The notes below the pieces were generated by a model that was not told the origin of the DNA, did no database searches, and saw only the letters and a list, made by a program, of their open reading frames with translations. A stretch of DNA of 56,302 nt from a virus. The DNA lies in UHGV virus genome UHGV-0090450; one strand, written 5' to 3'. The position numbers and the translations under genes are program-made. Below are positions 1 to 56,302 of the stretch, piece by piece. How positions within the stretch are numbered: the stretch's first letter is position 1; each line of letters opens with the position of its first letter.

Positions 1-49
1 AGTGAGTGATATTGACGTTTTCAAGGTCCCCGACCTGAAATGTCCACTG

Positions 50-325
50 TCATTCTCCGGTTTCTTTTTGCCCCCATGTGTACCAGAGAGAACGCCAGCC
101 AATCAGCCAGCCTTCTCCACTAGCATCAAATAACAGAACACTTTCATTTGCTGGTGGCAGTTCGGCTGACACTGGTATTATTTTGTTTTCCAGTGCCGCA
201 CATTTAGCTTCAAGCGCGTTGAATTTACGTACCAGGTAATCAGCATTTGTTTCGTTCACTTTCAGATCTCGCGGTACACATTTCCCGCGAAGAAACCCTT
301 CCATTTCGAAAACATTCATGCGCAT
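50..325 (-). CDS. hypothetical phage protein (91 aa)
   Basis: ORF directly downstream of and overlapping the HD hydrolase gene; no recognisable motif. Confidence 0.45.
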   Translation of the reverse strand: MRMNVFEMEGFLRGKCVPRDLKVNETNADYLVRKFNALEAKCAALENKIIPVSAELPPANESVLLFDASGEGWLIGWRSLWYTWGQKETGE

Positions 326-852
326 TTGCGTAACTCCGATAACTCGTTAAAACGTTCCATAAACATCCCGTAGGCCTGGCCCGGTGCCAGTGGAATCACG
401 TTGAACATCTCTGTTGCCGGGATGCCTTCCAGTACAGGCCAGAAAGAGCCATCATCAAGCCCGAGATCGCGGCGTTCGGTTGCCAGCATAATGAGATCGG
501 CATATTTCACTGGCGTGCTCATAACAGGAGGTAACCCGTATTTCTCACGGATTACGGCGTCTATTTTTTCTTCCATCCGTTTATAGTCAGGAAGAAGTCG
601 TTTCAGTGGTGCGGGGATGTCTTGGCAATATGCTTCTGTTGCATCATGCATTAAAGCTTCAAAAGCAAATTCCTGCGGCACCAGCTGGCTGCAAAGCACC
701 GCATGTTGGGCGACACTGTAGAAGTGTGAAAGATGTCCTGCAAAGCGACAGATATTTGAAAGGGAAATCGCGATATCGTTAATAACGATGTCGTCTTTAT
801 TTATCCTGTCATAATAAAAATGCTTCCCGGAAAAAGTTTTAATAAATGACAT
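316..852 (-). CDS. HD-domain phosphohydrolase (YfbR-like 5'-deoxynucleotidase family)
   Basis: His/Asp-rich HD-type motifs (FAGHLSHFYSVAQHA, LMHDATEAY); ATG for MSFIKT at 852 preceded by GGAG, track ORF extends to 879 via a GTG. Confidence 0.7.
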   Translation of the reverse strand: MSFIKTFSGKHFYYDRINKDDIVINDIAISLSNICRFAGHLSHFYSVAQHAVLCSQLVPQEFAFEALMHDATEAYCQDIPAPLKRLLPDYKRMEEKIDAVIREKYGLPPVMSTPVKYADLIMLATERRDLGLDDGSFWPVLEGIPATEMFNVIPLAPGQAYGMFMERFNELSELRKCA

Positions 853-1396
853 TTTGTTCTCCACGTATATGCGCTGCACCGCGCTGAATTCGGGTAAAAG
901 GAAGCCCTCACCGTCCGGCGATTATTGAGTCAATTACATTTCCATAAATGCCCCCGTAGGGGCGGTTAGTTTCTCCACAAAACAGAGAAGAACACCTGCG
1001 GTGGCAGCCGCCCGGATGGATTGGGTTATGAGCCCGTCGTCCGGTGATGCTCTTCTCTGTTTTGTAAAAAGGACGGTACCAGCCGGAAGCAAGGGTACAA
1101 GCTGGTACCGCCAGGACTACACACAGCATAAAGTTGTGGTGCCGGGCGCCTCCCGGTGCCTGGCGAAGGTTGCACACCAGGCGGGTGGGTATCCACAGAA
1201 GGTCGACTGTCAGCCTCAACCTTAACCCGCGTGCGCTGAGCCGCATTCACCACAACGCTAAGAATTCTCTCTGGTTGAAAATACTTAGCTGTTATGTGCC
1301 TGCTTTTAGCCACATCAGGCGAGGTGGACCTGGTTATTCCCCAACAACAAGGATTCGGTTAATCTGGTTATCCCCAACAACGCAAAAGGAAAAGAA

Positions 1397-1831
1397 ATGT
1401 CCGGTAATATCTATACGCTGTACAAATCCCACTGTGAAAATGTTGGAAAGTATCGGGGCATTGAAATCAGTGGGGTAGTGTCATCAGTCGAAATAAGCAA
1501 AGTTGAATCAAGGGCAACATTACTTACTCTTTTGGACCTCGTCTTACATGAGCACCGGAAGAAATTCGGCACTCCCTATAATCAGTTGAATGGGAAAAAG
1601 GCTCTGGTTCACCTTATTCTGATGAAGCATCACTGGATGCCAAAACAGATTAATGAGATGAAATTTGATGAACTTCTTCTTTCAATTCAGGATGAACTCA
1701 CACTTGATAAAATAAGCGTAACCGCCCAGAAATTTTTAGATTATCGAGACTGGAGATCACAAATTCATCACTTTGATGATTTTGACGAAAATGAATGGGA
1801 TCCTAATTTGTCTGCACAATATCTAAAGTAA
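1397..1831 (+). CDS. hypothetical protein (144 aa), immunity-region cargo
   Basis: Clean ORF preceded by AAAGGAAAAGAA and by two direct repeats GGTTAT(T)CCCCAACAAC; no recognised domain. Confidence 0.5.
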   Translation: MSGNIYTLYKSHCENVGKYRGIEISGVVSSVEISKVESRATLLTLLDLVLHEHRKKFGTPYNQLNGKKALVHLILMKHHWMPKQINEMKFDELLLSIQDELTLDKISVTAQKFLDYRDWRSQIHHFDDFDENEWDPNLSAQYLK

Positions 1832-2009
1832 CATCCTGTGATAAAACCGTGATTTCCTGATCCAGTTTTTTTAAGGAGTCTATTGTTTCCTGTCGATAAG
1901 ACAGCACTTCACGAAGCTGGTTTATAGCTGCCAGCTTCTTTGTCATCCACTCATAAATTTCCTCATCTGTGTAGCCAGGCGCGACGATTTTGGGTTCTGT
2001 TTTGTGCAT
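1803..2009 (-). CDS. hypothetical small protein (about 68 aa), first ORF leftward of the cI/OL region
   Basis: ATG (MHKTEP) preceded by GAGGAG; track ORF starts at an upstream TTG (2024). Confidence 0.4.
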   Translation of the reverse strand: MHKTEPKIVAPGYTDEEIYEWMTKKLAAINQLREVLSYRQETIDSLKKLDQEITVLSQDVTLDIVQTN

Positions 2010-2065
2010 TTCACATCTCCTCAAGTTATCAGTTACTTGTTGATGGGGACCAGATTGTTAAAGAG

Positions 2066-2092
2066 CTAAGCGTCCTGTAGGGCGCTTTTTTG
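2066..2092 (+). terminator. hairpin AGCGTCC-TGT-AGGGCGCT followed by TTTTTTGTTG
   Basis: GC stem plus T-run seen directly. Confidence 0.35.
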
Positions 2093-2257
2093 TTGCTAAC
2101 GAATCATCCTGGACTTCATATGCCCCAGGCGGCTACTTCGTGGGCGTCCTGCCTGTTCGTTTTTGACATTTACTGACTGCTTACGACACATGCACCGTGT
2201 TGCAACCAGATTTTGTTGTAATCCTGTAGTTGGTCTGGAACAAAAGATAAAATTAAA

Positions 2258-2293
2258 TTGCGAAATATGCAAGTGATGTTTGCGAAATATGCA
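2258..2293. promoter_or_regulatory. putative OL operators (two copies of TTGCGAAATATGCAA)
   Basis: Two 15-bp copies 21 bp apart, same TTGCG-N5-xGCAA pattern as the cI/cro intergenic sites. Confidence 0.5.
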
Positions 2294-2302
2294 AATTTAT
2301 AG

Positions 2303-2330
2303 GTAATAAAAAGCCACCTTTCGGTGGCCG
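2303..2330 (-). terminator. rho-independent terminator immediately downstream of cI
   Basis: Minus-strand reading gives GCCACC-GAAA-GGTGGC followed by TTTTTATT, right after the cI stop. Confidence 0.5.
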
Positions 2331-2348
2331 ATGGATGGGATATTGAGG

Positions 2349-3041
2349 TTAATTATGTCTCTTAAGGGTTTGCGACTGACTGATTAAGACCTTTCCAAAG
2401 ACCATGAATCGGTGTTCGTTTTCGCTAGTAATTCCCCATTCACGGTAAATCTGGTTATCAGAAATCACCAGCAGTTTGTCAGGAATCATTTGAAGTCTTT
2501 TAACGTATATTTTGTCATCAAAACCAAAGACATATATACCATCACCATCAAACTGATTGATGCTGACATCAACGAAGATGAGATCTCCTGGCTCAATGGT
2601 TGGACACATACTGTCCCCACGAACGTTGATAACTTTGATGTGATTGGCTGGTCGTCCGCCGAACATTGATACAGCATTATCAGTTCTGTATTCGATGGCA
2701 TGAATCACATCAATGACATCACCGCCCTGGATAAGGCCATTTCCCGCACTGGCACTGATATCCAGCATTTCAATACGGAACACATCCTTCACCTGCGCAA
2801 CATCCTCATTATTACTGTTTTTATATACAGTATTACTTTTGTGGGCAGAGGTAAAGAGATCAGCAATATCAACACCTAAGCTCTTGGCAATATTACTCAG
2901 TGTTTGTTCGGTAAATTGTTTTTGCTTACCCGTTTCTAAGCGCGAGATGTTCGCCGCATCTACTCCTATTGCTTCAGCGAGATCGGCGATTTTCATGTTC
3001 TTCGCTTGGCGAAGTTGTCTGACTCGGTTTCCTATGTTCAT
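2349..3041 (-). CDS. cI: CI-like repressor (HTH_XRE N-terminus + S24 LexA-like peptidase C-terminus)
   Basis: N-terminal HTH (IADLAEAIGVDAANISRLETGK), C-terminal GDSMCPTI and KR motifs typical of autocleaving repressors; divergent from cro. Confidence 0.9.
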   Translation of the reverse strand: MNIGNRVRQLRQAKNMKIADLAEAIGVDAANISRLETGKQKQFTEQTLSNIAKSLGVDIADLFTSAHKSNTVYKNSNNEDVAQVKDVFRIEMLDISASAGNGLIQGGDVIDVIHAIEYRTDNAVSMFGGRPANHIKVINVRGDSMCPTIEPGDLIFVDVSINQFDGDGIYVFGFDDKIYVKRLQMIPDKLLVISDNQIYREWGITSENEHRFMVFGKVLISQSQTLKRHN

Positions 3042-3138
3042 GCGTTTATTACATTTCTTTATTGCGTGATAAGCAAATCAACTTGCGCAAAATAATTGCG
3101 TGAAATAACATGCATAACGCGCAATATTTGGAGGACAT
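3042..3138. promoter_or_regulatory. OR operator/divergent promoter region between cI and cro
   Basis: Repeated TTGCGTGATAAGCAA, TTGCGCAAAATAA, TTGCGTGAAATAA, ACGCGCAATA half-site motifs in a 97-bp intergenic region. Confidence 0.7.
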
Positions 3139-3399
3139 ATGCAATCACCATTACGAAATGTGCGTAAGGCGCATGGTTTCACTTTGCAGCATGTTGCTGC
3201 GGGTGTTCAAGTCAATCCAGCGACGTTGAGTCGTATTGAGAGGCTGGAGCAGATTCCATCTATCGAGCTTGCAGAACGTTTAGCCAATTTTTTTAAGGGT
3301 GAAGTCAGCGAAATGCAGATTCTTTATCCGGCACGTTTTCAATCTAGCCAAAACCAGAATGGGTTTAAACCACAGGAACAGGAGGTGAACCGTGGGTAA
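3139..3399 (+). CDS. cro: Cro-like HTH regulator
   Basis: Small HTH_XRE protein (TLQHVAAGVQVNPATLSRIER) divergent from cI, RBS GGAGGA. Confidence 0.8.
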   Translation: MQSPLRNVRKAHGFTLQHVAAGVQVNPATLSRIERLEQIPSIELAERLANFFKGEVSEMQILYPARFQSSQNQNGFKPQEQEVNRG

Positions 3400-3949
3400 G
3401 CATCACTGGAAAGTAGAAAAACAGCCTGAGTGGTACGTGAAAGCTGTCAGAAAAACTATCGCAGCGTTGCCGGGGGGGTACGCTGAAGCTGCTGACTGGC
3501 TGGATGTAACAGAGAACGCATTATTTAACCGCCTTCGTGCCGATGGCGATCAGATTTTCCCGCTGGGATGGGCAATGATTTTGCAACGTGCTGGTGGAAC
3601 TCACTTCATTGCTGACGCTGTGGCGCAGTCTGCAAATGGCGTCTTTGTGTCTCTTCCTGACGTCGAGGATGTGGACAACGCCGATATTAACCAGCGTCTG
3701 CTGGAAGTCATTGAACAGATCGGCAGTTATTCAAAACAGATTCGTTCAGCAATCGAAGACGGTGTAGTGGAACCGCATGAGAAGACAGCAATTAACGACG
3801 AGCTGTATCTCTCAATTTCGAAGCTGCAGGAGCATGCAGCACTTGTCTACAAAATTTTTTGCATTTCAGAAAGTAATGACGCCCGCGAGTGTGCAGCTCC
3901 GGGCGTCGTGGCGTCGATTGCTTCTGGTTGTGGAGAAACTAACGCATGA
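3392..3949 (+). CDS. hypothetical early regulatory protein (position of cII/YdaT-like genes)
   Basis: GTG start after AGGAGG; position after cro; family not recognised with certainty. Confidence 0.45.
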
Positions 3950-4304
3950 ACAGTTTAACAACACACTACCGTCGCTCGCAACTGATTGCGCTTCCTGTAC
4001 CGGGTGGAAAAGCGAAGGTGGAATATTGCTATGCAGTGAATGTACCAGGTGACAGGGAAATTGTAACCCACAGCTTTGCAGAGTGGGCTGTGGGTGATTT
4101 CAACCGGCAGAAGGAGACAGTCCTTTGCGACAAGTTAACCGCTGGTTCAAAGATCACTACGGAGTGCCCGTCAGAGTCATTCGTTGGGAGCCGGAAACAC
4201 AACGGGTTATCTACCTCCGCGAAGGTTATGAGCATGAATGCTTCAGTCCGCTCGAACAGTTTCGTCGTAAATTCAGGGAAATAGAGGTCGGTCATGAGCA
4301 CTAA
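3946..4304 (+). pseudogene. hypothetical protein, apparently frameshifted (N-terminal part in frame of 3946, protein-like C-terminal part in -1 frame ending 4304)
   Basis: Frame of 3946 ORF becomes Ser-rich noise after about residue 60 while the overlapping frame from 4098 to 4304 reads [44 protein letters not shown] with no ATG. Confidence 0.35.
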
Positions 4305-5220
4305 ATTAACCGGCTATGTATGGGATGGTTGCGCTGCATCAGGCATGAAGTTATCCAGCGTGGCAATTATGGCCCGCCTGGCTGATTTCAGTAATGACGA
4401 AGGTGTGTGCTGGCCATCAATTGAAACCATTGCCCGTCAGATTGGCGCGGGGATGAGTACCGTCAGAACGGCTATCGCACGGCTGGAAGCAGAAGGCTGG
4501 TTAACGCGTAAGGCGCGTCGCCAGGGTAACCGCAATGCGTCGAATGTTTATCAGCTTAACGTTGCGAAGCTTCAGGCAGCGGCATTTTCTCAACTGTCAG
4601 ATTCTGACCCGTCAAAATCTGACGCATCAAAATCTGATGCGTCGAAATCTGGCAAAAAAGCGGGTTTTCACCCGTCAGAATCTGGCGGGGATCCGTCAGT
4701 AAAATCAAAACATGATCCGTCAGATAAAAAACCTTCTCGTCCGGACGCTTCGCAACCGGACACGCAGACGGCTGAACAGGATTTTTTAACTCGCCATCCT
4801 GATGCGGTTGTATTCAGCCCTAAAAAGCGCCAGTGGGGAACGCAGGATGATTTGACCTGCGCACAGTGGCTCTGGAAAAAAATCATCGCCCTGTACGAGC
4901 AGGCCGCCGAATGTGACGGCGAGGTGGTTCGTCCCAAAGAACCGAACTGGACAGCCTGGGCAAACGAAATTCGCCTGATGTGTGTGCAGGATGGTCGTAA
5001 TCATAAACAAATCTGCGAGATGTACAGCCGCGTCAGTCGCGATCCGTTCTGGTGCCGTAACGTGCTCAGCCCGTCGAAGCTGCGGGAAAAATGGGATGAG
5101 CTTTCCCTGCGCTTATCGCCGTCCGTCAGCACGTACACCGAAAAACGCGAAGACCCGTACTTCAAATCCAGTTACGACAACGTGGACTACAGCCAGATCC
5201 CGGCAGGATTCAGGGGGTGA
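4294..5220 (+). CDS. replication initiator (lambda O-like: N-terminal winged-helix, repeat-rich linker, C-terminal domain)
   Basis: N-terminal HTH (VRTAIARLEAEGWL), DPSKSDASKSDASKSG repeats encoded by DNA iterons, position after cro/cII-like genes. Confidence 0.7.
   Translation: MSTKLTGYVWDGCAASGMKLSSVAIMARLADFSNDEGVCWPSIETIARQIGAGMSTVRTAIARLEAEGWLTRKARRQGNRNASNVYQLNVAKLQAAAFSQLSDSDPSKSDASKSDASKSGKKAGFHPSESGGDPSVKSKHDPSDKKPSRPDASQPDTQTAEQDFLTRHPDAVVFSPKKRQWGTQDDLTCAQWLWKKIIALYEQAAECDGEVVRPKEPNWTAWANEIRLMCVQDGRNHKQICEMYSRVSRDPFWCRNVLSPSKLREKWDELSLRLSPSVSTYTEKREDPYFKSSYDNVDYSQIPAGFRG
4596..4745. repeat. iterons inside the O-like gene (probable phage origin)
   Basis: At least 6 copies of CCGTCA(A/G)AATCTG(A/G)-like units in direct orientation, as in lambda ori within O. 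Confidence 0.6.
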
Positions 5221-5711
5221 TCATGAGTCTGTTAAATGACGTTCAGAAATTCATTGAAGCCCATCCTGGGTGTACTTCCGGAGACATTGCGGATGCTTTT
5301 GCAGGTTACTCACGGCAGCGCGTTCTGCAGTCTGCAAGCAAGTTACGTCAGAGTGGGCGTGTGGCTCACCGTTGTGAAGGAGATACACGCAGACATTTCC
5401 CGCGCCTGACTGAGAGAGCGCAGGAGCCGGAACCACAACCAGTTCGTGAAACCAGACCTGTGCGCAATTTCTATGTCGGCACTAACGATCCCCGGGTGAT
5501 TTTGTGCCTGACCCGCCAGGCTGAAGAACTGGAGTCAAGGGGCTTATACCGTCGTGCTGCAACCGTGTGGATGGCGGCATTCCGTGAAAGCCACTCCCAG
5601 CCAGAACGAAACAATTTTCTGGCGCGTCGTGAGCAGTGCTTACAGAAAAGCAGCAAGCGCGCTGCATCGGGTGAAGAGTGGTATCTGTCAGGGAATTACG
5701 TGGGGGCGTAA
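5217..5711 (+). CDS. PerC-family transcriptional regulator-like protein
   Basis: Motif ELESRGLYRRAATVWMAAFRE matches the PerC signature; translationally coupled to neighbours. Confidence 0.55.
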   Translation: MIMSLLNDVQKFIEAHPGCTSGDIADAFAGYSRQRVLQSASKLRQSGRVAHRCEGDTRRHFPRLTERAQEPEPQPVRETRPVRNFYVGTNDPRVILCLTRQAEELESRGLYRRAATVWMAAFRESHSQPERNNFLARREQCLQKSSKRAASGEEWYLSGNYVGA

Positions 5712-6037
5712 TGACGACGTTAACTCAATGCCAGCAGCAGGTGCTGGATATGCTGATTTCTTATCAGAAAGAGCGTGGCTTTCCGCCAACCAATCAGGAG
5801 GTGGCAACCATGCTGGGATACCGTTCGGTGAATGCAGCGGTGGAGCATCTTCGCGCACTGGAGAAAAAAGGCCTCATCACGATAAAGCGTGGCGTGGCAC
5901 GGGGGATAACGCTTCATACCGCTGTGAAGGACGACGACAGCGAGGCGGTCGGGATTATCCGCGCACTGCTTGCCGGTGAGGAAAACGCCAGGCTGCGTGC
6001 AGCCCACTGGTTACATGAGAGGGGCCTGAAAGTATGA
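5711..6037 (+). CDS. LexA DNA-binding-domain-only protein (no S24 peptidase domain)
   Basis: LTQCQQQVLDMLISYQKERGFPPTNQEVATMLGYRSVNAAVEHLRALEKKGLITIKRGVARGITL aligns closely with the LexA N-terminal domain as recalled; ATG at 5711 overlaps upstream stop (TAATG); track ORF begins at 5678. Confidence 0.7.
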   Translation: MTTLTQCQQQVLDMLISYQKERGFPPTNQEVATMLGYRSVNAAVEHLRALEKKGLITIKRGVARGITLHTAVKDDDSEAVGIIRALLAGEENARLRAAHWLHERGLKV

Positions 6038-6423
6038 AGCTGATTCTGCCTTTTCCGCCCAGCGTGAACACGTACTGGCGACACCCCAACAAAGGGGCGT
6101 TTGCTGGTAAGAGCCTGATAAGCGCGGCGGGGCGCAAATTCCAGAGCGCGGCGTGTGCAGCAATAGTTGAGCAGTTACGTCGTCTGCCAAAACCAACGTC
6201 GGCACCTGCTTCAGTGGAGATCGTGTTGTTTCCACCGGATAACCGGATCCGCGATCTGGACAACTATAACAAGGCGCTGTTTGACGCCCTGACCCACGCG
6301 GGTGTGTGGGAGGACGACAGTCAGGTGAAAAGAATGCTGGTGGAGTGGGGGCCGGTTATCCCGGAAGGGAAGGTCGAGATCACTATCAGTAAGTACGAGA
6401 AAACGGCGGGTGCAGCCGCCTGA
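6034..6423 (+). CDS. rusA: RusA Holliday-junction resolvase
   Basis: Size and motifs (DLDNYNKALFDALTHAGVWEDDSQV) typical of RusA; nin-region position. Confidence 0.85.
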   Translation: MKLILPFPPSVNTYWRHPNKGAFAGKSLISAAGRKFQSAACAAIVEQLRRLPKPTSAPASVEIVLFPPDNRIRDLDNYNKALFDALTHAGVWEDDSQVKRMLVEWGPVIPEGKVEITISKYEKTAGAAA

Positions 6424-6442
6424 TTAAGAGGAGAAACGAAGT

Positions 6443-7240
6443 ATGAATAATCTGATGGTCATTGATGGTATTGAAGTTCGTCGTGATGCTTATGGGCGTT
6501 ACAGCCTGAACGATCTGCACAGGGCTGCCGGTTCTCAGGATAAGCATAAGCCTGCATTTTGGCTCCGCAATGAGCAAACCGAACGTTTAATAAGCGAGTT
6601 GCAGATTTGCAACTCGGTCAATATAGAGCCAGTTAACGTTAGTCGTGGCGGAAATAACCAGGGGACGTATGTCTGCAAAGAACTGGTGTATGCCTATGCA
6701 ATGTGGATCAGCCCGTCATTCCATCTGAAGGTGATCCGTACTTTCGATATGGTAACCAGCGCACCGGAAAAATTATCCGGGCAGGCTGCTGACAAGATGC
6801 AGGCTGGTGTGATTCTGCTGGACTTTATGCGTCGGGAGTTAAACCTGTCTAACTCATCTGTGCTTGGTGCCTGTCAGAAACTCCAGGAGGCTGTTGGCTT
6901 ACCGAATCTGGCACCGCGCTATGCCATTGATGCTCCTGCTGATGCACTCGATGGCTCAAGCCGCCCTACGCTATCATTGAGTGCACTGCTGAAGCAGTAT
7001 GGTATCCGCCTTACGGCTAATCAGGCATATCACCAGATGGTGAAGCTGGGGATCGTCGAACAGCGCGAACGATACAGCCGTACCGCGATTAACAACATCA
7101 AAAAATTCTGGTCGCTAACAGCGAAAGGCTGCATGTTCGGCAAGAACATCACCAGTCCCGCAAATCCGCGCGAGACGCAGCCGCACTTTTTCGAATCCCG
7201 ATTCCCTGAGCTATTAAAGCTGCTCGCTACCGTTCATTGA
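6443..7240 (+). CDS. KilA-N domain protein
   Basis: N-terminal KilA-N-like segment (IDGIEVRRDAYGRYSLNDLHRAAG...KPAFWLRNEQT). Confidence 0.65.
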   Translation: MNNLMVIDGIEVRRDAYGRYSLNDLHRAAGSQDKHKPAFWLRNEQTERLISELQICNSVNIEPVNVSRGGNNQGTYVCKELVYAYAMWISPSFHLKVIRTFDMVTSAPEKLSGQAADKMQAGVILLDFMRRELNLSNSSVLGACQKLQEAVGLPNLAPRYAIDAPADALDGSSRPTLSLSALLKQYGIRLTANQAYHQMVKLGIVEQRERYSRTAINNIKKFWSLTAKGCMFGKNITSPANPRETQPHFFESRFPELLKLLATVH

Positions 7241-7241
7241 G

Positions 7242-8237
7242 GTGACCGTGAGAGCACTACTGACCCCTGAAATTGCCCCGCGTATGGGGATCGTATTGTT
7301 CAGACCAGGTTCAGAGCTGATGCCCTTGTTTATGCAGGGGCGTGTCCTGCTGGAGCCTGAGCCGGAACGTTATTCATCTTTCGCCAGTGGTGCCGTTCCG
7401 GCGGCATCACAACCGCTGGCGGATGATCCTGCCGTTCGGGCCGTGTTCCGCAATGAGGCAGTGATTCGTCGTGCTGGTGGAGTGGAATGTCTTGAAAGCT
7501 GGTTACTTCGTGAAAAAGGCTGCCAGTGGCCTCATTCCGACTGGCACAGCGAGAACATGACCACAATGCGACACGCGCCGGGCGCAATCCGTCTGTGCTG
7601 GCACTGCGATAACCAGCTGCGCGATCAGTTCACGGAACGGCTGGAATCAATGGCAACGGATAACTGTGCCCGCTGGGTGTTGTCTGTTGTGCGTCGGGAT
7701 CTCGGTTTTGATGATAGTCACGCTGTGACAATGCCGGAACTGTGCTGGTGGCTGATTCGTAATGACCTGGCGGGTGCCTTACCGGAAAGTGCAGCCCGTA
7801 AGGCACTGAGATTACCGAAGCCTGTTGTGCCGTCTGTCACCCGGGAAAGTGACCTTGTGCCTTCGGTTCCTGCCACCAGCATCATCCAGGATAAGGCAAA
7901 AAAGGTGCTGGCGCTGAAAGTGGATCCGGAGTCGCCGGAGTCTTTTATGTTACGCCCAAAACGTCGCCGCTGGGTTAATGAAAAGTACACGCGCTGGGTT
8001 AAGACACAGCCGTGTGCATGTTGTGGTAAGCCTGCTGATGATCCCCACCACCTGATAGGCCACGGTCAGGGGGGAATGGGTACAAAAGCGCATGACCTCT
8101 TTGTGTTGCCTTTGTGCAGAAAGCATCACGACGAGCTGCATGCGGATACCGTGGCATTTGAAGAGAAGTATGGCTCCCAGCTGGAGCTGATATTTCGTTT
8201 TATCGATCGTGCGCTGGCAATTGGCGTGCTGGCCTGA
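7242..8237 (+). CDS. DUF968-like nin-region protein with C-terminal Cys/His cluster
   Basis: C-terminal CACCGKPADDPHHLIGHG...PLCRKHHDELH. Confidence 0.55.
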   Translation: MTVRALLTPEIAPRMGIVLFRPGSELMPLFMQGRVLLEPEPERYSSFASGAVPAASQPLADDPAVRAVFRNEAVIRRAGGVECLESWLLREKGCQWPHSDWHSENMTTMRHAPGAIRLCWHCDNQLRDQFTERLESMATDNCARWVLSVVRRDLGFDDSHAVTMPELCWWLIRNDLAGALPESAARKALRLPKPVVPSVTRESDLVPSVPATSIIQDKAKKVLALKVDPESPESFMLRPKRRRWVNEKYTRWVKTQPCACCGKPADDPHHLIGHGQGGMGTKAHDLFVLPLCRKHHDELHADTVAFEEKYGSQLELIFRFIDRALAIGVLA

Positions 8238-8239
8238 TT

Positions 8240-8608
8240 TTGCGGAGAAAGTTGATGCGTGATATGTATGAAGTTTTGGACCGCTGGGGGGCATGGGCTG
8301 CTGCAGAAAACAGTGGTGTGGACTGGCAACCGGTAGCTGCTGGCTTCAAGCGGCTTTTACCTCATGGCAGAAAGTCCCGGATTCAGTGCGATGATGATGA
8401 GGGCATCATAATAGACGGTTGTGTCGCTAGGTTGCGTAAATACAAGCCGGCAGAGTATGAGCTGATAATTGCTCACTTTGTTGTTGGCATTTCGCTCCGT
8501 ACAATTGCAAAGAAGCGGAAATGTTCAGACGGAACAGTACGAAAAGATATGCAAACAGCTATGGGGTTTATTGATGGCTGTTTGTCATTTTTTTATTTAA
8601 TACAATGA
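8240..8608 (+). CDS. late-gene antiterminator Q (small Q family)
   Basis: VLDRWGAWAA N-terminus and overall pattern of small Q antiterminators; located after nin-like genes and upstream of lysis module. Confidence 0.7.
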   Translation: MRRKLMRDMYEVLDRWGAWAAAENSGVDWQPVAAGFKRLLPHGRKSRIQCDDDEGIIIDGCVARLRKYKPAEYELIIAHFVVGISLRTIAKKRKCSDGTVRKDMQTAMGFIDGCLSFFYLIQ

Positions 8609-8687
8609 GTTAAGTGCTATGTAAAATCATTCTACTTTCCCAACTTTTATGTGTATATAATACCAGGGTAAAGTAACGGAGAATCTT

Positions 8688-9728
8688 GTGAACATTCAAG
8701 CAGTAGACATTTTTTGTGGCGCAGGGGGCTTAACTTTTGGGCTAAAAAAAGCCGGGATTGAAGTTTCTCATGGCATTGATATTGATGAGTCCTGCCGTTT
8801 CGCTATTGAGAGCAATAATCCCTTAACGAAGTTCATTAACCAGTCAGTTACTGAACTGCAATCCAGCGATGTGTCTGCTATGTTCAAGGAAGGAAATATT
8901 AGATTACTTGCAGGCTGTGCCCCTTGCCAACCGTTTTCCAAGTATCGTAATCCAAATAGCAGAAAAGATGATACAAAGTGGCGTCTTTTATCTGAGTTTC
9001 AGAGGATTGTAAGTGATGTCATGCCAGAGCTTGTGACTATGGAAAATGTTCCTCAACTTAGAAATCATAAGGTTTTTGAAGAGTTTGTTAGTGTATTAAA
9101 GACTCTTGGGTATCATCTGTGGTACGACGTTGTAAAATGTTCCGAGTATGGCTTGCCTCAAAATAGACGTAGATTAATTCTAATTGGGTCCATATTGGGG
9201 CCAATCAGCCTTGATCAAAAAAAAGTAAGCCGTAAAGTTACAGTAAAGGATGCTATTGGTCAGTTGCCAAAAATAGGTGCAGGGGAGAAACTCGAAAGTG
9301 ATCCATTGCATCGTTCGCCTAAATTAAGGGATATTAACCTTAAACGAATCTTGCACTCTTTACCAGGTGGTACGTGGGATGATTGGCCTGAAGAAATTAG
9401 AGCGGATTGCCATAAAAAGCATTCAGGTGCTACCTATAAAAGTGTTTATGGACGGATGGTTTGGGACGATACTAGTCCTACAATAACTACCCAATGTTAT
9501 GGATATGGTAATGGGCGATTCGGACATCCTGAGCAAAATAGAGCAATAACTTTGCGTGAAGCTGCTATTTTACAATCTTTTCCTATGGATTATAAATTTA
9601 TTGGAAAAAATACGCCTTTTTCATTCCAAAAGTTAGGAACGATGATTGGTAATGCTGTTCCCCCTATAATTGGCCAAGTAATAGGGAGAACATTTGTTAG
9701 GCATGTTGAGGGGATAAATATCCGTTAG
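8688..9728 (+). CDS. DNA (cytosine-5) methyltransferase
   Basis: Motif I FCGAGG, motif IV GCAPCQPFS, ENV, QNRRR, C-terminal GNAV; GTG start; AT-rich relative to phage backbone. Confidence 0.9.
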   Translation: MNIQAVDIFCGAGGLTFGLKKAGIEVSHGIDIDESCRFAIESNNPLTKFINQSVTELQSSDVSAMFKEGNIRLLAGCAPCQPFSKYRNPNSRKDDTKWRLLSEFQRIVSDVMPELVTMENVPQLRNHKVFEEFVSVLKTLGYHLWYDVVKCSEYGLPQNRRRLILIGSILGPISLDQKKVSRKVTVKDAIGQLPKIGAGEKLESDPLHRSPKLRDINLKRILHSLPGGTWDDWPEEIRADCHKKHSGATYKSVYGRMVWDDTSPTITTQCYGYGNGRFGHPEQNRAITLREAAILQSFPMDYKFIGKNTPFSFQKLGTMIGNAVPPIIGQVIGRTFVRHVEGINIR

Positions 9729-10386
9729 AGATAATATAATCTTCAGTTGAGTTTATTAATAAACGAAGATATAGATCAACTCTCTCTGCTCTAGACTTAA
9801 CTTCTTCTAAGGGGTCAATTTGCCCCTTTTTAGAGAAGCTAGTACTTCCATGCGCGAGTTCGTTTCTGATATCCTTAAGCAAGTCTAAGTCAATACCATT
9901 TCTACATTCAGGTGAGTTTGCGATAGTTATTCCGTAAGCCTGCGTTATTTTGTGTAATACAGGCTTGCAAACATTACCATTGAATTCTTTACGAATATTC
10001 AATGAGGCTGAAATTATTCTTTTGGAAATGTCAGTGCCTATCTTTTTATAAAGGGATTGCCCTGTTTCATTATCTGAAACAATTCTATGTAATATATTTA
10101 CTTGAAGCTTCTCCCTGAGTGATGCGTAATTCACATCATTATCTTGTAAATGATCATAAATTGACTCGATGCAACCTCTGGCAGTATTTTCAACTTGATT
10201 ATATAGCATCATATGAACGGATGATTTTAAAATATTTACCCTTAGGATATTAGATTCTATTTCATCTTGATGCGCTTGCGGATCTAACTGCTGAGTATGA
10301 ATCTCTATAGATGATGCAAGAGAAAGCAGTTCCATAATGTCTCTTGCTCTTTCTTCATATTCATCTCGTAAATCAATTAGACTCAT
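9697..10386 (-). CDS. HEPN-motif protein (R-x4-H: RNELAHG), putative nuclease partner of DUF262 protein
   Basis: Rx4-6H motif near C-terminus; start 2 nt after DUF262 stop; 3' end overlaps the methyltransferase 3' end by 32 bp. Confidence 0.55.
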   Translation of the reverse strand: MSLIDLRDEYEERARDIMELLSLASSIEIHTQQLDPQAHQDEIESNILRVNILKSSVHMMLYNQVENTARGCIESIYDHLQDNDVNYASLREKLQVNILHRIVSDNETGQSLYKKIGTDISKRIISASLNIRKEFNGNVCKPVLHKITQAYGITIANSPECRNGIDLDLLKDIRNELAHGSTSFSKKGQIDPLEEVKSRAERVDLYLRLLINSTEDYIISNGYLSPQHA

Positions 10387-10388
10387 TT

Positions 10389-11549
10389 TTAAATCCCTAA
10401 CAACTTATTTTTAACGTAAAATATTCTGTTTTTTAGCTGGCTGGTATTGTTTGCACTATCAGCAGTAACAAGTGTTTCAAATTCCTCTTCAAATAGCCAT
10501 TCACCTACAGGTACGGCTGGACTCTGGAGTTGTGGGTTAGTTTTTAATGCAAGTGCAGTTCCCACGGCAATGGCTTCGTATCTGGCTCGTGGGGTGGTTT
10601 TACTTGTTGCGGTCTTTTTAAAGCCAATAGGGAAATGGGCAGCAACAAAAGCAAGCATCATTTCAAAATCATGTTTAAAATTATCAACATCTTGTTGAGT
10701 AGTCACAGCTGCTGCTTGTTCATTTAAATAATTATCAATAAAGGGACGGACAAATCCCTTATAGTTTTCTAAATCATTTAAATATGCAAAAAATCTCAAA
10801 ACTAACTCACGATGATCGCCATTCGACCGTTTCCGGTCTGATAATGGAGCTAGTTGGGAAAAAAGTGAGTTTGTTGAGCATGGGGTCACAACATCTTTAT
10901 AGAACATTGAGGTAGCAGCATCTGAGCCATGCCTCACTTCCATCGCTTCTAATCTTTTAACACCTGAGTTGATCCTTTCAAATAAATCTCTTCTATGTTG
11001 TTCCTCAACATCACCTTTCAACTCAATAAATCTTAGTGAAGCTCTTAAAAATCTTCTTTGGCGGCTAGCTAAAAGATCTGAAAATTTGAAACCTTCTAAA
11101 CTTTTAAGCTCTTTCAAATCCTTTAACTCAAATTGATCGTTCCAAAAATAATAAATAGAGCGTATCCGTTGTGAACCATCAATGATTTCTACCCTACCAT
11201 CTAATTCAGGGTCTTCATTAAATACATCAGCAATGTAAAGGTAAGGTATTGGAAAGTCTAATAGAATACTTTCTATAAAGCGAGAGGCTGTTTTTGTATC
11301 CCACTTGTAATCACGTTGATAATCTGGAATAAAAAGCTCGTTTTTGTCATTTTCAATATTATCACCATACTTTTGAATAATGACTTCAACGGTCCACTCA
11401 CGTACATTGTATCCAATGTTTCTCTGAGCGAGTCTGATTTCATTGTCAGCGGAAGCGGTTAAAGCTGCAATTTCAGCCTTTTTTCTGTTCTTAGCGTGTT
11501 CATCTTGTATCTGAGCAAGCTCTTCTTTGAGTTCTTTGAGTGTAGTCAT
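10389..11549 (-). CDS. DUF262 (ParB-like/GmrS-like) domain protein
   Basis: IPDYQRDYKW and DGSQR motifs diagnostic of DUF262; no DUF1524/HNH domain in the same polypeptide. Confidence 0.8.
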   Translation of the reverse strand: MTTLKELKEELAQIQDEHAKNRKKAEIAALTASADNEIRLAQRNIGYNVREWTVEVIIQKYGDNIENDKNELFIPDYQRDYKWDTKTASRFIESILLDFPIPYLYIADVFNEDPELDGRVEIIDGSQRIRSIYYFWNDQFELKDLKELKSLEGFKFSDLLASRQRRFLRASLRFIELKGDVEEQHRRDLFERINSGVKRLEAMEVRHGSDAATSMFYKDVVTPCSTNSLFSQLAPLSDRKRSNGDHRELVLRFFAYLNDLENYKGFVRPFIDNYLNEQAAAVTTQQDVDNFKHDFEMMLAFVAAHFPIGFKKTATSKTTPRARYEAIAVGTALALKTNPQLQSPAVPVGEWLFEEEFETLVTADSANNTSQLKNRIFYVKNKLLGI

Positions 11550-11565
11550 GTTTTCGTTCCTTTAA

Positions 11566-11594
11566 TTGAAAGTTGATTGTAAGAAAACTATAAC
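11566..11594 (+). promoter_or_regulatory. sigma70-like promoter (TTGAAA-17-TATAAC), candidate late promoter PR'
   Basis: Hexamers and 17-bp spacer seen directly; followed about 60 nt later by a terminator hairpin, upstream of the holin gene. Confidence 0.3.
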
Positions 11595-11649
11595 GCGTAC
11601 GCAAAAACTATCGTAATCTGTTAAGAGTGGTTACTTCGCCACACAGCTT

Positions 11650-11680
11650 AAACCCGCCATCGAGCGGGTTTTGTCGTTTC
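11650..11680 (+). terminator. rho-independent terminator (AAACCCGC-CATCGA-GCGGGTTT + T-rich), tR'-like
   Basis: Perfect 8-bp GC-rich stem plus TTTTGTCGTTT. Confidence 0.5.
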
Positions 11681-11823
11681 TGGGGCTGGGGATTCGTTGG
11701 TCTAGGCCTATTCCGCAGTTATCCATTGTTTCGGCTTCTTTGACGTTTCCGCTTCTGATTTGCGGTACATGATGTTCCCTCAATTTGCACCTGCTGTTTC
11801 AGCGAGGTGAGAGATAACTACAA

Positions 11824-12150
11824 ATGCCTCATAACCCAAATACCTGGCTGGAGTTGGTCCAGAGCTGGTGGCGTGGAGACACACCACTGGGCGCAGTGAT
11901 TATGTCGATTGTTATGGCTGGATTGCGCATTGCCTATTTTGGCGGTGGTGGTGGGTGGAAGCGAAAAACGCTCGAGATTTTGCTCTGTGGTGCTCTGACG
12001 CTGACTTTTGCATCCGCTCTTGAGTATGTCGGATGGCCTAAATCTCTTTCTGTTGCCATTGGTGGCGGTGTTGGGCTGATTGGTGTCGATGCAATTCGTG
12101 GGGCTGCAATGAGAGTGATCGGTAACAAGTTTGGTGGCTCTAAGGAGTAA
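11824..12150 (+). CDS. S: holin (lambda S-like class I)
   Basis: Hydrophobic segments, charged C-terminus, directly upstream of endolysin. Confidence 0.8.
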   Translation: MPHNPNTWLELVQSWWRGDTPLGAVIMSIVMAGLRIAYFGGGGGWKRKTLEILLCGALTLTFASALEYVGWPKSLSVAIGGGVGLIGVDAIRGAAMRVIGNKFGGSKE

Positions 12151-12153
12151 TTT

Positions 12154-12630
12154 ATGCAGATACTAAATTCCCAGCGTAAAGCTTTCCTCGATATGGTTGC
12201 CTGGTCAGAAGGAACGGATAACGGGAGACAACCGACACGTAACCACGGTTATGATGTTATTGTTGGTGGCGAACTGTTCACTGATTACTCCGATCACCCT
12301 CGCAAACTTGTCACGCTGAACTCAAAACTCAAATCAACAGCCGCCGGACGTTACCAGCTTCTTTCCCGTTGGTGGGATGCCTACCGTAAGCAGCTTGGTC
12401 TGAAAGACTTCTCTCCCAAAAGCCAGGACACTGTTGCATTGCAGCAGATTAAGGAGCGTGGCGCTTTACCGATGATTGATCGCGGCGATATTCGTCAGGC
12501 TATCGACCGTTGCAGCAATATCTGGGCGTCGTTACCCGGTGCAGGTTACGGTCAGTATGAACATAAAATCGGTGACCTGATTGCCCGGTTTAAAGAGGTT
12601 GGTGGGGTGGTAAATGAAGTTGAGCTATAA
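12154..12630 (+). CDS. R: endolysin, lytic transglycosylase (lambda R-like)
   Basis: NQRKAFLDM.AWSEGTDNGRQ.TRNHGYDVIVGGELFTDYSDHPRKLVTLN.KLKST.AGRYQLLSRWWDAYRKQLGLKDFSPKSQD matches lambda R as recalled. Confidence 0.95.
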   Translation: MQILNSQRKAFLDMVAWSEGTDNGRQPTRNHGYDVIVGGELFTDYSDHPRKLVTLNSKLKSTAAGRYQLLSRWWDAYRKQLGLKDFSPKSQDTVALQQIKERGALPMIDRGDIRQAIDRCSNIWASLPGAGYGQYEHKIGDLIARFKEVGGVVNEVEL

Positions 12631-12994
12631 GCTGGTTATCGCTACATTCTTCTTTACTGTCATCGGTTCTTTCATCTGGTCTGCCAACCACTACTACAGC
12701 AAATATCAGCACGAAAAGAAACGTGCTGATGAGGCTGTACAAAATGCTGAATCTGCAACAGCAATTACCCGTAACGTCCTGCAATCACTGCAAATCGTCA
12801 ATACAGTTATAGAGGCTAACCAGCATGCAAAACAGCAGATCGCACTGGAGTCACAGAGAACCCAGGCAGATATCAAAGTGGCTATTGCAGATGATGACTG
12901 TGCTTCACGTCCTGTGCCTGTTGTCGCTGCTGACCGGTTGCGAAAGTTCGCGGACGGTTTACGTGAACGCTCCGGTTACACCACTACCAACTAG
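12614..12994 (+). CDS. Rz: i-spanin (Rz-like)
   Basis: N-terminal TM helix then coiled-coil-like sequence; overlaps endolysin end. Confidence 0.8.
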   Translation: MKLSYKLVIATFFFTVIGSFIWSANHYYSKYQHEKKRADEAVQNAESATAITRNVLQSLQIVNTVIEANQHAKQQIALESQRTQADIKVAIADDDCASRPVPVVAADRLRKFADGLRERSGYTTTN

Positions 12995-13157
12995 TCTGAC
13001 TGCTGAAACACCTGTACCGAACATACCAAATCCGCTGACGTATGGAGCGAGTCTGGATTTGAATATTAATCTTCTTTCTGCTGTTAAACAGTGCAACTTA
13101 GATAAACTAAGTATCAGAAAACTAGAGGAAAAAAGAAGAAATAGTTTAACTAATTAA
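12891..13157 (+). CDS. Rz1: o-spanin lipoprotein (Rz1-like), overlapping Rz in another frame
   Basis: Lipobox LLSLLTGC, Pro-rich mature part; track ORF starts upstream at 12825. Confidence 0.7.
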   Translation: MMTVLHVLCLLSLLTGCESSRTVYVNAPVTPLPTSLTAETPVPNIPNPLTYGASLDLNINLLSAVKQCNLDKLSIRKLEEKRRNSLTN

Positions 13158-13234
13158 AAAGACTGTAATATTTTACATATCTATATTTTGCCATATATGC
13201 ATAATGGTTAATCATTAAACAAGAGAGGCTTTAT

Positions 13235-13483
13235 ATGGCATATGCAAAGTTAGTTTTTACTATTCTTGGTCGTGATGACAATAAATACGAAGTTTACGCA
13301 CAGGGGGAACATGCAGAGCCGGAACGTGTGATTCACTATAAATTGGTTGAAATAGTTGGTGCAGATGGCAGTAATACAACTCCGATTTATGAATGGAAAG
13401 TTATAAATCCAAATATGACATTTCCGGAATCAGTTGAATATCGAATTGCATCGAATTTGATTTGGTATCTTAGTAGACTTTAA
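13235..13483 (+). CDS. hypothetical small protein in AT-rich moron
   Basis: RBS AGAGAGG, AT-rich promoter-like upstream region, terminator hairpin downstream. Confidence 0.5.
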   Translation: MAYAKLVFTILGRDDNKYEVYAQGEHAEPERVIHYKLVEIVGADGSNTTPIYEWKVINPNMTFPESVEYRIASNLIWYLSRL

Positions 13484-13508
13484 ATGTTTAGCTATCAAAG
13501 AAATATAT

Positions 13509-13538
13509 AAGCCATCGATGAATCATCGATGGCTTTTT
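13509..13538 (+). terminator. rho-independent terminator (AAGCCATCGATG-AATC-ATCGATGGCTT + TTT)
   Basis: Perfect inverted repeat followed by T-run. Confidence 0.55.
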
Positions 13539-13550
13539 AATTGGAGATTT

Positions 13551-13901
13551 ATGCCCCCACGAACCCCAAAAGCCTGCCGTGTTCGCGGCTGCCGCTCTAC
13601 AACCACGGACCCTTCAGGCTATTGCGAAAGCCACAAAAGCGAAGGTTGGAAGCAATACAAGCCAGGACAATCCCGTCATCAGCGCGGTTATGGTTCGAAA
13701 TGGGATGCTATCCGTGAACGTGTGCTGAAGCGTGACAAAGGCCTGTGTCAGTTATGTCTGCGTGCTGGTGTGGTGCGTGAGGCGAAAACCGTTGACCACA
13801 TCATCCCTAAAGCGCATGGCGGCACAGATGCCGACAGTAATCTGCAGAGCCTGTGCTGGCCGTGTCATAAGGCGAAGACGGCCCGTGAACGGCTGAAGTG
13901 A
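13551..13901 (+). CDS. HNH endonuclease (terminase-associated)
   Basis: Cys-rich N-terminus, DHIIPKAHGGTD...N...LCWPCH; ATG at 13551 with GGAG RBS; track ORF begins at 13518. Confidence 0.85.
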   Translation: MPPRTPKACRVRGCRSTTTDPSGYCESHKSEGWKQYKPGQSRHQRGYGSKWDAIRERVLKRDKGLCQLCLRAGVVREAKTVDHIIPKAHGGTDADSNLQSLCWPCHKAKTARERLK

Positions 13902-14017
13902 GAACCAGTTCCCACTGCCAGAGGGGAGGGGCGGGTCAAATCCCTGTGACCTGACGTCTTCCGGACTGCCCGCCCCATCGTTTTTTTATACCCGCGAAAA
14001 ATGAAATTTAACCAGGA
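13902..14017. other. possible cos/packaging region (inverted repeat GGGGCGGG...CCCGCCCC)
   Basis: GC-rich inverted repeat between HNH and TerS genes. Confidence 0.3.
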
Positions 14018-14521
14018 GTGCCGCATATGGCTGGAACGACGGGGCGTTCCGGGCGTCGCCCCAAGCCAACGGCGCGCAAGGCGCTGGCCGGAAATCCCGG
14101 CAAGCGAGCCCTGAACAAAGATGAACCTGTTTTTACGCCCATCAAAGGTGTTGAGCCACCGGAGTGGTTCGCTGAAGAAGATCTCCCTCTCGCTACGATC
14201 ATGTGGCAACTGACAACTAAAGAACTCTGCGGTCAGGGCCTGCTGTGCGTGACTGACCTTGCGGTGCTTGAGCGGTGGTGCGTGGCCTACGAGTTCTGGC
14301 GACGTGCCGTGAAAAATATTGCCAGACAGGGCAACACCATCACCGGTGCAATGGGCGGTATGGTCAAAAATCCGGAGCTGACTGCCAAAAAAGAACAGGA
14401 GTCCGAGATGAGCAGTACGGGGGCAATGCTCGGACTCGACCCCAGCAGCCGCCAGCGTCTGATTGGCCTGGCGGGGAAGAAGAAAGCCACTAACCCGTTT
14501 CTGAAAATCATCGAATCATGA
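14018..14521 (+). CDS. terminase small subunit (P27 family)
   Basis: Basic N-terminus, position upstream of large terminase, family-typical sequence. Confidence 0.85.
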
Positions 14522-16251
14522 GCCGGAAATCTTACCCCAACGTAAATGCTGCAAATCAGTATGCCCGGGATGTCGTGCGCGGAAAGATTGTTGCCTGCCA
14601 GTTTGTGATTCAGGCCTGCCAGCGCCATCTTGATGACCTGATGGCGGAAAAAAGTAAGTCGTTTCGTTACCGCTTCGACAAGGACCTGGCTGAACGGGCC
14701 GCGAAATTTATTCAGCTGTTGCCGCACACCAAGGGGGAGTGGGCATTCAAACGGATGCCCATCACGCTGGAGCCGTGGCAGCTATTTGTGATCTGCTGTG
14801 CGTTTGGCTGGGTCAATAAAGGCACCCGGTTGCGCCGCTTCCGGGAGGTGTACACCGAAATCCCCCGTAAGAACGGCAAATCAGCAATCTCTGCCGGTGT
14901 TGCCCTGTATTGTTTTGCCTGTGATAACGAGTTTGGCGCGGAAGTGTATTCCGGTGCCACGACAGAGAAACAGGCGTGGGAAGTCTTTCGCCCGGCACGA
15001 CTGATGTGTAAACGCACACCCATGCTGACGGAAGCGTTCGGGATTGAGGTTAACGCCTCAAACATGAACCGTCCGGAGGATGGCGCGCGGTTTGAACCGC
15101 TGATCGGCAACCCAGGTGATGGTTCATCACCCCACTGTGCCGTGGTTGATGAATATCACGAGCATGCCACCGATGCGCTTTATACCACAATGCTTACCGG
15201 GATGGGGGCGCGACGTCAGCCACTGATGTGGGCCATTACTACTGCCGGGTACAACATTGAGGGGCCGTGCTACGACAAACGGCGGGAAGTTATCGAGATG
15301 CTCAACGGTTCGGTACCCAACGATGAACTGTTCGGGATCATCTATACCGTTGACGAAGGTGACGACTGGACCAACCCACAGGTGCTGGAAAAAGCCAACC
15401 CGAATATCGGGGTGTCGGTTTACCGTGAGTTTTTGTTAAGTCAGCAACAGCGTGCGAAAAATAACGCCCGTCTGGCAAACGTCTTTAAAACAAAACACCT
15501 CAATATCTGGGTGTCGGCGCGTTCGGCGTATTTCAACCTGGTGAGCTGGCAGAGCTGCGAGGATAAATCACTGACCCTTGAGCAGTTCGAGGGGCAGCCG
15601 TGCATTCTGGCCTTTGACCTGGCCCGTAAGCTGGATATGAACAGCATGGCGCGACTTTATACCCGCGAGATTGACGGTAAAACGCATTACTACAGTGTGG
15701 CCCCGCGTTTCTGGGTACCGTATGACACGGTGTACAGCGTCGAGAAAAATGAAGATCGCCGGACAGCCGAACGCTTTCAGAAATGGGTGGAAATGGGCGT
15801 CCTGACCGTTACCGATGGTGCAGAGGTGGATTATCGCTACATCCTCGAAGAGGCCAAAGCGGCGAACAAAATCAGCCCGGTCAGCGAGTCACCCATCGAC
15901 CCCTTCGGGGCGACCGGGCTGTCACATGACCTTGCTGATGAAGACCTGAATCCCATCACCATCATTCAGAACTACACCAACATGTCCGACCCGATGAAAG
16001 AGCTGGAAGCGGCAATTGAATCGGGGCGCTTTCATCATGATGGCAATCCCATCATGACCTGGTGTATCGGCAACGTGGTCGGCAAAACCATTCCGGGTAA
16101 CGATGATGTGGTGAAGCCCGTTAAAGAGCAGGCGGAAAACAAAATCGATGGTGCAGTTGCGCTGATTATGGCGGTTGGCAGAGCCATGCTGTATGAGAAA
16201 GAAGACACGCTGTCCGACCACATTGAGTCCTACGGGATCCGCTCGCTTTAA
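14518..16251 (+). CDS. terminase large subunit
   Basis: 577 aa; ATPase and nuclease regions (acidic patch VVDEYHEH); overlaps TerS stop. Confidence 0.95.
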
Positions 16252-16262
16252 CTGAGGTAATT

Positions 16263-16445
16263 ATGATCATGCTGATTCTCGCGCCTCTGGTGGGCGTGCT
16301 GGGGGTGCTTTTGCTGGCGTATGGTGCCTGGCTGATTTATCCCCCGGCGGGGTTTGTTGTTGCCGGGGCGTTGTGCCTGTTCTGGTCGTGGCTGGTGGCG
16401 CGATATCTCGACCGTACACAGTCGTCTGTCGGCGGAGGTAAATAG
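16263..16445 (+). CDS. small hydrophobic protein (60 aa)
   Basis: Two predicted TM segments; between terminase and portal. Confidence 0.4.
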
Positions 16446-17686
16446 TGTTCTTTTCGGGATTATTTCAACGAAAAAGTGACGCACCGGTGACCACGCCAGC
16501 AGAGCTGGCGGATGCTATCGGGTTGTCCTACGACACCTATACCGGAAAGCAGATCAGCAGCCAGCGGGCCATGCGACTGACGGCGGTTTTTTCCTGTGTC
16601 AGGGTGCTGGCGGAGTCGGTCGGGATGTTGCCCTGCAACCTGTATCACCTGAACGGCAGCCTGAAGCAGAGAGCCACTGGCGAACGTCTGCATAAGCTGA
16701 TCTCCACGCATCCCAATGGCTATATGACGCCGCAGGAGTTCTGGGAGCTGGTGGTCACCTGTCTGTGCCTGCGGGGAAACTTTTACGCCTACAAAGTGAA
16801 AGCATTTGGCGAAGTGGCTGAACTGCTGCCCGTCGATCCCGGCTGTGTGGTACCGAAGCTTAACAGTAGCTGGGAGCCGGTCTATCAGGTCACATTCCCG
16901 GATGGCTCCACGGATGTACTGAGCCAGGAAGATATCTGGCATGTGCGCACGCTGACGCTGGACGGACTGGTGGGGCTGAATCCCATCGCCTATGCCCGCG
17001 AGGCAATATCGCTGGCGGCAGCGACCGAAGAGCACGGGGCCAGACTGTTCAGCAATGGCGCGGTGACGTCGGGTGTGTTGCGTACAGAGCAGACGCTGTC
17101 AGATCAGGCTTATGAGCGCCTGAAGAAAGATTTTGAGGAGCGTCACACCGGGCTTGGCAATGCTCACCGCCCGATGATCCTTGAGATGGGGCTGGACTGG
17201 AAGTCGATGGCGCTGAACGCCGAGGACAGCCAGTTCCTGGAAACCCGCAAGTTTCAGCTTGAAGAAATCTGTCGTCTGTTCCGGGTGCCATTGCACATGG
17301 CGCAGAACACCGATCGCGCCACCTTCAACAATATCGAAGAGCTGGGGCTGGGATTTATCAACTATTCACTGGTGCCGTATCTGACCCGCATTGAGCAGCG
17401 GATCAACACCGGACTGGTACGAAAAAGTAAGCAGGGCGTTTATTACGCCAAATTTAACGCCGGGGCCTTACTGCGCGGGGATATGAAGTCCCGTTTTGAA
17501 GCCTACGCTACCGGGATCAATTGGGGAATTTACTCTCCCAATGACTGCCGCGACCTGGAAGATATGAATCCGCGTCCCGGTGGTGATGTCTATCTCACAC
17601 CGATGAACATGACCACGAAACCCTCCGATGGCAGTAAAGCCGGTAAGCAGAAGGATAACACCAATGCAGACGAAACAACGTCTTGA
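16445..17686 (+). CDS. portal protein (HK97 family)
   Basis: Size and position after TerL. Confidence 0.9.
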   Translation: MFFSGLFQRKSDAPVTTPAELADAIGLSYDTYTGKQISSQRAMRLTAVFSCVRVLAESVGMLPCNLYHLNGSLKQRATGERLHKLISTHPNGYMTPQEFWELVVTCLCLRGNFYAYKVKAFGEVAELLPVDPGCVVPKLNSSWEPVYQVTFPDGSTDVLSQEDIWHVRTLTLDGLVGLNPIAYAREAISLAAATEEHGARLFSNGAVTSGVLRTEQTLSDQAYERLKKDFEERHTGLGNAHRPMILEMGLDWKSMALNAEDSQFLETRKFQLEEICRLFRVPLHMAQNTDRATFNNIEELGLGFINYSLVPYLTRIEQRINTGLVRKSKQGVYYAKFNAGALLRGDMKSRFEAYATGINWGIYSPNDCRDLEDMNPRPGGDVYLTPMNMTTKPSDGSKAGKQKDNTNADETTS

Positions 17687-18314
17687 TGTACCGCTGAGTC
17701 TGAAATCTGTCAGTGACTCCGGTGAGTTTGAAGGGTATGGCTCCGTCTTTGGTGTAAAGGACAGCCACGATGATGTGGTGATGTCAGGGGCATTTGCCGC
17801 TTCCCTGCGGGCGTGGAGTGACAGAAAAGCGTTACCTGCGCTGCTCTGGCAGCACCGCATGGATGAACCCATCGGTGTTTACACCGAAATGAAGGAAGAC
17901 GATGTCGGGCTTTACGTCAGGGGACGGTTGCTTATTGATGATGATCCCCTCGCAAAACGCGCACATGCACACATGAAGGCCGGTTCGTTAACCGGCCTTT
18001 CTATTGGGTACGTCCTGAAAGACTGGGAATACGACCGGACGAAAGAAGCCTTTCTGCTGAAAGAAATCGACCTCTGGGAAGTCAGTCTGGTGACGTTCCC
18101 GTCTAACGACGAGGCGCGGATCAGCGACGTCAAGAACGCGCTGGCCCGCGGGGAAATCCCCGAACAGAAAAAAATCGAAAGAGTCCTGCGTGATGTCGGA
18201 CTCTCCCGTACCCAGGCCAAAGCATTCATGGCCGGGGGCTATGGCGCACTGTCCCTGCGCGACGCTGAGGATGTGAGCTCTGCACTGAATGCACTGAAAA
18301 ATCTGAACTTCTAA
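17628..18314 (+). CDS. prohead protease (HK97 family, S78)
   Basis: Position between portal and capsid; alternative start at 17664 (MQTKQRL). Confidence 0.85.
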   Translation: MAVKPVSRRITPMQTKQRLDVPLSLKSVSDSGEFEGYGSVFGVKDSHDDVVMSGAFAASLRAWSDRKALPALLWQHRMDEPIGVYTEMKEDDVGLYVRGRLLIDDDPLAKRAHAHMKAGSLTGLSIGYVLKDWEYDRTKEAFLLKEIDLWEVSLVTFPSNDEARISDVKNALARGEIPEQKKIERVLRDVGLSRTQAKAFMAGGYGALSLRDAEDVSSALNALKNLNF

Positions 18315-18328
18315 TCAGGAGAAATACG

Positions 18329-19534
18329 ATGGCGGTAGATATTAAAGATGTCGAACAGGTCGCGCAGGAGCTGCAGCAGAAGTTTGACGACTTCAAAGCA
18401 AAGAACGACAAGCGCGTGGATGCGATTGAGCAGGAAAAAGGCAAGCTTGCCGGGCAGGTGGAAACCCTGAACGGGAAACTCAGCGAGCTGGAAAACCTCA
18501 AAAGCGATCTTGAAAAAGAGCTGCTTGAGCTGAAACGTCCGGCAGGTGGTGCGCAAAATAAACTGGCCACCGAGCATAAAGAAGCGTTTGTGGGCTTCCT
18601 GCGTAAAGGCCGTGAAGATGGTCTGCGCGATCTGGAGCGCAAGGCATTACAGGTGGGCACCGATGAAGACGGCGGCTATGCCGTGCCGGAAGCACTGGAT
18701 CGCAACATTCTCACCCTGCTGAAAGATGAAGTGGTGATGCGCCAGGAAGCCACGGTGATCACCGTTGGTGGTTCCGACTACAAAAAACTGGTGAATCTGG
18801 GCGGCACGGCTTCCGGATGGGTTGGCGAGACTGACGCGCGCTCCCAGACTGCCACCTCAAAACTGGGCCTGATTGAACCTTTCATGGGGGAAATCTACGG
18901 TAACCCGCAGGCCACCCAGAAAATGCTGGATGATGCCTTTTTCAACGTGGAAGCATGGATCAACAGCGAGCTGGCAACCGAATTTGCCGAACAGGAAGAA
19001 ATTGCCTTTACCACCGGCGATGGTACCAAGAAGCCGAAAGGGTTCCTGGCGTATGAATCCACGGATGAAACCGATAAGGTCCGGGCGTTCGGCAAACTTC
19101 AGCATATTGTATCCGGCGACGCGACGGCGGTGACCGCAGACGCCATTATCAAACTGATTTACACGCTTCGTAAGGCACACCGCACCGGCGCGAAATTCAT
19201 GATGAACAACAATAGCCTGTTTGCCATCCGTCTGCTGAAAGACAGCGAGGGTAACTATCTGTGGCGTCCGGGGCTGGAGCTGGGGCAGCCGTCCTCTCTG
19301 GCGGGTTACGGTATCGCTGAAAACGAACAGATGCCCGATATCGCCGCTGATGCGAAAGCCATTGCATTTGGTAACTTCAAACGGGGTTACACCATCGTTG
19401 ACCGTATCGGCACCCGCATTCTGCGTGACCCGTACACCAATAAACCGTTTGTCGGTTTTTATACCACCAAACGCACCGGCGGCATGCTGGTCGATTCGCA
19501 GGCCATCAAACTGCTGAAGATTGCAGTGGCGTAA
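18329..19534 (+). CDS. major capsid protein (HK97 fold, with N-terminal delta/scaffold-like coiled coil)
   Basis: 401 aa, coiled-coil N-terminus, RBS AGGAGA. Confidence 0.9.
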   Translation: MAVDIKDVEQVAQELQQKFDDFKAKNDKRVDAIEQEKGKLAGQVETLNGKLSELENLKSDLEKELLELKRPAGGAQNKLATEHKEAFVGFLRKGREDGLRDLERKALQVGTDEDGGYAVPEALDRNILTLLKDEVVMRQEATVITVGGSDYKKLVNLGGTASGWVGETDARSQTATSKLGLIEPFMGEIYGNPQATQKMLDDAFFNVEAWINSELATEFAEQEEIAFTTGDGTKKPKGFLAYESTDETDKVRAFGKLQHIVSGDATAVTADAIIKLIYTLRKAHRTGAKFMMNNNSLFAIRLLKDSEGNYLWRPGLELGQPSSLAGYGIAENEQMPDIAADAKAIAFGNFKRGYTIVDRIGTRILRDPYTNKPFVGFYTTKRTGGMLVDSQAIKLLKIAVA

Positions 19535-19582
19535 TCACTCAGGGGCGCGGAACCGCGCCCCTGTTCTGACGGGTGAAGAATC

Positions 19583-19783
19583 ATGATCCTGAAACAAGAT
19601 CTGAAATGGTCACCGGACGGTATGCGTGTTGAGGTCATTCGGGCCGGTGAGTATGACGACGGGGCGCTTCCTGCCCGGGTGCAGGAGATTGCACTTCAGG
19701 CCGGGTTAGCAGAGCGCGGAACCAGTGCAAAAAGCAGTAAAGCGACAAAAGAGAAAAAAGCCACGACCAGTAAAGAGGGCTGA
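19583..19783 (+). CDS. hypothetical small head-module protein
   Basis: ORF in conserved position after capsid gene. Confidence 0.4.
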   Translation: MILKQDLKWSPDGMRVEVIRAGEYDDGALPARVQEIALQAGLAERGTSAKSSKATKEKKATTSKEG

Positions 19784-19785
19784 GT

Positions 19786-20109
19786 ATGCTTCTGACAATG
19801 GAAGAGATTAAAGCCCAACTCCGGCTGGATGAGGATTTCGATGCTGATGACCGCCATCTGCAACTGCTGGCCTGTGCGGCACAAAAGCGGACGGAAACGT
19901 ATCTGAACCGGAAGCTCTATGCACCGGATGAAACCATTCCGGACAGCGATCCGGACGGGCTGCACCTGCCGGATGATATTCGTCTGGGGATGCTGATGCT
20001 TATCAGCCATTTTTACGAAAACCGCTCGTCGGTTACGGAAGTGGAGAAACTCGACATGCCGCAGAGTTTTGGCTGGCTTGTCGGCCCGTACAGGTACTTT
20101 CCGCAATGA
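19786..20109 (+). CDS. head-tail connector (gp6-like)
   Basis: Size and position. Confidence 0.7.
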   Translation: MLLTMEEIKAQLRLDEDFDADDRHLQLLACAAQKRTETYLNRKLYAPDETIPDSDPDGLHLPDDIRLGMLMLISHFYENRSSVTEVEKLDMPQSFGWLVGPYRYFPQ

Positions 20110-20516
20110 AAATTCGTCAGGCGCAGACCAGCGCAACCTACATTCTGCCGGACCCCGGTGAACTGAATAAACGCGTCCTGATCCGCCAGCGGGTGGATAT
20201 GCCCGCGGATAACTTTGGCGTGGAGCCTCAATACCCGGTTACGTTCCGGACATGGGCGAAGGTTATCCAGACCAGTGCCACCACCTGGCAGGAAACCGCG
20301 CAGACCGGGGACGCCATCACCCATTACATCACCATTCGTTACCGCCGGGGGATCACTGCTGATTATGAGGTGGTCTGTGATGACAGTGTGTACCGGGTGA
20401 AACGTCAGCGTGATCTGAACGGGGCGCGGCGCTTTCTGCTGCTGGAGTGTACGGAGCTGGGCGAATGTAGGCAGAGTCACGGAGGCAGCAATGGCGACTC
20501 CCTTTTTTCACGTTGA
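20106..20516 (+). CDS. head-tail adaptor / head closure protein
   Basis: Position, translational coupling. Confidence 0.65.
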   Translation: MKIRQAQTSATYILPDPGELNKRVLIRQRVDMPADNFGVEPQYPVTFRTWAKVIQTSATTWQETAQTGDAITHYITIRYRRGITADYEVVCDDSVYRVKRQRDLNGARRFLLLECTELGECRQSHGGSNGDSLFSR

Positions 20517-20997
20517 TGTTCAGCAGCCCGCCGAGATGCGCTTTAACCGCGCCCGTGTCCGGCGGGCGTTTGTCACGATTGGGCAGCGTCATATGCGTGA
20601 TGCCCGTCGGCTGGTGATGCGCCGTGCGCGGTCGGCACCGGGTGAAAACCCCGGTTATCAGACCGGACGCCTGGCTCGTTCGATTGGTTATATGGTGCCG
20701 AGAGCCAGTAAAAAGCGAGCCGGTTTTATGACACGCATTGCCCCTAACCAGCGCAACGGGAAGGGGAACCGGATGATCTCTGGTGACTTCTATCCGGCGT
20801 TTCTGTTTTTTGGTGTCCGGGGAGGAGCAAAACGTCGTCGTAGTCATCATCGTGGTGCATCCGGTGGCAGCGGCTGGCGACTGGCTCCACGTAATAACTT
20901 CATGGTGGAAACGCTTGAAAAGAACCGCAGCTGGACACGCTATTTTCTGGCGCGGGAATTGCGTAAATCACTGAAGCCGGAGCGACGACACAGATGA
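20491..20997 (+). CDS. HK97 gp10-like neck/tail-completion protein
   Basis: Position and sequence character. Confidence 0.65.
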   Translation: MATPFFHVDVQQPAEMRFNRARVRRAFVTIGQRHMRDARRLVMRRARSAPGENPGYQTGRLARSIGYMVPRASKKRAGFMTRIAPNQRNGKGNRMISGDFYPAFLFFGVRGGAKRRRSHHRGASGGSGWRLAPRNNFMVETLEKNRSWTRYFLARELRKSLKPERRHR

Positions 20998-21554
20998 AAC
21001 TGACGCCTGTTATTGCTGCACTGCGTGCCCGTTGTCCGTATTTTGAAAACCGGGTTGCAGGCGCGGCCCAGTTCAAAAATCTGCCGGAGGTCGGAAAGCT
21101 GAAACTCCCGGCGGCATATGTTGTACCGGGTGATGATTCTCCGGGAGAAAACAAAAGCCAGACCGACTACTGGCAGGAGCTGAAAGAGGGTTTCTCCGTG
21201 GTTGTCATACTGAGTAACGGGCGTGATGAGCGCGGTCAGTTTGCCTCGTATGATGTGGTGGACGATGTCCGGCAGATGCTCTTTAAGGCTCTGCTGGGCT
21301 GGAACCCGGAGGCGTGCGGTAACCCGATTACCTATGACGGCGGCACGCTGCTGGATCTGAATCGTCATGAGCTGATTTATCAGTTCGATTTTTCGGTCAT
21401 CAGCGAGCTGACTGAAGACGATACCCGCCAGCAGGATGATCTGAACAGTCTGGATGAACTGCAAACGCTGGCGATTGATGTTGATTATCTCGAGCCCGGT
21501 AACGGGCCTGACGGCGATATCGAACATCACACCGAAATAACCCTTCCTTCCTGA
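20994..21554 (+). CDS. neck/tail terminator-like protein
   Basis: Position before sheath module. Confidence 0.55.
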   Translation: MKLTPVIAALRARCPYFENRVAGAAQFKNLPEVGKLKLPAAYVVPGDDSPGENKSQTDYWQELKEGFSVVVILSNGRDERGQFASYDVVDDVRQMLFKALLGWNPEACGNPITYDGGTLLDLNRHELIYQFDFSVISELTEDDTRQQDDLNSLDELQTLAIDVDYLEPGNGPDGDIEHHTEITLPS

Positions 21555-21562
21555 GGATCCTC

Positions 21563-21733
21563 ATGTTTGTCAAACCTGTTAAAGGGCGGTCAGTGCCTGA
21601 CCCTGCCCGCGGCGACCTTTTGCCCGCCGAAGGGCGAAATGTTGACGAGAACAACTACTGGCTGCGCCGTGAAGCAGCGGGTGATATCCGGCGCGTGAAT
21701 AAAAAGGTGAACACCGATGACGATAAGCTTTAA
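21563..21733 (+). CDS. small protein (56 aa, MFVKP..., Mu gp38/DUF2635-like) not in ORF track
   Basis: ATG at 21563, open to TAA at 21731-21733, overlaps sheath start. Confidence 0.5.
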   Translation: MFVKPVKGRSVPDPARGDLLPAEGRNVDENNYWLRREAAGDIRRVNKKVNTDDDKL

Positions 21734-23213
21734 CACCATTCCGTCGAATACGCTGGTTCCGTTGTTTTATGCGGAAATGGATAACCAGGCGGCGAATACT
21801 GCACAGGACAGCGGAGCATCGCTGCTGATTGGTCATGCCAATAACGGTGCAGAGATTGTTGCCAACAGTCTGGTACTGATGCCGTCGGCAGACTATGCAC
21901 GCCAGATTTGTGGTGCGGGAAGTCAGCTGGCGCGTATGGTCGAGGCTTATCGCCAGACCGACCCGTTTGGCGAGCTGTATGTGATTGCCGTTCCGGAAGC
22001 CACAGGAGCGGCGGCAACGGTTACGCTGACGGTGACCGGGGCGGCAACCGAAACCGGCACGGTGAATGTTTATGTGGGACGTACCCGCGTGCAGGCACCG
22101 GTGACCAACGGCGATAACGTCGCGACGATTGCCAGCAGTATCAAAGATGCCATTAATGCCGTTCCGGCCCTGCCGTTTACGGCCTCATCTTCGGCAGGCG
22201 TGGTCATGCTGACCGCGCGTCATAAGGGGCTTTGCGGGAATGAAATTCCTGTCAGCCTCAATTACTACGGCTTCGGTGGGGGCGAAGTGCTGCCAGCAGG
22301 CGTACAGATTGCCGTGGCGACGGGGACCACCGGAACGGGCGCTCCGGTTCTCACCGGCGCGGTAGCTGCAATGGCGGATGAGCCGTTTGATTATATCGGT
22401 CTGCCGTTCAACGACACGGCCTCCCTTAACACGCTGGTGACCGAGATGAACGATACCAGCGGTCGCTGGAGCTATGCGCGTCAGCTGTATGGCCATGTGT
22501 ATACGGCAAAGATCGGCACGCTGTCAGAACTGGTGACCGCAGGTGACCAGTTTAACCAGCAGCACATTACCCTGGCGGGGTACGAAAAAGACACCCAGAC
22601 GCCTGCCGATGAGCTGGCGGCAAGCCGTACCGCCCGCGCAGCGGTGTTTATCCGCAACGATCCGGCACGTCCCACGCAGACCGGTGAGCTGGTGGGTATG
22701 CTGCCTGCGCCGAAGGGGAAACGGTTCACGATGACCGAACAACAGACCCTGCTGTCTCATGGCGTGGCAACGGCGTATGTCGAAAGCGGGGTACTGCGCA
22801 TTCAGCGTGATGTCACCACGTACAGGAAAAACGCTTACGGGGTTGCGGATAACAGCTACCTCGACAGCGAGACGCTGCATACCAGTGCGTATGTACTGCG
22901 CAAACTGAAATCCGTCATTACCAGTAAGTACGGGCGTCACAAGCTTGCCAGCGACGGTACCCGCTTTGGTCCCGGTCAGGCGATTGTCACCCCGGCGGTG
23001 ATCAAAGGGGAACTGCTGGCAACCTACCGTCAGCTTGAGCGTGCGGGGATCGTGGAAAACTACGAACTGTTTAAGCAGTACCTGGTTGTGGAGCGTGATG
23101 CCAGCGATTCGAACCGCCTGAACACGCTGTTCCCGCCTGACTATGTTAACCAGTTGCGTGTCTTTGCCGTGGTTAACCAGTTCCGTCTTCAGTATTCAGA
23201 GGAGTCTGCATAA
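21717..23213 (+). CDS. tail sheath protein (Mu L-like)
   Basis: 498 aa, followed by tube gene. Confidence 0.9.
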   Translation: MTISFNTIPSNTLVPLFYAEMDNQAANTAQDSGASLLIGHANNGAEIVANSLVLMPSADYARQICGAGSQLARMVEAYRQTDPFGELYVIAVPEATGAAATVTLTVTGAATETGTVNVYVGRTRVQAPVTNGDNVATIASSIKDAINAVPALPFTASSSAGVVMLTARHKGLCGNEIPVSLNYYGFGGGEVLPAGVQIAVATGTTGTGAPVLTGAVAAMADEPFDYIGLPFNDTASLNTLVTEMNDTSGRWSYARQLYGHVYTAKIGTLSELVTAGDQFNQQHITLAGYEKDTQTPADELAASRTARAAVFIRNDPARPTQTGELVGMLPAPKGKRFTMTEQQTLLSHGVATAYVESGVLRIQRDVTTYRKNAYGVADNSYLDSETLHTSAYVLRKLKSVITSKYGRHKLASDGTRFGPGQAIVTPAVIKGELLATYRQLERAGIVENYELFKQYLVVERDASDSNRLNTLFPPDYVNQLRVFAVVNQFRLQYSEESA

Positions 23214-23569
23214 TGGCCCGTATCGGGGGAACCTGTTATTTCAAAATTGACGGTCAGCAGCTATCGCTGACCGGCGGCATTGAGGTGCCCATGAACAGGA
23301 CGGTCAATGATGACATCATCGGCCTGGACGGTTCAGTGGACCGCAAGGAAACTCACCGTGCGCCTTATGTCAAAGGGACCTTCAAGGTGCCGAAGAATTT
23401 TCCGGTGAGCAAAATCACCTCGTCTGATGAGATGACCATCACTGCCGAGCTGGCGAACGGTCAGGTCTATGTACTGTCGTCCGCCTGGCTGCACGGCGAA
23501 GCGAACCATAATGCCGAAGAAGGCACGGTTGATCTTGAGTTCCACGGTGAAGAAGGGGATTACCAGTAA
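23213..23569 (+). CDS. tail tube protein (Mu M-like)
   Basis: 118 aa directly after sheath. Confidence 0.85.
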   Translation: MARIGGTCYFKIDGQQLSLTGGIEVPMNRTVNDDIIGLDGSVDRKETHRAPYVKGTFKVPKNFPVSKITSSDEMTITAELANGQVYVLSSAWLHGEANHNAEEGTVDLEFHGEEGDYQ

Positions 23570-23838
23570 TGAAAGAGCTTGAGTTAAAGAAACCGATTAT
23601 CGCTCATGGCGAGACACTCTCCGTACTGGAGTTTGATGAACCCACCGGGAAGGATGTCCGCGAGCTGGGGTATCCCTACCAGATGAATCAGGATGAGTCC
23701 GTCAGACTTCTGGCGCATGTGGTGTCGAAATACATTGTGCGGCTGGCGAAAGTGCCGCAAAGCTCTGTCGACCAGATGTCTCCGGCAGACCTGAATGCAG
23801 CGGCGTGGCTTGTGGCTGGTTTTTTCCTCCAGGCCTGA
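23569..23838 (+). CDS. tail assembly chaperone (short form)
   Basis: Small ORF between tube and tape measure. Confidence 0.7.
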   Translation: MKELELKKPIIAHGETLSVLEFDEPTGKDVRELGYPYQMNQDESVRLLAHVVSKYIVRLAKVPQSSVDQMSPADLNAAAWLVAGFFLQA

Positions 23839-23987
23839 CGGCTGAATACCTCACTGATCGCTTCTTTGACTGCGCCAGCTACTGGCGCATTAATCCCTTC
23901 GAATTGCTGAATATGCCGATCAGTGAAATTCCCTTGCTGGTCAGTCAGGCAAACAGGATAGAGCAGGAGAAACGCACACATGGCTGA
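23569..23987 (+). other. putative -1 programmed frameshift fusion product of the tail chaperone
   Basis: Slippery heptamer T-TTT-TTC at about 23821-23827; -1 frame (track ORF 23805-23987) stays open to the tape-measure start. Confidence 0.5.
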
Positions 23988-25812
23988 ATTTGAGCTTAAG
24001 GCGTTGATCACCGGTGTCGACAGGCTTTCTCCCGCGCTGTCGAAAATGCAAAAGAAAATCCGGGGATTTAAACGCCAGGCGGAAGAAGCGTCACAGGGTG
24101 GGCTGGCGCTTGGTGGCGGACTGGCAGCGGGTCTGACGCTTTCCCTGAAATCTTATGCCGATCAGGAAAACGCCGCCACCGGGCTGAAAGTCGCCATGAT
24201 GGATGCGAACGGCGAGGTTGGAAAGAGCTTTCAGGACATCAATAAACTGGCTATTGGCCTGGGTAACCAGCTACCCGGTACAACGGCTGATTTCCAGAAC
24301 ATGATGCAGATGCTGGTGCGTCAGGGGATCCCGGCAGAAAACATTCTTGGTGGTGTGGGTAAAGCGACAGCTTATCTTGCGGTACAACTGAAAAAAACAC
24401 CGGAAGCGGCTGCTGAGTTTGCTGCAAAGATGCAGGATGCTACCGGAACGGCCTCAGAAGACATGATGGGGCTGTTCGACACAATTCAGAAGGCGTTTTA
24501 TCTGGGCGTTGACGACACCAACATGTTGTCATTCTTCACTAAAACCAGCTCTGTTCTGAAGATGGTGAACAAGGACGGTCTTCAGGCTGCACAGAGTCTT
24601 GCCCCCATCAGCGTCATGATGGATCAGATGGGGATGAACGGGGAGTCGGCAGGTAATGCCCTGCGAAAAGTTATCCAGTCCGGATTAAGCGTTAAGAAAA
24701 TCAGGGACGTCAATAAAATCATGGCCCGCCAGAAACTCGGGGTACAGCTCGATTTTACTGATGGCAAAGGGAGTTTTGGCGGTCTTGATAACATGTTTAA
24801 GCAACTGGCAAAGCTGCGAAAACTTACCGACGTTAAGCGAACAGGTGTACTTAAGGCAATATTTGGTGATGATGCCGAAACCCTTCAGGTGGTCAATGCG
24901 CTGATCGATAAAGGAAAGGATGGCTACGATCAGATCCAGCAGAAGATGAATAAACAGGCCAGCCTGAATAAACGTGTTCAGGCTCAGCTTGGTACGCTGT
25001 CCAACCTGTGGGAGGCAATGACGGGGACCGCAACTAACGGCCTTGCGGCTATTGGCGGCGCATTTTCTGGTGACGCTAAGAACATCACGCAGTGGCTGGG
25101 GGAGTTGGGGGAGAAATTCACGAAGTTTGCGGATGAAAATCCCCGGGTTATTCGCGGCGTCGTCGGGCTTGCTGCCGGTCTTGCGATTCTGAAACTGGGA
25201 TTGATGGGCGTTGGCGGTGCCATCAGTATTGTCAGCAGGATCATGTCGATGACGCCGATTGGCATGATTGCGACGGCGATAGCCCTGGCTGCGGGATTAA
25301 TTATCACTAACTGGGATGTTGTCGGACCTTATTTTAAGAAACTCTGGGAAACCATTGGTCCTTATTTTGAGGCTGGCTGGGAACTCCTTAAGAAAGTTTT
25401 TGCCTGGTCGCCGCTGGGGATGGTGATCAATAACTGGGGGCCGGTTGTTAAGTGGTTTCAGGATATGTGGGACAAGCTGAAGCCAATTATTGAGTGGTTT
25501 ACCGACAGTTCCGGTGACACGGTCGATGCCATTAACTCTGCGCAGTGGGGCGCGGGTGCTTATGATGCTTATGGGACGGGAATACCGGCGCGGGGATACA
25601 CACCTTATCCGGCGGTGGATCTGGCTCAGTCAAACAACGCCTCCGATGCCACAGCCCCGAATCCCTTCATGATTAACAAAGCTTCTGCGCCAAAAGTTGA
25701 TGGTGAGATCAAGGTCTCTTTTGTGAATTCGCCTCCGGGTATGCGGGTTATGGAAACACGTTCTAGTGACATTGATATTAATCACGATGTTGGGTACACC
25801 AGATTTAGGTAA
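23980..25812 (+). CDS. tail tape measure protein
   Basis: 610 aa, Ala/Gly-rich, hydrophobic central region. Confidence 0.9.
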   Translation: MAEFELKALITGVDRLSPALSKMQKKIRGFKRQAEEASQGGLALGGGLAAGLTLSLKSYADQENAATGLKVAMMDANGEVGKSFQDINKLAIGLGNQLPGTTADFQNMMQMLVRQGIPAENILGGVGKATAYLAVQLKKTPEAAAEFAAKMQDATGTASEDMMGLFDTIQKAFYLGVDDTNMLSFFTKTSSVLKMVNKDGLQAAQSLAPISVMMDQMGMNGESAGNALRKVIQSGLSVKKIRDVNKIMARQKLGVQLDFTDGKGSFGGLDNMFKQLAKLRKLTDVKRTGVLKAIFGDDAETLQVVNALIDKGKDGYDQIQQKMNKQASLNKRVQAQLGTLSNLWEAMTGTATNGLAAIGGAFSGDAKNITQWLGELGEKFTKFADENPRVIRGVVGLAAGLAILKLGLMGVGGAISIVSRIMSMTPIGMIATAIALAAGLIITNWDVVGPYFKKLWETIGPYFEAGWELLKKVFAWSPLGMVINNWGPVVKWFQDMWDKLKPIIEWFTDSSGDTVDAINSAQWGAGAYDAYGTGIPARGYTPYPAVDLAQSNNASDATAPNPFMINKASAPKVDGEIKVSFVNSPPGMRVMETRSSDIDINHDVGYTRFR

Positions 25813-25819
25813 AGACGAA

Positions 25820-25840
25820 CAGGGAGGGCCGCCCCTCCCT
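25820..25840. terminator. bidirectional hairpin CAGGGAGGG-CCG-CCCCTCCCTG between convergent genes
   Basis: Perfect 9-bp GC stem between TMP stop and the minus-strand moron stop. Confidence 0.5.
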
Positions 25841-25844
25841 GAAC

Positions 25845-26291
25845 TTACTGTGCGAACACGCAATTTCGGCCTGATGGGGAGCCGACAATTCTGGACATTT
25901 TTTCGCAAATAACAGTTACCTGTTCTCCTTTTTTAAGAGCAGCAGCTGTTGATTTTTCAGAGTCTTGCATCTCCATTCTTGCTGGCATGAATTCATTTTC
26001 AGTTCTGAATTTAATAATTATAGAGTCAGTAAAGTCCTTATCAATGGATTGTACGATACCTCTAACGGCGATTAATTTACCTTTTAACTGTTCATCGGTA
26101 GCGACTTCATTTTCTTCATACTCTTTAAACAGCTGTCGAGCAGTAGTGTTGTAGATTTCTTTTTGCGGTGCCGCAGCTTCCGTATCGGATGAGTATGAAG
26201 AATTAGAGCCTTTATCGTTATTGCCTGCAAAATATCCAATAATCACCAACCCGATGAAAATATATAAAATCCATTTTAATAATTTCTTCAT
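25845..26291 (-). CDS. membrane-anchored OB-fold protein (tRNA_anti-like family character), antisense moron
   Basis: N-terminal TM anchor, segment LFKEYEENEVATDEQLKGKLIAVRGIVQSIDKD; AT-rich. Confidence 0.6.
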   Translation of the reverse strand: MKKLLKWILYIFIGLVIIGYFAGNNDKGSNSSYSSDTEAAAPQKEIYNTTARQLFKEYEENEVATDEQLKGKLIAVRGIVQSIDKDFTDSIIIKFRTENEFMPARMEMQDSEKSTAAALKKGEQVTVICEKMSRIVGSPSGRNCVFAQ

Positions 26292-26401
26292 GTTATCACC
26301 TTAATGCTAATAATTTATATAGTTACAAATGGTAATGGCTACCACTACAAATTATGGCATTACCAGTAAATATTACTACTGATAATAAATATGGGACTTA
26401 T

Positions 26402-27730
26402 ATGACGTGGAAAGACAGACTTCAGGATGCGTCATTTCGCGGCGTGCCGTTTAAGGTTGAAGAAGAAAGTGCGGGAACCGGTCGTCGTGTGGAAACACAT
26501 GAATACCCGAACCGCGACAAACCCTATACCGAAGACCTGGGGAAAATCACTTTCCGCCCGTCCATCACGGCTTATGTGGTGGGAGATGACTGCTTTGACC
26601 AGCGTGATCTCCTGATTGAAGCGCTGAATAAACCAGGTCCCGGCACGCTTGTCCACCCGACATACGGTGAGGTGAAAGTCTGTGTTGACGGGGAAGTCCG
26701 GGTCAGCACATCGAAGAGTGAAGGGCGTATTGTCCGCTTTGACCTGAAGTTTGTCGAAGCGGGAGAACTCTCTTACCCCACATCAGGCGTGGCGACGGCG
26801 CAGACGCTGATGTCATCCTGTTCTGCACTGGATGACTGCATCAGTGACAGCTTCAGCGGTTTCAGTATCGATGGCGTGGCGGATTTTGTGCAGAACGACG
26901 TTATCGGTAATGCCAGCACAATGCTTGGGTATGTTTCTGATGCGATGAAAGTGGTGGATTCTGCTGTATCGGATGCCGCCAGGCTGTTGCAGGGGGATAT
27001 CTCGGTACTTCTGCCGCCGCCATCGTCAGGAAAAAATTTCGTTGAGCAGGTGCAGAAAATGTGGCGTACCGGTAAACGCCTTTATGGTAACGCCAGCGAC
27101 CTGGTCACCATGATCAAAATGCTTTCTGGTGTCAGCCTCGGCAGCGATTTGCAACCGCGCGGCGTCTGGAAAACGGACAGTAAAACCACCGCCACAGCGA
27201 CGCAGCAGCGTAACGTGGTTGCCAGCACTCTTCGTACGACTGCAATCAGCGAAGCAGCGTATGCCGTCACACGATTGCCTGCGCCAACAACTCCCGCGGT
27301 GATGCAGAATGCCGCAGTGGGGCAGTCAACAACACCCGCGCAGAGCACCGGCTGGCCTTCCGTCACGCATCCGGCACTGAACAATGCACCTGCGGTGAAA
27401 AACACGGTTGACCTGCCAACGTGGGAAGAACTGACCGACATTCGCGACACACTGAATACGGCAATTGATAAGGAGTTGTCCCGTACAACCAGTGATGCGC
27501 TGTTTCTGGCGCTGCGCCGGGTGAAAGCAGATCTGAATGCGGATATCAACACGCGCCTTGAACAGTCTGCGCGGATCATTCAGCGCACGCCGGATGAGGT
27601 TTTACCCGCGCTGGTGCTGGCGGCGACCTGGTTTGATAACGCGGCGCGTGACGTGGACCTTATCCGGCGTAATGCTATTACGCATCCCGGCTTTGTGCCG
27701 GTGATCCCTCTGAAGGTGCCAGTGCAATGA
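26402..27730 (+). CDS. DNA circulation protein (Mu N-like)
   Basis: MTWKDRLQDASFRGVPF N-terminus; ATG at 26402 preferred over track start 26354. Confidence 0.8.
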   Translation: MTWKDRLQDASFRGVPFKVEEESAGTGRRVETHEYPNRDKPYTEDLGKITFRPSITAYVVGDDCFDQRDLLIEALNKPGPGTLVHPTYGEVKVCVDGEVRVSTSKSEGRIVRFDLKFVEAGELSYPTSGVATAQTLMSSCSALDDCISDSFSGFSIDGVADFVQNDVIGNASTMLGYVSDAMKVVDSAVSDAARLLQGDISVLLPPPSSGKNFVEQVQKMWRTGKRLYGNASDLVTMIKMLSGVSLGSDLQPRGVWKTDSKTTATATQQRNVVASTLRTTAISEAAYAVTRLPAPTTPAVMQNAAVGQSTTPAQSTGWPSVTHPALNNAPAVKNTVDLPTWEELTDIRDTLNTAIDKELSRTTSDALFLALRRVKADLNADINTRLEQSARIIQRTPDEVLPALVLAATWFDNAARDVDLIRRNAITHPGFVPVIPLKVPVQ

Positions 27731-28806
27731 ACGACAATGTCACGCTACGGGTAAATGGCCGGGAGTGGAATGGCTGGACATCGGTGCGCATCGGTGCCGG
27801 TATTGAACGGCTGGCACGGGATTTCAGTATGGAGATCACCCGCCAGTGGCCGGGAGATGAGGGTATCACCACGCTTCAGCCGCGTATTAAAAACGGTTCA
27901 AAAGTGGAAGTTCTGATTGGTGATGAGCTGGTGATCACCGGCTGGGTGGAGGCGACGCCCGTTCGTTACGATGCCCGTTCGGTCAGCACCGGTATTGCCG
28001 GACGCAGTCTGACCGCTGACCTGATTGACTGTGCAGCCGAACCGACACAGTTTAACGGACGATCGCTGGTACAGATTGCGCAGGCGCTTGCTGCGCCTTT
28101 CGGCATTGAGGTGGTGAACAACGGTGCGCCGTCGGGTGTTATTCCGGATGTCCAGCCTGATCACGGCGAAACGGTGATCGAGGTGATCAACAAAATACTC
28201 GGTCAGCAGCAGGCACTGGCTTACGACGACCCGCACGGCAGGCTGGTGATTGGCGGTATTGGCTCAACGCGGGCACATACCGCGCTGGTACTTGGGGAAA
28301 ACATCCTTTCCTGTGATACGGAGAAGAGTATCCGGGAGCGGTTTTCAGTTTACCAGGTGGCGGGGCAGCGTGCCGGAAATGACGATGATTTCGGTGAGGC
28401 CACCACCACCGCGCTGCGGGCCCGCACAGAAGACGCATTTATTGCCCGTTACCGTCCGATGTATATCAGGCAGACAGGGCAGGCTACGGGGGCAGGCTGT
28501 ATTGCCCGTGCGGACTTTGAAGCCCGGCAACGGGCGGCGCGGACGGATGAAACCACCTATGTGGTGCAGGGCTGGCGACAGGGTAACGGTACGCTGTGGC
28601 AGCCCAACCAGCGGGTGATTGTCTTCGATCCGGTCTGTGGTTTCGACAATACCGAACTGCTTGTCTCGGAAGTCACGTTTACTCAGGACCAGAACGGCAC
28701 CCTGACGGAAATCCGTGTCGGCCCACCTGATGCTTATCTGCCTGAACCCGAAGCCCCCGGCGCGCGGAAAAAGAAAAAAGCCAGAGTACAGGAGGACCCG
28801 TTCTGA
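27727..28806 (+). CDS. baseplate hub protein (Mu P / gp44-like)
   Basis: Position and size. Confidence 0.75.
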   Translation: MNDNVTLRVNGREWNGWTSVRIGAGIERLARDFSMEITRQWPGDEGITTLQPRIKNGSKVEVLIGDELVITGWVEATPVRYDARSVSTGIAGRSLTADLIDCAAEPTQFNGRSLVQIAQALAAPFGIEVVNNGAPSGVIPDVQPDHGETVIEVINKILGQQQALAYDDPHGRLVIGGIGSTRAHTALVLGENILSCDTEKSIRERFSVYQVAGQRAGNDDDFGEATTTALRARTEDAFIARYRPMYIRQTGQATGAGCIARADFEARQRAARTDETTYVVQGWRQGNGTLWQPNQRVIVFDPVCGFDNTELLVSEVTFTQDQNGTLTEIRVGPPDAYLPEPEAPGARKKKKARVQEDPF

Positions 28807-29354
28807 TGAGGACGATTGAAGCCATGCAGCGACAACTCCTCGGCCTGATTGGGCGGGCCGTGGTGAAAAGCATCAGTGCCGCCACGAAATGTCAGACCGT
28901 GGATGTGTCCCTGATTGCCGGTGAACCCAAAGCCGGGGTTGAACATCTTGAACCCTACGGTTTTACCGCAAGGGCAAACAGCGGTGCGGAAGCGGTGGTG
29001 TTGTTTCCGGATGGCGATCGTTCTCATGCGGTGGTTGTTACGGTGTCGGACCGGCGCTACCGCCTGAAAGGGCTGCAGACGGGTGAGGTGGCTGTCTATG
29101 ACGATCAGGGGCAGTCCGTGACGCTGACCCGGGAGGGGATCGTGGTGGACGGTGCAGGTAAAACGATCACGTTTCGCAATGCACCTGAAGCACGTTTTGA
29201 AATGGACCTTGAAGTGACCGGACAGGTGAAAGACCTGTGCGACTCCGGCGGCACCACCATGTCAGCGATGCGGCTTGCCTATAACGGGCATCGTCACAGA
29301 GAGAACGGTCAGGGCAGTAACACCGACAAACCTGATAAAGCGATGGAGGCATGA
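28806..29354 (+). CDS. baseplate spike / assembly protein V (Mu gp45-like)
   Basis: Position and sequence character. Confidence 0.75.
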   Translation: MRTIEAMQRQLLGLIGRAVVKSISAATKCQTVDVSLIAGEPKAGVEHLEPYGFTARANSGAEAVVLFPDGDRSHAVVVTVSDRRYRLKGLQTGEVAVYDDQGQSVTLTREGIVVDGAGKTITFRNAPEARFEMDLEVTGQVKDLCDSGGTTMSAMRLAYNGHRHRENGQGSNTDKPDKAMEA

Positions 29355-29779
29355 TGGAACTGTGGCTGACGGTGAACGGTAAACGCACCTGCGCCAGCGC
29401 ACCGCTGGATCCGCTGACCCGCGCCGTGGTGATTTCCCTGTTTACCTGGCGGCGGGCGGAGCCTGATGACAATGCCGACGTCCCGATGGGATGGTGGGGG
29501 GATACCTGGCCTACGGTACAGAATGACCGTTACGGCTCCCGACTGTGGCTGCTTCAGCGCAGCAAACTGACCAATCAACTGGTGCAGACGGTAAGGGGGT
29601 ATATCCGCGAATGCCTGCAATGGATGATTGATGACGGCGTGGTGTCCCGCATTGATCTGGATATCCGCCGCACCGGGATTAATGAACTGGGTAACAGTAT
29701 CACTCTCTGGCGTCGTGACGGACCGGTAATGATTTCTTTTGATGATCTGTGGAGTGCGATAACGCATGGCGGACAGTGA
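29351..29779 (+). CDS. baseplate protein (Mu gp46-like)
   Basis: Position. Confidence 0.7.
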   Translation: MMELWLTVNGKRTCASAPLDPLTRAVVISLFTWRRAEPDDNADVPMGWWGDTWPTVQNDRYGSRLWLLQRSKLTNQLVQTVRGYIRECLQWMIDDGVVSRIDLDIRRTGINELGNSITLWRRDGPVMISFDDLWSAITHGGQ

Positions 29780-30824
29780 ATTTCAGCGCCCGACGCTGGC
29801 AGAAAATATCAGTATGCTCCGTAACGATTTATTCGCCAGGCTGGACGTCAGCGACACGCTCCGGCGCATGGATGAAGACGTGCGGGCAAAGGTGTATGCG
29901 GCGGCGCTGCATACGGTTTACGGGTACATCGATTATCTGGCAATGAACATGCTGCCTGACCTGTGCGATGAGTTCTGGCTGGCGCGACATGCTGCGATGA
30001 AACGGTGTCCGCGCAAGGGAGCCACGGTTGCCAGCGGGTATATGCGCTGGGAAGGTGTCAGCGATGGCCTGAAGGTGACTGCCGGGAGTGTTATTCAGCG
30101 CGATGACCTGGTGCAGTACACGACAACTGACGATGCAATCAGCTCCGGTGGTGTCCTGCGCGTGCCGATCGCCTGCTCAAGTGCAGGTGCGGTCGGTAAC
30201 GCTGACGACGGTACGACATTAATCCTGGTCACGCCGGTGAATGGTCTGCCGTCTTCCGGTGTGGCTGACACCCTGACAGGCGGATTTGATACTGAAGAGC
30301 TGGAAACTTGGCGCGCCCGCGTCATTGAGCGGTATTACTGGACGCCGCAGGGCGGGGCTGACGGGGACTATGTCGTCTGGGCTAAAGAAGTGCCTGGCAT
30401 TACCCGCGCATGGACATACCGACACTGGATGGGAACGGGGACTGTTGGTGTGATGATTGCCAGCAGTGACCTGATTAATCCCATTCCGGAAGAATCAACG
30501 GAAACGGCGGCAAGACAACATATCGGGCCACTGGCCCCGGTGGCAGGCTCTGATTTGTATGTGTTCAGGCCGGTGGCACATACGGTGGATTTTCATATCC
30601 GTGTGACGCCGGACACACCGGAAATACGGGCTGCCATCACCGCGGAGTTGCGTTCGTTCCTGCTGCGTGATGGTTATCCGCAGGGAGAACTGAAGGTGTC
30701 ACGTATTAGTGAAGCGATTTCCGGTGCGAACGGGGAATACAGCCATCAGTTGCTTGCACCGGCGGACAATATCACCATTGCGAAAAATGAACTGGCGGTT
30801 CTGGGGGCGATTTCATGGACGTGA
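29766..30824 (+). CDS. baseplate J-like protein (Mu gp47-like)
   Basis: 352 aa, position. Confidence 0.8.
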
Positions 30825-31399
30825 CAAACGATGATTACATCCGTCTGTTGTCAGCACTGTTGCCGCCCGGTCCGGCGTGGTCAGCCAGCGATCCGGCGAT
30901 TGCCGGTGCGGCACCGTCATTAACCCGCGTTCATCAGCGTGCGGATGCCCTGATGCGGGAGCTGGATCCGCGCACCACCACCGAACTGATAAATCGCTGG
31001 GAGCGTCTGTGCGGCCTGCCGGATGAATGTATTCCCGCAGGGACACAGACCCTTCGCCAGCGTCAGCAACGACTGGATGCGAAGGTTAACCTGGCGGGCG
31101 GCATCAATGAGGATTTTTACCTTGCACAGCTTGCTGCCCTGGGCAGACCAGACGCTACCATCACGCGATACGACAAAAGCACGTTCACCTGCTCATCTGC
31201 CTGTACTGACGCGGTGAATGCGCCGGAATGGCGGTATTACTGGCGGGTCAACATGCCAGCCGCCACCAACACCACCTGGATGACATGTGGCGATCCCTGT
31301 GATTCCGCACTGCGTATCTGGGGGGACACCGTTGTCGAGTGCGTGCTTAACAAACTCTGCCCGTCGCATACCTACGTAATTTTTAAATATCCGGAGTAA
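30815..31399 (+). CDS. tail protein (Mu gp48 / DUF2313-like)
   Basis: Position. Confidence 0.7.
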
Positions 31400-31402
31400 T
31401 TC

Positions 31403-32329
31403 ATGCATCGTATAGACACGAAAACCGCGCAGAAGGATAAGTTCGGCGCGGGTAAGAACGGTTTTACCCGTGGTAACCCCCAGACCGGCACACCTGCCAC
31501 CGATCTGGATGATGACTACTTTGACATGTTGCAGGAGGAACTTTGCAGTGTTGTGGAGGCATCCGGTGCCAGTCTGGAGAAGGGGCGGCACGATCAGTTG
31601 CTTACCGCACTTCGCGCGCTGCTGTTAAGCCGCAAGAATCCGTTTGGCGATATCAAATCGGACGGCACGGTGAAAACGGCTCTCGAAAACCTTGGTTTGG
31701 GAGATACAAGCGGATACGTGGGACGCTGGGTGAATACCCGGGTTTTCACGTCATCAGGTACGTACACCCCGACGCCAGGAACAAAACGGATCAGGGTCAC
31801 AATAACGGGCGGCGGTGGCGGAGGGGGCGGCTGCAAGGCTATATCCAATAATGAAACGTTTTTCGGTGCTGGCGGTGGGGCCGGTGGAACAATAATTTCA
31901 ATAATGACCCCGACACAGAATAGTTATCCAGTCACTATCGGCGCAGGTGGGGCCGGTGGTGTTAGTGCGACGTACGGCATCAATGGCGGTAATAGCTTAT
32001 TCGCATCGTTAATTGCTCCTGGTGGCGCAGGCGGCGGAAAGTCAGGAGTCACAAACACAAACGGTGGTAACGGAGGTGTGCCGAGTACTGGCGGTATCAA
32101 CATCATTGGTGGAAATGGAGGCGACGGTCAGTCCGGAAATATCGGCGTCAGCGGTGAAGGCGGAACATCGTACTGGGGGGGCGGTGGACGCGCAGGCGCT
32201 GGCGGTGGTGTTAGTGGTAAGGCATATGGTTCAGGTGGCGGTGGCGCATACGATGCCGGCTATAGCGGAACCAGTATGACAGGCGGGAAAGGTGCTGCTG
32301 GGATTTGTATTATCGAGGAGTTTGCATAA
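31403..32329 (+). CDS. tail fibre protein with Gly-rich C-terminal domain
   Basis: Conserved fibre N-terminus, long GGxGG repeats. Confidence 0.8.
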
Positions 32330-32745
32330 TGAATGCGTCATATGCAGTTATTGAAAATGGGATGGTTGTGAATGTCATTGTCTGGGATGGCGAGGCTGAA
32401 TTCACAGTGCCGGATAATCAGCAGCTCATTGATATTTCTGATATCAGTGAGCATCCCGGAATCGGCTGGGGGTATTCAGACGGGGTATTTACTGCGCCGC
32501 TCCCTCCGGAACGTTCTCATGATGAACTGGTAGCTGACGCTGAACAGAAAAAACAGTCGCTGATAGACGCAGCAATGGCCAATATCAGCGTGATTCAGTT
32601 AAAGCTGCAGGCCGGGCGCAAACTGACGCAAGAAGAAACTACCAGACTTAACGTTGTGCTGGATTATATCGAGGCTGTGACGGCAACAGATACCAGCATT
32701 GCACCGGATATTGAGTGGCCGGATGAACCGTGCTTCGCTGAATAA
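32329..32745 (+). CDS. tail fibre assembly protein
   Basis: Start overlaps fibre stop (TAATG); track ORF begins at 32305. Confidence 0.7.
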   Translation: MNASYAVIENGMVVNVIVWDGEAEFTVPDNQQLIDISDISEHPGIGWGYSDGVFTAPLPPERSHDELVADAEQKKQSLIDAAMANISVIQLKLQAGRKLTQEETTRLNVVLDYIEAVTATDTSIAPDIEWPDEPCFAE

Positions 32746-32809
32746 AATCTGTTGAGGAGAAGCGGTTTAATTGTAACTCAATTCTTTTTGTGTAATAAAA
32801 GTAGGATAA

Positions 32810-32858
32810 AACTGTGACACATAAAGCCTCGCAATGGTTTGCAAGGCTTTGAACGCTT
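32810..32858. repeat. about 50-bp hairpin-containing repeat, copy 1
   Basis: ACAAAACTG(T/A)GACACATAA(A/G)GCCTCGCAATGG(T/C)TTGCAAGGCTTT; second copy at 40043-40090, direct orientation, about 90 percent identical. Confidence 0.65.
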
Positions 32859-33005
32859 CTATATTGAGGATGTGACGCGGTTTCGTTTATTTCCATTCTA
32901 TATATTGATGTCGATTTTTATGAATATAGAGCATACGGATAAACTGCAGTGTGATTAGAGTCAAAGTAATAGTTGTTGACTCTAATCATTGCAAAGTGAC
33001 TTTAC

Positions 33006-34073
33006 TTAATGAAATTTATCTCGGATGAATTGTTGCGATGGCTTTTCAATGAATATATATGACATATAGCTAATTGCCATTAATGTAAGCATGAATAAAA
33101 TGAATACCTTGGGGCTGTAAAAAAGATCGCGTCCATAGCCAATCTTGTCAGCTAAATAAACAACAATGATTTGCAAAGGAAAATGTAAAAGATAAGATGA
33201 ATAACTGATATCACCCAACCATTCAATTTTCTTCCCAAAATCGTTTCGTATTGCGCTAATTGATACAAGGAAAAAGATTATGGAGGTAAATCCGAATAAG
33301 ATAATTGAGAATATATCTGCTACTTGCAGGGTAAAGATAACTCCCCATGAGATCAATAGAAAAACACAAGCAAAAATAAAAAATAATTTTGCGCTAATAT
33401 TTTTTATGACCGCAATCGTAATTTTATAGGTCAGACCACCAATAAAGAAAGAGAATGCGCCGATCATTATGGGATTGTTAATTTTGAAAAAGTAGTACGA
33501 CAATGCAACTATTAAAATTGATATGAATGTTGTTTTTGATGTGAACTTGCATAATATAAAAAATATCATGTACATAAGTACTTCAATCGACACGGACCAT
33601 GTCGGGGCGTTGAAGGACCAACCTCGCTCAAATCCCCATGATTGAATCATCAATAAATTCAGAATGGCATGGTAAATGTCATTCATAGGATAAACAAAAA
33701 AATAATTATGACTTTTAAAGAAAATAATTTGTAATATTGCCACGACAGCAAATGTAAATATATAAAGTGGATATAATCTACTGACACGGTTAACTATAAA
33801 AGTTTTTGCTGAGGTTTTATTGCTGTGTATATTGTCAGCGTATAGATAAAAAAATATGAATCCAGAAATCATAAAAAACAATTCGACAGCATATAAACCG
33901 TAATGATAAAAAACGGAAAAAAATTCATAAAAAGGTTGGCGGTTTATGATTATGTCAGATGCAGCATTCTTTTTCATAAAAAAATGTTGCCAATGCCATA
34001 ACACAACGGAAAGTGCGGCAAATCCTCTCAGAACATCCAGGGTATATATTCTCTTCCCAAAAAAATTCGTCAC
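33006..34073 (-). CDS. acyltransferase family 3 integral membrane protein (O-antigen acetyltransferase-like)
   Basis: About 10 predicted TM helices; N-terminus LDVLRGFAALSVVLWHWQHFF; very AT-rich. Confidence 0.85.
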   Translation of the reverse strand: MTNFFGKRIYTLDVLRGFAALSVVLWHWQHFFMKKNAASDIIINRQPFYEFFSVFYHYGLYAVELFFMISGFIFFYLYADNIHSNKTSAKTFIVNRVSRLYPLYIFTFAVVAILQIIFFKSHNYFFVYPMNDIYHAILNLLMIQSWGFERGWSFNAPTWSVSIEVLMYMIFFILCKFTSKTTFISILIVALSYYFFKINNPIMIGAFSFFIGGLTYKITIAVIKNISAKLFFIFACVFLLISWGVIFTLQVADIFSIILFGFTSIIFFLVSISAIRNDFGKKIEWLGDISYSSYLLHFPLQIIVVYLADKIGYGRDLFYSPKVFILFMLTLMAISYMSYIFIEKPSQQFIRDKFH

Positions 34074-34623
34074 AACGAACCTCTTTTAATAAAGTCAAGT
34101 GATAATGAAAGATAAATATTGTAAACGAAAAAACACTGGACTGGAACATATATCTCTGCTTGTAATTTACCCAAGATAATTTTACTAACGCAGTCATAAT
34201 TCGTTCATGTATACCAGATGAAAGTACATGTTCTATGAAATAGGGTTTTGCCTGGAGTTTGAAGGTTTTTAACGATTATACCTGTTTAATCGACTCCCCA
34301 TGTTTTTTGACATTATCCACCGCACACGATACTGGATGCCAGGTAAACTGATTTGCTGGCATAAAGTCACTGAGAATTTTTTACCAACAATATCTTGCCA
34401 CATCTTTTCCCGCACAGTTTCGGCAATAGAATCAGCGGGCAGCGGTCATCAATATTCACCAGACATTGATCTGCCGCACTATCTGACCGGTGTCCTGCTG
34501 AGAATACTAATTTCTTTTTTTGCAAGTGCTGTCCAATCATGATTGGGGGGGGCCGGCGGAGTTGAAACCGCAGGTACGTTGTATGCAATAACGTGCTGCG
34601 GTTTAATCTTATCAATTGAATAC

Positions 34624-35493
<870 letters not shown>

Positions 35494-36032
35494 CTAACCC
35501 TTTGAATTTACATAGCGCAAAAAGATACCTTTCCTCATAATGTGAGCTAATTTTATGTTTCGTTTGATGATCGGATCGGTCTCGAAACCCGTAGCCACGT
35601 CGTATGCAAGAACGTGCTACGACTGGCTGGTGAACTTCCGATAGTGCGTGTATTGAATGATTTCCAACTGTTATCGATTTTGCGTATTTTTTGCATGAGA
35701 GGATTTTTACCTCCTCCCACCGATCCTCCATGGCTTTACGCCAGTGTCTCTGGTCTGCTATGTGCCAGAAGCGGAAGTTCCCACTATTATGCTCTGCATC
35801 GATACCGGGAAGGTACTTAAGTCCCCCGGTATTCACTGATATTATCCTCCAGCTACCGCAATGCCGCCCAATCTGGTATGGCTTAGCTAGCCAAGTAACT
35901 GCTGGCAGAAAGGCCTCTTCAAGCATACCATCCGGATTTACCGATGAGATTTCCCATCCAGCACGGAAATGATACTTTCTACTGACCCCAGATTTTTACT
36001 AAGACAATAAAGATACTGGATTCAATGAGGGG

Positions 36033-38597
36033 TTATTTCATAAGAGTGCGCCTTGTTTTGATCTGATCACGCCATTCTTTTAACGTGCTTATATCCGCTC
36101 GCAGCTCCTTATACTCTGGTATAGAAGCTGGCATTTCCGTCGACTGGCTGTGCTCATAACAGCTGTATTTAGTCATGAGGCTTTCAATCAATTTACAGTC
36201 TTCTGCAGTTATATCCTGTACATACGGAAGCCTTCCGTCAGTCTGGATTCCTCTTCTATGACGTATAACTACCCCGTTAAATAAATCCTCCTCGACAGAG
36301 CGCTCAATGAGTTTACGAAAATCACTGCAAACGCCCTGAGCTAGCCCACGGAAAGCTATTGCGCCATGTTCTTGTCCAGATTTGTAGGCTGAATCCAGCC
36401 TAGTCAGGAGAATGTTATTCGCTGATTTGGTATTCGCGTTCCAGACCTCCTGATCGGCAGGATGACCGGCAGCTCCATCAAATGATTCAATACATATCGA
36501 TTTATGGTGCTGCTTTTTCCATGGGTCTCCCTCTTTTCTTGCCAAATCTTCAATTACCCCGTAAAGGGAAAGTCTGTGCGTTAAAATAATCACCTGACGC
36601 GATTTAGCGAGTTCAACGAGGCGTTTAGCAACTTGCCACTCAAATTCGTGGTCCAGAGATGAAATAGGGTCATCAAAAATGAAGGGAGCAGATCCCGGCC
36701 GATCAGTGACATCGGCTAAAAATGCAGCCAGTGAGATAATCCTACGTTCTCCTTCACTCAGAACATTGTGCAACTTGTCCCGTTGCGCTCCTTTTAGCTG
36801 TAGCTGATGCAAAACTTTCGCATTTTCTGTCCTTATTTTCACAAGCTCAACCTGCAAGCCAGGAGCACCAAGAACTTTCAGCTCACGGTTGAATCTGGCG
36901 GCATAGGCTTCAGTGACAACTTTCTGAGTAATATCAGCAGATTTAGTTGATAATGCACGGGAAGCGGCAAGTGATATCCATTCATCAAATTCACTTCTTT
37001 TTTTTAAGCGTTCAACTTCGGCTCTGATAGCCTCGGCTTGACCAGATAACCACCGTCGAGCTTCGGCTTCGTTTTTATTCTGCAAAGCTTTGGCCCTGTC
37101 AAATCCTGCTGCATCTCTCTGAAACTGGTCGGCTTCTCCCTGAAGCCGGTCGCGGTAAGTACGTAAATTCGTGATAGCTTCGGTCAAATCAGCCAAAGGA
37201 ACTGCTGTCTGGGTAGCTTCATGCTCGGTGAGCGCCTGACGACTGAGGGATGCGGAACTCCATATTCCCGTTAGGTATTTATTCCATTCTTCCTGAATCG
37301 CAGCGCTTGCACAAAGGGTAGCAATTTCGGCCATTGAGGGAGGAATAGTTATCGAGCCGATTGCCTGAGCATACAGACACTCAGCTGTGGCAGCATCGCT
37401 CTCAAGACGTGATTGCACGAAAGCCTCAAGATTGTTCAGACGCTGCTGAGCTTCTGCGGATAGAGCCTGATTGCATAAAACACAACAGGCCTCATCTGTT
37501 GCCGGAAAAGCCTTGTCTGGATAGGGCGTCCTTGAATAGTCGCGAGCAGCTTCCCACATGGCACGCCATACAGGTGAGCCAATGCCCTCCAGTGAGTCAT
37601 CTTTTATTCGTTCACTATCAAGCGCAATTCTGCGCTTGCTGATGCTATCAGCACGTAACGCCCGAAGACAGTCGATATTTGACTGGCTAAAAGTCTTTGC
37701 CGTCTGCTCAAGTTGAGTGATGATCTGATTAACAGATGTTTGAACCGCAAGCTTGTTGCGGGCGTTCTCAGCCGGATCTTTAACGTTCAGACGTTCATTC
37801 AAGGCACTAAGCGCTTGCTCATCCGCCTCAGACCAGTTTGTCATCACTGCGATATTTTCGGTAGTTGCTGTACTTAGTGCACTATAGGTAGTGGCAATAT
37901 GACAACGCTGATAAACAGCAGGTAGTTCGGGAAGTTTGCTGACTAGCTGAGACTGTTCATCCCTTAGCTTATCGCGTACCAGTTTCAGGTACTGGGCCAG
38001 TTTTTCAAAAAGCCCCACCACACTCGGTATATAGGTAGCGGCACTCTCTTGGGTGAGATAATGCAGAGATTCATCCGTATCGAAGATATCAATGCCTTTC
38101 AGGGCATCGATCGGAGGGCTGTCAGCTGACCAGTCCGCTTCAGCATTGCTTTCATTCGCTTTCCATTTAATGTGGCAACTTCGCTCAGGTGGTAAGGGAT
38201 TAAAGACATTAGAGTTAAGCTGAGCTGCTCTAGGTTTTCCGGACATACGTTTGAGCACACGCGTATAGCTGGATTTACCGGACCCGTTATGGCCGTAAAT
38301 AACAGTCAGATTCCCTGAACCGAAATCGAGCGGTAAACGTGGAGCAAGGTTCTCAATACCCTTTACAGCTTCGATCCGACTTAACCTGAGTGTTCCAGAT
38401 CCCTGCTCTGCAGATGCTAGGCCTAGGAAAGTATGGTGTGTCGTTTTTGTTCGTCCATGGGGGGTCTTGAGTAAAGCAATAACCTGCTGAAGGTCATTAT
38501 CTGTCAGGTCATCCTGTTGAATGAGTCTTTCCGCTAGTTCCTGAAACCAGTCCTGCTGCTTTAACAGCCAGGCTATGATATCGGCCTTTACATCCAT
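36033..38597 (-). CDS. RloC-like ABC/SMC-type ATPase with coiled-coil insertion and CxxC zinc hook (AAA_13-like)
   Basis: Walker A VIYGHNGSGKSS, signature LSEGERRIISLAAFLA, Walker B FIFDDPISSLD, H-loop ILTHR, CVLC within the roughly 500-aa insertion; RBS AGGAGGG. Confidence 0.7.
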   Translation of the reverse strand: MDVKADIIAWLLKQQDWFQELAERLIQQDDLTDNDLQQVIALLKTPHGRTKTTHHTFLGLASAEQGSGTLRLSRIEAVKGIENLAPRLPLDFGSGNLTVIYGHNGSGKSSYTRVLKRMSGKPRAAQLNSNVFNPLPPERSCHIKWKANESNAEADWSADSPPIDALKGIDIFDTDESLHYLTQESAATYIPSVVGLFEKLAQYLKLVRDKLRDEQSQLVSKLPELPAVYQRCHIATTYSALSTATTENIAVMTNWSEADEQALSALNERLNVKDPAENARNKLAVQTSVNQIITQLEQTAKTFSQSNIDCLRALRADSISKRRIALDSERIKDDSLEGIGSPVWRAMWEAARDYSRTPYPDKAFPATDEACCVLCNQALSAEAQQRLNNLEAFVQSRLESDAATAECLYAQAIGSITIPPSMAEIATLCASAAIQEEWNKYLTGIWSSASLSRQALTEHEATQTAVPLADLTEAITNLRTYRDRLQGEADQFQRDAAGFDRAKALQNKNEAEARRWLSGQAEAIRAEVERLKKRSEFDEWISLAASRALSTKSADITQKVVTEAYAARFNRELKVLGAPGLQVELVKIRTENAKVLHQLQLKGAQRDKLHNVLSEGERRIISLAAFLADVTDRPGSAPFIFDDPISSLDHEFEWQVAKRLVELAKSRQVIILTHRLSLYGVIEDLARKEGDPWKKQHHKSICIESFDGAAGHPADQEVWNANTKSANNILLTRLDSAYKSGQEHGAIAFRGLAQGVCSDFRKLIERSVEEDLFNGVVIRHRRGIQTDGRLPYVQDITAEDCKLIESLMTKYSCYEHSQSTEMPASIPEYKELRADISTLKEWRDQIKTRRTLMK

Positions 38598-39120
38598 TAC
38601 TGCCCTCCTTCATTCATGACGATAAAGGAAGCGAAACTGAATGCGCCTCCCAGCACATTGCTACCACGCCCTAGTGTGTGGCGTTAAGAATCATCTGATA
38701 GTGCATCAGCCACTTGAGATGAGCAACACTTGATCAACAAAAATTGGCAATAGTGTATCCGTAATCCACAGTAAAATGCTCACGCTCCAGTAGATCCCGA
38801 AATGAAGTCTGCTCACTAAACGTCTGCGGGGACTTCGCTACAGGTTTGCAGACGAGGCATAAGTATCTTAACTTTTGGCGACTGGGCAGTGATATATAAA
38901 GGTGAGATTAAAATTATCCGAATGATTTCATCGCTATGATATTAGCCTTGATCAGTATCATAAAACCTAAGCCGTCCGCTGCTCGATCACAGTAACCGTG
39001 TTATTCATGGCCTGTCTGCAACCAAGCTTTCTTAGATCAGTGTGTGTTGAACAATGGGGGAACAGGTCATCATAAAGGCACTTAGGGATTTAAATTCCGA
39101 AAGTGCCTCTTATTAATTTT

Positions 39121-39657
39121 TTACTTAACAAGTTTAATTGTTATGCCTGAGTTAGGGCCAGGAGGAACGCCTAATGCTGTATCTACACCTGGGTTATTAC
39201 GTAAATCATCAAGAATTTCTTCCGGTCGGAACTTTTTCCCGATAACAGCTTGAGATTCAGGGCGTGGATTTTCTGAGTGTCTTGCTCGGTAAGCTTCAAC
39301 AAATTCAATTCCTTCTGCTATTGCTCGCGAGCTCAAGCCTCGGGCAAATAAACGATTGAATTCTCCTTCAGCTAAAGTTCGAGCGGCTGTGTGAGGAACT
39401 TTAGCCTGAATTATCTCAGTGCTATTAGGCTTTCTTCTAGGATAATGGGTGGCCAGTAATCCTCTATTTAGGATTTCTTGCTCAAGCCATGCATCATCAT
39501 GTTGAGATGCTTCTTCTAACAAAGAAGGCCACACAGTCTTACCTTGAGCAGTAAGAAAATTGCTTAAATAAAAACTGTTATTTTCTTTATCAAATTCAAT
39601 TTCTTTAAGCATAAATTTTTTGGTTGAATCATCCAAATCAATATAATTTAAAGACAT
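39121..39657 (-). CDS. hypothetical protein (178 aa)
   Basis: ATG at 39657 (MSLNYIDLDD) preceded by GAGGG; track ORF starts at 39711; palindromic operator-like sequence upstream. Confidence 0.5.
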   Translation of the reverse strand: MSLNYIDLDDSTKKFMLKEIEFDKENNSFYLSNFLTAQGKTVWPSLLEEASQHDDAWLEQEILNRGLLATHYPRRKPNSTEIIQAKVPHTAARTLAEGEFNRLFARGLSSRAIAEGIEFVEAYRARHSENPRPESQAVIGKKFRPEEILDDLRNNPGVDTALGVPPGPNSGITIKLVK

Positions 39658-40042
39658 AAAACCCTCTGCTATATGTAGAAAGAAAACTCCAACCGCACTA
39701 TTAAATTGCAAACCATCTTAAGCAATCATATCTTTTGATGCAAAAGGAAAATTTACCTTTTGCAAAAAGGTTTTTCTTATACCATGAAGTCAGCCCTAGT
39801 ATGGTAACGCACTCACTTGGGCCCTATTGATTAAGACAGCGATAGGTAAGTCATATTTTTATAAGTTATAAGAGCAACTGCGAACTTCCGCTCTTCGCTC
39901 ATAACAGACATAAACTTCAGTTATGGCATAAAGGTATGCATGCTGGGTGGGGAAAGTATGAAGGAAAAGAAGACTGCTGCGCCGTTTGTCGTCACGTTTA
40001 TCTTCATTGGCTATGCAAGTCGTAATACAAGGTGGGACAAAA

Positions 40043-40090
40043 CTGAGACACATAAGGCCTCGCAATGGCTTGCAAGGCTTTACATGTTTT
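40043..40090. repeat. about 50-bp hairpin-containing repeat, copy 2
   Basis: Matches 32810-32858. Confidence 0.65.
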
Positions 40091-40157
40091 GATGTGGTGG
40101 GACGTGTGAGCGCAGTATTGATGGGGTAATACTTTGAATTAGAAGCGGATTCTTATA

Positions 40158-40203
40158 ATTCGTAATGCGAAGGTCGTAGGTTCGACTCCTATTATCGGCA
40201 CCA
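40158..40203 (+). other. 3' fragment of tRNA-Thr (anticodon loop to CCA), att core
   Basis: ATTCGTAATGCGAAGGTCGTAGGTTCGACTCCTATTATCGGCACCA matches the 3' 46 nt of E. coli tRNA-Thr(CGU) as recalled; no matching 5' acceptor strand upstream. Confidence 0.7.
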
Positions 40204-40369
40204 TTCTAATGTCTCCCCAAGTCTACTCAAGTATTTAAAAACCTCTTATAATCCGCATGTTAGCGCCCCTTTTAGTCTTTTGACGTCTACTTAAGTACTC
40301 CAAAATCTACAGTCAATTGGGGGTACTTTTGGGGGTATTTGCTGTTCGGTTTAGTGGAGGTACCCCCAA
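40204..40369. promoter_or_regulatory. putative integrase arm-type sites between att core and int
   Basis: Direct repeats GTCTACT(C/T)AAGTA(T/C)T and GGGGGTA(C/T)TT. Confidence 0.4.
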
Positions 40370-41584
40370 GTGAAACTCAATGCCCGTCAAATAGACACTG
40401 CCAAGCCAAAAGAGAAGGCTTACAAGCTGGCTGATGGTGGTGGTCTGTATCTCTTGGTAAAACCTAGTGGAGGAAAATATTGGCGCTTCAAGTATCGTGT
40501 AGCTGGTAAAGAGAAGCTGTTAGCACTAGGTGTGTATCCTGAAGTTACCTTGGCTGATGCTCGTGCAAAACGTGAAGAAGCTAAAAGGGGTATCGCTGGG
40601 GGTATCGATCCGATGGAAGCGAAACGAGAGGAAAAGATTGCCCGGGAAACGCAGTTAAACAACACCTTCAAAGATATTGCCCTTGAGTGGCACAGCAGCA
40701 AATTAAAAAAATGGTCTGCTGGTTATGCTTCAGACATCCTCGAAGCCTTCAACAAAGATGTGTTCCCTTACATTGGCAAAAAACCAATCGCCGAAATCAA
40801 ACCACTTGAACTGCTGAATGTGCTGCGGCGCATCGAGGGGCGCGGTGCTACCGAAAAAGCCAAAAAAGTGAGGCAGCGATGTGGGGAAGTTTTCCGCTAT
40901 GCAATTGTCACTGGACGTGCTGAGTATAACCCTGCACCGGATCTCACCAGCGCGATGCAAGGTCATGAATCTAATCATTATCCTTTCCTCACAGCCAAAG
41001 AATTACCTGATTTTTTCAAGGCATTGTCCAGTTACTCAGGAAGTGCATTGGTTGTTATGGCGGCTCGTTTACTGATTATCACCGGTTTGCGGACTGGCGA
41101 ACTGCGCGGTGCATTATGGGATGAAATCGATCTCAACAAGGCTATCTGGGAGATACCTGCTTCACGGATGAAAATGCGTCGCCCTCATGTAGTGCCTTTG
41201 TCTGAGCAGGCTCTTTCGCTTATTGGGCAGATTAAAGAACTAACTGGCAATTATCCGCTTATGTTTCCCGGCCGTAATGATCCAAGGAAAACAATGAGCG
41301 AGGCTAGCATAAACCAAGTATTTAAACGCATCGGCTATAACGGAAAGGTTACTGGTCATGGCTTCCGGCACACTATGAGCACCATTTTGCATGAGCAGGG
41401 CTATAACACCGCGTGGATAGAGACACAGCTTGCGCACGTCGATAAAAACTCAATTCGTGGCACATACAACCATGCGCAATATCTGGATGGGCGGCGGGAA
41501 ATGCTTCAGTGGTACGCTGATTATATGGATTCGCTCGAGCATGGCGGAAATGTGGTGCATGGTGAGTTCGGAAAATGCGGGTGA
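40370..41584 (+). CDS. int: tyrosine integrase (P4 type, N-terminal arm-binding domain)
   Basis: N-terminus KLADGGGLYLLVKPSGGKYWRFKYR, C-terminal catalytic region (HGFRHT, LAH...RGTYNH); GTG start after GGAGG; adjacent to tRNA fragment. Confidence 0.9.
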   Translation: MKLNARQIDTAKPKEKAYKLADGGGLYLLVKPSGGKYWRFKYRVAGKEKLLALGVYPEVTLADARAKREEAKRGIAGGIDPMEAKREEKIARETQLNNTFKDIALEWHSSKLKKWSAGYASDILEAFNKDVFPYIGKKPIAEIKPLELLNVLRRIEGRGATEKAKKVRQRCGEVFRYAIVTGRAEYNPAPDLTSAMQGHESNHYPFLTAKELPDFFKALSSYSGSALVVMAARLLIITGLRTGELRGALWDEIDLNKAIWEIPASRMKMRRPHVVPLSEQALSLIGQIKELTGNYPLMFPGRNDPRKTMSEASINQVFKRIGYNGKVTGHGFRHTMSTILHEQGYNTAWIETQLAHVDKNSIRGTYNHAQYLDGRREMLQWYADYMDSLEHGGNVVHGEFGKCG

Positions 41585-41706
41585 CTGGTTGAGTATACAG
41601 TAGTAGACTTTGAGCGACGAAAGAAAAGGCTGTGTCTAGGGTCGCTCCCGAAAATCCGTACACCTCGACGGACTGGTACAGCCACTACAGTAGAGGACGC
41701 TGAGGT

Positions 41707-42510
41707 GTGCGTATGATTGATATTCATGCCGAATTAAACGAATACAAAAAAGATTTTATTTCTTTACGTGAATTTCTTGAGGTCGTGCTTAAGGTCGCTG
41801 GTGATGATTATGATGTTTCAGATGTCATAACTTGGATACTCAGGAGAATAAGCGGAGAACATATCCGCCTGTACACAGTAAATGAATTTAAGCTGTTGGA
41901 ATCTTTTTGTAACCCGTATCGGGATGAATTTGATAATGATGTTCTTTATAGAAATCTGAATGCGGTTCGGAAACGTGGTTGTTTACCTGGTGAGAGGGAT
42001 GAAAATGGTTTTCTGGTGTCCGGTTATTGGGAAGATCCCGAATTTGAGAACATTGGATTTATAAGGGGTGAAATTTTCGCAATTTTTCCCGATGTCCTTG
42101 ACGCGTTAACGAAGCTGGAAGGCGCTAACTCTTCTGAAAATGACGAGGCACAAGGACGCGATATTGAAAAGAAAGAGTTGCGTACAGAGGATGATTTATT
42201 ATCCCAAATCGCAATGCTGGAAAAAGAAAACGCAGAGTTAAGGGCAAGGATAGAGCAGTTAGAGCAAGAGCGCCCGATACACTTATATAAATACTGGGAT
42301 AAAGACCCATTAGCTAAGGCTATTGAGATTAGAAACAGAGAGTGGGCCAATTACGATCCAGAAAATGATTTTGCCACCAGGGGAAATCAAGAAGCGATAA
42401 CCAGGGAGCTTAAGCAGTGGGGGGCAAGTAATGCACTTGCAACGCTCATAGAGAGGACTGCCTGCCCTATTAACCGAGACAACAGCCAAAAGAACGCAAA
42501 GCCGGATTAA
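41707..42510 (+). CDS. hypothetical protein (267 aa) with C-terminal coiled coil
   Basis: AT-rich ORF between int and alpA; no recognised domain. Confidence 0.5.
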   Translation: MRMIDIHAELNEYKKDFISLREFLEVVLKVAGDDYDVSDVITWILRRISGEHIRLYTVNEFKLLESFCNPYRDEFDNDVLYRNLNAVRKRGCLPGERDENGFLVSGYWEDPEFENIGFIRGEIFAIFPDVLDALTKLEGANSSENDEAQGRDIEKKELRTEDDLLSQIAMLEKENAELRARIEQLEQERPIHLYKYWDKDPLAKAIEIRNREWANYDPENDFATRGNQEAITRELKQWGASNALATLIERTACPINRDNSQKNAKPD

Positions 42511-42519
42511 CGCACCATA

Positions 42520-42675
42520 CCGCATACCCTGAGGGTGATTTACTGTTACCCTGAGGGTATTTTTTTATCTTCCCCGTCAATTTTACCATCACCCTTAGGG
42601 TAGATTTCCTCCCGATTACCATCACCCTTAGGGTAGATTTCCTTCCGGTAACCATTAGGCCTGAGGGTATGAAAA
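42520..42675. repeat. five copies of ACCCT(G/T)AGGGT-containing repeat upstream of alpA
   Basis: Includes two identical 26-bp units ACCATCACCCTTAGGGTAGATTTCCT. Confidence 0.65.
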
Positions 42676-42737
42676 TATTCGTTATTTCTGTGCCATGATT
42701 ACCTCGTCAAATTGAGTAGACGTTATGAGGTAAATAT

Positions 42738-42935
42738 ATGTCAAATACGCTTATTCGTTTAACAGAAGTTCAGCGTAGAACTGGATATAGCAAGGCATGG
42801 ATTTATCGCCTTATGGGGCAAGGTAAATTTCCTGCATCAGTTAAAATTGGCTCGCGAGCTATTGCTTTCGTTGAGAGTGAAATTGACGAGTGGATTAATC
42901 AGCGTATTGCGGAATCACGCGGAACAGCTACCTGA
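42738..42935 (+). CDS. alpA: AlpA-family transcriptional regulator / excisionase-like
   Basis: 65 aa, LTEVQRRTGYSKAWIYRLMGQGKFP HTH. Confidence 0.85.
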   Translation: MSNTLIRLTEVQRRTGYSKAWIYRLMGQGKFPASVKIGSRAIAFVESEIDEWINQRIAESRGTAT

Positions 42936-43012
42936 TTAAATGGCTACGGGGCTATTGCCCCCAGCTATCCACCAGCAAATAAAAGTAACTTAATTCGATA
43001 GCAGGAGTTTTT

Positions 43013-43420
43013 ATGAAATTTCCAAAAACGCCCGTACAGGGGCGGGGCTTCGTTCGGCCTGAAAACCAGAATCTGCAAAATTTCGGCGAAATTATCCCGA
43101 TTATTTCCGGCGTTATTGGCGGGAGTGAAACCACTATTGTTAGCGCCAGAGCGTTATATAAGGCGTTAGGTGTAGGGCGCGTTTTCCGTTCGTGGATCAA
43201 GGGGCGCATTGAAGAATACGGGTTCACGGAAGGCGTGGATTATGAGGTTGTTGAATATTTGAGCCGACCCGATCCGGTGAGCGCAAAATCTCGCCAGCAA
43301 ACCGCTCTTGAGTACATCATCACAGTGAACATGGCGAAAGAACTGGCGATGGTCGAACGTACCGAACAGGGCCGCGCCGTTCGCCAGTACTTTATCAAAT
43401 GCGAGGAGGAGCTACATTAA
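43013..43420 (+). CDS. antirepressor-like protein (ORF6N/AntA-type domain)
   Basis: FRSWIKGRIEEYGFTEGVDY and ITVNMAKELAMVERTEQGRAVRQYFIKCEE match ORF6N/AntA pattern. Confidence 0.65.
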   Translation: MKFPKTPVQGRGFVRPENQNLQNFGEIIPIISGVIGGSETTIVSARALYKALGVGRVFRSWIKGRIEEYGFTEGVDYEVVEYLSRPDPVSAKSRQQTALEYIITVNMAKELAMVERTEQGRAVRQYFIKCEEELH

Positions 43421-43424
43421 GCCA

Positions 43425-43742
43425 ATGTGTGCCGCGCTGGAGGCGTACCGGGCTGAACTGGGTAAAAACACACTCCAGCACCACTACACCACGGAAGCGA
43501 ACATGCTGGCGCGTATCGTGCTGGGTGGCATGACTGCAAAACAGTGGGCACTGGCGAACGGCATTACAGGCGAACCACGCGACCACATGAGCACGTTGCA
43601 GCTTGAGCACCTTTCTTACCTTGAGCAGAGCAATATCACGCTGATTGAGTTAGGCCAGGACTACCACCAGCGGAAGGCTGAATTAATTCGTCTTTCGCAG
43701 CGTTGGTTAGCCCGTCGCATGGAGGAAAACAGCCATGTGTAA
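43425..43742 (+). CDS. hypothetical protein (105 aa)
   Basis: ORF immediately downstream of antirepressor-like gene. Confidence 0.4.
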   Translation: MCAALEAYRAELGKNTLQHHYTTEANMLARIVLGGMTAKQWALANGITGEPRDHMSTLQLEHLSYLEQSNITLIELGQDYHQRKAELIRLSQRWLARRMEENSHV

Positions 43743-44414
43743 CGCTCTGACCGTTACAAAAAGAGAAAGCGCCCCGTTGCCGGAGCGCCTTTGTGAACGA
43801 ATAGCCTACTGCGCCATATTGCTTACTGTCTACGAGGCAGATTATAGCGTTGTGGTCGCACAGAGTGAAGGCGCTGATCACCGTTACTACAGCACGCCAG
43901 AAATGCAGAATATTTTGCTGCAAAATGTCGTTGGTCACACTGTCCGGAAAGCAAAAAATTTTGCTGGTGGCGCGACTGATGCGATTTTGTCAGGTCGCCA
44001 GGTGCTGATCAATCTGATGTCTAATTTCGTTCTGGATAAAACAAAGGCGACCGCAGAGGGCCACCAGTGGGAAAGCTACACACTTGAACACATCGCCAAC
44101 AATGCCAGATTTGCGGCTGGTGGGCAATGTGATCAGTGTGCTGGCTTGCTGGTGGGCTATTCCTGCTCTTTAACATTGCCATGCCGCGATGTTTTCCAGG
44201 TATGCGACCCCATTTTTGTGCGCCTGTACTCTTTAAGGAATTTCTCAAGGATAAACGCACAGGGCGCGAATCTGTCTGACTCATATTCGTACGCTATCTT
44301 TCTGCGCTGTCTTTTCCGTGCCGGTGATGGTGTATTGGTCGATTCTTTGTTGGTCATTCTGTGTACCTGTAAAGCAATGCGCCGGAGTTCCTCACACCAC
44401 GGCGATGATAGTTA

Positions 44415-44720
44415 TTATTCTGATTCTTTGGCCTTGCGGCGCTGGAGTTCTTCACGTGCGACGGTGACGAGCTGCCCGATCTCCTCGACAGCTTTGACTC
44501 CGATTTTTTCTACCTGCGCCAGTGCATTGAGCGAAGAAACCAGGGGATTTTCTCCGCTTCCTTCTGCCTGGCGGCGGGCGATCTCACCACGCATGGCGGT
44601 TACTATGAATCCGGCGTTGCTTTCGCCGTCCAGTTTTACGGATTCCATGCCTTCAAAAGCATCATGTGGGATACGAATTGAAATCTGTTTTGATTTGTCG
44701 TTGATAGTGTTTTTTGCCAT
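44415..44720 (-). CDS. hypothetical small protein (about 101 aa), possible regulator
   Basis: ATG (MAKNTIND) preceded by AGGAGA; track ORF extends to 44759. Confidence 0.45.
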   Translation of the reverse strand: MAKNTINDKSKQISIRIPHDAFEGMESVKLDGESNAGFIVTAMRGEIARRQAEGSGENPLVSSLNALAQVEKIGVKAVEEIGQLVTVAREELQRRKAKESE

Positions 44721-44907
44721 GTGCATTCTCCTAAACAAAAGATGTGATTCAGTATACACAAAAAAGAATCACAAAAAATACTTGACCTGTGATTCAGTTA
44801 AATTTAATTTAAATCACACCTCAGTAAGAGGATATAAACGACAACGCCCCGAACTGTTTGCGGCAGTAGCGGGGCGTCTAACCAAACCGTTAAATGAGGT
44901 AACGATT

Positions 44908-45273
44908 ATGGCTGGGGCACAGCATACCCAAACTCACCCTAAATTTATATACACCTTCCTGGCGGTGCACCGTGATTGCATGGCTGACGGTAAAAACACT
45001 GTTCATGTAGCCGCCGATACGCTGGTTGATGCCTGCGAGATGCTCAATGACATGGGCTATATCTCGGCAACATGGAAAGGGCGCGAAGAAAACACGTTGT
45101 TTATTCAGAAATGCGAAAACAATTTTATCTGGCGTTTTATCGCCCTGAGTACGGCACAACCGCGCGTGATTCACATCGAGGCCACCAGCGAACAGGAAGC
45201 ACGCCAGCAATCTCCTGATGGCTGCGTGATGGTATTCGCTGCCCGTATTCGCCAGGAGGTGGAGCATGTGTAA
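44908..45273 (+). CDS. hypothetical protein (about 121 aa)
   Basis: ATG at 44908 (MAGAQHTQTHPKF) preceded by GAGGT; protein-like composition unlike the upstream part of track ORF 43735-45273. Confidence 0.45.
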   Translation: MAGAQHTQTHPKFIYTFLAVHRDCMADGKNTVHVAADTLVDACEMLNDMGYISATWKGREENTLFIQKCENNFIWRFIALSTAQPRVIHIEATSEQEARQQSPDGCVMVFAARIRQEVEHV

Positions 45274-45490
45274 TGCAACATGGCCTGATGCAGCGGTAGA
45301 CGCTATCAAAACGCTGATGGATTCACTTATTGAGATTTCTGCTATCGCTGGTGTGGCGCATAAACACGCAGCCAGAGAATCAGAATGCATCTCCCATTAT
45401 TTAGCATTTGTGCAGCTGAAAGCCGATCAGGCACTGGATAAGGCCGGAAAAATTATCATGGCTGATGTACAGGAGGTGCACCATGCATAA
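45266..45490 (+). CDS. hypothetical small protein
   Basis: Tightly packed co-directional ORF upstream of primase. Confidence 0.4.
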   Translation: MCNATWPDAAVDAIKTLMDSLIEISAIAGVAHKHAARESECISHYLAFVQLKADQALDKAGKIIMADVQEVHHA

Positions 45491-45848
45491 CCTGTCAATT
45501 TCTGACCTTAACAGCATTCAGTTTGACGAGATATTTTCCGGGCAGCTACTGGTCAACGTGGAGAATGGACGCGTGGTAAGTAATTATCACCTGCCGGATG
45601 GTGCAATTGCCGGAAGCGTTGAAGCATTGCTGGAACTGGCGGAACGTGCGCGACTGATTAAGCCGTCAACGTGCCATCACGATGATGATCTGCATTTTAC
45701 CGGGTGTATGGTGAGTCACTACGAAAACGGCGTTGAAGTATCCTGCGAACGTCTGCGTGATGATTGCTGTTTCGGCACACTGCCGGAATTTATCGAATTG
45801 CTGACCAGTTGCGGTTATCAGGTCATTCAGGGGGGTAAACATGCGTGA
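45465..45848 (+). CDS. hypothetical small protein
   Basis: Tightly packed co-directional ORF; alternative start at 45483. Confidence 0.4.
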   Translation: MYRRCTMHNLSISDLNSIQFDEIFSGQLLVNVENGRVVSNYHLPDGAIAGSVEALLELAERARLIKPSTCHHDDDLHFTGCMVSHYENGVEVSCERLRDDCCFGTLPEFIELLTSCGYQVIQGGKHA

Positions 45849-46074
45849 TGATCGTTTTAATTCCCTGAAACAGGAGTTTGATGGCGCACCGGAAGATACA
45901 TCGGGCGCATTGTTGAGCATTGCTGACATGATGAAAGCTGCATATTTTCTTATCAATACCAGTGGCTACAAGTCAGAGGGTGAAATGATTCTTAGTATTG
46001 CGTCGGACTATGCTGAATATGTGGCAGAGACGCGTTACAGAAGAAAATCTCTGGAGGATGTAAGCCATGCATAA
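45841..46074 (+). CDS. hypothetical small protein
   Basis: Tightly packed co-directional ORF. Confidence 0.4.
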   Translation: MRDDRFNSLKQEFDGAPEDTSGALLSIADMMKAAYFLINTSGYKSEGEMILSIASDYAEYVAETRYRRKSLEDVSHA

Positions 46075-46267
46075 TCATGAAGCGCATGTACCCGTAGTGC
46101 TTAATGTGCCAGATGATTTCACCGGACGCGTGCTGGTTTACCTTGATAAAGAAAAAGTGAAATCACAATGCCGACTGAAAAGTAATGAGATTGTGGGTTC
46201 TCCTGAATTTTTTTCTGAACTCTGTATTCGTGCAGAAATAAAACCGGAACTGCTGACAGGAAAATAA
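46067..46267 (+). CDS. hypothetical small protein
   Basis: Tightly packed co-directional ORF. Confidence 0.4.
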   Translation: MHNHEAHVPVVLNVPDDFTGRVLVYLDKEKVKSQCRLKSNEIVGSPEFFSELCIRAEIKPELLTGK

Positions 46268-46271
46268 AACC

Positions 46272-46562
46272 ATGAAAAGGAAAAATTCTGGCTTTACTGC
46301 CAGCGGTCTCTCTCGGCCTGAAATCAGACACGGAGATATTTACCGCGACACCAGACGTGGGGGACGAGTGGTTATTCGTCACGTTACGCCAGGCAATATC
46401 ACCTACCGCCGTGAGGCTTACGAATATGACTGCGTAATGCCGCGCCGTCAGTTTGAGCGTGATTTTATTCTGGTGGAAAACAAACAACAGGCAGTGGCGA
46501 GACGTGCAGCCACGAATATTAAAAAAATCCGGGCAATGTTGGTTGCGGGAGGTAAGAAGTGA
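46272..46562 (+). CDS. hypothetical small basic protein
   Basis: ORF overlapping primase start. Confidence 0.45.
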   Translation: MKRKNSGFTASGLSRPEIRHGDIYRDTRRGGRVVIRHVTPGNITYRREAYEYDCVMPRRQFERDFILVENKQQAVARRAATNIKKIRAMLVAGGKK

Positions 46563-48364
46563 AAAACGCACCGAATTTAAAATATCAGCCGAAGGATAAA
46601 TTCACCGAGGTAATCATTTTTGCCGGGACGGATGCTTACGCCCATGCTCAACACTGGATTGAAAGCGAAGGACGAAAACACGGCGATAACGTGCCTCCTG
46701 TTTACCTGGGGCCAAAGCAACTGGCAGACCTGGCGAATATCCGCATTGTCGACGATGAACGCCGCTTTGCGCGTGTCTATCTCGCGGGGGAGATAGAGCC
46801 AATCCAGATCAATGCTATTGCTGAAAAGCTGGCGCTGGCTGGTGTACAGGACGCGAAATTATACAAAGGTATCACCGACCGGGAGCCGGAAAACTGGCGC
46901 GACTACCTGCAACGGATCCGCGAACAGGCAGAGAGTGGGGAAGTTTCAGCGATGAAATTAGCCACAAAAAATATTGACCTATCCAGGCCAGCACTAAATC
47001 AGATGGGAGCCAGCCAGAGAGGGGAAGTGTTACTTGAATATTATGGAAGAGCACTGGCTATAAATGATGATTCTGATGTAGTTCACCATTACAACGGAAT
47101 TGTCTGGGTGCCTGTATCTGATAAGGAACTCCAGCGGTCTATGGCGAAGATTTTTATTGATGCTGGAATCAGTTATTCGCAAAACGCCATTAAATTTGCC
47201 GTAGACACAATGAAATTGAGCCTGCCTGTTATGGGCGGGGCAGACAGGAATCTTATTGGATTCAGTAACGGGGTATTTGATACCCGGACGGGAAATTTTC
47301 GGGAGCATAACAAAAATGACTGGTTGTTAAATGCCAGTGAATTACCGTTCAGCCCACCAGCAGAGGGGGAAACGCTGGCAACACATGCGCCGAATTTCTG
47401 GAAGTGGCTGCGTCGTTCGGTGGCAGATAATGATCGTAAAGCTGATCGCGTACTGGCGGCATTATTCATGGTGCTGGCGAACCGGTACGACTGGCAGTTA
47501 TTCCTTGAGGTAACAGGCCCAGGCGGAAGCGGTAAAAGTGTGATGGCTGAGATTTGTACCATGCTGGCGGGTAAGGCCAACACAGTATCGGCAAGCATGA
47601 AGGCTCTGGAAGACGCAAGGGAACGCGCGTTAGTAGTTGGCTTTTCGCTGATTATCATGCCGGATATGACTCGCTACGCTGGCGATGGTGCAGGAATTAA
47701 GGCAATTACTGGCGGCGACAAGGTGGCAATTGATCCGAAACATAAAGCCCCCTACTCCACACGTATTCCGGCAGTAGTGCTTGCGGTAAACAATAACGCC
47801 ATGTCATTCAGTGACCGAAGCGGGGGGATCTCGCGTCGTAGGGTGATATTTAATTTCTCTGAGGTCGTACCGGAGAACGAACGCGATCCCATGCTGGCGG
47901 AAAAGATAGAAGGCGAACTGGCGGTAGTGATTCGCCATTTGCTAACACGATTTACCGACCAGGACGAAGCTAAAAGACTACTTTATGAGCAGCAAAAATC
48001 AGAAGAAGCGCTGTTGATAAAGCGCGAAGGTGATTCACTGGTGGACTTTTGCGGCTATCTGATGTCGTTGGTTAAATGTGAAGGAATGATGGTGGGCAAT
48101 GCGGAAATAGTGCCATTTAGCCCGAGGCGATACCTGTATCATGCTTATTTAGCCTATATGTCAGCGCATGGCCTGGGAAAACCAGTATCACTGACACGCT
48201 TTGGTACTGATATGCCAGGAGCTATGGCGGAATACGGAAAGGAGTATAAGCGGGCTAAATGCACTAAAGGCCCGGATAAAGGGCGAGTGATAACAAATGT
48301 TCTGTTAGATGATGATGCTGATGGCTGGTTGCCAGCAGCTACAGGGATTAACGACAGAACATAA
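46559..48364 (+). CDS. primase / replication protein (P4 alpha-like)
   Basis: 601 aa; Walker A-like GPGGSGKS in C-terminal half; followed by iteron origin. Confidence 0.85.
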   Translation: MKNAPNLKYQPKDKFTEVIIFAGTDAYAHAQHWIESEGRKHGDNVPPVYLGPKQLADLANIRIVDDERRFARVYLAGEIEPIQINAIAEKLALAGVQDAKLYKGITDREPENWRDYLQRIREQAESGEVSAMKLATKNIDLSRPALNQMGASQRGEVLLEYYGRALAINDDSDVVHHYNGIVWVPVSDKELQRSMAKIFIDAGISYSQNAIKFAVDTMKLSLPVMGGADRNLIGFSNGVFDTRTGNFREHNKNDWLLNASELPFSPPAEGETLATHAPNFWKWLRRSVADNDRKADRVLAALFMVLANRYDWQLFLEVTGPGGSGKSVMAEICTMLAGKANTVSASMKALEDARERALVVGFSLIIMPDMTRYAGDGAGIKAITGGDKVAIDPKHKAPYSTRIPAVVLAVNNNAMSFSDRSGGISRRRVIFNFSEVVPENERDPMLAEKIEGELAVVIRHLLTRFTDQDEAKRLLYEQQKSEEALLIKREGDSLVDFCGYLMSLVKCEGMMVGNAEIVPFSPRRYLYHAYLAYMSAHGLGKPVSLTRFGTDMPGAMAEYGKEYKRAKCTKGPDKGRVITNVLLDDDADGWLPAATGINDRT

Positions 48365-48384
48365 TACGAAATTTATAAGCTGAA

Positions 48385-48730
48385 ACGTAAAGGTAGACGG
48401 TTGGTAGACAGATTCACTTAACCCTCTACCAACCATCTACCAATTAATATTTTGAATTATAAAGATATTTTCAATGTGGTAGAGAGGTAGACAGTTATTT
48501 CTATATTCCTAAACCACGGGGGGTATATAAAAAACAGATAGTTAAGGGGGCATTTTTTAAATTTCTCTTTTAACTGTCTACACTGTCTACCATTTAGTAA
48601 AAATCATTAATTATCAATGTATTAATGCGGTAGACCGTTGGTAGACAGTTTGCAGATTGTTTTTTTGTTATGTGTTAATAACATTAAATAAATCAATCAA
48701 TTATATCGGTAGACAGTTGGTAGACAGTTG
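48385..48730. repeat. iteron array GGTAGAC-N-GTTGGTAGACAG (6 copies, both orientations) with AT-rich spacers; probable satellite origin
   Basis: Copies near 48390, 48420 (inverted), 48475, 48575 (inverted), 48626, 48706. Confidence 0.7.
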
Positions 48731-48735
48731 TAACG

Positions 48736-49278
48736 ATGGGGCAAAGCATGACTAAGCTGACCATTAACAGAAAACCAAAAGGTATTTACGGCACGCCGCA
48801 GAAAACGACGCAGGCGGCACAGGAGCAGGATAAAACCACATCGGCGCATAAAGTGATGCCCGGTAACCAGAAAGCGCAGCAGAAGCCTACAGGGGCGACA
48901 CCGTGGCGGCATATGACCAAACGCCAGCGCAAAAACCGCAGGCGCGTTAACCGCCTCACTGAGTTGTGGCCTGACTTATTCAGCCGGGAAGCACTGAAGC
49001 CGCTTAAGGTGGGGATATTCGACGACCTGATGCAGGATCTCGCCGTCAGGGGGCTGGCATTCGGGCCAGGGGCATTGCGTGCGACGCTGGCATCTTATGC
49101 GCAGTGTCCGCGCTATTACCGCGCCTTAATGGCTGGTGGGGTACGCTACGACCTGAAAGGCCAGCCGTGCGGCGAGGTGACACCACAGGAACAACAGGAC
49201 GCAGAAACGCGGCTGGTGGCGCTGAATGAGAAGCGCAAACGCCAGCGCCGGGCAGCAAAGGAGACAATAGGCGCATGA
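48736..49278 (+). CDS. FinO/ProQ-like RNA-binding protein
   Basis: LKPLKVGIFDDL and CPRYYRALMAGGVRYDLKGQPCGEVT match the FinO/ProQ domain pattern as recalled. Confidence 0.6.
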   Translation: MGQSMTKLTINRKPKGIYGTPQKTTQAAQEQDKTTSAHKVMPGNQKAQQKPTGATPWRHMTKRQRKNRRRVNRLTELWPDLFSREALKPLKVGIFDDLMQDLAVRGLAFGPGALRATLASYAQCPRYYRALMAGGVRYDLKGQPCGEVTPQEQQDAETRLVALNEKRKRQRRAAKETIGA

Positions 49279-49562
49279 TTCACGACAGCAAAGCGGAAGC
49301 ACTGGAAGCGCGTGGTCTGTACCGGAGAGCGGCGGCGCGGTGGGCTGAGGTCATCATGCTGGCGAATGATGACAAGGCACGGGAACAGGCGGCAAAACGT
49401 CGCGCGGAATGTATCCACAAGGCAGCACGCCCACCAGCAAGGCAGGATAATTTCGGGGAGATGCGCGAAACCATCAGCCGGGCACATGCCGGGATGGGAT
49501 TACATCAGCCCAATGGTGAGGCATTCAGGAAATACCAAAAAAAGAACAATTGTAGTCAGTAA
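49275..49562 (+). CDS. PerC-family regulator-like protein
   Basis: LEARGLYRRAAARW motif; paralogous to 5217-5711. Confidence 0.55.
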   Translation: MIHDSKAEALEARGLYRRAAARWAEVIMLANDDKAREQAAKRRAECIHKAARPPARQDNFGEMRETISRAHAGMGLHQPNGEAFRKYQKKNNCSQ

Positions 49563-49696
49563 CAGAGGATGGGATTCTCTTGGTTTTTTGTTGATGCTTT
49601 CTGAGGAAATCTACTACGTTGCTGAGCAGATGAATATTCAATTGCATCTGGGTTCCTGATAAGATTAATCTGAATATTTTCATTTGGAATAGGGAT

Positions 49697-50839
49697 ATGA
49701 ATAAAACTTTAATTGCAACATTAGTCGGTATAGTAATGTTAACCGGATGTGGGCCAGAAGAGTTAACTCCAGAACAGAAACAGGAAGTAGCTGCTCTTAA
49801 AGCTGAACTGTCGCAAACGGAAGGTGAAATATCAGCAGCTAAGGAAGTTGACCAGCAGTTTTCTGGTGGGTTGATAAAAAATCTGACAACAGCAAGACTG
49901 GAAATATTAGGAACTAATAAAGCGCTTTTGGAACAGCGTATTAATGCTATTGAATCAGGTGCCAAAATTGATGTTGTTGTATCTGGAGTAAAACCTGATC
50001 CTGAGCTTGCGGCTTCAATTAAAACTGAAATTGACAGCTTAGATGCAAAAATCAACGAAGCCAAAGCTGATGCTCGTCAGTATAGTGGTGGTCTGATAAA
50101 GGTACTAAAATTATCTACTGTTGCCACTGAAGAGCAGACCATGGCAATGTTGCAGCAAAAGTACCTCACAGCCAAGTATGGCCTCGCTGAAGTTAAGCTG
50201 GCATCAGTACAAGCTAATGACGCAAAAAACAGTACTGAAACGGAAGTAACAGCCAAAAATTCCCAAGAGCAACTTCCTTTACTCCCGCCAGCGGATGGTC
50301 CGTTTGGCTTAGAAGCCGGTCTTACACAGAAAAACATCGAAGATATGATCGGTGCTAAGCTCAAGCCACTACCAGACAGTGTGAATCTGTATACTTCTGA
50401 TAAATTACCGAAGCAAAACGCAGATTTTGAAATGTATGGTTTGCTGATCTCCCCGAAAGCTGGTTTATGTCAAATACGGGCTTTAGGAAAAAATATTGAT
50501 ACTGATAGCTATGGATTGGCTCTTAAATCCAAGTTTGAAGAATTGAGTAATTCTTTAAGTTCTCTGTATGGAAAGGCTGATACTACAGACTTTTTGCTGG
50601 CTGGTTCAATTTGGAAAGATCCTCAGGACTGGATGAGGGGGCTAAACAAAAAAGAACGCTTCTTATCTGCCACATGGAAGGGAACAAAAGAAATACCATT
50701 AAAAAACAATATTGATACTATATCTATTGAGGCCAGAGCGAACAATTCCACTCAGGGATATGTCTATCTGCAGTACTCATTTACAAATGACGAAATTTGT
50801 CAGGCAGAAATTGAAGGGGCGAAAAAAAGTTCCCTTTAA
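49697..50839 (+). CDS. lipoprotein with internal duplication (380 aa)
   Basis: Signal/lipobox LTGC; repeated QFSGGLIKNL / QYSGGLIKVL segments. Confidence 0.6.
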   Translation: MNKTLIATLVGIVMLTGCGPEELTPEQKQEVAALKAELSQTEGEISAAKEVDQQFSGGLIKNLTTARLEILGTNKALLEQRINAIESGAKIDVVVSGVKPDPELAASIKTEIDSLDAKINEAKADARQYSGGLIKVLKLSTVATEEQTMAMLQQKYLTAKYGLAEVKLASVQANDAKNSTETEVTAKNSQEQLPLLPPADGPFGLEAGLTQKNIEDMIGAKLKPLPDSVNLYTSDKLPKQNADFEMYGLLISPKAGLCQIRALGKNIDTDSYGLALKSKFEELSNSLSSLYGKADTTDFLLAGSIWKDPQDWMRGLNKKERFLSATWKGTKEIPLKNNIDTISIEARANNSTQGYVYLQYSFTNDEICQAEIEGAKKSSL

Positions 50840-50850
50840 ACAATCCGTGC

Positions 50851-50880
50851 AAAGCCCCTTAGTAAGGGGCTTTTATATAT
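50851..50880 (+). terminator. rho-independent terminator (AAAGCCCCTT-AGTA-AGGGGCTTT + T/A-rich)
   Basis: Perfect stem after lipoprotein stop. Confidence 0.55.
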
Positions 50881-50903
50881 TAATGTTCAACGTGGGGGAT
50901 TAG

Positions 50904-51227
50904 ATGAAAGATAATCTAGCAAAACTAATTGAAAATACTTTAAAAGATATTCTATTAGCTAATGCTGCTCTAACATTCATTTTTGCAATACCAATGGCTA
51001 TTATCAGTAGGCATGGGATGGGCATCACAATCTGGTTTATAACTGTGCTCATTGCACCTGCTCTGTGTGCAGTAGGTGCATGGCTTGTATCTCGAACATC
51101 CGGCCATGCTGAGGAGTTCTTTCATCGTCGGTGGGCTAAGCGAATTTATGTTTTTTATACTCTTGCGGCTGCCGAGTTTTTGCTTGTGTACTCAATCGCG
51201 CAAATAATGAAAAATCTGATGAAATAA
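50904..51227 (+). CDS. small membrane protein (about 3 TM segments)
   Basis: Hydrophobic ORF. Confidence 0.5.
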   Translation: MKDNLAKLIENTLKDILLANAALTFIFAIPMAIISRHGMGITIWFITVLIAPALCAVGAWLVSRTSGHAEEFFHRRWAKRIYVFYTLAAAEFLLVYSIAQIMKNLMK

Positions 51228-51505
51228 TTAACAAGTTATTATCATGGAGCTTGTGGCTGTTAACCTGCAGTGAGGCGACAATCGTGTATTTATAAAAACT
51301 TCCCCTTTTCACTCCCCGCTGCTTCTTCTGCTATTGCCTTTATGTTTGCATGCACCAACATCTGCCATACCTTTGCAGAAAAATCAGAGCATTCAGTGCC
51401 GAAGGTTGGTTTATTGATGCTTTTCGTTTCATTTATTGCAATTGTCTCTGGTATCATTTCAATTTGTGCAATAATTGCAATTATTGTCATTCAGAAGGGA
51501 TCATC

Positions 51506-51673
51506 ATGAAAAATCACGGAGTAAAGCCAGTTTTACTTTCCCGGAGGCAGATCGAAGCCCTGCAACGCATCCAGGACGAAGAGCGTCAGAAATCTGTGCT
51601 TGGTGTGGCACCGTCGATTCATGTTATCGCTCGGCAACTGATGGATAAGGCACTTAAAGAGGTGAGACTGTGA
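51506..51673 (+). CDS. hypothetical small protein (55 aa)
   Basis: ATG MKNHGVKP inside track ORF 51350-51673; stop overlaps next start. Confidence 0.35.
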   Translation: MKNHGVKPVLLSRRQIEALQRIQDEERQKSVLGVAPSIHVIARQLMDKALKEVRL

Positions 51674-51942
51674 AATTAAATATCAGAGTGGATAAACGCC
51701 AGCTATGGCAGAAAAAAGAGAACAGCGAGGCATTCAGGGCGTTGCTGGTGGAAAATCTTCAGCATCGGTTCAGTGGAGAGTTGCCTGATGCTCTAGGGAA
51801 GAAACTGGAATCCCTGACGGTGGAAATTGGCGATTATGGCTTTGTTGATGTTGAAAGCACGACTGCCAACACAGAAATCGTAAAACAGGTCGTCAATGGT
51901 GTAATGAAAACCACGCTTAGCCAGCCATCCTGGCGCAACTGA
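51670..51942 (+). CDS. hypothetical protein (90 aa)
   Basis: Coupled to upstream small ORF, followed by hairpin. Confidence 0.45.
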   Translation: MKLNIRVDKRQLWQKKENSEAFRALLVENLQHRFSGELPDALGKKLESLTVEIGDYGFVDVESTTANTEIVKQVVNGVMKTTLSQPSWRN

Positions 51943-51948
51943 ATCAGT

Positions 51949-51975
51949 AAGGGGCGGTTATTGCCCCTTTCCTCC
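51949..51975 (+). terminator. hairpin AAGGGGC-GGTTATT-GCCCCTT
   Basis: Inverted repeat after stop; weak T-tract. Confidence 0.4.
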
Positions 51976-52023
51976 ATACCCACAACGCATTCCCTTTCCG
52001 CATGAAATTATTTTTTATCGTAT

Positions 52024-52569
52024 ATGCATGAGGTGAGCTACATGTTGATGAGTAAAGCCGAATACGCCAAATACAAAGGCGTAAGCCGCCAGACAGTTTA
52101 CGACTGGCTCGAGAAAGGCGAAGTGGTCATGTCCGGTAAAAAAATTGATGTGGAAGCGACAGAGCAGCGGAACAGCCCACCAGCACAGGGGAAAGACACC
52201 ATTTCTGAAATGTGGCCAGAAAGAACGCTGGAAATGACATGGGGCGAGTTCTGGAAAGCAGTTAAGGCCAGAGACGGTAAAATTCCTGCGCCAGTAACGG
52301 ACGAGGGCATACAGCAGCGTGTGCTGTATGCAGCCGGGGAATTAGGCTGGGAAGTGCACTTTCTTGATGATGGTGCTATCTGCCTTGAGGATGATGAAGG
52401 GCAGCATTACTTTGAAAAATACAATTTGCGAGGTAATGCCAGGCTGGCAATTCGTATGCTGCGTTGCGAACTCTGCTATGTTGCAGGTGATTATCCCGAT
52501 GAACCGGAATCATGGAGTGAAGCCGGGTTAAACGCCCTGGCTGAGTGGGAAAAATCAGACCATCAATGA
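52024..52569 (+). CDS. HTH-domain protein (181 aa)
   Basis: N-terminal SKAEYAKYKGVSRQTVYDWLEKG helix-turn-helix-like segment. Confidence 0.5.
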   Translation: MHEVSYMLMSKAEYAKYKGVSRQTVYDWLEKGEVVMSGKKIDVEATEQRNSPPAQGKDTISEMWPERTLEMTWGEFWKAVKARDGKIPAPVTDEGIQQRVLYAAGELGWEVHFLDDGAICLEDDEGQHYFEKYNLRGNARLAIRMLRCELCYVAGDYPDEPESWSEAGLNALAEWEKSDHQ

Positions 52570-52860
52570 CATCAAAAAGTGTCAAGTTGAGCAGCTTGCC
52601 AGCTTGCCACTTTACACTCTGAACGCGAAAAAGTGTCAACCTCGCTGTAAGCCCCGCAATTACTGGGTTTGTGCCAGATTTACCACGTCAAAAAGCCGAA
52701 AAAACCGCGAAAAATGTCAAGTTGCCATGCTTAGAAATGCTAAGGTTTTTCGCGAAAAAGTGTCAAGTGTGTCAACCTGCGATATTAAGATTTATTAAGG
52801 TCTTAAGCCGGAAAGTGTCAACCAGCCCCCTAAGATTTCCTAAGGTGTGATTGGACGTGC
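52570..52860. repeat. repeat cluster: about 5 copies of GAAAAAGTGTCAA(G/C) plus 2 copies of TAAGATTTxxTAAGGT
   Basis: Seen directly downstream of HTH gene. Confidence 0.6.
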
Positions 52861-52942
52861 TGTAACCTTCTTGTCGCAATGTGGATGAATGACTATAGTG
52901 CTGGTAGCTTTGACAGCAGAATCAGATTACTGAAGGAAATGT

Positions 52943-53527
52943 GTGATGAGTTTTTTTAGTCTTTATGGGAAAGAACTATTTTCTTTTTTTATAACGATTT
53001 TAACATGGATACTGAATAACAGATTTAAAAGCAAGGCAAAGTTATCCTATGGTTATCAGCATGGATTTACTTTTCTTCTCAATGAACCCTTACGGAATGC
53101 CAATGGTGAGGTAATATCTAATTCACAGTTGGTGTATACACGATCTATTATTCTTGTTAATGAAGGGCGAGAAAGTGCTACTAATATCTCATTGGTTTTT
53201 AACTATAAGCCAATGCATATTAATTTTTGGCCTGTCCACCATTTTGAAGAAAATATTGAACAGGATGGTCGCTATATTATCAAGTTTGAAAGCCTTGCAC
53301 CTGGTGAGTCTATTCAATGTGAAATATTATCAATAAATAGAGAAGTTCCAAGTATTCTATCGATAAGATCTAAAGAGTGTGTGGCTGAGCCAGTGAATAT
53401 CGTGATGCAAAAATCGATTAGTAATATTGCCCTACGTTGCTATCAATTATTAATACTTCTTGGAACTGGCACATTAACATATTTAATTATCGTTATTCTG
53501 CAATGGTTAGTCACTAAAACGGGATAA
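52943..53527 (+). CDS. membrane protein (N- and C-terminal TM segments), AT-rich cargo
   Basis: Hydrophobic termini; no known domain. Confidence 0.5.
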   Translation: MMSFFSLYGKELFSFFITILTWILNNRFKSKAKLSYGYQHGFTFLLNEPLRNANGEVISNSQLVYTRSIILVNEGRESATNISLVFNYKPMHINFWPVHHFEENIEQDGRYIIKFESLAPGESIQCEILSINREVPSILSIRSKECVAEPVNIVMQKSISNIALRCYQLLILLGTGTLTYLIIVILQWLVTKTG

Positions 53528-53549
53528 TCCATTGTATTGAACTTATTAA

Positions 53550-53759
53550 TTGGATATGAGTGCTGATAGGAAACCTATGACCATCACCGAAGCCGATATG
53601 CTGGAGATGATCCGCAGCATTGCCGGAATCAAACAACCAGCAAGCAAAATTAACAGGTGTTCAGCGCCTGTTTCCGTTGTGCTGCAACAGGAACGCCACC
53701 AGCGGCGGGAAAACGAAAAGGCGTACCAATGGACGAAGCCAAACAAGTTACGGCGTTAA
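53550..53759 (+). CDS. hypothetical small protein
   Basis: ORF only. Confidence 0.3.
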   Translation: MDMSADRKPMTITEADMLEMIRSIAGIKQPASKINRCSAPVSVVLQQERHQRRENEKAYQWTKPNKLRR

Positions 53760-53793
53760 TTAGGGATGCGGGCTGGGATAGCCCGCATTTTGC

Positions 53794-54051
53794 TCACAGC
53801 TTGTTATAAATTTTTCCAGCGAAGTCATGAACCGCCTGAGGAATATCCGACGGCGTACCTAGCATTGTTGGCGCATCGGAAACAAAGAACATGATCGCTT
53901 CTTTGATTTCTTCGAAAGATGGGGTAGGGGTAATGCGCTTGAGATTTGAAACAGCCCGTCGGAACTCCGCCGTATCCATTGGATGCCTGCTAAACCACGT
54001 TGGACTAGAAGCCCAACATTTTACTGCTTCTTTCACCTTAGTGTTCATCAT
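53794..54051 (-). CDS. hypothetical small protein (85 aa)
   Basis: Only minus-strand ORF in this stretch, divergent from 54654 gene. Confidence 0.4.
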   Translation of the reverse strand: MMNTKVKEAVKCWASSPTWFSRHPMDTAEFRRAVSNLKRITPTPSFEEIKEAIMFFVSDAPTMLGTPSDIPQAVHDFAGKIYNKL

Positions 54052-54653
54052 TTTTCCTTTTGCTTATTACCATACAAAGCATGTGGAAAGAGAAGATTAA
54101 CATGGAAAATATGGGGTTGGTGAGCAAATGGTACTGGTAGCCCGTCGACATCTATCAGCATGATGATGTGAGGCCGTATCAGTGGCGGAAACCGAACAGG
54201 CTGCGACGGTGAGCGGGGCGTTATAGTAAGCCAACAGCCAAGCCAAACATTAAGCCTAAGGGTAGGGCTTTTTTGTGGCTGGTGGCGTAATGCCAACATT
54301 GTTACATGATGTTTTGAGGTATTATCTGCATGTTCGTGGTGAGGAACCACCAGAACTGATGAGCTTTTGTTTATGCATGTACTGCATGAAAACTGTCCTA
54401 TAAAGTGGGGGGTAGGTGTGCTGAGGAGAACATTGTGAGCTACGCCAAATTAAATTGTGTCGGGGGTGAACAAGTTTCTTGATAGGTGTCAGTAGGCACC
54501 TATAGTTATAGGCTTCTTCAATTTTGTGTGCACAATATTTTGTATTGATTGGGGATAGGGTTGCACGCAAAATTAAAAAATGTATATTTATTAACGTGTA
54601 TTTGATAATTTTTAAATAAAATATTTCTCTATGTTTATCATAAAAGGTTTTTT

Positions 54654-56252
54654 ATGAGCGTGGCAATAAAAACAATGACACCAGTGTCATATTCTATAAA
54701 AGTTGATGCGATTAAGAAAAGATTGTCATATTTTAGTGATGTTTCTTTTTTGAGAAATTTTTATGAACACTTCCAAAAAGTAAGGGATGTCGAGGTGGGT
54801 ATTGTTTCCAATTTCCCTTGGTGTTGCTATCTGGCAATGAAATGGAAGTTTTGCATGAAGGAAAAAAAGCCTGCAAAAGAAATGAGTAAAAATGATTTTG
54901 TTGATATTATCAACTTAATCTATAACTTGCAACTAGAAGCATCTAATTTAATCGTTGATGATAAAGTTATGCTAAGCCTTAGACGAATGGTGATAAATCA
55001 GTTGCTTTATCAATCAACTGATAAATTTAATGCCAATTCATTAACAAGACAGTATATTTGGTATTGCTTGAATGATGAATCATATTATAAAGATAAGTTT
55101 TTAGAATGTACTGGTTTACATTTGGAAAACTATTACAAAATGGCATGTTATTTTACCGCTATTTCATGTATTAATCCTGATATAGAATCAGAGGTTATTC
55201 CATTTAAACACTTGATAATAAACTTGGTTCCGATATTTGGTCCGGAACAAGTGAAAAGATTTTTGGAATTAACATGCTTAAAAATTGATGGTGTGAGAGA
55301 TTTTATTGCCCCATATAAATTGGATAAAAACATTACCGCTGAGTATTATGAAGATACACCATTCCTCAGTAAACCAATGTTTTTAGATGGCGATGGTGTA
55401 GTGATATTATGCAAAAGAATCATGAAGTCAGGGTTTGTCAACCTAGTTCCAGAATTGTTCAAGCAGGTCTATAAGGAATCTTATAAAGAAAAATTTGGTA
55501 AGACGATGGAACTTTATATTTCTCGCTTTCTTGATAAGTACAATTATAACTTTAAGACTGAAAGGGAGGTTAAGAGGATTTATAGTGATAATGCAATAAA
55601 AAATTGCAAGTCCGTAGATTTTGTTATTTCAGAGGGAGATTCAATAGTTTATATTGACTCGAAGGCAATAGAGCCTGCAAAGTTCGTTAAAACATCTAAT
55701 AATGCTCAGTTGCTAAAGGAAAGGTTGAATAAGAGTTTTATTAAAGGGATTTATCAAGGTCAGGAATGTGCTTTTAACTTAAATAAAATAGAGATGAGAA
55801 AACCATCTTCGAAAGATTCAATGTTAATTGTGGTGCATCGGGATCATCATATATCAAATGCAATGGTTGTGCAGGATTTTATTAACCCTGATTTATCAAC
55901 TGAGTTATCTGAAAAATATCATAGTATCCCCATTAATCTAAAAAGAATTTACTATATAACAATTGATGAGTTCGAATTATTACTTATGATGTGTAAACAG
56001 AAAGAACTATCTATTAATGAGTTTATTGATATGTGTGTGGAAAAAGATTCATTCCCTCATACTCAGAAGTCTAATCTAAGCATGCACATATATGAATTTG
56101 CACCAGAGGGTATTGATGATGATCAATTGATTGTAAAAGGAAGAGACTTACTGATTGATGATGTTATTGAAAATATGAAAGAGAGTGCATCAAAATGGTC
56201 TGGGAAAGTTGATATGTATCTTAAAATAAAAGATTATATTTTTAATTGGTAA
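54654..56252 (+). CDS. large AT-rich orphan protein (532 aa), possible PD-(D/E)xK-like motif
   Basis: Long clean ORF at about 30 percent GC; segment SVDFVISEGDSIVYIDSKAIE fits D...(D/E)xK pattern. Confidence 0.6.
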   Translation: MSVAIKTMTPVSYSIKVDAIKKRLSYFSDVSFLRNFYEHFQKVRDVEVGIVSNFPWCCYLAMKWKFCMKEKKPAKEMSKNDFVDIINLIYNLQLEASNLIVDDKVMLSLRRMVINQLLYQSTDKFNANSLTRQYIWYCLNDESYYKDKFLECTGLHLENYYKMACYFTAISCINPDIESEVIPFKHLIINLVPIFGPEQVKRFLELTCLKIDGVRDFIAPYKLDKNITAEYYEDTPFLSKPMFLDGDGVVILCKRIMKSGFVNLVPELFKQVYKESYKEKFGKTMELYISRFLDKYNYNFKTEREVKRIYSDNAIKNCKSVDFVISEGDSIVYIDSKAIEPAKFVKTSNNAQLLKERLNKSFIKGIYQGQECAFNLNKIEMRKPSSKDSMLIVVHRDHHISNAMVVQDFINPDLSTELSEKYHSIPINLKRIYYITIDEFELLLMMCKQKELSINEFIDMCVEKDSFPHTQKSNLSMHIYEFAPEGIDDDQLIVKGRDLLIDDVIENMKESASKWSGKVDMYLKIKDYIFNW

Positions 56253-56256
56253 TTAA

Positions 56257-56284
56257 GCAAGGGTGTTATTATCAACACCCTTGC
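56257..56284 (+). terminator. hairpin GCAAGGGTGTT-ATTATC-AACACCCTTGC after the 532-aa gene
   Basis: Perfect 11-bp stem; no strong T-run. Confidence 0.4.
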
Positions 56285-56302
56285 TCATAGTCTTACAATA
56301 TT

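Follow-up and report, generated by a model that had tools for sequence, protein, structure and literature searches.

What is a single gene doing on the opposite strand in the middle of the tail gene cluster of an E. coli prophage, and does its product serve the phage, the lysogen or neither? The window, i.e. the whole stretch of DNA that was analysed, is 56,302 nucleotides of the UHGV virus genome UHGV-0090450. The prophage that carries the gene is SfV/SfI/SfII-like, with a lambdoid head and a Mu-like contractile tail.

A moron in the tail gene cluster

The open reading frame covers positions 25845..26291 on the minus strand (ATG start, stop codon included) and encodes a PF12869 (tRNA_anti-like) OB-fold protein of 148 amino acids, starting with MKKLLKWILYIFIGLVIIGYFAG... 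It is flanked by two plus-strand genes that lie outside the moron, the tail tape-measure gene (23980..25812) and the DNA-circulation (Mu gp43-like) gene (26402..27730). The start of the latter is most likely 26402, and not 26354 as in the ORF list, since PGAP annotates 26402 as the start in a genome with an identical sequence from 25500 to 26700; homology to SfII and SKA5 resumes just 5' of this ATG. A divergent intergenic region of 110 bp separates the start codon of the moron from the DNA-circulation gene. The moron gene has 37.4% GC (GC3 34%), compared with 51% in the tape-measure gene and 56% in the DNA-circulation gene. The ORF, its base composition and its position are thus all as described in the earlier note, which had pointed to an AT-rich 148-aa gene on the opposite strand between these two genes. 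A Shine-Dalgarno sequence, AAGGTG, can be read at 26297..26302 on the minus strand, 5 nt 5' of the ATG, and in this region AGGTGAT is kept in three of the four slot alleles. That the ORF is a real gene and not a chance reading frame is clear from the PF12869 score, from a dN/dS of at most 0.07 between slot alleles and from the confident AlphaFold2 model. The RefSeq entry is WP_000734912.1, annotated as "OB-fold protein", and the exact protein is found on at least 1,000 contigs.

Compared with SfII, the AT-rich moron cassette (25813..26396, minus strand, ~584 bp, 37% GC) replaces the short intergenic region between the tape-measure and DNA-circulation genes, including the terminator that belongs to that region. 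When aligned with SfII, where the site is empty, and with SKA5, which has a different cargo, homology ends just past the stop codon of the tape-measure gene and picks up again at TTATATGACGTGG. SfII, SfV and SfI all have an empty slot, as do most of the E. coli relatives that bear the junction, and the moron allele is present in about 70 of 1,093 junction-bearing E. coli genomes (~6%). Strains Z0117EC0116, DS26-1 and UMNK88 are examples of its carriers. In other relatives, the same slot is occupied by a phrog_8976 ORF or by a bPH_1 protein. These other cargo proteins are small and functionally uncharacterised, and one of them seems to have a signal peptide.

One more E. coli prophage and a prophage of Buttiauxella have diverged alleles (~72-76% at the nucleotide level) in the same slot and on the same strand. 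Between slot alleles dN/dS is 0.04-0.07, with dS saturated. Comparison with the E. coli relative gives 92-98% identity for the flanking tail genes but only 72% for the moron, which indicates that the cassette has been exchanged. In some prophages the gene is inactivated by a 5' deletion or by an IS1 truncation, so it is dispensable. The gene is a true moron, consisting of a single gene in a hotspot of accessory genes; the earlier note had used the same term, and it is borne out by the absence of the gene from SfII, SfV, SfI and most E. coli relatives, by its AT-rich composition, and by a terminator-like hairpin and a conserved extended -10 element that belong to it. Together with the slot, the tape-measure gene is mosaic at its 3' end. 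A co-variation of the tape-measure C-terminus with the moron allele was also considered and was rejected, as the 3' ends are mosaic but show no consistent pairing with slot content.

Transcription signals of the cassette

A hairpin with a perfect, GC-rich 9-bp stem and a 4-nt loop is located at 25820..25841 on the minus strand, 3 nt past the stop codon of the moron. Its sequence is CAGGGAGGG-CCGC-CCCTCCCTG, with 100% complementarity, and the predicted folding energy is -19 to -22 kcal/mol (z-scores -2.7 and -3.2). The stem GGGAGGG/CCCTCCC is kept in two diverged alleles, while the loops differ. In the terminator scan, the hairpin is called only for the minus strand, where it is followed by the T-rich tail TTCGTCTTTA; on the plus strand, the sequence 3' of the hairpin is AACTTACTGTG, without a U-run. 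The hairpin had been described earlier as perfect and bidirectional. The first part agrees with the full complementarity of the stem, while the second is unsupported, given a T-rich tail on one strand only. Furthermore, the late operon must read through the hairpin, as the baseplate genes need to be expressed, and a bidirectional terminator is therefore rejected as unsupported. It is likely that the hairpin is an intrinsic terminator, or a stabiliser of the 3' end, of the moron transcript.

On the 5' side, a candidate extended -10 promoter, TGC-CATAAT, is found at 26351..26359 (minus strand), 59 nt 5' of the ATG and with a weak -35. The motif TGC[C/T/G]ATAA[T/A] is kept in four alleles at 59-62 nt from the ATG, while the rest of the upstream sequence has diverged. 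A scan for canonical two-hexamer promoters does not call this candidate element. Of the two signals expected of a moron as defined for HK97/HK022 (PMC3594210), its own promoter and its own terminator, the cassette shows a terminator-like hairpin and, as candidate promoter, a conserved TGn-extended -10 with a weak -35. An 8-bp inverted repeat (26330-26337 / 26358-26365) surrounds the putative -10 element; it is not conserved in the other alleles and was rejected as an operator. The sole Rfam match of the cassette and the intergenic regions, at E-values up to 1, is a spurious one to MALAT1 that stays below the threshold.

Architecture and fold of the protein

The N-terminus of the protein contains the basic stretch MKKLLK, and codons 3-22 (26226..26285, minus strand) form a hydrophobic helix that is modelled as such by AlphaFold2 and conserved in the family alignment. 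The best 19-residue stretch of the protein has a mean hydropathy of 2.16. This helix probably serves as a signal anchor, although it may be a signal peptide that stays uncleaved. Next comes a flexible linker rich in Ser, Asn and Thr (codons 23-45, 26157..26225, minus strand), which varies in length and sequence among homologues, evolves with a dN/dS above that of the OB domain and appears disordered, with AlphaFold2 pLDDT below 50 at residues 26-39. The remainder, codons 46-148 (25848..26156, minus strand), is an OB-fold domain, modelled with pLDDT 95-98 as a five-stranded barrel like that in the solved structure of the family. It contains the motifs Y-x-x-NEVA-x-D and VQSIDKDF as well as a conserved pair of cysteines, Cys129 and Cys144, present in 119 of 124 aligned sequences.

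A membrane anchor and an OB-fold-like segment had already been noticed in the letters of the DNA, and both are backed by Pfam, the AlphaFold2 model and Foldseek. The PF12869 match scores 69.5 bits against a cut-off of 23.5 and aligns residues 2-130 to positions 5-131 of the 146 in the model; in the whole Pfam scan (E up to 1) the only other hit is a sub-threshold match to KOW. The best structural matches, at E 5e-5 and with a target-normalised TM-score of 0.64, are chains of 3F1Z; next come OB domains that bind the anticodon in Asp-, Lys- and Asn-tRNA synthetases. Neither phmmer nor the family profile finds anything significant among the PDB sequences, i.e. 3F1Z is recovered by the fold search only.

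The OB domain is predicted to be periplasmic

Several lines of evidence lead us to infer that the OB domain is periplasmic. The N-terminus is basic, and the cysteine pair is conserved. Among the relatives, two CxxC motifs (a zinc ribbon) precede the membrane helix on its N-terminal side in 35 of 122, and in some a lipobox takes the place of the helix; 3F1Z, the solved structure that comes nearest, is a lipoprotein as well. Finally, the PF12869-like OB domain of TcdC is extracellular by experiment (10.1101/872283). The positive-inside rule was also tried, but it discriminates weakly: across the family the mean count is 2.0 vs 1.7 Lys/Arg, and the N-terminal flank is the higher one in 15 of 37 sequences. 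The predicted topology therefore rests on the cysteines, the zinc-ribbon and lipoprotein relatives, and TcdC.

Relationship to Sie2009 and genomic context of the relatives

The family to which the protein belongs includes a member with an experimentally characterised function. The moron protein matches PHROG 8545 ("superinfection exclusion Sie-like") over residues 1-146 with an E-value of 1.5e-49, and Sie2009, the product of Tuc2009 orf2, matches the same PHROG (E 1.7e-79) and also PF12869 (E 3.5e-11). Direct sequence similarity is remote, as BLASTP aligns only 47 residues at 36% identity. Using hhalign, the enterobacterial family aligns to Sie2009 with a probability of 98% and an E-value of 1.7e-13 over 134 columns, which cover the anchor, the linker and the OB domain. 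By these profile alignments, the moron protein is a distant homologue of Sie2009. Sie2009 is experimentally characterised as a membrane-associated protein that blocks the injection of phage DNA (PMC7693887 and references 13 and 14 therein).

Sie2009, of which SieLC3 is an identical copy, is a prophage superinfection-exclusion protein, and its likeness to the moron protein extends beyond their common PHROG and Pfam families. In both, the N-terminus is short and basic and leads into a single hydrophobic helix, from which a Ser/Thr-rich linker runs to the OB domain at the C-terminus; they are of similar size (148 aa for the moron, 173 aa for Sie2009), and both are encoded by accessory genes of temperate phages. 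However, the host of Sie2009 is Gram-positive, Sie2009 does not have the cysteine pair, and its gene is located in the lysogeny module between the repressor and the integrase, while the moron is antisense in a tail cluster. Also, the phenotype of Sie2009 is demonstrated (PMC7693887), while that of the moron is a prediction.

The PF12869-like family is large, with 7,908 clusters at 50% identity that are almost all uncharacterised, and its function need not be conserved throughout. Several relatives are found close to immunity genes. The homologue in Burkholderia phage Carl1 closes the immunity-repressor operon, with a terminator behind it. Among 61 IMG/VR loci, a CI-type repressor is the immediate co-oriented upstream neighbour in 17, and 11 more converge on P2 gpD, as in Carl1. 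Klebsiella phage ST405-OXA48phi1.2 and one further locus (L065) carry the homologue antisense within the tail genes. Homologues of 55-67% identity also occur as solitary chromosomal genes with no prophage nearby, namely in Pantoea (where one encodes a protein of 159 aa), in Pectobacterium and, at a further locus, 3' of a liv-type transporter operon; because of these, it would be unsafe to extend an exclusion role to the family as a whole. No protein model in PADLOC-DB v2 matches the moron protein (E up to 1), and NCBIfam has nothing meaningful for it. In the literature, we found no paper that joins PF12869 or tRNA_anti-like with superinfection exclusion, and PF12869 appears only in the TcdC paper.

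Proposed function and alternative explanations

We suggest, with moderate confidence, that the moron encodes a prophage-expressed protein that blocks the entry of phage DNA at the inner membrane. Transcription of the gene would start at its own promoter, near 26344, run antisense to the late tail operon and end at the hairpin, giving an RNA of about 0.5 kb; a separate promoter would make expression possible while the prophage is repressed. The position of relatives behind the CI repressor in other phages suggests that the moron is expressed in lysogens. The earlier note, too, had proposed lysogen expression, from the placement of the gene, and superinfection exclusion as a possible purpose. 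A point against such expression is possible silencing of the AT-rich cassette by H-NS. The N-terminal helix would insert into the inner membrane with the N-terminus inside, and a flexible linker of ~25 residues would present the disulfide-stabilised PF12869 OB domain in the periplasm. By analogy with Sie2009, other phages would still adsorb, while the entry of their genomes would be stopped at the cytoplasmic membrane. The probable target is a component of the incoming tail tip, the tape measure or the ejection machinery, or else a membrane site that such a component needs. As a distant relative of Sie2009, the protein is a plausible candidate for a Gram-negative exclusion factor.

As an alternative to phage exclusion, the ligand of the periplasmic OB domain could be an envelope glycan, peptidoglycan or a host protein, with effects on stress tolerance, colonisation or sensitivity to toxins or colicins. 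The moron would then be a lysogenic-conversion factor like lambda Bor or Lom. Oligosaccharides are among the ligands of OB folds, besides nucleic acids. Such an envelope function would fit the close homologues that are stand-alone chromosomal genes in Pantoea, in Pectobacterium and at the locus next to a liv operon, the size of a mostly uncharacterised family and the lack of a PADLOC match, and the small proteins that otherwise fill the slot would agree with it too. We nevertheless regard it as unlikely, since Sie2009, the sole experimentally characterised relative of close architecture, excludes phage, and relatives recur in repressor operons and in tail-cluster moron slots of unrelated temperate phages. 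Moreover, HK97 gp15, discussed below, shows that an exclusion role is compatible with chromosomal homologues. The position inside the tail module, adjoining a tape-measure gene whose 3' end is mosaic along with the slot, could also be taken to mean that the gene acts in the lytic cycle, in tail assembly or lysis timing, or that it encodes a membrane-bound regulator in the style of TcdC, a PF12869-like protein that has been proposed as a negative regulator (PMC3575817). This is improbable for a gene that is on the strand opposite to the late operon, differs in base composition, is missing from most close relatives despite near-identical tail genes and is deleted or truncated by IS elements in otherwise similar tail clusters. 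The extracellular location of the TcdC OB domain speaks against regulation in the cytoplasm.

Two further explanations are both very improbable. If the OB domain were cytoplasmic, the protein could act in abortive infection, binding phage nucleic acid and causing membrane damage or a block of replication. AbiP and PdpSau, the latter encoded by a prophage, have an N-terminal anchor and OB-fold-like nucleic-acid-binding regions (PMC10127798), PF12869 is similar to the OB domains with which tRNA synthetases bind the anticodon, and TcdC binds G-quadruplex DNA in vitro. However, a cytoplasmic C-terminal nucleic-acid-binding domain is not what is predicted here, as the cysteine pair, the relatives with a zinc ribbon, helix and OB domain or with a lipoprotein signal, 3F1Z and the topology of TcdC all point to an OB domain outside the cytoplasm. 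The Abi models in PADLOC give no match either, and from the sequence the C-terminal domain does not carry a positive charge like that of PdpSau. The gene might on the other hand be a silent hitch-hiker, acquired with no benefit in E. coli, for example under H-NS silencing, and now decaying. Its AT-rich foreign DNA, the copies pseudogenised by the 5' deletion or IS1, and its restriction to only ~6% of junction-bearing genomes would be expected of such a gene; strong purifying selection over saturated synonymous divergence would not. Neither would the conservation of slot, strand, hairpin stem and -10 element across alleles from different genera, nor the number of contigs (at least 1,000) that carry the exact protein.

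If the block of DNA entry is correct, the Sie2009 class of injection blockers, described more than twenty years ago, would reach from lactic-acid bacteria to Enterobacteriaceae, and the exported "OB-fold/tRNA_anti-like" family (~7,900 clusters at 50% identity) would gain a function that can be tested. It would also add a prophage-borne resistance determinant that is relevant to phage therapy of E. coli, an organism that provides genetics, defined phage collections and periplasmic biochemistry for finding the target. If the protein is not an exclusion factor, the moron is just one more accessory gene, annotated before, in a hotspot already known for morons. It can be speculated, more tentatively than for the locus itself, that the membrane-tethered PF12869 OB proteins make up a single pan-bacterial class that blocks the entry of phage genomes from outside the cytoplasm, in which the periplasmic OB domain captures the tape-measure or ejection conduit. 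Besides Sie2009, this class would take in the enterobacterial morons, the chromosomal copies that stand as orphans and perhaps TcdC, encoded in the C. difficile PaLoc, which is derived from phage. The present locus would then be its first example from a Gram-negative host and from a phage with a contractile tail, and thousands of uncharacterised "OB-fold lipoprotein" genes would get a functional handle.

Comparison with other known systems

The founding moron, HK97 gp15, is an inner-membrane superinfection-exclusion protein that is expressed from the prophage, is encoded in the tail operon next to the tape-measure gene and has bacterial homologues outside prophages (PMC3594210). Like the gene described here, it is a single-gene moron adjoining the tape-measure gene, and gp15 has its own transcription signals. 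However, gp15 belongs to a YebO-like family without an OB fold, it lies on the opposite side of the tape-measure gene, and the HK97 tail is non-contractile. The Pfam scan of the moron protein (E up to 1) gives no similarity to YebO or gp15, so the likeness is one of position and proposed function only.

Ltp of Streptococcus phage TP-J34 and SieA of Salmonella phage P22 are also membrane proteins made by prophages, and they stop DNA entry once the phage has adsorbed. Escape from Ltp maps to the tape-measure protein, and escape from SieA to the ejection proteins. One structural match to the moron protein, from BFVD, joins an OB domain to a protein that bears the name "Host cell surface-exposed lipoprotein". 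[quoted passage not shown]

TcdC of Clostridioides difficile has a PF12869-like C-terminal OB fold (HHpred E 1.3e-6; PMC3575817) and combines it, as in the moron protein, with a membrane anchor. In addition, phage homologues of TcdC are found in the lysogeny switch between cI and int, in the Lactobacillus phages A2 and Lrm1. TcdC differs by an extra coiled-coil dimerisation segment, and its proposed role in toxin regulation is disputed. ORF22 of phage A2 was considered as a bridge to the TcdC family and rejected, given a weak hhalign match (85%, 36 columns) and a different PHROG.

The structural representative of PF12869, 3F1Z, is a "putative nucleic acid-binding lipoprotein" from Klebsiella pneumoniae. 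It is, like the moron protein, an exported or anchored enterobacterial OB-fold protein, but it has a lipoprotein anchor in place of the membrane helix and the sequence identity is 17-19%.

The tape-measure/DNA-circulation junction is a cargo hotspot

The 1.2 kb around the moron are 100% identical to the E. coli chromosome NZ_CP098192; PGAP annotates the product there as "OB-fold protein" (WP_000734912.1). At least 1,000 contigs encode the exact protein, labelled "OB-fold protein", "tRNA_anti-like" or "hypothetical protein". The gene lies in the tail module of an SfV/SfI/SfII-like prophage, among the genes for sheath, tube, chaperone, tape measure, DNA circulation and Mu gp44-48-like baseplate proteins.

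SfII, SfV and SfI have an empty slot, with the tape-measure gene directly next to the DNA-circulation gene. The SfII junction has its own annotated rho-independent terminator, and in the alignment the cassette (about 25813-26396) takes the place of this terminator and supplies its own hairpin. The junction is present in 1,093 of 5,426 complete E. coli genomes, the cassette (counted when at least 80% of the query is covered) in only 70 of these, which agrees with the earlier description of the gene as a moron. Among 60 junction hits, evenly spaced down the ranking, about 29 slots are empty, 5 hold the OB-fold gene, about 13 an ORF of phrog_8976 and one a bacterial PH-domain protein of 125 aa (bPH_1); for 11 hits only one flank was matched. 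The phrog_8976 ORF is on the plus strand, encodes 170-176 aa with a signal-peptide-like N-terminus, is unrelated to the OB-fold gene and has no match in Pfam or PADLOC. Thus, this junction of the SfV-like prophages is a cargo hotspot, located at 25813-26401 in the window and at L001:1895-2407, L020:669-1046 and L022:632-1162 in three related loci.

The last 20-60 codons of the tape-measure gene (25757-25812 in the window) are mosaic and differ among prophages with differing slot contents (L008, L009, L001, L002 and L020), so the recombination breakpoints of the cassette extend into the 3' end of this gene. No consistent pairing of tape-measure end with cargo type was found in these five loci.

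Gene structure and candidate transcription signals

The moron is a minus-strand ORF of 148 aa (25845-26291), with a Shine-Dalgarno sequence, AAGGTG, read 5 nt upstream of its ATG. It is AT-rich, with 37.4% GC and a GC3 of 34%, compared to 51% GC in the upstream tape-measure gene (23980-25812) and 56% in the downstream DNA-circulation gene. A perfect hairpin, CAGGGAGGG-CCGC-CCCTCCCTG, with 9 bp and 100% complementarity, is located at 25820-25841, starting 3 nt past the stop codon of the moron and 7 nt past that of the tape-measure gene. Its folding energy is -19 to -22 kcal/mol, with z-scores of -2.7 and -3.2. The physical description in the earlier note is therefore correct, except that the hairpin was called bidirectional. 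It is picked up by the terminator scan on one strand only, the minus strand, on which it is followed by TTCGTCTTTA; the plus-strand sequence 3' of it is AACTTACTGTG. As the late transcript also has to pass the hairpin to express the baseplate genes, the label is unsupported.

A mechanical ORF list starts the DNA-circulation gene at the ATG at 26354, which is the complement of the putative -10 hexamer of the moron. PGAP places the start at 26402, and homology to SfII and to SKA5, a prophage with other cargo in the slot, picks up just before that ATG. The conserved start at 26402 is probably the true one, which leaves a divergent intergenic region of 110 bp upstream of the moron. Here, a candidate extended -10-like element, TGC[C/T/G]ATAA[T/A], is kept across alleles 59-62 nt before the ATG, amid upstream sequence with little other conservation; in the window it occupies 26359-26351 on the minus strand. 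A two-hexamer promoter scan calls no promoter at this element, and the -35 element is poor. Also kept across alleles are the Shine-Dalgarno sequence and the GGGAGGG/CCCTCCC stem of the hairpin, the loops of which differ.

A perfect 8-bp inverted repeat, TGGTAATG/CATTACCA, has its two arms (26330-26337 and 26358-26365) on either side of the transcription start and -10 element proposed for the moron. An operator and a 5'-UTR hairpin are both conceivable roles. The diverged alleles do not share the repeat; their 5' UTR has another small hairpin.

A predicted membrane-anchored OB fold related to Sie2009

The protein belongs to the Pfam family PF12869 (tRNA_anti-like; 69.5 bits, cut-off 23.5). In the AlphaFold2 model, built from a 37-sequence alignment, residues 3-22 form a helix and residues 26-39 a disordered linker, followed by an OB barrel of pLDDT 95-98. 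A search of the PDB by sequence alone finds nothing, while the top Foldseek match is 3F1Z, a Klebsiella "putative nucleic acid-binding lipoprotein", followed by the anticodon-binding OB domains of Asp-, Lys- and Asn-tRNA synthetases. The N-terminal membrane anchor and OB fold proposed earlier are thus recovered, the anchor as a prediction.

The alignment contains the invariant motifs Y-x-x-NEVA-x-D and VQSIDKDF, as well as the cysteines C129 and C144, both of which are present in 119 of 124 sequences. In 35 of 122 relatives, two CxxC motifs precede the membrane helix (a zinc ribbon is confirmed by Pfam in one phage homologue), and in a few a lipobox replaces the helix. From these relatives, the basic N-terminus, the lipoprotein 3F1Z and C. 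difficile TcdC, whose PF12869-like domain is extracellular by experiment (10.1101/872283), we infer that the N-terminus is inside and the OB domain periplasmic; positive-inside counting is by itself weakly informative. The OB domain would then probably contain a disulfide bond. The helix may be either a stable anchor or a cleaved signal peptide.

The best PHROG match, over the whole protein, is phrog_8545, "superinfection exclusion Sie-like" (E 1.5e-49). This label can be traced to orf2 of Lactococcus phage Tuc2009, i.e., Sie2009, which itself matches phrog_8545 (E 1.7e-79) and PF12869 (E 3.5e-11) and stops DNA injection by heterologous phages (PMC7693887; 10.1101/2023.08.15.553423). Pairwise BLASTP similarity between the two proteins is weak (36% over 47 residues); however, hhalign aligns Sie2009 to the enterobacterial family across anchor, linker and OB domain with 98% probability (E 1.7e-13). 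Our literature search found no paper that ties PF12869 to superinfection exclusion, and the link is present only implicitly, in PHROGs and GenBank annotation.

Evolution of the alleles and context of the relatives

In two further prophages, one of E. coli (L008) and one of Buttiauxella (L009), the slot is filled by alleles with only 72-76% nucleotide identity, likewise antisense. Their dN is 0.12-0.17 with synonymous sites saturated, so dN/dS is at most 0.07; the OB domain is more constrained than the anchor and linker. The moron is a real, old gene under selection. Compared to the Buttiauxella prophage, moron and tail genes are similarly diverged (71-77% nucleotide identity), but compared to L008 the tail genes are 92-98% identical and the moron only 72%. 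This implies that whole cassettes are swapped between otherwise near-identical tail modules.

Decayed alleles also exist. In the IMG/VR loci L040-L044, a deletion between short GGTAA repeats has taken out the -10 element, 5' UTR, ribosome-binding site, start codon and membrane helix; in L040 it lies about 40 nt upstream of the start of the tblastn match, at position 6001. In one genome, strain EJN001 (L021:1479-1811), an IS1 insertion truncates the 3' end.

Burkholderia phage Carl1, which is P2-like, has its homologue at the end of the immunity-repressor operon; a terminator follows this homologue, which converges on tail gene D. A co-oriented CI-type repressor directly precedes the homologue in 17 of 61 non-redundant IMG/VR loci, as confirmed by Pfam in representatives (Phage_CI_repr, or HTH plus Peptidase_S24), and 11 others of the 61 are arranged as in Carl1. 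A zinc ribbon-helix-OB version lies antisense among baseplate genes in Klebsiella phage ST405-OXA48phi1.2, and in locus L065 an antisense homologue adjoins a tape-measure gene. Both the lysogeny-module and the antisense tail-cluster placements are compatible with expression in lysogens.

Stand-alone chromosomal homologues (55-67% identity) are found in Pantoea, in Pectobacterium and downstream of a liv-type operon. The Pantoea homologue, 65% identical (L004-L007, gene 8001-8480), follows copCD-yebY among small unannotated genes. WapI-like (toxin-immunity) and IraP-like proteins are encoded in the same stretch, which may therefore be a variable islet rather than core genome.

Proposed function

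We suggest, at roughly an even chance of being right, that the moron encodes a lysogen-transcribed, periplasm-tethered, Sie2009-like interferer with phage DNA entry; this is the best-supported model. The gene would be transcribed on its own in the lysogen, and its product would be held at the periplasmic face of the inner membrane by the flexible linker. There it would disturb an adsorbed phage as this assembles or uses the conduit that takes its DNA across the envelope, similarly to Sie2009, HK97 gp15, Ltp of phage TP-J34 and P22 SieA.

An envelope factor unrelated to phage is a less likely, though still sizeable, possibility. It is favoured by the chromosomal homologues and by the size of the family, 7,908 clusters at 50% identity (E up to 1e-3), so it would be unsafe to credit every member with exclusion. 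The pattern recurs in HK97 gp15, a phage exclusion protein that likewise has homologues outside prophages (PMC3594210). The location in the tail module could instead speak for a lytic-cycle or regulatory accessory, which we consider improbable. Even more doubtful is abortive infection of the AbiP/PdpSau type, as it would place the OB domain in the cytoplasm, against the topology evidence, and just as doubtful is a silent hitch-hiker, which is contradicted by the purifying selection.

The "OB-fold protein" annotation and the Sie-like PHROG membership are already on record, and the moron, a putative Gram-negative member, is hence not a new kind of system. In E. coli, it does offer a tractable way into the mechanism by which Sie2009-type proteins exclude phages, and into a very large family of uncharacterised proteins.

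Other cargo of the prophage

Further anti-phage or surface-modifying cargo at other hotspots is in line with an exclusion role without proving it. Ahead of the lysis genes, the first ORF of which is at 11824, a plus-strand C-5 cytosine methyltransferase (8688-9728) lies beside an antisense, minus-strand pair of a HEPN protein (9697-10386) and a GmrSD_N/DUF262 protein (10389-11549; PADLOC matches NsnA and PD-T4-2_A). The region 8688-11549 looks like a defence cassette. Its cargo is unlike that at the corresponding place in NZ_CP098192.

Collinearity with the NZ_CP098192 prophage runs through the tail module to 33349. An Acyl_transf_3 acyltransferase (33006-34073), a PD-T4-3 GIY-YIG protein (34624-35448, E 4e-140) and a PDC-S06 AAA ATPase (36033-38597) follow, all on the minus strand. 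The acyltransferase could modify the O-antigen and thereby convert the serotype; NZ_CP098192 has an IS1 at its position. At 40370-41584, a second tyrosine integrase, with the domains Arm-DNA-bind_3, Phage_int_M and Phage_integrase, marks the start of a further element. This is probably a satellite or island adjoining the prophage. In the related genome, this integrase is followed by P4-like genes, including a TOPRIM/DUF927 primase.

Follow-up and report, generated by a model that had tools for sequence, protein, structure and literature searches.

We found that the virus genome UHGV-0090450 (the window is the whole analysed stretch of 56,302 nucleotides) carries an acyltransferase-3 (AT3) gene at 33006-34073 on the minus strand, whose product is probably a functional standalone O-acyltransferase, likely an O-acetyltransferase, that acts as a phage moron on the O8 and perhaps the O9 O-antigen. 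Acetylation of the O-antigen by prophage AT3 proteins is a textbook mechanism, and the gene class is therefore not new. What is new is the association of this gene with O8 and O9 hosts, its enrichment in O8 genomes among carriers of the same tail fibre, and its homologs in O-antigen clusters. Through the O8 link, a gene of an otherwise ordinary kind acquires a defined target that can be tested.

The gene starts with GTG and encodes 355 amino acids, and the same 1068-bp CDS is called by PGAP in strains IAI1 and AH02. A Shine-Dalgarno sequence, AGAGG, is located at 34080-34084, 6 nt 5' of the start codon. The earlier note had described a very AT-rich gene with about ten transmembrane helices and the acyltransferase-3 N-terminal pattern, and our analysis bears out all three descriptions. 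The GC content is 31.8%, compared with 48.0% for the window and 55-58% for the neighbouring tail genes. The AlphaFold2 model (pLDDT 90.8, pTM 0.89) shows ten long helices, at residues 10-32, 49-77, 89-122, 159-177, 181-194, 200-226, 228-248, 254-275, 290-311 and 321-354, and thus has the ten-helix transmembrane acyltransferase (TmAT) fold. Residues 10-334 match Pfam PF01757 (Acyl_transf_3; E 7.5e-25) with 88.1 bits, above the curated gathering cutoff of 31, and cover profile positions 2-320 of 326, while residues 7-352 match PHROG 3333, annotated 'O-acetyltransferase' (E 8.3e-41). AT3 proteins are defined by an R/K-X10-H motif in the first transmembrane helix (TMH1; R14 and H25 in OafA), in which the histidine is invariant and essential (PMC7448272). 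This motif reads LDVLR16GFAALSVVLWH27 in our protein and lies within the helix at residues 10-32. FFMISG at residues 66-71 corresponds to the FFxISG motif of TMH2, and R96-V-S-R99 corresponds to RxxR, which sits at the cytoplasmic end of TMH3 in Oac (R73/R75/R76) and OafA (R69/R72) (PMC7448272). The residues of these motifs are essential by mutagenesis in both OafA and Oac (PMC7448272), and a pore model for AT3 acyltransferases has been published (PMC9833829). Among 40 homologs, R16, H27, F66, F67, S70, G71 and both arginines of RxxR are invariant, as are G205 and G212 in the helix at 200-226, for which an equivalence to OafA G202, the conserved glycine of TMH6, is presumed.

Oac of phage Sf6, which 2-O-acetylates rhamnose in the S. 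flexneri O-antigen, is also a standalone AT3 protein with ten transmembrane helices (333 aa, compared with 355 aa here). The R-X10-H, FFxISG and RxxR motifs of the two proteins can be aligned (hhalign probability 81%, E 1.3e-5), FFSISG with FFMISG and KRARRIFP with R96-V-S-R99. However, the similarity is remote, in that the hhalign match extends over 157 columns of the N-terminal half only, and Sf6 is not among the 40 tblastn matches listed for the AT3 protein. Our protein shares its AT3 domain fold, and those residues of TMH1 and TMH3 that are essential, with OafA, OafB and OatA, whereas their 11th helix and periplasmic SGNH domain are absent here and the chain ends after TMH10 at residue 355. 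The Pfam search of the protein returned the AT3 domain only, with no fused SGNH domain, and the GG-F/Y-xGV-D loop motif of AT3-SGNH fusions is not evident. The solved eukaryotic members of the TmAT superfamily, HGSNAT and GWT1, are 11-14% identical and have extra domains and different acceptors. None of the PDB chains matched the protein at the sequence level.

Judged by sequence comparison, the AT3 protein falls into a distinct subfamily that is still uncharacterised and is not an ortholog of any characterised phage O-acetyltransferase. A megablast search of 50,697 phage genomes gave no real match, just 36 bp to phage Chlobot. The best homolog in the phage collection, from an unannotated gut contig, is 38% identical, and the named phage O-acetylases reach at most 28% among the tblastn matches listed. 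Because there is no close phage homolog, a substrate cannot be transferred by orthology; likewise, an equivalog name cannot be transferred since no NCBIfam model matched. The PADLOC profile search gave no match to the AT3 protein itself. PhiV10 and TL-2011b are E. coli temperate phages with AT3 genes that modify the O157 antigen and block reinfection (PMC9558356). The TL-2011b O-acetyltransferase is 26.5% identical to our protein at 97% coverage, and the lineage and host serogroups of these two phages differ from those found here.

The relatives of the AT3 protein occur in two settings. Those of Citrobacter (85% identity), Klebsiella aerogenes (47%) and Serratia (49%) are all in prophage tail-fibre or tailspike modules: in Citrobacter it is the final gene of the phage and comes after those for the tail fibre, and the other two lie between baseplate or fibre genes and large downstream proteins, which in K. 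aerogenes bear beta-helix (tailspike-like) domains. In contrast, the relatives of P. savastanoi (44%) and X. albilineans (43%), the closest outside the enterobacteria, are members of wzm/wzt O-antigen biosynthetic clusters and are not phage-borne. They are full length, of the same length class and uncharacterised, and they are surrounded by ABC-transporter export genes and by genes for a methyltransferase resembling WbdD and a double GT4 enzyme resembling WbdA, which is the pathway type of O8 and O9. The polymers of these two species are probably rhamnans, as rml genes are present.

The gene is under purifying selection, with dN/dS values of 0.146-0.197 against three alleles or orthologs. This bears on the possibility that it is a silent or decaying AT-rich passenger, unexpressed (for example, H-NS-silenced) or without an acceptor in most hosts, and with no phenotype. 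Such a reading would agree with the low GC content and with the rarity of the gene, which was matched in just 49 of 5426 complete E. coli genomes (0.9%). It would also agree with the sigma-70 scan, which found no consensus promoter upstream of the AT3 start. The matches of the promoter and terminator scans sit only inside the AT-rich gene and are at chance level (9 found versus 11.5 expected). Nevertheless, dN/dS stays at 0.15-0.20 across alleles and genera, the catalytic motifs are invariant in the 40 homologs, and 44 of the 48 chromosomal copies are full length in the same 355-codon frame, with a frameshift or IS1 breaking or altering the other four. In addition, a leader of ~125 bp containing the Shine-Dalgarno sequence (34074-34192, minus strand) is kept between E. 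coli and Citrobacter and moves with the gene; the nucleotide homology (85.7%) reaches 34192 and stops there. We therefore regard a passenger without function as very improbable, and we infer that the functional enzyme would be expressed in the lysogen. At the other end, the homology with Citrobacter delimits a 3' flank of the mobile cassette at 32808-33005 (minus strand). It contains a hairpin at 32944-32994, with a 13-bp inner stem and a dG of -20 kcal/mol by RNA folding, in the gap where the fibre-assembly and AT3 genes converge. This hairpin is a possible bidirectional terminator; it has no T-run and was therefore not called by the intrinsic terminator scan.

The prophage is a temperate myovirus at thrW of E. 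coli, SfV-like, whose head is of the HK97 type and whose tail resembles that of Mu. On the plus strand, at lower coordinates than the AT3 gene, are a tail fibre gene with a glycine-rich C-terminal, receptor-binding domain (31403-32329; Pfam Gly_rich_2 and PHROG tail-fibre families) and a tail fibre assembly gene (32329-32745; Pfam Caudo_TAP, also called by PGAP in DS26-1), which is convergent with the AT3 gene. On the other side, on the minus strand, are a GIY-YIG gene of the PD-T4-3 anti-phage defence family (34624-35448; PADLOC E 3.8e-140, Pfam LEM-3_GIY-YIG) and a gene for an 854-aa AAA_13/SMC-like ATPase of the candidate defence family PDC-S06 (36033-38597; PADLOC E 0, 1059 bits, Pfam AAA_13 and SMC_N). 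The whole cargo block is bracketed by a pair of 72-nt direct repeats on the plus strand (repeat family D1, 79% identity). The left copy, at 32798-32869, contains a hairpin, and the right copy, at 40029-40100, is just inside attR and was matched independently against the IAI1 and AH02 loci. The attR site, at 40158-40205, repeats the 3' end of the tRNA-Thr gene thrW exactly over 48 bp. It was located only through a blastn-short search with the thrW region of DS26-1, and a tRNA scan of the whole window found no complete tRNA. After attR, at 40370-41584, comes the integrase of a second element, recognised by its integrase domains; in DS26-1, thrW and the integrase are at the opposite end of the same prophage. 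The AT3 gene is also part of a 43.7-kb circular episome of AH02/CT01 and therefore belongs to a phage genome capable of excision. In a search of the plasmid collection, it matched only the two AH02/CT01 episomes.

The AT3 gene thus has the layout of a lysogenic-conversion gene, in that it is carried by a temperate phage next to a receptor-binding tail gene, near the att site and as a separate transcription unit. The earlier note had placed it at the prophage end, which is only roughly right; the gene is not terminal but opens a cargo block of several genes, and at least three more genes lie in the ~6 kb up to attR. Its further remark, that serotype-converting phages carry their O-antigen modification genes in this position, agrees with the location between the fibre module and attR. 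Sf6 oac has the same arrangement, on the opposite strand directly after the receptor-binding tail gene and before int/att. Sf6 itself, however, is a P22-like podovirus with a tailspike, whereas the phage here is a myovirus whose baseplate is Mu-like and whose fibre is rich in glycine, and the Sf6 host O-antigen is a Wzx/Wzy rhamnose-GlcNAc polymer, whereas those here are mostly Wzm/Wzt polymannans. The Shigella phages SfV, SfII and SfX share with this prophage the thrW site next to proA, the SfV-like order of head and tail genes, and the conversion cargo between the tail-fibre genes and att. Their cargo, gtrABC, glucosylates via Und-P-glucose, whereas AT3 proteins transfer an acyl group from acyl-CoA, and we found no gtr genes in this prophage. 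Gene family, position, the context of the relatives and the carriage in O8 and O9 strains all fit lysogenic conversion by polysaccharide acylation.

The AT3 gene is also tied to the fibre. The module at 31691-34596 is 95.5% identical in IAI1, where the phage backbone differs, and this pattern of sequence identity shows that the C-terminal part of the fibre was co-transferred with the AT3 gene. The carriers are, in turn, mostly of two O types, O8 and O9, both antigens being polymannans. Among the 48 chromosomes with a full-length AT3 gene, 35 have the O8 wbdD marker and seven the O9 marker, compared with a base rate of ~9.5% for the two together (O8 ~302 and O9 ~211 of 5426 genomes); the odds ratio for AT3 carriage in O8 is 51.5, from counts without phylogeny correction. 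The gene is carried by ~12% of O8 genomes (35 of ~302). Genomes that share only the GIY-YIG flank are ~8% O8. The fibre tip and assembly gene occur in 293 genomes, ~75% of them O8 or O9, and the O8/O9 share is 72% among the fibre-tip carriers that lack the AT3 gene. The O8/O9 link is therefore largely common to the fibre tip and could have its origin in the range of hosts that the phage infects or in clonal structure, and not in the specificity of the enzyme. Within the fibre-tip carriers, however, the AT3 gene is found in 35 of 120 O8 genomes (29%), compared with 7 of 99 O9 and 6 of 74 other genomes (7-8%), which gives O8, relative to all the others, an odds ratio of 5.1 (p 1.6e-6, likewise uncorrected for phylogeny). 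IAI1, a widely used reference strain, has an intact copy at locus ECIAI1_RS13195. We rejected the generalisation that all carriers have mannose O-antigens, as 22AR0322 has an rml/glf cluster of the rhamnose/galactofuranose type; the cluster of carrier PC-NDM34 is of the wzx/wzy kind and includes manB/manC, and four other carriers were left untyped.

These counts leave some room for an active enzyme that acts on a different glycan, such as a group 1 or group 4 K-antigen, colanic acid, enterobacterial common antigen (ECA), the LPS core or periplasmic glucans. In that case, the O8/O9 link would exist only because the phage host range or the typical capsule types coincide with O8 and O9, as the high O8/O9 share of fibre-tip carriers without the AT3 gene would allow. 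AT3 proteins do modify many glycans (PMC9558356), and the O8/O9 genomes that we examined have further polysaccharide loci: HS a group-1-like cps locus, and IAI1 colanic acid genes and a wzx/wzy locus at galF-gnd. However, these second loci differ between IAI1 and HS, while a polymannan is what O8 and O9 have in common. Outside phages, the nearest relatives are in wzm/wzt O-antigen clusters and not in capsule, ECA or glucan loci, the NCBIfam family models gave no match, and the O8 enrichment of the AT3 gene persists after conditioning on the fibre tip. We thus consider a different glycan unlikely and retain the O8, perhaps O9, O-antigen as the probable target.

For this target, the mechanism would be as follows. 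By analogy with Oac, OafA and OafB, the ten-helix protein would reside in the inner membrane, and cytoplasmic acetyl-CoA would enter a central pore, where R16 and R96/R99 would hold the CoA phosphates and H27 would be placed beside the thioester. The acetyl group would then pass to a sugar hydroxyl of the undecaprenyl-diphosphate-linked O-polysaccharide at the periplasmic face, prior to ligation to lipid A-core. The likeliest acceptor would be the exported Wzm/Wzt product, that is, the O8 polymannose O-antigen and perhaps that of O9. The altered O-antigen epitope would protect the lysogen from phages that use the unmodified O-antigen, presumably including those with the same fibre tip as is encoded beside the AT3 gene. 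It is improbable, in our view, that the protein moves a non-acetyl group (succinyl, as in OpgC, or an acyl of greater length) or depends for the final transfer on some further periplasmic partner, in which case a simple Oac-type model would be wrong in chemistry. Several acyl-CoA donors are used among AT3 members, our protein is at most 28% identical to any characterised member, and the completion of the transfer by standalone AT3 proteins is described as an open question (PMC9558356). On the other hand, the characterised O-antigen-modifying AT3 enzymes are acetyltransferases (PMC9558356), and no SGNH-type or other candidate partner adjoins the AT3 gene, whose neighbours are defence genes.

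The O8, O9 and O9a antigens of E. coli, which are identical to O5 and O3 of Klebsiella, serve as the reference systems in work on ABC-transporter-dependent O-antigen assembly. They are regarded as model polymers without modification and are also targets for vaccines and antibodies. We know of no O-acetylation of the canonical O8 or O9 structures, and our literature search found no report of O-acetylated O8 or O9 or of a converting phage for either. As a tentative proposal, which we hold to be possible but doubtful, O8 polymannose, and to a lesser extent that of O9, may undergo an unrecognised O-acetylation, and the AT3 gene and a fibre tip for the same polymer may form one cassette that spreads across unrelated phage backbones. 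Because the two move together, a receptor-binding protein and a receptor-masking enzyme would be inherited as a unit. If this is true, in-silico O8 typing hides two chemotypes, and the hidden O8 subtype would differ in how susceptible it is to phages, antibodies and lectins; mannose O-antigens are reported to be ligands of innate lectins, among them Dectin-2 (PMC5016159). It would also mean that Wzm/Wzt products are tailored in the periplasm of E. coli, and the mobile module of fibre tip and masking enzyme would offer a simple model for the co-evolution of receptor use and receptor masking.

We also looked for signs of phase variation. A gtr-type Dam/OxyR switch upstream of the AT3 gene was rejected, as the 550 bp there contain just one GATC (34468). 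Alignments among strains showed that a T7 homopolymer at 33978-33984 (minus strand; CDS nt 90-96) is T6 in DS26-1 and EH09-18-41, putting the codons beyond residue 31 out of frame; PGAP calls a 1191-bp CDS through the shifted frame in both strains. Slipped-strand phase variation at this tract and a long-read homopolymer error explain the change equally well. The T7 to T6 change is identical in these two strains, which have different AT3 alleles, and the gene holds five T7 and six 6-nt runs.

The acyltransferase-3 (AT3) membrane-protein gene is an ORF of 355 codons on the minus strand (33006..34073) with a GTG start, preceded by AGAGG at a distance of 6 nt (34080-34084, minus strand). Its GC content of 31.8% is below that of the window (48.0%) and of the adjoining upstream tail genes (55-58%). 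The protein matches Pfam Acyl_transf_3 (PF01757) over residues 10-334 with 88.1 bits (gathering score, 31) and, over its full length, PHROG 3333 ‘O-acetyltransferase’ (E 8.3e-41); the earlier note described the sequence correctly. PGAP already labels the protein ‘acyltransferase family protein’, and neither NCBIfam nor PADLOC has a model matching it. In an alignment of 40 homologs that share 38-85% identity with the window protein, R16 and H27 (R-X10-H, TMH1), F66, F67, S70 and G71 of FFxISG (TMH2), R96 and R99 (RxxR, TMH3) and two glycines in TMH6 are invariant. The AT3 motifs were defined and proven essential by mutagenesis in a prior study (PMC7448272), and the window protein has every testable defining feature of the family, presumably including the TMH6 glycine. 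The dN/dS values (Nei-Gojobori) are 0.197 and 0.146 against the IAI1 and AH02 alleles and 0.181 against the Citrobacter ortholog, indicating that selection maintains the gene.

The T7 run at 33978-33984 (CDS nt 90-96) is T6 in DS26-1 (O8) and EH09-18-41 (O9), whose AT3 alleles are ~1% apart. The T6 form truncates the protein after residue 31, and in both records PGAP calls a 1191-bp CDS instead, from an upstream ATG through the shifted frame. T6 could be on/off slippage or a long-read homopolymer error; because the gene has five T7 runs, the coincidence in two strains is not significant.

The gene had been placed at the prophage end. It does lie near the att side but is not the terminal gene, being the first of a ~7-kb cargo block before attR. 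Upstream of it are an HK97-type head and a Mu-like tail module, the last genes of which encode the glycine-rich tail fibre (31403-32329) and the tail fibre assembly protein (ending at 32745). The window is E. coli DNA. In DS26-1, its closest complete genome, the same prophage starts at the tRNA-Thr gene thrW beside proA, with the integrase at that end; in the window, 48 bp identical to the 3′ end of thrW mark attR (40158-40205), after which comes a second element's integrase (40370-41584). The cargo block also holds a GIY-YIG protein (34624-35448, minus strand) with a match to PD-T4-3, a defence family (E 3.8e-140), an 854-aa AAA_13/SMC-like ATPase with a CxxC pair (36033-38597, minus strand) matching the candidate defence family PDC-S06 (E 0), and one hypothetical gene. 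Beyond the GIY-YIG gene, DS26-1 carries an AraC-type regulator and AH02 a type II restriction-modification system, dinI and a dusA-type integrase, implying that the slot between the fibre genes and att is a variable cargo hotspot. A 72-nt direct repeat with a hairpin (32798-32869 and 40029-40100, 79% identical) flanks the 7.2-kb block just inside attR and may be the ancestral late-operon end. Recombination between its copies would remove the entire cargo.

The assemblies of AH02 and CT01 additionally contain the entire phage, with its AT3 gene, as a 43.7-kb circle, so the phage is able to excise. The plasmid deposits NZ_CP081704.1 (AH02 ‘plasmid unnamed3’, 43,680 bp) and NZ_CP081794.1 (CT01) are this excised circular sister phage, which is also integrated in the chromosome of both strains; in the circle, a dusA 5′ fragment adjoins the integrase, an arrangement typical of elements that integrate at dusA. 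The AT3 copy on the CT01 episome has one G fewer (window equivalent 33234) than related copies, and the match to the copy in the CT01 chromosome is full length. Ahead of the lysis genes, at 8688-11549, there is another low-GC cargo cluster (36-41% GC), without a counterpart in DS26-1; it contains a C5 cytosine methyltransferase (plus strand), a HEPN protein of MAE_28990 type (9697-10386, minus strand) and a GmrSD_N/DUF262 protein (10389-11549, minus strand) matching NsnA and PD-T4-2_A.

A related prophage of Citrobacter freundii encodes, at its end, an AT3 protein with 85% identity; nucleotide homology to the window is restricted to 32808-34192, that is, the gene, a ~125-bp leader and the 3′ flank, where a strong hairpin is located (32944-32994, dG -20). 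Near yfhH in E. coli IAI1, another phage backbone carries a 2.9-kb module (window 31691-34596, 95.5% identical) comprising the fibre tip (the C-terminal part of the tail fibre), the assembly gene, AT3 and its upstream region. These two spans indicate that the AT3 gene moves both alone and with the fibre tip. That the gene is a silent passenger is very improbable: no promoter was found for it and, among its 48 full copies on chromosomes, four are disrupted or altered, but dN/dS, the motif invariance and the leader kept across genera speak against this.

Among sequenced phages we found no close AT3 homolog: the best match, at 38%, is to a gut contig that lacks annotation, and the named O-acetylases of phages among the matches listed, that of E. 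coli phage TL-2011b included, have at most 28% identity. In a profile comparison, the AT3 motifs named above align with those of Shigella phage Sf6 Oac (probability 81%, E 1.3e-5), and oac likewise lies convergently after a receptor-binding gene. The window gene shares the genomic signature seen in conversion acetylases of phages; none of those characterised is its ortholog. The homologs in prophages of K. aerogenes (47%) and Serratia marcescens (49%) have baseplate/fibre genes on one side and, on the other, beta-helix (tailspike-like) proteins in the former and large unannotated proteins in the latter; the Serratia plymuthica homolog (50%) adjoins P2-like prophage remnants, and the Kluyvera homolog (59%) lies in the chromosome, where its flanking 8 kb contain no phage genes. 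The P. savastanoi homolog (44%) is within a wzm/wzt O-antigen cluster with genes for a WbdD-like methyltransferase and a WbdA-like double GT4, and that of X. albilineans (43%) is in a cluster of the same type. These contexts of database homologs point to O-polysaccharide as the acceptor class.

What is new here is a specific, testable link of the AT3 gene to the O8 polymannan, together with the fibre-tip/AT3 module. A search of 5426 complete E. coli genomes matched the gene in 49, with 80% or more of its length covered in 48. The O8 (IAI1) and O9 (HS) wbdD markers were each searched joined to the AT3 gene, a second match in one record giving the serogroup. O8 accounts for about 302 (5.6%) and O9 for about 211 (3.9%) of all genomes, the rest being other; the 48 chromosomes with the full gene comprise 35 O8, 7 O9 and 6 other (O8 odds ratio 51.5, Fisher p 1.8e-34, kinship ignored). 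The carriers are spread over many hosts and countries, with at least three integration contexts and 97.0%-99.9% AT3 identity to the window, and genomes sharing only the GIY-YIG flank are ~8% O8. The exceptions include PC-NDM34, with a wzx/wzy cluster and manB/manC, 22AR0322, with an rml/glf cluster and a frameshifted glf, and PD7, which has neither marker and whose AT3 gene is broken by IS1.

The fibre tip and assembly gene occur in 293 genomes (120 O8, 99 O9, 74 other). With copies on ~90-kb plasmids included, about 219 of them (75%) are O8 or O9; therefore, the O8/O9 restriction is mainly a property of the fibre tip, which suggests that the fibre recognises polymannan or a feature closely tied to it. 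Within this set, AT3 is present in 35/120 O8, 7/99 O9 and 6/74 other genomes (O8 versus rest, odds ratio 5.1, p 1.6e-6). Since much of the serogroup signal is the fibre's, and the O8/O9 genomes examined hold additional polysaccharide loci, the acceptor might be a glycan other than the O8/O9 O-antigen. We consider this unlikely, though less so than a silent gene, as the additional loci are not alike in the two strains compared, and AT3 has its closest non-phage relatives in O-antigen clusters.

We infer the most likely mechanism from the published AT3 model (PMC7448272, PMC9833829). Acetyl-CoA would enter the AT3 pore from the cytoplasmic side, with its phosphates held by R16 and R96/R99 and H27 at the thioester, and at the periplasmic face the acetyl group would be transferred to Und-PP-linked O-polysaccharide that is not yet ligated, in O8/O9 hosts presumably the polymannan exported by Wzm/Wzt. 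There is only a slight chance that the protein transfers another acyl group or needs a missing partner protein. Acetylation of the polymannan would change the epitope and lower adsorption of phages using the unmodified polymer, plausibly including those with the co-transferred fibre tip; reduced adsorption would fit the place of AT3 in a defence-gene block. Our literature searches turned up neither a description of O-acetylated O8/O9 nor one of a converting phage for either.

The fibre tip and assembly gene (31718-32745) were also found with 87-93% identity at 77 places on ~80-100 kb E. coli plasmids (e.g., NZ_CP083706.1, NZ_CP158331.1 and NZ_CP101260.1) and in several prophage backbones; the ~75% share of O8 or O9 among the genomes with them suggests that they are a receptor-binding cassette specific for hosts with polymannan.

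Follow-up and report, generated by a model that had tools for sequence, protein, structure and literature searches.

The window, a 56,302-nt stretch of DNA from the virus genome UHGV-0090450, carries a gene for an 854-aa ABC ATPase at positions 36033-38597 on the minus strand. As judged from profile alignments and predicted structure, its family is a relative of RloC with a different C-terminal domain and is not wholly new. RloC is among the oldest proposed 'suicidal tRNase' defences. Our preferred reading, to which we give a probability of roughly 0.55, is that the protein is a stand-alone abortive-infection protein borne on mobile elements, in which the RloC chassis carries a HEPN-like effector that would disable translation, most likely as a metal-independent RNase. 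The gene is a plausible candidate for phage defence.

The reading frame, taken from the ORF list and its translation, was intact and coincided exactly with the 854-aa frame that an earlier note on this DNA had reported without a strand. The product was identical to RefSeq WP_021534238.1, and the gene shared 100% nucleotide identity with annotated coding sequences in two E. coli genomes. A strong Shine-Dalgarno sequence, GAAGGAGG (38604-38611, minus strand), could be read 6 nt 5' of the ATG. All features of this gene described below lie on the minus strand, and residue numbers of the ATPase count Met1 as 1. The current label is only 'AAA family ATPase', and the gene is an E. coli-native, single-gene candidate that could easily be tested.

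ATPase head, hook arm and relation to RloC

The ABC head is split into two lobes. The N-lobe (aa 67-190, 38028-38399), delimited by Pfam and by alignment to the Walker A region of RloC, holds the Walker A motif GHNGSGKSS (aa 102-110, 38268-38294), identified in the sequence and in homologue alignments. The C-lobe (aa 577-715, 36453-36869), supported by Pfam, homologue alignments and hhalign, contains the signature LSEGERR (aa 613-619, 36741-36761), the Walker B motif FIFDDP (aa 639-644, 36666-36683), the D-loop SSLD and the H-loop LTHR (aa 672-675 with H674, 36573-36584). Between the lobes, the secondary structure of the AlphaFold model showed a helical insert (aa ~191-577, 36870-38027) composed of an ascending arm, a hook loop and a descending arm. 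At its midpoint, in a low-confidence loop between the helical arms, lies the CxxC motif C372-V-L-C375 (37473-37484). The split head and the Walker A, signature, Walker B, H-loop and CVLC motifs were found where the earlier note had placed them. That note had also described a coiled coil of roughly 500 residues; a helical insert carrying CVLC is indeed present, but in the AlphaFold model it measures ~385 residues and consists of ~14 helices with breaks.

The residues of the ATPase motifs and both cysteines were all invariant in 117 homologues of 49-92% identity and in a further 41 of 29-47% identity, and because they are invariant across both sets they are not chance occurrences. The hook was the most conserved module of the family, and its CxxC is a predicted zinc hook of the Rad50 type.

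The earlier note had proposed a profile search against AAA_13, RloC and PrrC. Pfam AAA_13 scored 67.8 bits, well above its cut-off of 36 bits, with matches that stopped by profile position ~605 of 713. The PADLOC PrrC model matched aa 639-689 only. When the family was compared with the genuine RloC family by hhalign, the hook, the descending arm and the C-lobe aligned over 314 columns with a probability of 97.1% (E=4.9e-11). The alignment covered the signature, Walker B and H-loop, included the insert from aa 336 onward, and placed CVLCQQ of the 854-aa ATPase column for column with CPFCQQ of RloC. The Walker A region was aligned with a probability of 89% (E=2e-6), and the Walker A of RloC lies ~70 residues closer to the N-terminus. 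By these alignments, the hook and the descending arm, together with the C-lobe of the ABC head, share ancestry with those of RloC. Of the RloC/PrrC-type architecture suggested earlier, the RloC half was borne out and the PrrC half was not.

The N-terminal 66 residues (38400-38597) form a helical domain of three helices in the AlphaFold model, which classical RloC does not have. No other module of the family varied as much: identity to the query fell as low as 3%. Pfam and PDB sequence searches returned no match for this domain.

A conserved C-terminal domain unlike that of RloC

The C-terminal domain, a putative effector, spans aa 716-854 (139 residues, 36036-36452). The earlier note had left the last 170 residues without an assignable motif; the domain still matches no family, but it is shorter than that, since residues 676-715 belong to the ABC C-lobe in the AlphaFold model. 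The structure prediction that the note had called for returned a helical bundle, modelled with confidence, whose best structural matches were HEPN RNase domains, namely the HEPN toxins HepT of HEPN-MNT, SO_3166 and HI0074, which are likewise all-alpha bundles; these matches were weak, and they gave no distinction between a HEPN fold and helical bundles in general. By sequence, the domain matched nothing in Pfam, its HEPN families included, nothing among PDB sequences and no nuclease family. A PADLOC match of the domain to HEC-01B (E=0.006) was treated as spurious, since HEC-01B is a TOPRIM protein.

Among 266 sequences, diverging to ~30% identity, seven polar or charged residues of the domain (R, E, E, R, T, S and H) were invariant or nearly so, the invariant ones being R761, E765, E769, R779, S812 and H816. 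They fall into three conserved patches: R761-x3-E765-x3-E769 (36291-36317), R779 to T786 (36240-36263) and [K/R]810-Y-S812-x-Y-E-H816-S-Q-S (36141-36170). Position 810 was K in 220 of the 266 sequences, R in 28 and E or D in 15 (acidic in ~6%). As in HEPN toxins, an invariant His (H816) is combined with acidic residues conserved on a preceding helix, and in 93% of sequences a basic residue stands five positions before this His. The domain differs from these toxins in that the canonical Arg of the HEPN Rx4-6H motif is mostly Lys, and in that it has an additional invariant residue, R779, in a beta-hairpin, which is untypical of minimal HEPN domains. The coupling of a prophage-borne ABC ATPase to a C-terminal HEPN domain has been described earlier (Anantharaman et al. 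2013, PMC3710099). The prototype of that architecture, APECO1_4465 (YP_852004), was considered as a member of the same family and rejected, both because it is a different protein of 738 aa and because no diverged copy of the 854-aa ATPase gene could be detected in the DNA of E. coli genomes.

Comparison with RloC gave a different result here from that obtained with the hook and C-lobe. When the domain was aligned with the RloC ACNase profile by hhalign, the probability was 0.2% and the score 12.6, compared with 13.7 +/- 2.4 for column-shuffled controls, and 27 of the 40 shuffles scored at least as high as the real comparison. Nor did any PADLOC model for RloC or PrrC match the domain. We conclude from these searches that it is not the ACNase domain of RloC or PrrC. 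RloC itself is a wobble-nucleotide-excising, zinc-responsive anticodon nuclease, and the operational screen for it looked for a C-proximal Arg-X3-Glu-X36-52-His (PMC2610378). That pattern is present as R761-x3-E765-x50-H816, each residue being at least 99.6% conserved among the 266 sequences, as a pattern match only; it was rejected as proof of homology to the RloC domain because the profile-profile comparison was no better than shuffles. The 2008 table of RloC orthologues lists a homologue from B. phymatum, flagged 'Poor ACNase triad?' (Davidov & Kaufmann 2008, PMC2610378). The earlier note had allowed for a new variant, and this describes the protein well, in that the RloC chassis is kept and the C-terminal domain is different; the family itself had already been listed, both in that table and as the PADLOC class PDC-S06.

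Three other views of the domain have to be weighed. The first, which we regard as a minority reading, is that the RloC sensor chassis is modular, the anticodon-nuclease domain having been replaced by an unrelated effector with an R/E/E/R/T/S/H active site, either a new RNase family or one of different chemistry or target, and the hypervariable N-terminal domain serving as a phage-specific trigger receptor. Somewhat less likely is a protein with the same chassis and the same defensive role whose C-terminal domain is not a nuclease at all. It would be a four-helix-bundle module for regulation or for binding a ligand or partner, and toxicity or defence would arise from the ATPase arm itself, for instance because it clamps DNA or consumes ATP, or else from an effector recruited in trans, either one of the host or one encoded at an unlinked site. 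The inability of the fold matches to tell HEPN from a generic bundle, the lack of a sequence match to any nuclease family and the existence of non-catalytic HEPN-like domains (PMC3710099) are compatible with such a module. However, seven near-invariant polar or charged residues across 266 sequences are a pattern typical of an active site, the domain is among the better conserved modules of the family, and no conserved partner gene was found in any context examined.

We consider it less probable again that the domain is a nuclease with a target other than tRNA, cutting mRNA or rRNA indiscriminately, or DNA. HEPN effectors do include the non-specific mRNases RnlA and LsoA (PMC3710099), and the domain has neither homology to the tRNA-specific ACNase domain nor the anticodon-recognition region of PrrC. 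But the characterised defence nucleases coupled to ABC ATPases mostly hit tRNA (PrrC, RloC, PARIS AriB, retron PtuAB and P2 OLD), an argument that is one of analogy only. A HEPN-like effector, most likely an RNase and by analogy most likely acting on tRNA, is the reading that we carry forward.

Genomic setting and distribution

The ATPase gene is flanked on one side by the tail-fibre assembly gene of a prophage that has a Mu-type tail module, and on the other by the integrase of a P4-like element next to that prophage, in keeping with the 'prophage-end cargo' of the earlier note. It adjoins PD-T4-3, and the same slot is occupied by a SIR2 gene in other strains. Elsewhere, the gene or its homologues were found in the P2 tail-fibre/sheath hotspot, in an ICE transfer module, in a P4-like island, in defence islands and on plasmids, 187 of which carried the gene. 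None of 50,697 sequenced phage records contained it, which counts against the preferred reading. The subfamily comprised 719 clusters at 50% identity. Its spread over hundreds of such clusters, the 187 plasmids and prophage hotspots shows how widespread it is.

In E. coli the gene is rare. Only 18 of 5,426 genomes carried it, and 16 of these 18 held copies that were frameshifted or disrupted by IS elements. Such decay is expected for an accessory gene that is costly or toxic, although it could also come from a few clonal lineages and not from toxicity.

This distribution bears on the view that the protein is a housekeeping or phage ATPase for DNA repair or recombination, of the SbcC, Rad50, RecN or SMC type. 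When the full-length model was searched with Foldseek, the matches were SMC, Rad50, SbcC, RecN and JetC heads with coiled coils, and there were weak NCBIfam matches to RecN and RecF. All NCBIfam scores, however, were far under their cut-offs, no SbcD/Mre11 or kleisin partner was found in more than 12 contexts, and the gene always lay on accessory or mobile DNA. The conserved C-terminal domain has no counterpart in repair SMCs, and the homology to the RloC hook and arm is specific. A repair role is effectively refuted by distribution and context and is the least probable of the explanations considered. The earlier note had named a housekeeping partner, an SbcC/RecN-type assignment or a missing hook as outcomes that would speak against its proposal; no such partner and no SbcCD or RecN context was found, and a hook loop was predicted between the helical arms.

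No conserved neighbour or partner gene of any kind was found in the more than 12 contexts, and neither an Rfam search nor scans for tRNAs and promoters gave any hit at the locus. A block of ~4.2 kb (35753-39909) that contains the ATPase gene and an upstream gene of 178 aa (39121-39657) was shared, with at least 98.5% identity, by three unrelated E. coli contexts. Since the two genes travel in one block and on the same strand, a two-gene system in which the 178-aa gene acts as regulator or antitoxin has to be considered; we hold it to be quite improbable. A gap of 523 bp separates the genes, the ATPase gene has its own strong ribosome-binding site, and the 178-aa protein, for which Pfam and PDB-sequence searches returned nothing, matched only a PHROG of unknown function. 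Moreover, the 178-aa gene was missing beside homologues of 92%, 83%, 58%, 54%, 51% and 49% identity and in plasmid contexts. It therefore travels along as a neighbour without being a conserved partner, and was rejected as a general feature of the system. A downstream ORF of 157 aa (35453-35926) was likewise rejected as a part of the system, having no database match and no RefSeq annotation and reaching into the shared block with its first 58 codons only.

Proposed mechanism and comparison with known systems

From these features we infer a defence phenotype, a nuclease activity, an RNA target, a trigger and a dimer-dependent activation. The Rad50/SMC-type ABC head and the zinc-hook arm would serve as sensor and regulator, and in an uninfected lysogen they would keep the C-terminal domain inactive. 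An infection-linked cue would shift the ATP-dependent dimerisation state of head and hook; by analogy with RloC it could consist of DNA ends, damaged DNA or a factor from the phage, and the variable N-terminal domain might be what reads it. Two C-terminal domains could then meet and form an active site from R761, E765, E769, R779, S812 and H816. RNA would be cut, with tRNA by analogy the most likely target, and phage production would stop.

If the C-terminal domain proves to be an RNase, a divergent HEPN-like family would be added; if it does not, a new type of effector would be at hand. In either case a subfamily that seems to have kept the sensor chassis and swapped the effector serves as a natural experiment in the coupling of an ABC head with a zinc hook to different toxic domains.

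RloC is the closest known system. Like the 854-aa ATPase, it combines in one polypeptide a split ABC head, a helical insert bearing an apical CxxC and a C-terminal effector domain, which is putative in the 854-aa ATPase. Both families mostly occur as solitary genes, in many cases on mobile DNA. The present protein differs in being ~100 residues longer and in having the variable 66-aa N-terminal helical domain, and its C-terminal domain has no detectable relation to the ACNase domain of RloC. PrrC, the tRNA-Lys anticodon nuclease of the EcoprrI locus, resembles the 854-aa ATPase in the AAA_13-type ABC head, in the DD of Walker B (PMC3025547), and in placing a C-terminal toxic domain (again putative here) under ATPase control on one polypeptide. 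Unlike the 854-aa ATPase, PrrC has ~396 aa and no coiled-coil or hook insert, and its gene lies within a type Ic R-M system that keeps it silent, whereas the 854-aa ATPase gene has no R-M linkage, has prophage cargo as neighbours and has no hsd genes among them. The 854-aa ATPase is classed as RloC-like and not PrrC-like because PrrC has no coiled coil and belongs to a type I R-M locus.

Rad50, SbcC and SMC proteins share the head fold, the emerging helical arm and the apical CxxC. In the 854-aa ATPase the arm is much shorter, Walker B has DD and not DE, a C-terminal domain is added, the distribution is accessory or mobile, and no Mre11/SbcD or kleisin partner accompanies the gene. The HMMs of Lamassu LmuB, Wadjet JetC, PARIS AriA and Septu PtuA gave weak partial matches only, and none of the obligate adjacent effectors of these systems (LmuA, JetABD, AriB or PtuB) was a conserved neighbour in the contexts examined.

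In PADLOC, sub-model PDLC04893 of PDC-S06 covered aa 1-850 and profile positions 1-860 of 862 (E=0, 1059 bits), PDC-S06 being a single-gene phage defence candidate and as such a prediction (Payne et al., preprint 10.1101/2024.01.29.577857). PDCs were nominated because their members are embedded in BREX, DISARM or type I R-M loci. The 854-aa ATPase shares the single-gene organisation of the class, but the class is heterogeneous. Its ~13 HMMs also capture classical RloC orthologues, for which the sub-model is PDLC04890, and take in an RloC orthologue listed in 2008. On these results PDC-S06 of PADLOC is largely the RloC superfamily under a second name.

Genomic neighborhood of the ATPase gene

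The prophage in the window had a Mu-type tail module, and its tail-fiber assembly gene (32305-32745) was followed by a minus-strand cargo block of lower GC. This block comprised an Acyl_transf_3 gene, a GIY-YIG protein, the RloC-like ABC ATPase gene (36033-38597, minus) and a 178-aa gene, after which came a P4-like integrase. The LEM-3-like GIY-YIG protein (34624-35448, minus) matched PD-T4-3, an experimentally validated single-gene defense system, in PADLOC (E=4e-140); the RefSeq annotation has a 257-aa version of it. A 157-aa ORF (35453-35926, minus) had neither a database match nor a RefSeq annotation. No more than the first 58 of its codons lay within the mobile block common to a P2-like prophage; it is likely to be spurious or else a remnant. 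The tyrosine integrase (40370-41584, plus) and the sequence onward formed the start of a second, P4-like satellite element, which in a homologous genome carried HTH, AntA/B, Ash and TOPRIM/DUF927 primase genes. The satellite directly abutted the prophage end, suggesting that the two share one site in tandem. The window had no tRNA gene.

The 178-aa gene (39121-39657, minus; WP_021534237.1) matched phrog_30545 only, and its protein had no match in Pfam, PADLOC or PDB. It traveled with the ATPase allele of at least 99% identity in three unrelated E. coli contexts, was kept even beside decayed ATPase copies, and was absent next to every remoter ATPase homologue examined. Since it accompanies only this allele, the system is a single gene, and it is quite unlikely that the 178-aa protein is a second component. 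The unusually long intergenic region of 523 bp between the two genes (38598-39120) contained no Rfam match, no convincing promoter and no ORF.

Motifs and predicted anatomy

The ATPase was encoded by an uninterrupted ORF of 854 codons, with GAAGGAGG read directly on the minus strand 6 nt 5' of the ATG, and was identical to RefSeq WP_021534238.1, annotated 'AAA family ATPase'. The whole set of motifs listed in the earlier note was found in the ORF, confirming that observation; in true numbering, the ORF had Walker A GHNGSGKSS (aa 102-110), the CxxC (C372-V-L-C375), the signature LSEGERR (aa 613-619), Walker B FIFDDP (aa 639-644), the D-loop SSLD (aa 646-649) and the H-loop LTHR (aa 672-675). 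The homologue alignments (A1-A3) and the full-length model omit Met1, so that a printed position is the true position minus 1. All the ATPase motif residues, together with C372 and C375, were invariant in 117 homologues (49-92% identity) and 41 remoter ones (29-47%). The protein matched Pfam AAA_13 at 67.8 bits against a cut-off of 36, and SMC_N was also above threshold.

The AlphaFold2 model (117-sequence alignment, mean pLDDT 84.9) predicted an N-terminal domain of three helices (aa 1-66), an ABC N-lobe (aa 67-190), a helical insert (aa 191-576), an ABC C-lobe (aa 577-715) and a separate C-terminal domain (aa 716-854). The insert was modeled as ~385 residues in about 14 helices, indicating that the 500-residue coiled coil proposed earlier was too long; halfway along the insert, the helices gave way to a loop modeled with low confidence (~357-380), which bears the CxxC. 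Foldseek matched the full-length model to the heads, with emerging coiled coils, of SMC, cohesin, Rad50, SbcC, RecN, JetC and retron-Ec83 PtuA. Across the wide family, conservation was highest in the hook, followed by the two head lobes and the C-terminal domain, then the arms, and the N-terminal domain was by far the most variable module.

Distribution and other contexts

The slot flanked by PD-T4-3 and the integrase was occupied in several other E. coli strains by a 936-aa SIR2-family protein instead (5811-8621 in locus L019 of strain a15, the counterpart of window ~35750-39900), a cassette exchange typical of a prophage-end defense hotspot. An identical copy of the ~4.2-kb block lay in a P2-like prophage, between the tail-fiber assembly and tail-sheath genes, and a decayed one in a CP4-like island. 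Among 5,426 complete E. coli genomes there were 18 carriers, and the ATPase gene was intact in 2; the other 16 copies carried frameshifts, were cut short or had an IS100, IS66 or IS110 element inserted. These 16 pseudogenized copies, in E. coli M22546 and PF9285 (loci L013 and L014) and 14 other genomes, lay in the CP4-like island. Such decay could come from fitness cost or toxicity, or simply from clonal inheritance.

Homologues at 49-83% identity were solitary genes in several settings: within an ICE transfer module, in a P4-like island beside an Mrr-type nuclease, or adjoining YobI-ATPase/AAA_15 genes, a NERD-helicase giant or nSTAND3 genes. A repair ATPase, to which the Rad50, SbcC and RecN heads might point, is very improbable beside these defense-type contexts. 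Plasmids with a homologue numbered 187 and came from hosts ranging from Proteobacteria to Firmicutes; the gene was present in no sequenced phage record. In two distant contexts (L015/L016, 7592-9381; L003, 3022-5723), the homologue adjoined a two-gene AAA_15/AAA_21 ATPase cassette with a small partner gene, resembling Gabija, PARIS or Septu.

Relationship to RloC and proposed mechanism

The features by which RloC was defined are ABC motifs, a coiled-coil insert with a CxxC hook, and an anticodon nuclease (ACNase) triad of the pattern Arg-X3-Glu-X36-52-His (PMC2610378). From the orthologue list of that paper we took the 746-aa protein of Shewanella sp. ANA-3 plasmid 1 (WP_011711575.1) as the reference; it carries the classic MRRIIENYF...INDGSH motifs, and JGI names its family 'wobble nucleotide-excising tRNase'. 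The profile-profile match between the two families (97.1% probability, E=4.9e-11, 314 columns) started just N-terminal of the hook, took in the descending arm, the signature and Walker B and ended at the H-loop, with CVLCQQ aligned on CPFCQQ; the Walker A region aligned separately (89%, E=2e-6). By these two matches, the chassis of head, hook and helical arm is homologous to that of RloC.

The isolated C-terminal domains gave no homology signal (score 12.6, probability 0.2%), as 40 column-shuffled profiles scored 13.7 +/- 2.4 and 27 of them equaled or exceeded the real score. AAA_13 matches in ten divergent members ended by profile position ~605 of 713, and the domain alone had no Pfam family or PDB sequence match; in PADLOC, only PDC-S06 models of the same architecture matched it. 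R761-x3-E765-x50-H816 fits the published triad, but being only a pattern match, it was rejected as proof of homology. The interpretation of the earlier note, an RloC/PrrC-type architecture whose C-terminal part had no assignable motif, was supported.

We favor, at roughly 55%, a single-protein abortive-infection device in which the ABC head and zinc hook would sense an infection-linked state, ATP-dependent dimerization would transmit control to the C-terminal domain, and this domain, as a HEPN-like RNase, would shut down translation. Its basis is the architecture, the chassis homology, the residue invariance and the solitary context, whereas the nuclease activity, RNA (tRNA) target, trigger and phenotype are suggested by analogy with RloC, PrrC and other ABC-ATPase-coupled tRNases (PARIS, retron PtuAB, P2 OLD). 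A non-catalytic C-terminal domain is a weaker candidate, set against conservation on a par with the head lobes, and a nuclease with a target other than tRNA is somewhat less probable still.

The ATPase matched PDC-S06 sub-model PDLC04893 over its full length (E=0). PDCs are 145 candidates, predicted only, nominated because some of their members sit inside BREX, DISARM or type I R-M loci, and no paper describes an experimental test of PDC-S06. The Shewanella RloC orthologue was also called PDC-S06 (models PDLC04886-04898), by sub-model PDLC04890 (E=3e-266), so that PDC-S06 overlaps RloC to a great extent and is in essence the RloC superfamily, not a new type of system. A full-length homologue with the same C-terminal domain was found on a plasmid of Paraburkholderia phymatum STM815 (E=7e-37), and the 2008 table of RloC orthologues already includes a B. 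phymatum homologue, marked 'Poor ACNase triad?'. APECO1_4465, the prophage ABC-HEPN prototype, was rejected as the same protein, being a different one of 738 aa.

The subfamily was previously flagged by others and is a candidate defense gene. The sensor chassis is common to RloC and the ATPase, which would work in the manner of RloC; however, the latter lacks the RloC/PrrC ACNase domain, the defining test of RloC, and has an extra N-terminal domain and a distinct C-terminal domain. It should be classed as an RloC-like (PDC-S06) subfamily whose putative effector is distinct and which has this additional N-terminal domain.

Follow-up and report, generated by a model that had tools for sequence, protein, structure and literature searches.

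The described phages closest to the locus considered here are the Shigella phages SfI, SfII, SfIV, SfV and SfX, together with Salmonella phage P22, all of which integrate at the tRNA gene thrW, with int beside thrW and the accessory genes beside attR. A 46-base core of attP, attL and attR was published for SfI and is stated to be identical in SfII, SfV, SfX and P22 (PMC3636060). More than one element can occupy this site: a tandem SfI-SfX lysogen at thrW was obtained by sequential infection, and the same experimental work showed that an Sf phage arriving at an occupied site goes into the intact gene, at the attL of the resident element (PMC3306764).

Related arrangements are known for satellites and for genomic islands. 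The PICIs follow a gene order of int-alpA, Bro/Ant, replication and late zone, form tandems that are defined by three related att sites, and exhibit "damage" in the tRNA fragments of attR, i.e., acceptor-stem deletions, which the Williams laboratory described at Thr and other tRNA genes (PMC10111431). The gene thrW is also a hotspot for islands, e.g., CP4-6 of K-12, the vat island of B2 and GI-thrW of ST131, and arrays with internal att copies and SfV/P22-type int remnants occur among them. Tandem occupancy of thrW is thus already known, experimentally for phage pairs and from computational catalogues for islands and satellites. The arrangement reported below is ordinary in this sense, as its core sequence, its hotspot, its tandem occupancy and its damaged satellite attR have all been described before.

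The window, i.e., the whole stretch of 56,302 nt of the virus genome UHGV-0090450 that was analysed, carries at 40158-40203 (+) the sequence ATTCGTAATGCGAAGGTCGTAGGTTCGACTCCTATTATCGGCACCA, which is an exact copy of nt 31-76 of E. coli thrW, tRNA-Thr(CGU), the reference being the annotated tRNA-Thr genes of E. coli 537-20 (L003 10129-10204), F9792 and HUE1. Its first base is the final one of the 5′ anticodon-stem strand; the anticodon loop (CGT), variable loop, T arm and 3′ acceptor strand follow, and the copy closes with the CCA end. The 46-mer was matched in none of 100 shuffles. The bases that precede it, ...GCGGATTCTTATA, are not tRNA, and no copy of the 5′ 30 nt of thrW was found in the whole window with up to three mismatches permitted. 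An earlier note on this DNA, made from the letters alone, had identified a 3′ portion of tRNA-Thr(CGU) with its 5′ part missing, and the comparison with annotated genes confirms this to the base. ARAGORN reported no tRNA gene in the whole window, the Rfam covariance search reported no tRNA at the gathering score in the window, and an Rfam search at E ≤ 10 over 40000-40400 returned chance-level miRNA/DicF-type matches and no partial tRNA. A complete cloverleaf is lacking, and the fragment is not a functional tRNA-Thr gene. It is, letter for letter, the 46-base core printed in the SfI paper (PMC3636060), which agrees with the earlier view of an att core duplicate rather than a gene. A promoter and terminator scan of 39600-40500 gave no more candidates than shuffled sequence.

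The DNA to the left of the fragment belongs to a prophage of the Sf type. Its structural genes (window 14000-31705) are ~97% identical to Shigella phages SfII, SfI, SfIV and SfV, and window 40033-40205 matches SfIV 23073-23245 with 97.1% identity, an alignment that takes in the core and the 125 nt preceding it and that ends 2 nt past the core. This SfIV segment abuts the SfIV int gene. In many E. coli genomes, the similarity starts at window ~39870-39895 regardless of the cargo upstream of it. A tRNA pseudogene that decayed by deletion of its 5′ half, rather than an att duplicate, would explain the absence of that half and nothing further, and it deserves practically no credence: the break coincides exactly with the boundary of the 46-base core in the SfI paper (PMC3636060), the upstream flank is the attP arm of SfIV, and an intact thrW is present at the other end of the prophage. 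The coincidence with the core boundary and the intact thrW copy rule this reading out.

The last of these points required the surroundings of the window. No second core copy was found within it, either as the full 46-mer, its last 25 nt or its last 17 nt with up to three mismatches, or in a direct-repeat scan of 39800-56302; the core being single, both outer boundaries must lie outside the window, and the window alone cannot show a tandem array. A look-up of exact proteins, using the YfdR-like ORF at the left (316-852) and the GapS1-like ORF at the right, led to the ENA assembly ERZ28576441 (FENG15-1_SAMEA3136659_METAG-scaffold_7), which matches the window ends with 0 mismatches over 6,852 nt (left) and 7,649 nt (right). 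Both overlaps put window base 1 at scaffold position 23209, and the window corresponds to 23209-79510. The scaffold is a segment of an E. coli chromosome within a metagenome assembly, and the array described in the following is read through this match, whose overlap covers 6.9 kb and 7.6 kb at the window ends.

On the scaffold, phoE, proB and proA are followed by an intact tRNA-Thr(CGT) gene that ends 1748 bp left of window base 1 (window-relative -1822..-1747). An integrase of 387 aa, encoded on the opposite strand, comes 14 bases past this intact thrW, and xis-like genes also lie left of the window, placing the int-xis end of the prophage together with thrW 0.1-1.8 kb left of base 1. The integrase is 99.5% identical to SfIV Int, 97.9-99% identical to those of SfII, SfI and SfV, and ~90% identical to P22-like integrases. 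To the right of the window (~725 bp, or ~0.7 kb), at window-relative 57027, stands a third and damaged copy of the core, TCCTATTATC joined to CCA, which is a 13-nt tRNA 3′ end with GGCA deleted (L010 8374); behind it come the native flank TTTAAATCAATAAGTTACCCC..., a LysR pseudogene and paoD. In the empty site of HUE1, thrW is joined directly to this native flank, and the boundaries of the array are therefore as ordered here: proA, thrW, prophage (~42 kb), 46-nt fragment, island (~16.8 kb), damaged remnant, paoD. Three co-oriented att copies (the intact gene, the internal fragment and the terminal fragment) are present both on the scaffold and in F9792, and core copies occur at both outer boundaries. 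The tandem integration of a prophage and a satellite that the earlier note had proposed is thereby substantiated.

With the 46-base core, the attP arm that precedes it, and an intact thrW with the cognate integrase at the opposite end, the fragment has the features of attR in the SfV/P22-family thrW phages, and as such it is the ordinary attR of an Sf-type prophage. The replacement copy of the phage rebuilds a functional thrW at the int end, and the displaced chromosomal 3′ part is consequently orphaned at the far end. Unlike the usual Sf attR, the core here is followed by the arm of a satellite rather than by the chromosomal flank. The features of both elements are collected in Table 1.

Table 1. 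Features on both sides of the thrW fragment, in window coordinates
Feature	Position	Strand	Basis or remark
SfII/SfI/SfIV/SfV-like temperate myovirus prophage, partial in the window	1..40157	.	similarity to Shigella phages; scaffold
Prophage cargo block adjoining attR	33006..39711	-	Pfam, PADLOC; gtrABC position of Sf phages from PMC3636060
Acyl_transf_3 acyltransferase	33006-34073	-	Pfam; possibly O-antigen acetylase
PD-T4-3 GIY-YIG protein	34624-35448	-	cargo block
Two ORFs without assigned function	35453-35926, 39121-39711	-	cargo block
PDC-S06 AAA ATPase	36033-38597	-	cargo block
Phage arm of prophage attR (P-arm side of SfIV-type attP)	39884..40157	+	SfIV match; onset of similarity in E. 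coli genomes
Orphan 3′ part of thrW (tRNA positions 31-76), prophage attR core	40158..40203	+	exact match; equals the published 46-base core
Satellite attL identity block TCCTATTATCGGCACCATT	40187..40205	+	comparison with attR copies L010 8374, L003 27026, L007 3518
Satellite attL arm (int-proximal arm of attP) and int leader	40204..40369	+	identical after intact thrW in the solo-satellite genome
PICI-like satellite island, partial in the window	40204..56302	+	attR ~725 bp past the window end
Doubled motif TTGGGGGTACTT/TTGGGGGTATTT, candidate arm-type integrase binding site	40317..40340	+	recurs on the other satellite arm
Satellite tyrosine integrase, 404 aa	40370..41584	+	Pfam, phrog_1 integrase
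int-alpA RNA motif (RF02996)	41629..41696	+	Rfam 45.5 bits, gathering score 35.8
AlpA-family regulator, 65 aa	42738..42935	+	Pfam Phage_AlpA, E = 2.4e-19
Primase/helicase (D5_N, DUF5906, Pox_D5)	46559..48364	+	Pfam, PHROGs
GapS1 antiphage protein, 532 aa, satellite right end	54654-56252	+	NCBIfam, 441 bits, cut-off 320

The junction was read from a metagenome scaffold, and shared repeats can cause assemblers to join contigs wrongly, so that a chimera of a phage contig and a satellite contig fused through the tRNA repeat has to be considered. The repeat is just 46 nt long, however, and the same junction is present in the finished genome of F9792, where it is 99.2% identical over 391 nt and where all three att copies were read. 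Using this 391-nt query, which comprises the phage arm, the core and the satellite arm, the junction was found at a coverage of at least 80% in 167 of 5426 complete E. coli genomes, and a chimera is accordingly very improbable.

The island to the right of the fragment has an existence of its own. From 40158 on, 16,146 nt of the window align with an island of E. coli 537-20 at 99.96% identity, and the alignment starts at the first base of the core; in 537-20, this island stands directly after an intact thrW, with no prophage between them. Its integrase gene begins with a GTG at 40370, i.e., 167 nt after 40203 and at the distance that had been noted before, and RefSeq annotates the same start in 537-20. 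The protein consists of PF13356 Arm-DNA-bind_3 (residues 1-88), PF22022 Phage_int_M (100-194) and PF00589 Phage_integrase (206-371), all above the curated cut-offs. The closest integrases that are carried by phages are of the Sf6/CUS-3 type, with 49% identity, and are annotated as IntS in several records. Thus, the earlier label of a P4-type integrase holds for the three-domain architecture, whereas the nearest phage relatives are Sf6/CUS-3-type and the island as a whole is PICI-like by its gene content. Between the integrase of the prophage and that of the satellite, the best alignment gives 27% identity over 60 residues (E = 0.007), which is no meaningful similarity, and the two enzymes are unrelated.

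The attachment site of the satellite falls inside the 3′ end of the fragment. Comparison of attL with the attR copies shows an identity block made up of the final 17 nt of the fragment plus the TT behind it, and the crossover of the satellite would have to fall within TCCTATTATCGGCACCATT, judging from this block of 10-19 nt identity. The attR deletions of the satellite start after TCCTATTATC: the source scaffold, 537-20 and L008-L011 lack GGCA, and F9792 and L012 lack one G (L003 27026; L007 3518; L012 8374). This agrees with the acceptor-stem deletions of PICIs, which include Thr (PMC10111431), and the 4-nt deletion in the acceptor-stem part of the satellite attR could impair excision.

Several direct repeats precede int, namely GTCTACTyAAGTA... 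(40221, 40285) and TTGGGGGTAyTT (40317, 40329). An inverted copy of the latter motif, TACCCCCAA, occupies 40361-40369, immediately before the start codon of int. The doubled GGGGGTA motif recurs on the opposite arm of the satellite in every copy examined (L010 8293/8305, L003 26942, L007 3439-3458), at ~+132 and ~-80 nt from the centre of the identity block. The doubled motif of the HE-PICIs sits at -81 and +132, i.e., ~81 nt upstream and ~132 nt downstream of the attP centre (PMC10111431). The placement supports the GGGGGTA pair as the probable arm sites of the integrase, although the motif itself differs, reading GGGGGTA in the window satellite and TGTATTGC in the published elements. The repeats upstream of int had been taken as likely arm sites from the start; this view is supported for the GGGGGTA pair, which is on both arms; GTCTACTyAAGTA is confined to the int-proximal arm.

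Taken with the two unrelated integrases, these sites make it highly probable that 40158-40203 is a composite att site left by two independent integrations into a single thrW, being at the same time the attR of an SfII/SfIV-type prophage and, in its 3′ end, the attL of a PICI-like satellite. In the proposed mechanism, the prophage would recombine via the anticodon-loop region, using an integrase of the P22/SfV family and an attP in which tRNA positions 31-76 are present as a replacement copy. The satellite, using its unrelated Arm-DNA-bind_3 integrase, would recombine further 3′, inside TCCTATTATCGGCACCATT, with the last 17 nt of the fragment plus TT serving as the core of its attL and the damaged remnant 16.8 kb downstream serving as its attR. 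Such an arrangement shares with the SfI-SfX tandem (PMC3306764) the two elements in the proA-thrW region and the internal copy of the att core. It differs in that the earlier tandem consists of two phages that share one integrase type and one 46-nt core, whereas the present one pairs a phage with a satellite whose integrase is unrelated and whose shorter core is nested in the first. One tRNA gene can evidently stack elements whose integrases cut at different sublocations. For annotation, the practical gain is that the fragment fixes the limits of two mobile elements to the base, and the downstream island is to be treated as a separate satellite and not as part of the prophage.

With the crossovers nested in this way, the core of each element adjoins its own arm sites, and each element should therefore be able to excise alone, as far as the anatomy of the sites can tell: the phage attR keeps its P arm and the anticodon-stem region, and the satellite attL keeps the T-arm/acceptor region and the int-proximal arm. 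Excision of the phage would join thrW directly to the satellite, which is the arrangement seen in 537-20, and excision of the satellite would leave an ordinary lysogen. The earlier suggestion that two elements sharing one tRNA target can trap or mobilise one another finds no support in the order seen in the window, each core lying next to its own arms.

A functional coupling of the two neighbours, with the SfII-like prophage as the helper of the satellite or with the shared tRNA site as a means of trapping or co-mobilisation, was nevertheless weighed and is thought quite unlikely. E. coli PICIs exploit the HNH/TerS/TerL cos-packaging module of phages, and the prophage of relatives carries such a module, with HNH, a P27-type TerS and TerL; the satellite in turn encodes a weak TerS-like HTH ORF at 52024-52569. 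The recurrence of the junction in the 167 complete genomes also speaks for some association, as does an array of opposite order (see below), in which a P4-type island lies between thrW and the phage int with its P′ arm, the phage itself being a remnant. However, thrW followed by this type of phage int is found in ~24% of complete genomes (1295), and co-occupancy could be chance at a busy hotspot. Both elements also occur without each other, the integrases are unrelated, and the cores in the window adjoin their own arms. A blastn comparison of the satellite with the prophage, including the region around the cos-like site at 13967, gave no DNA similarity, a result that is uninformative for PICIs that redirect packaging.

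The reading as two independent integrations leaves the order of arrival to be considered. Both histories yield the same junction sequence, and nothing in the window discriminates between them. The simplest history has the phage arriving last, into a thrW that already bore the satellite; it is preferred because a 99.96%-identical satellite exists alone at thrW and because an incoming Sf phage uses the intact thrW at the attL of the resident element. The opposite history, in which the prophage came first and the satellite later entered the orphan fragment at the phage attR with its native flank, is given less credence but is far from negligible. The identity block of the satellite lies inside the 46-nt fragment, sequences other than this satellite commonly stand behind a phage attR (query matches of 1-220/225), strain 0H15 has a CP4-6-like island in that place, and an array of opposite order in strain XYEH3783 shows that P4-type elements can enter a thrW already occupied by an SfV-type element. 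Against it stand the solo satellite at thrW and the experimental entry of an incoming Sf phage into the intact gene at a resident attL (PMC3306764), which makes arrival of the phage last the simpler course, while the final sequence is the same in either case.

Arrays at thrW in other lineages show the same hotspot in use. In ST131 (L016 9158-20203), GI-thrW lies between two SfV/P22-type integrase remnants, with an internal copy of the 46-nt core. In XYEH3783, a B2 strain (L015 12733-20160), the elements stand in the opposite order: behind an intact thrW come a P4-type int remnant, the vat island and IS1, and the array continues with a damaged remnant, TATATTATC joined to CATT, an SfV/P22-type P′ arm and an int remnant. 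The P4-type int remnant of this strain has a left arm homologous to that of the window satellite. Unlike the two elements of the window, the thrW islands are for the most part degenerate, with cargo for virulence or restriction, and the vat array is reversed, with the P4-type element beside thrW.

The array of XYEH3783 bears on the question of order. There, the P4-type element was apparently inserted at the phage attL, and the core is no longer joined to the phage int and P′ arm, the phage being reduced to a remnant. The phage P′ arm contains a copy of the first ~18 nt of the native flank of thrW, and this is probably what makes the opposite order possible. An arrangement with the phage proximal and the satellite distal that is forced by the crossover positions was considered as well, and it is ruled out by the opposite order in XYEH3783 and by the mimicry of the flank in the P′ arm. 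The same strain provides the sole, circumstantial support for trapping, as the phage may already have been a remnant when it was cut off. A more general proposal can be formulated, although it is speculative and rather unlikely: a P4-type thrW element may land on either side of an SfV-type prophage, at attR leaving both elements free and at attL (as in L015) locking the prophage, so that thrW satellites and islands would act as order-dependent "prophage locks" and co-residence may reflect a helper-satellite partnership.

The gene content of the island is the basis for its classification. Int, alpA and a primase/replication module are present in an element of ~16.8 kb, within the 10-18 kb of PICIs, and no match to virion genes (capsid, tail) was found among the satellite ORFs scanned. 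The P4-like markers sid, psu and delta gave no PHROG or Pfam match among the 10 largest satellite ORFs. The order of int-alpA, Bro/Ant, replication and late zone corresponds to that of the published PICIs (PMC10111431), and the island is best described, by its predicted genes, as a PICI-like rather than a P4-like satellite. It further encodes an AntA antirepressor, a ProQ/FinO protein, a PerC protein and the GapS1 defence protein. Directly downstream of the primase gene, GGTAGAC-containing iterons (families of 23-38 nt) are clustered at 48392-48730, and this cluster is probably the replication origin of the satellite. Searches of PHROGs, PADLOC and NCBIfam gave no match for the satellite ORFs at 41707-42510, 49697-50839, 50904-51227 and 52943-53527.

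Some minor observations on the satellite may be added. Upstream of alpA, the stretch 42526-42648 contains a 33-nt tandem pair in perfect register (42583-42648) and nearby TACCCTnAGGGTA palindromes, which look like an operator. An ORF of 512 aa at 43735-45273 (+) shows a match over its last ~50 residues only (Icd-like/phrog_6196) and overlaps minus-strand ORFs; in related genomes, the same region holds a short Icd-like gene and small minus-strand genes, and the long ORF is probably fortuitous. The right-end region that contains the GapS1 gene varies among related satellites, which suggests a cargo hotspot adjoining the satellite attR.

The prophage is a member of the family of Shigella serotype-converting phages, but with defence cargo where those phages have gtrABC. 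Its cargo block occupies the position beside attR that accessory genes have in the Sf phages, and it differs from these phages in carrying the acyltransferase and the PD-T4-3 and PDC-S06 defence candidates instead of gtrABC. The cargo at the same spot differs again among relatives: F9792, for example, has a "4-fold beta flower protein" there, and ST361 genomes have a restriction-modification system. In the phage arm of attR, the part at 39887-40092 is 88% identical to a segment of phage 21 and of lambda-21 hybrids near their att/int region, and an 82-nt piece of the arm (40034-40115) is present in the K-12 and REL606 genomes; this part may be an att-proximal module common to e14/21/SfV-type phages. 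A short distance before the small-terminase ORF (14018), window 13967-13976 reads TGCCCGCCCC, which corresponds to the 3′ portion of the SfI cos end as printed in PMC3636060 and is consistent with cos packaging.

What the first reader, a model, noticed from the sequence alone, without database searches (positions are those of the whole stretch)
49697..50839. Satellite-encoded lipoprotein with an internal tandem duplication
380-aa protein with lipobox LTGC and two homologous segments (QFSGGLIKNL and QYSGGLIKVL regions), ending in a strong terminator. It is a likely envelope protein expressed from the integrated element, a possible receptor-masking or exclusion factor.
Basis: partly seen in the sequence, partly recalled or inferred. 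Interest (0 to 1): 0.35.

Follow-up and report, generated by a model that had tools for sequence, protein, structure and literature searches.

The report
Satellite-borne periplasmic lipoprotein, uncharacterised moron family
The gene is real and encodes a strongly conserved envelope lipoprotein of an unnamed family that phage satellites and lambda-like prophages carry, often right beside the tail tape-measure gene. This makes it a good but untested candidate for a protein that stops other phages from injecting their DNA.

Summary
ORF 49697-50839 (+) encodes a 380-aa protein with a canonical lipobox (LTGC, Cys18, Gly at +2), an ancient internal duplication (HHalign 98%, E 1.5e-13) and an intrinsic terminator. 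It lies in the late zone of a PICI-type island (int, AlpA-like HTH, AntA, Icd-like, primase, ProQ, PerC) at thrW in E. coli, behind an SfII-like prophage.

The protein has three parts: an N-terminal module of two helical hairpins, a variable linker, and a 185-aa alpha/beta head (pLDDT 96.5). The head has no Pfam, NCBIfam, PADLOC or PDB relative. Both modules also occur alone in many phyla. Selection is strongly purifying (omega about 0.05), and the gene survives in decayed islands.

The main new finding is positional. Relatives are single-gene insertions with their own terminator next to the tape-measure gene of lambda/HK97-like prophages. That is the slot of the HK97 gp15 exclusion moron. Related PICIs carry the lipoprotein together with a tape-measure gene.

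The best-supported reading is a moron captured by a satellite that acts in the periplasm, most likely blocking phage DNA entry. That function is inferred, not shown. Masking of an outer-membrane receptor is less likely.

The parts
49653..49696 (+). Conserved 5' leader that travels with the gene. It contains a 10-bp perfect palindrome, AGATTAATCT (49662-49671), and a purine-rich ribosome-binding region.
   Evidence: Alignment of upstream regions from PICI, decayed-island and prophage-tail copies. Most relatives have GGATTAATCC, so both outer positions changed together in E. coli. No good sigma-70 promoter was predicted. Function unknown.
49697..49750 (+). Lipoprotein signal peptide, residues 1-18, lipobox L15-T16-G17-C18
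   Evidence: Gly at +2 predicts Lol-dependent sorting to the outer membrane. That prediction rests on the E. coli +2 rule, not on a test here.
49751..49972 (+). Repeat 1 of the N-terminal module (residues 19-92): helix, QFSGGLI turn, helix
   Evidence: Omega is 0.02-0.03 for the whole N module.
49973..50200 (+). Repeat 2 of the N-terminal module (residues 93-168): helix, QYSGGLI turn, helix
50201..50281 (+). Variable, predicted disordered linker (residues 169-195), ending in the conserved PLLPP motif
   Evidence: pLDDT below 50 for 162-194. Non-conserved columns. Omega 0.18-0.37.
50282..50839 (+). C-terminal alpha/beta head domain (residues 196-380) plus stop codon. It carries the GPFGL motif and two invariant cysteines, C258 and C368 (probable disulfide).
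   Evidence: AlphaFold model pLDDT 96.5, pTM 0.90. No PDB fold match, TM <= 0.42. BFVD match to a temperate Erwinia phage lipoprotein, E 1.1e-6, TM 0.61. Occurs alone in many phyla.
50851..50880 (+). Intrinsic terminator of the lipoprotein gene
   Evidence: Equivalent terminators lie between the lipoprotein stop and the tape-measure start in prophage copies and after HK97 gene 15.
40158..40203 (+). 3' fragment of tRNA-Thr (thrW), marking the left junction of the island
40370..41584 (+). Tyrosine integrase of the island (integration zone)
   Evidence: Pfam Arm-DNA-bind_3, Phage_int_M and Phage_integrase
41629..41696 (+). int-alpA RNA motif (Rfam RF02996)
   Evidence: 45.5 bits against a gathering score of 35.8
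46559..48364 (+). Primase/helicase (D5_N, DUF5906, Pox_D5), the replication zone
48736..49562 (+). ProQ/FinO-family gene (48736-49278) and PerC-family regulator gene (49275-49562), directly upstream. GC is 59% and 56%, against 40% for the lipoprotein gene.
50904..51227 (+). 107-aa hydrophobic protein, about three membrane helices judged by eye. Co-inherited with the lipoprotein in E. coli and Klebsiella.
   Evidence: No family hit. Not conserved next to more distant relatives.

Best explanation
What it is (shown): a single-gene cargo unit with its own leader and its own terminator, and 40% GC against 56-59% for the genes upstream. It sits in the late zone of a PICI-type satellite island at thrW.

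It encodes a lipoprotein in three parts. First comes an N-terminal module of two duplicated helical hairpins. A flexible linker of about 30 residues follows. The last part is a 185-aa alpha/beta head with two conserved cysteines.

The family is unnamed and widespread. Both modules also exist alone. The gene is under strong purifying selection and survives when the island decays.

Relatives are inserted next to the tape-measure gene in the tail operon of lambda/HK97-like prophages. Related PICIs hold the lipoprotein together with a tape-measure gene. The most economical origin is therefore a tail-operon moron that the satellite captured.

How it most likely works (inferred): Lgt, LspA and Lnt lipidate the protein, and Lol sends it to the inner leaflet of the outer membrane (Gly at +2). 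The head is oxidised to a disulfide. Hairpin module and head hang into the periplasm on the linker.

There the protein meets the tip or tape-measure protein of an incoming siphovirus tail, or the host factor that the tail uses, and stops channel formation and DNA entry. Adsorption would be unaffected. This would protect the host, the satellite and any resident prophage from competing phages.
For: Gene, lipobox, repeats and terminator.

Island architecture. It matches the four-zone Gram-negative PICI scheme, in which the late zone captures helper late genes (PMC10111431). IMG/VR lists the same element as viral contigs.

Composition: 40.2% GC against 58.6% (ProQ gene) and 55.6% (PerC gene).

Structure. 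Modularity.

Purifying selection: omega about 0.05 overall, 0.02-0.03 for the N module, 0.04-0.06 for the head. Retention in decayed thrW islands of Klebsiella and Enterobacter bugandensis, and as a lone chromosomal gene in Pantoea.

Tail-operon position:
- Erwinia persicina prophage: tail tube, chaperone, lipoprotein, terminator, tape measure, M, L, K, I, J.
- Pseudocitrobacter: tape measure, lipoprotein, M, L, K, I, J.
- Xenorhabdus: head-only lipoprotein, then tape measure.
- 11 of 24 clusters of full-length relatives have a co-oriented tape-measure gene within 3 kb, as do 15 of 74 clusters overall. Gaps are as small as 3-64 nt.
- The Erwinia tape measure is 55% identical to those of HK022/HK140.
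- HK97 has chaperone, gp15 'moron product', terminator, tape measure in the same order. gp15 is a superinfection-exclusion protein that blocks genome injection (PMC3594210).

Precedent for the mechanism: the lipoprotein Ltp of phage TP-J34 has a lipid anchor, a spacer and a repeat domain, and it blocks DNA injection by binding the tape-measure protein (PMC3952083).

Fold: the head matches a lipoprotein of the temperate Erwinia phage Midgardsormr38 (E 1.1e-6, TM 0.61).

PICI relatives with lipoprotein plus a TMP_3 tape-measure gene.
Against: - No experiment and no expression data exist; nothing was found in the literature.
- The protein is not homologous to any known exclusion or defence protein.
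- Position next to a tape-measure gene may only mark a permissive insertion site. The neighbouring tape-measure proteins belong to at least three Pfam families (TMP_2, TMP_3, Tape_meas_lam_C), so no specific pairing is evident.
- Tail-operon morons can also be virulence genes.
- Head-only homologues occur in phyla and contexts with no phage genes nearby and no conserved partner. That suggests a more general periplasmic activity.
- Very strong purifying selection, and near-identity among 112 E. coli copies, are not the signature of an arms race.
- No copy is found in 50,697 sequenced phage records.
- No convincing sigma-70 promoter is predicted.
Confidence: 0.38

Rival explanations
1. Periplasmic immunity or inhibitor protein. 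The head domain neutralises an envelope-acting toxin or enzyme, such as a type VI secretion effector, a colicin, a lysozyme or another peptidoglycan hydrolase. Mobile elements would carry it as an orphan immunity gene. This parallels the lysozyme inhibitors, which come in soluble (PliC) and lipoprotein (MliC) forms.
For: - The head occurs as a soluble periplasmic protein, a lipoprotein and an inner-membrane-anchored protein in many phyla. That fits a widely conserved target.
- It is a solitary gene with no conserved partner, scattered among mobile-element and defence genes.
- In one relative the N module is fused to a VasI type VI secretion domain. Another relative is annotated in its record as peptidoglycan-binding.
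- Weak fold resemblance to Tsi3 and to Eag/DUF1795 proteins.
Against: - The fold matches are not significant (E >= 0.009, TM <= 0.42).
- There is no Pfam hit to MliC, Ivy or any immunity family.
- No toxin or secretion-system genes lie nearby in the window or in the sampled loci.
- This reading does not explain the recurrent position beside tape-measure genes.
Confidence: 0.15
2. Lysogenic-conversion factor unrelated to phages. It would be an envelope lipoprotein that improves host fitness or virulence through serum resistance, adhesion, or tolerance of bile or envelope stress. Bor, TraT/Iss and Lom are examples of this kind.
For: - The gene is retained under strong purifying selection in decayed islands and as a lone chromosomal gene.
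- It is present in pathogenic lineages such as O104:H4, 55989 and APEC strains.
- It lies directly downstream of a PerC-family regulator. PerC-like proteins activate virulence promoters in EPEC and EHEC (as cited in PMC13612085).
- Tail-operon morons include virulence genes (PMC3594210).
Against: - No similarity to Bor, TraT, Lom or Ail.
- Homologues are common in environmental bacteria that are not pathogens, including Shewanella, Thiocapsa, Deferribacter and spirochaetes.
- Soluble periplasmic forms cannot act at the cell surface.
Confidence: 0.15
3. Receptor masking. The outer-membrane lipoprotein binds the periplasmic face of an outer-membrane phage receptor and inactivates it, so that phages no longer adsorb. 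T5 Llp and Cor do this to FhuA.
For: - Sorting to the outer membrane is predicted.
- There is precedent for exclusion lipoproteins encoded next to tail genes (PMC9586334 is listed; Cor is described in PMC3594210).
Against: - No homology to Llp or Cor.
- The head also works from other anchors or with none, and it is found in phyla that lack the enterobacterial receptors.
- At 362 mature residues in two conserved modules, the protein is unlike the 60-80-residue receptor blockers. The size of Llp and Cor is from my own knowledge.
Confidence: 0.1
4. A late function of the element itself. Transcribed with the tail or late operon during lytic growth, it would act in the dying cell. It might keep progeny from injecting into debris or into already infected cells, or it might modulate the envelope or lysis.
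For: - The gene is co-oriented with tail genes, with gaps of only 3-64 nt.
- It lies in the PICI late zone.
- Late-operon antitermination would read through its terminator. This is established knowledge of lambdoid late transcription, not tested here.
Against: - Its own terminator and conserved leader suggest autonomous expression.
- It is retained in decayed islands that can no longer be induced.
- It is not in the lysis cassette and lacks spanin features: there is no C-terminal membrane helix.
Confidence: 0.1

Closest known systems
HK97 gp15 moron (superinfection exclusion; YebO-like inner-membrane protein)
   Same: Same genomic slot and same unit structure. A single extra gene with its own terminator sits between the tail assembly chaperone genes and the tape-measure gene of an HK97/HK022-type tail operon. 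The product is an envelope protein.
   Different: No sequence or structural relationship. gp15 is a 62-aa inner-membrane protein (189-nt CDS). This protein is a 380-aa two-module lipoprotein. Its function is untested.
Ltp of Streptococcus phage TP-J34 (exclusion lipoprotein that targets the tape-measure protein)
   Same: Lipid anchor, then spacer, then tandem helical repeat domain on the outer side of the membrane. Encoded by a temperate phage. Blocks DNA injection through the tape-measure protein (PMC3952083). This is the mechanism proposed here.
   Different: - Gram-positive host.
- Ltp is encoded in the lysogeny module, not the tail operon.
- No detectable homology to any Pfam family.
- This protein has an extra 185-aa head.
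T5 Llp and lambdoid Cor (receptor-blocking lipoproteins)
   Same: Phage-encoded outer-membrane lipoproteins encoded near tail or receptor-binding genes that exclude superinfecting phages.
   Different: They are much smaller and act on FhuA. No homology. The distribution of the head domain argues against a single outer-membrane receptor as target.
Late-zone cargo of Gram-negative PICI satellites (Tommasini, Mageeney and Williams 2023)
   Same: The island has the order int / AlpA-type HTH, then the Bro zone (AntA, Ash, Icd-like), then primase, then the late zone. Its late zone holds a gene whose relatives are prophage late-operon genes.
   Different: The captured gene is not a virion gene but an exported lipoprotein. 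Mobilisation of this island by a helper is untested, and no attR repeat was found in strain 537-20.
Lipoprotein of Erwinia phage Midgardsormr38 (BFVD A0A5Q2F5G3)
   Same: Best structural match of the head domain: E 1.1e-6, TM 0.61-0.62, 177 aligned columns. It comes from a temperate siphovirus (PMC7317114).
   Different: Only 16% identity. It is itself uncharacterised, and its position in the phage genome could not be retrieved.

Membership tests
Bacterial lipoproteins (Lgt/LspA/Lnt substrates) | N-terminal signal peptide with a lipobox [LVI][ASTVI][GAS]C. Cys lies at position 15-35 and a K or R lies in the first 7 residues (PROSITE PS51257). | tested here: met
   LTGC with Cys18 and K3. 114 of 114 close homologues fit the rule. 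G17 and C18 are invariant.
Bacterial lipoproteins (Lgt/LspA/Lnt substrates) | Actual lipidation and membrane localisation | not testable with these tools
   Needs palmitate labelling, globomycin treatment and fractionation.
Moron (autonomous extra gene in a phage operon) | An extra gene between genes that are adjacent in related phages | tested here: met
   Met in relatives: chaperone, lipoprotein, tape measure in the Erwinia prophage. HK97 has gp15 in that slot. Many IMG/VR loci show the same.
Moron (autonomous extra gene in a phage operon) | Own terminator and base composition different from the neighbours | tested here: met
   Terminator. GC 40% against 56-59% upstream.
Moron (autonomous extra gene in a phage operon) | Own promoter, with expression from the repressed element | tested here: inconclusive
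   No good sigma-70 match upstream. A conserved 45-nt leader with a palindrome travels with the gene. No transcript data.
Gram-negative PICI satellite (the element that carries the gene) | Inward-facing integrase with an AlpA-type HTH, then a Bro-network zone, then a primase, then a late zone. No full set of virion genes. Size about 10-20 kb. | tested here: met
   int-alpA RNA motif. Scheme from PMC10111431.
Gram-negative PICI satellite (the element that carries the gene) | Flanking att direct repeats | tested here: not met
   The thrW 3' fragment is at the left junction. No second copy of 20-30 nt (up to 3 mismatches) was found in strain 537-20. The right end lies outside the window.
Gram-negative PICI satellite (the element that carries the gene) | Induction, replication and packaging by a helper phage | not testable with these tools
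   Experimental.
Known exclusion or conversion lipoproteins (Llp, Cor, Ltp, TraT, Bor/Iss) | Sequence membership in the family | tested here: not met
   No Pfam, NCBIfam, PHROG or PADLOC hit above noise. No PDB sequence hit.
Known anti-phage defence systems (PADLOC-DB 2.0) | Match to a defence-protein model | tested here: not met
   0 families.
Periplasmic lysozyme inhibitors and type VI immunity proteins (MliC/PliC, Ivy, Tsi) | Sequence or fold membership | tested here: not met
   No Pfam hit. Foldseek against Tsi3 and Eag: E >= 0.07-0.2, TM about 0.3-0.4.
PsbP/Mog1-like alpha-beta-alpha sandwich fold | TM-score above 0.5 to a member | tested here: not met
   Best against CyanoP/PsbP: TM 0.36-0.42, E >= 0.05.

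The most novel reading that the evidence does not exclude
The protein founds a new, widespread family of periplasmic blockers of phage DNA entry. Temperate siphoviruses would keep it beside their tape-measure gene, and PICI satellites would have captured it. The highly conserved two-hairpin N module would be a previously unrecognised domain that traps tape-measure or tail-tip proteins. The 185-aa head would be a new fold, with free-standing versions protecting bacteria in many phyla.
Probability: 0.25. Interest if true: 0.65.

Novelty: new variant of a known kind. Interest (0 to 1): 0.45.

Why it matters
If the inference holds, this would be a new protein family and fold for superinfection exclusion in Gram-negative bacteria. 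It would act at the least understood step of siphovirus infection, the passage of the tape-measure protein and DNA through the periplasm.

It would also be a concrete case of a satellite capturing a helper-type moron rather than a virion gene. The gene is carried by pathogenic E. coli lineages (O104:H4, 55989, APEC strains) and by common Klebsiella and Enterobacter lineages. It could therefore affect phage-therapy host range.

Even without the phage function, the work defines two unnamed, strongly conserved periplasmic domains with thousands of homologues. Both deserve a family definition.

Tried and rejected
- Family and structure searches gave nothing usable. This covers Pfam, NCBIfam, PHROGs and PADLOC on the whole protein, and PDB by sequence with the single protein and with a profile. 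Foldseek on the full-length model also gave nothing, because the model was of low confidence.
- Foldseek on the high-confidence head model found no PDB match. The weak PsbP, START/Bet v 1, Tsi3 and Eag hits were rejected as not significant.
- I looked for a conserved partner gene next to head-only homologues. None was found.
- tblastn against 50,697 phage records, with the E. coli protein and with the Erwinia prophage protein, gave no match.
- Pfam scans of the alternative C-terminal domains fused to the N module found only one VasI hit. A profile search with the N module alone returned only unnamed proteins.
- Literature searches by protein accession and UniProt id found nothing.
- The genome position of the Midgardsormr38 lipoprotein could not be retrieved. 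The paper gives no accession.
- A 512-aa ORF at 43735-45273 was considered as a real gene. I rejected it because its translation looks non-coding apart from the Icd-like end.
- The attR search failed.
- A spanin role was rejected: there is no C-terminal membrane helix and the gene is not in a lysis cassette.
Full report
**1. The observation**

The ORF 49697..50839 (+) exists as described: ATG start, 380 aa. It is identical to WP_001044338.1, annotated 'hypothetical protein', and to UniProt B7L408, named 'Lipoprotein'. The N-terminus MNKTLIATLVGIVMLTGC is a textbook lipoprotein signal. All 114 full-length close homologues satisfy a PROSITE PS51257-type rule, and all have Gly at +2. G17 and C18 are invariant in an alignment that reaches 61% identity.

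The internal duplication is real and old. Residues 19-92 against 93-168 score 76, where shuffles give 27 +/- 5 (z = 9.4). A profile-profile comparison of the two repeats across 66 family members gives 98% probability and E 1.5e-13, in register.

A stem-loop at 50851-50873 followed by TTTTATATAT is a good intrinsic terminator.

Residues 196-380 are a separate domain.

**2. The element**

The window is E. coli. Positions 1 to about 39.7 kb are an SfII/SfI/SfIV-like prophage (97% nucleotide identity over 9.5 kb). A 46-nt 3' fragment of tRNA-Thr (thrW) lies at 40158-40203.

An island of about 16 kb follows, 100% identical to the one in strain 537-20. Its gene order is:

- integrase
- an int-alpA RNA motif
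- an AlpA-type HTH gene
- AntA (frameshifted)
- an Icd-like gene
- a DUF4222 gene
- a D5_N/DUF5906 primase
- a ProQ/FinO-family gene
- a PerC-family gene
- the lipoprotein gene
- small genes
- a variable right end

This is the integration / Bro / replication / late-zone order described for Gram-negative PICI satellites. In that scheme the late zone is dynamic and captures helper prophage late genes (PMC10111431). Similar Enterobacter islands with AlpA, primase, Icd, PerC and ProQ are classed as PICIs (PMC13612085). IMG/VR holds 17 copies of the same element as viral contigs.

'Satellite-encoded' is therefore supported by architecture. Mobilisation is untested, and no attR repeat was found in strain 537-20.

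The lipoprotein gene is present in 112 of 5426 complete E. coli genomes, always chromosomal and at least 99% identical. The ProQ-PerC module is in 321 genomes. A related island at tRNA-Pro has a DUF1441 gene after PerC instead.

**3. The protein**

No Pfam, NCBIfam, PHROG, PADLOC or PDB-sequence hit rises above noise.

Homologues of about 380 aa occur throughout the Enterobacterales, all unnamed. An exhaustive profile search found 2867 representative proteins at E <= 1e-3.

The full-length AlphaFold model shows four features:

- Two helical hairpins: H25-52 with H59-86, and H102-126 with H133-161. The SGGL motifs form the turns.
- A disordered linker at 162-194.
- An alpha/beta C-terminal domain.

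Modelled alone with 66 diverse sequences, the head reaches pLDDT 96.5 and pTM 0.90. It has no significant match in the PDB (best E 0.009, TM <= 0.42). It does match a 'Lipoprotein' of the temperate Erwinia phage Midgardsormr38 in BFVD (E 1.1e-6, TM 0.61).

Two cysteines, C258 and C368, are invariant, which fits a periplasmic disulfide.

The two modules are separable. Among the top 150 representatives:

- 33 have the N module plus the head.
- 81 have the head alone, mostly behind a type I signal peptide that ends just before GPFGL.
- 35 have the N module alone or with other C-terminal domains.

About seven of the N-plus-head representatives are versions of roughly 500 aa in which the modules begin only at residue 140-240. 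P0144 has a hydrophobic stretch just before them, so I read these as inner-membrane-anchored forms. One relative fuses the N module to a VasI domain. Another is annotated as peptidoglycan-binding and sits on a Paracoccus plasmid next to a BREX system. The N module also exists alone as lipoproteins of 170-200 aa.

Selection is strongly purifying. Against Klebsiella, Pseudenterobacter and Pseudescherichia copies, omega is 0.05-0.07 overall. It is 0.02-0.03 for the N module, 0.04-0.06 for the head and 0.18-0.37 for the linker. The N module is therefore not a passive stalk.

**4. Genomic context of relatives: the key result**

In Enterobacter the 69%-identical protein lies directly after the primase of int-AlpA-AntA-Ash-primase islands at other att sites.

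In one-genome-per-species sampling, three species carry it inside lambda-like tail operons:

- Erwinia persicina: tail tube, chaperone, lipoprotein, tape measure, M, L, K, I, J.
- Pseudocitrobacter: chaperone, tape measure, lipoprotein, M, L, K, I, J.
- Xenorhabdus: head-only lipoprotein, then tape measure, M, L, K, I.

Across 121 sampled loci in 74 clusters at 90% identity, 15 clusters have a co-oriented tape-measure gene within 3 kb. That includes 11 of 24 clusters of full-length relatives. Gaps are as small as 3-64 nt.

The prophage copies carry their own terminator between the lipoprotein stop and the tape-measure start. A 45-nt leader with a palindrome travels with the gene in all contexts.

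The Erwinia tape measure is 55% identical to those of HK022 and HK140. HK97 has, in the same slot, chaperone, gp15 ('moron product'), terminator, tape measure. gp15 is the founding moron and a superinfection-exclusion protein that blocks genome injection (PMC3594210).

Some PICI-like relatives in Klebsiella and Enterobacter hold the lipoprotein plus a true TMP_3 tape-measure gene in their late zone. A Pantoea relative has a tape-measure-like gene that BLAST links to tape measures but that has no Pfam hit. This is what late-gene capture predicts.

In Klebsiella and Enterobacter bugandensis the gene survives in thrW islands that have lost integrase and primase. In Pantoea it is a lone chromosomal gene.

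Head-only homologues in Shewanella, Litorilituus and Thiocapsa lie in integrase, primase, TIR or Mrr islands. They have no conserved neighbour.

**5. Interpretation**

Shown:

- The product is an exported lipoprotein.
- It has two conserved modules.
- The gene is a self-contained unit, with 40% GC against 56-59% upstream.
- The unit moves between prophage tail operons, PICI late zones and chromosomes, and it is kept by selection.

Inferred:

- It is anchored in the outer membrane (the +2 rule) and faces the periplasm.
- It blocks entry of siphovirus DNA by meeting the incoming tail tip or tape-measure protein, or the host factor that they use.

Two precedents support the inference. HK97 gp15 occupies the same slot. 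The Gram-positive lipoprotein Ltp has a lipid anchor, a spacer and a repeat domain, and its target is the tape-measure protein (PMC3952083).

I put this at about 0.4. Positional analogy is not homology. The neighbouring tape-measure proteins belong to several families. The head-only proteins in distant phyla suggest a more general periplasmic activity. No expression or phenotype data exist.

The rivals are:

- An orphan periplasmic immunity or inhibitor protein.
- A conversion factor unrelated to phages.
- Receptor masking in the manner of Llp or Cor. This is less likely, because the head also works from other anchors or from none.
- A late function of the element itself.

**6. Novelty and score**

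The kind is known: a moron or satellite cargo gene that encodes an envelope lipoprotein and is a candidate exclusion factor. The family, both domains and the head fold are uncharacterised. The recurrent position beside tape-measure genes and the capture by PICIs have not, as far as I could find, been described.

I rate it a new variant of a known kind, with interest 0.45. It is directly testable with simple plating assays.

Noticed in passing
window 1-39700: An SfII/SfI/SfIV-like serotype-converting myovirus prophage (97% nucleotide identity over 14500-24000) occupies thrW. The PICI-like island follows in tandem after a 46-nt tRNA-Thr 3' fragment at 40158-40203.
   Followed up: partly
window 41629-41696: Rfam int-alpA RNA motif (RF02996, 45.5 bits) lies just after the integrase gene, upstream of the AlpA-type HTH gene.
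   Followed up: no
window 49653-49696: A conserved leader travels with the lipoprotein gene in every context. It holds a 10-bp perfect palindrome: AGATTAATCT in E. coli and GGATTAATCC in most relatives, so both outer positions changed together. It could be an operator or part of a promoter.
   Followed up: partly
window 54654-56252: A 532-aa ORF with about 30% GC sits at the right end of the island and has no Pfam or PADLOC hit. RefSeq splits it and names one part 'orthopoxvirus A36R protein', which is surely spurious. Strain 55989 has an AAA ATPase plus a DUF4435 protein in this slot, and other strains have GapS1. The slot therefore looks like a variable defence hotspot.
   Followed up: partly
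window 43735-45273: A 512-aa open frame on the + strand ends at the Icd-like gene. Apart from its C-terminus, its translation looks non-coding. RefSeq instead annotates small minus-strand genes there (YlcI/YnfO family). The AntA gene upstream is frameshifted.
   Followed up: partly
L091 7419-13383; L144 7001-12584; L020 9317-13825: PICI-like islands of Enterobacter and Klebsiella (primase upstream) carry the lipoprotein plus a genuine TMP_3 tape-measure gene 0.7-2 kb downstream in their late zone. In the Pantoea island L020 the 857-aa downstream gene has BLAST similarity to tape measures but no Pfam hit. Satellites that encode a tape measure deserve their own study.
   Followed up: partly
window 50904-51227: A 107-aa hydrophobic protein (about three membrane helices by eye) lies just downstream. 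It is co-inherited with the lipoprotein in E. coli and in the decayed Klebsiella island, but it is not found beside more distant relatives.
   Followed up: partly
L139-L142, L147-L148 (Klebsiella, Enterobacter bugandensis thrW locus): The lipoprotein gene stays intact in islands that have lost integrase and primase and carry IS elements. In some it sits beside KAP NTPase or OLD-family nuclease genes.
   Followed up: yes
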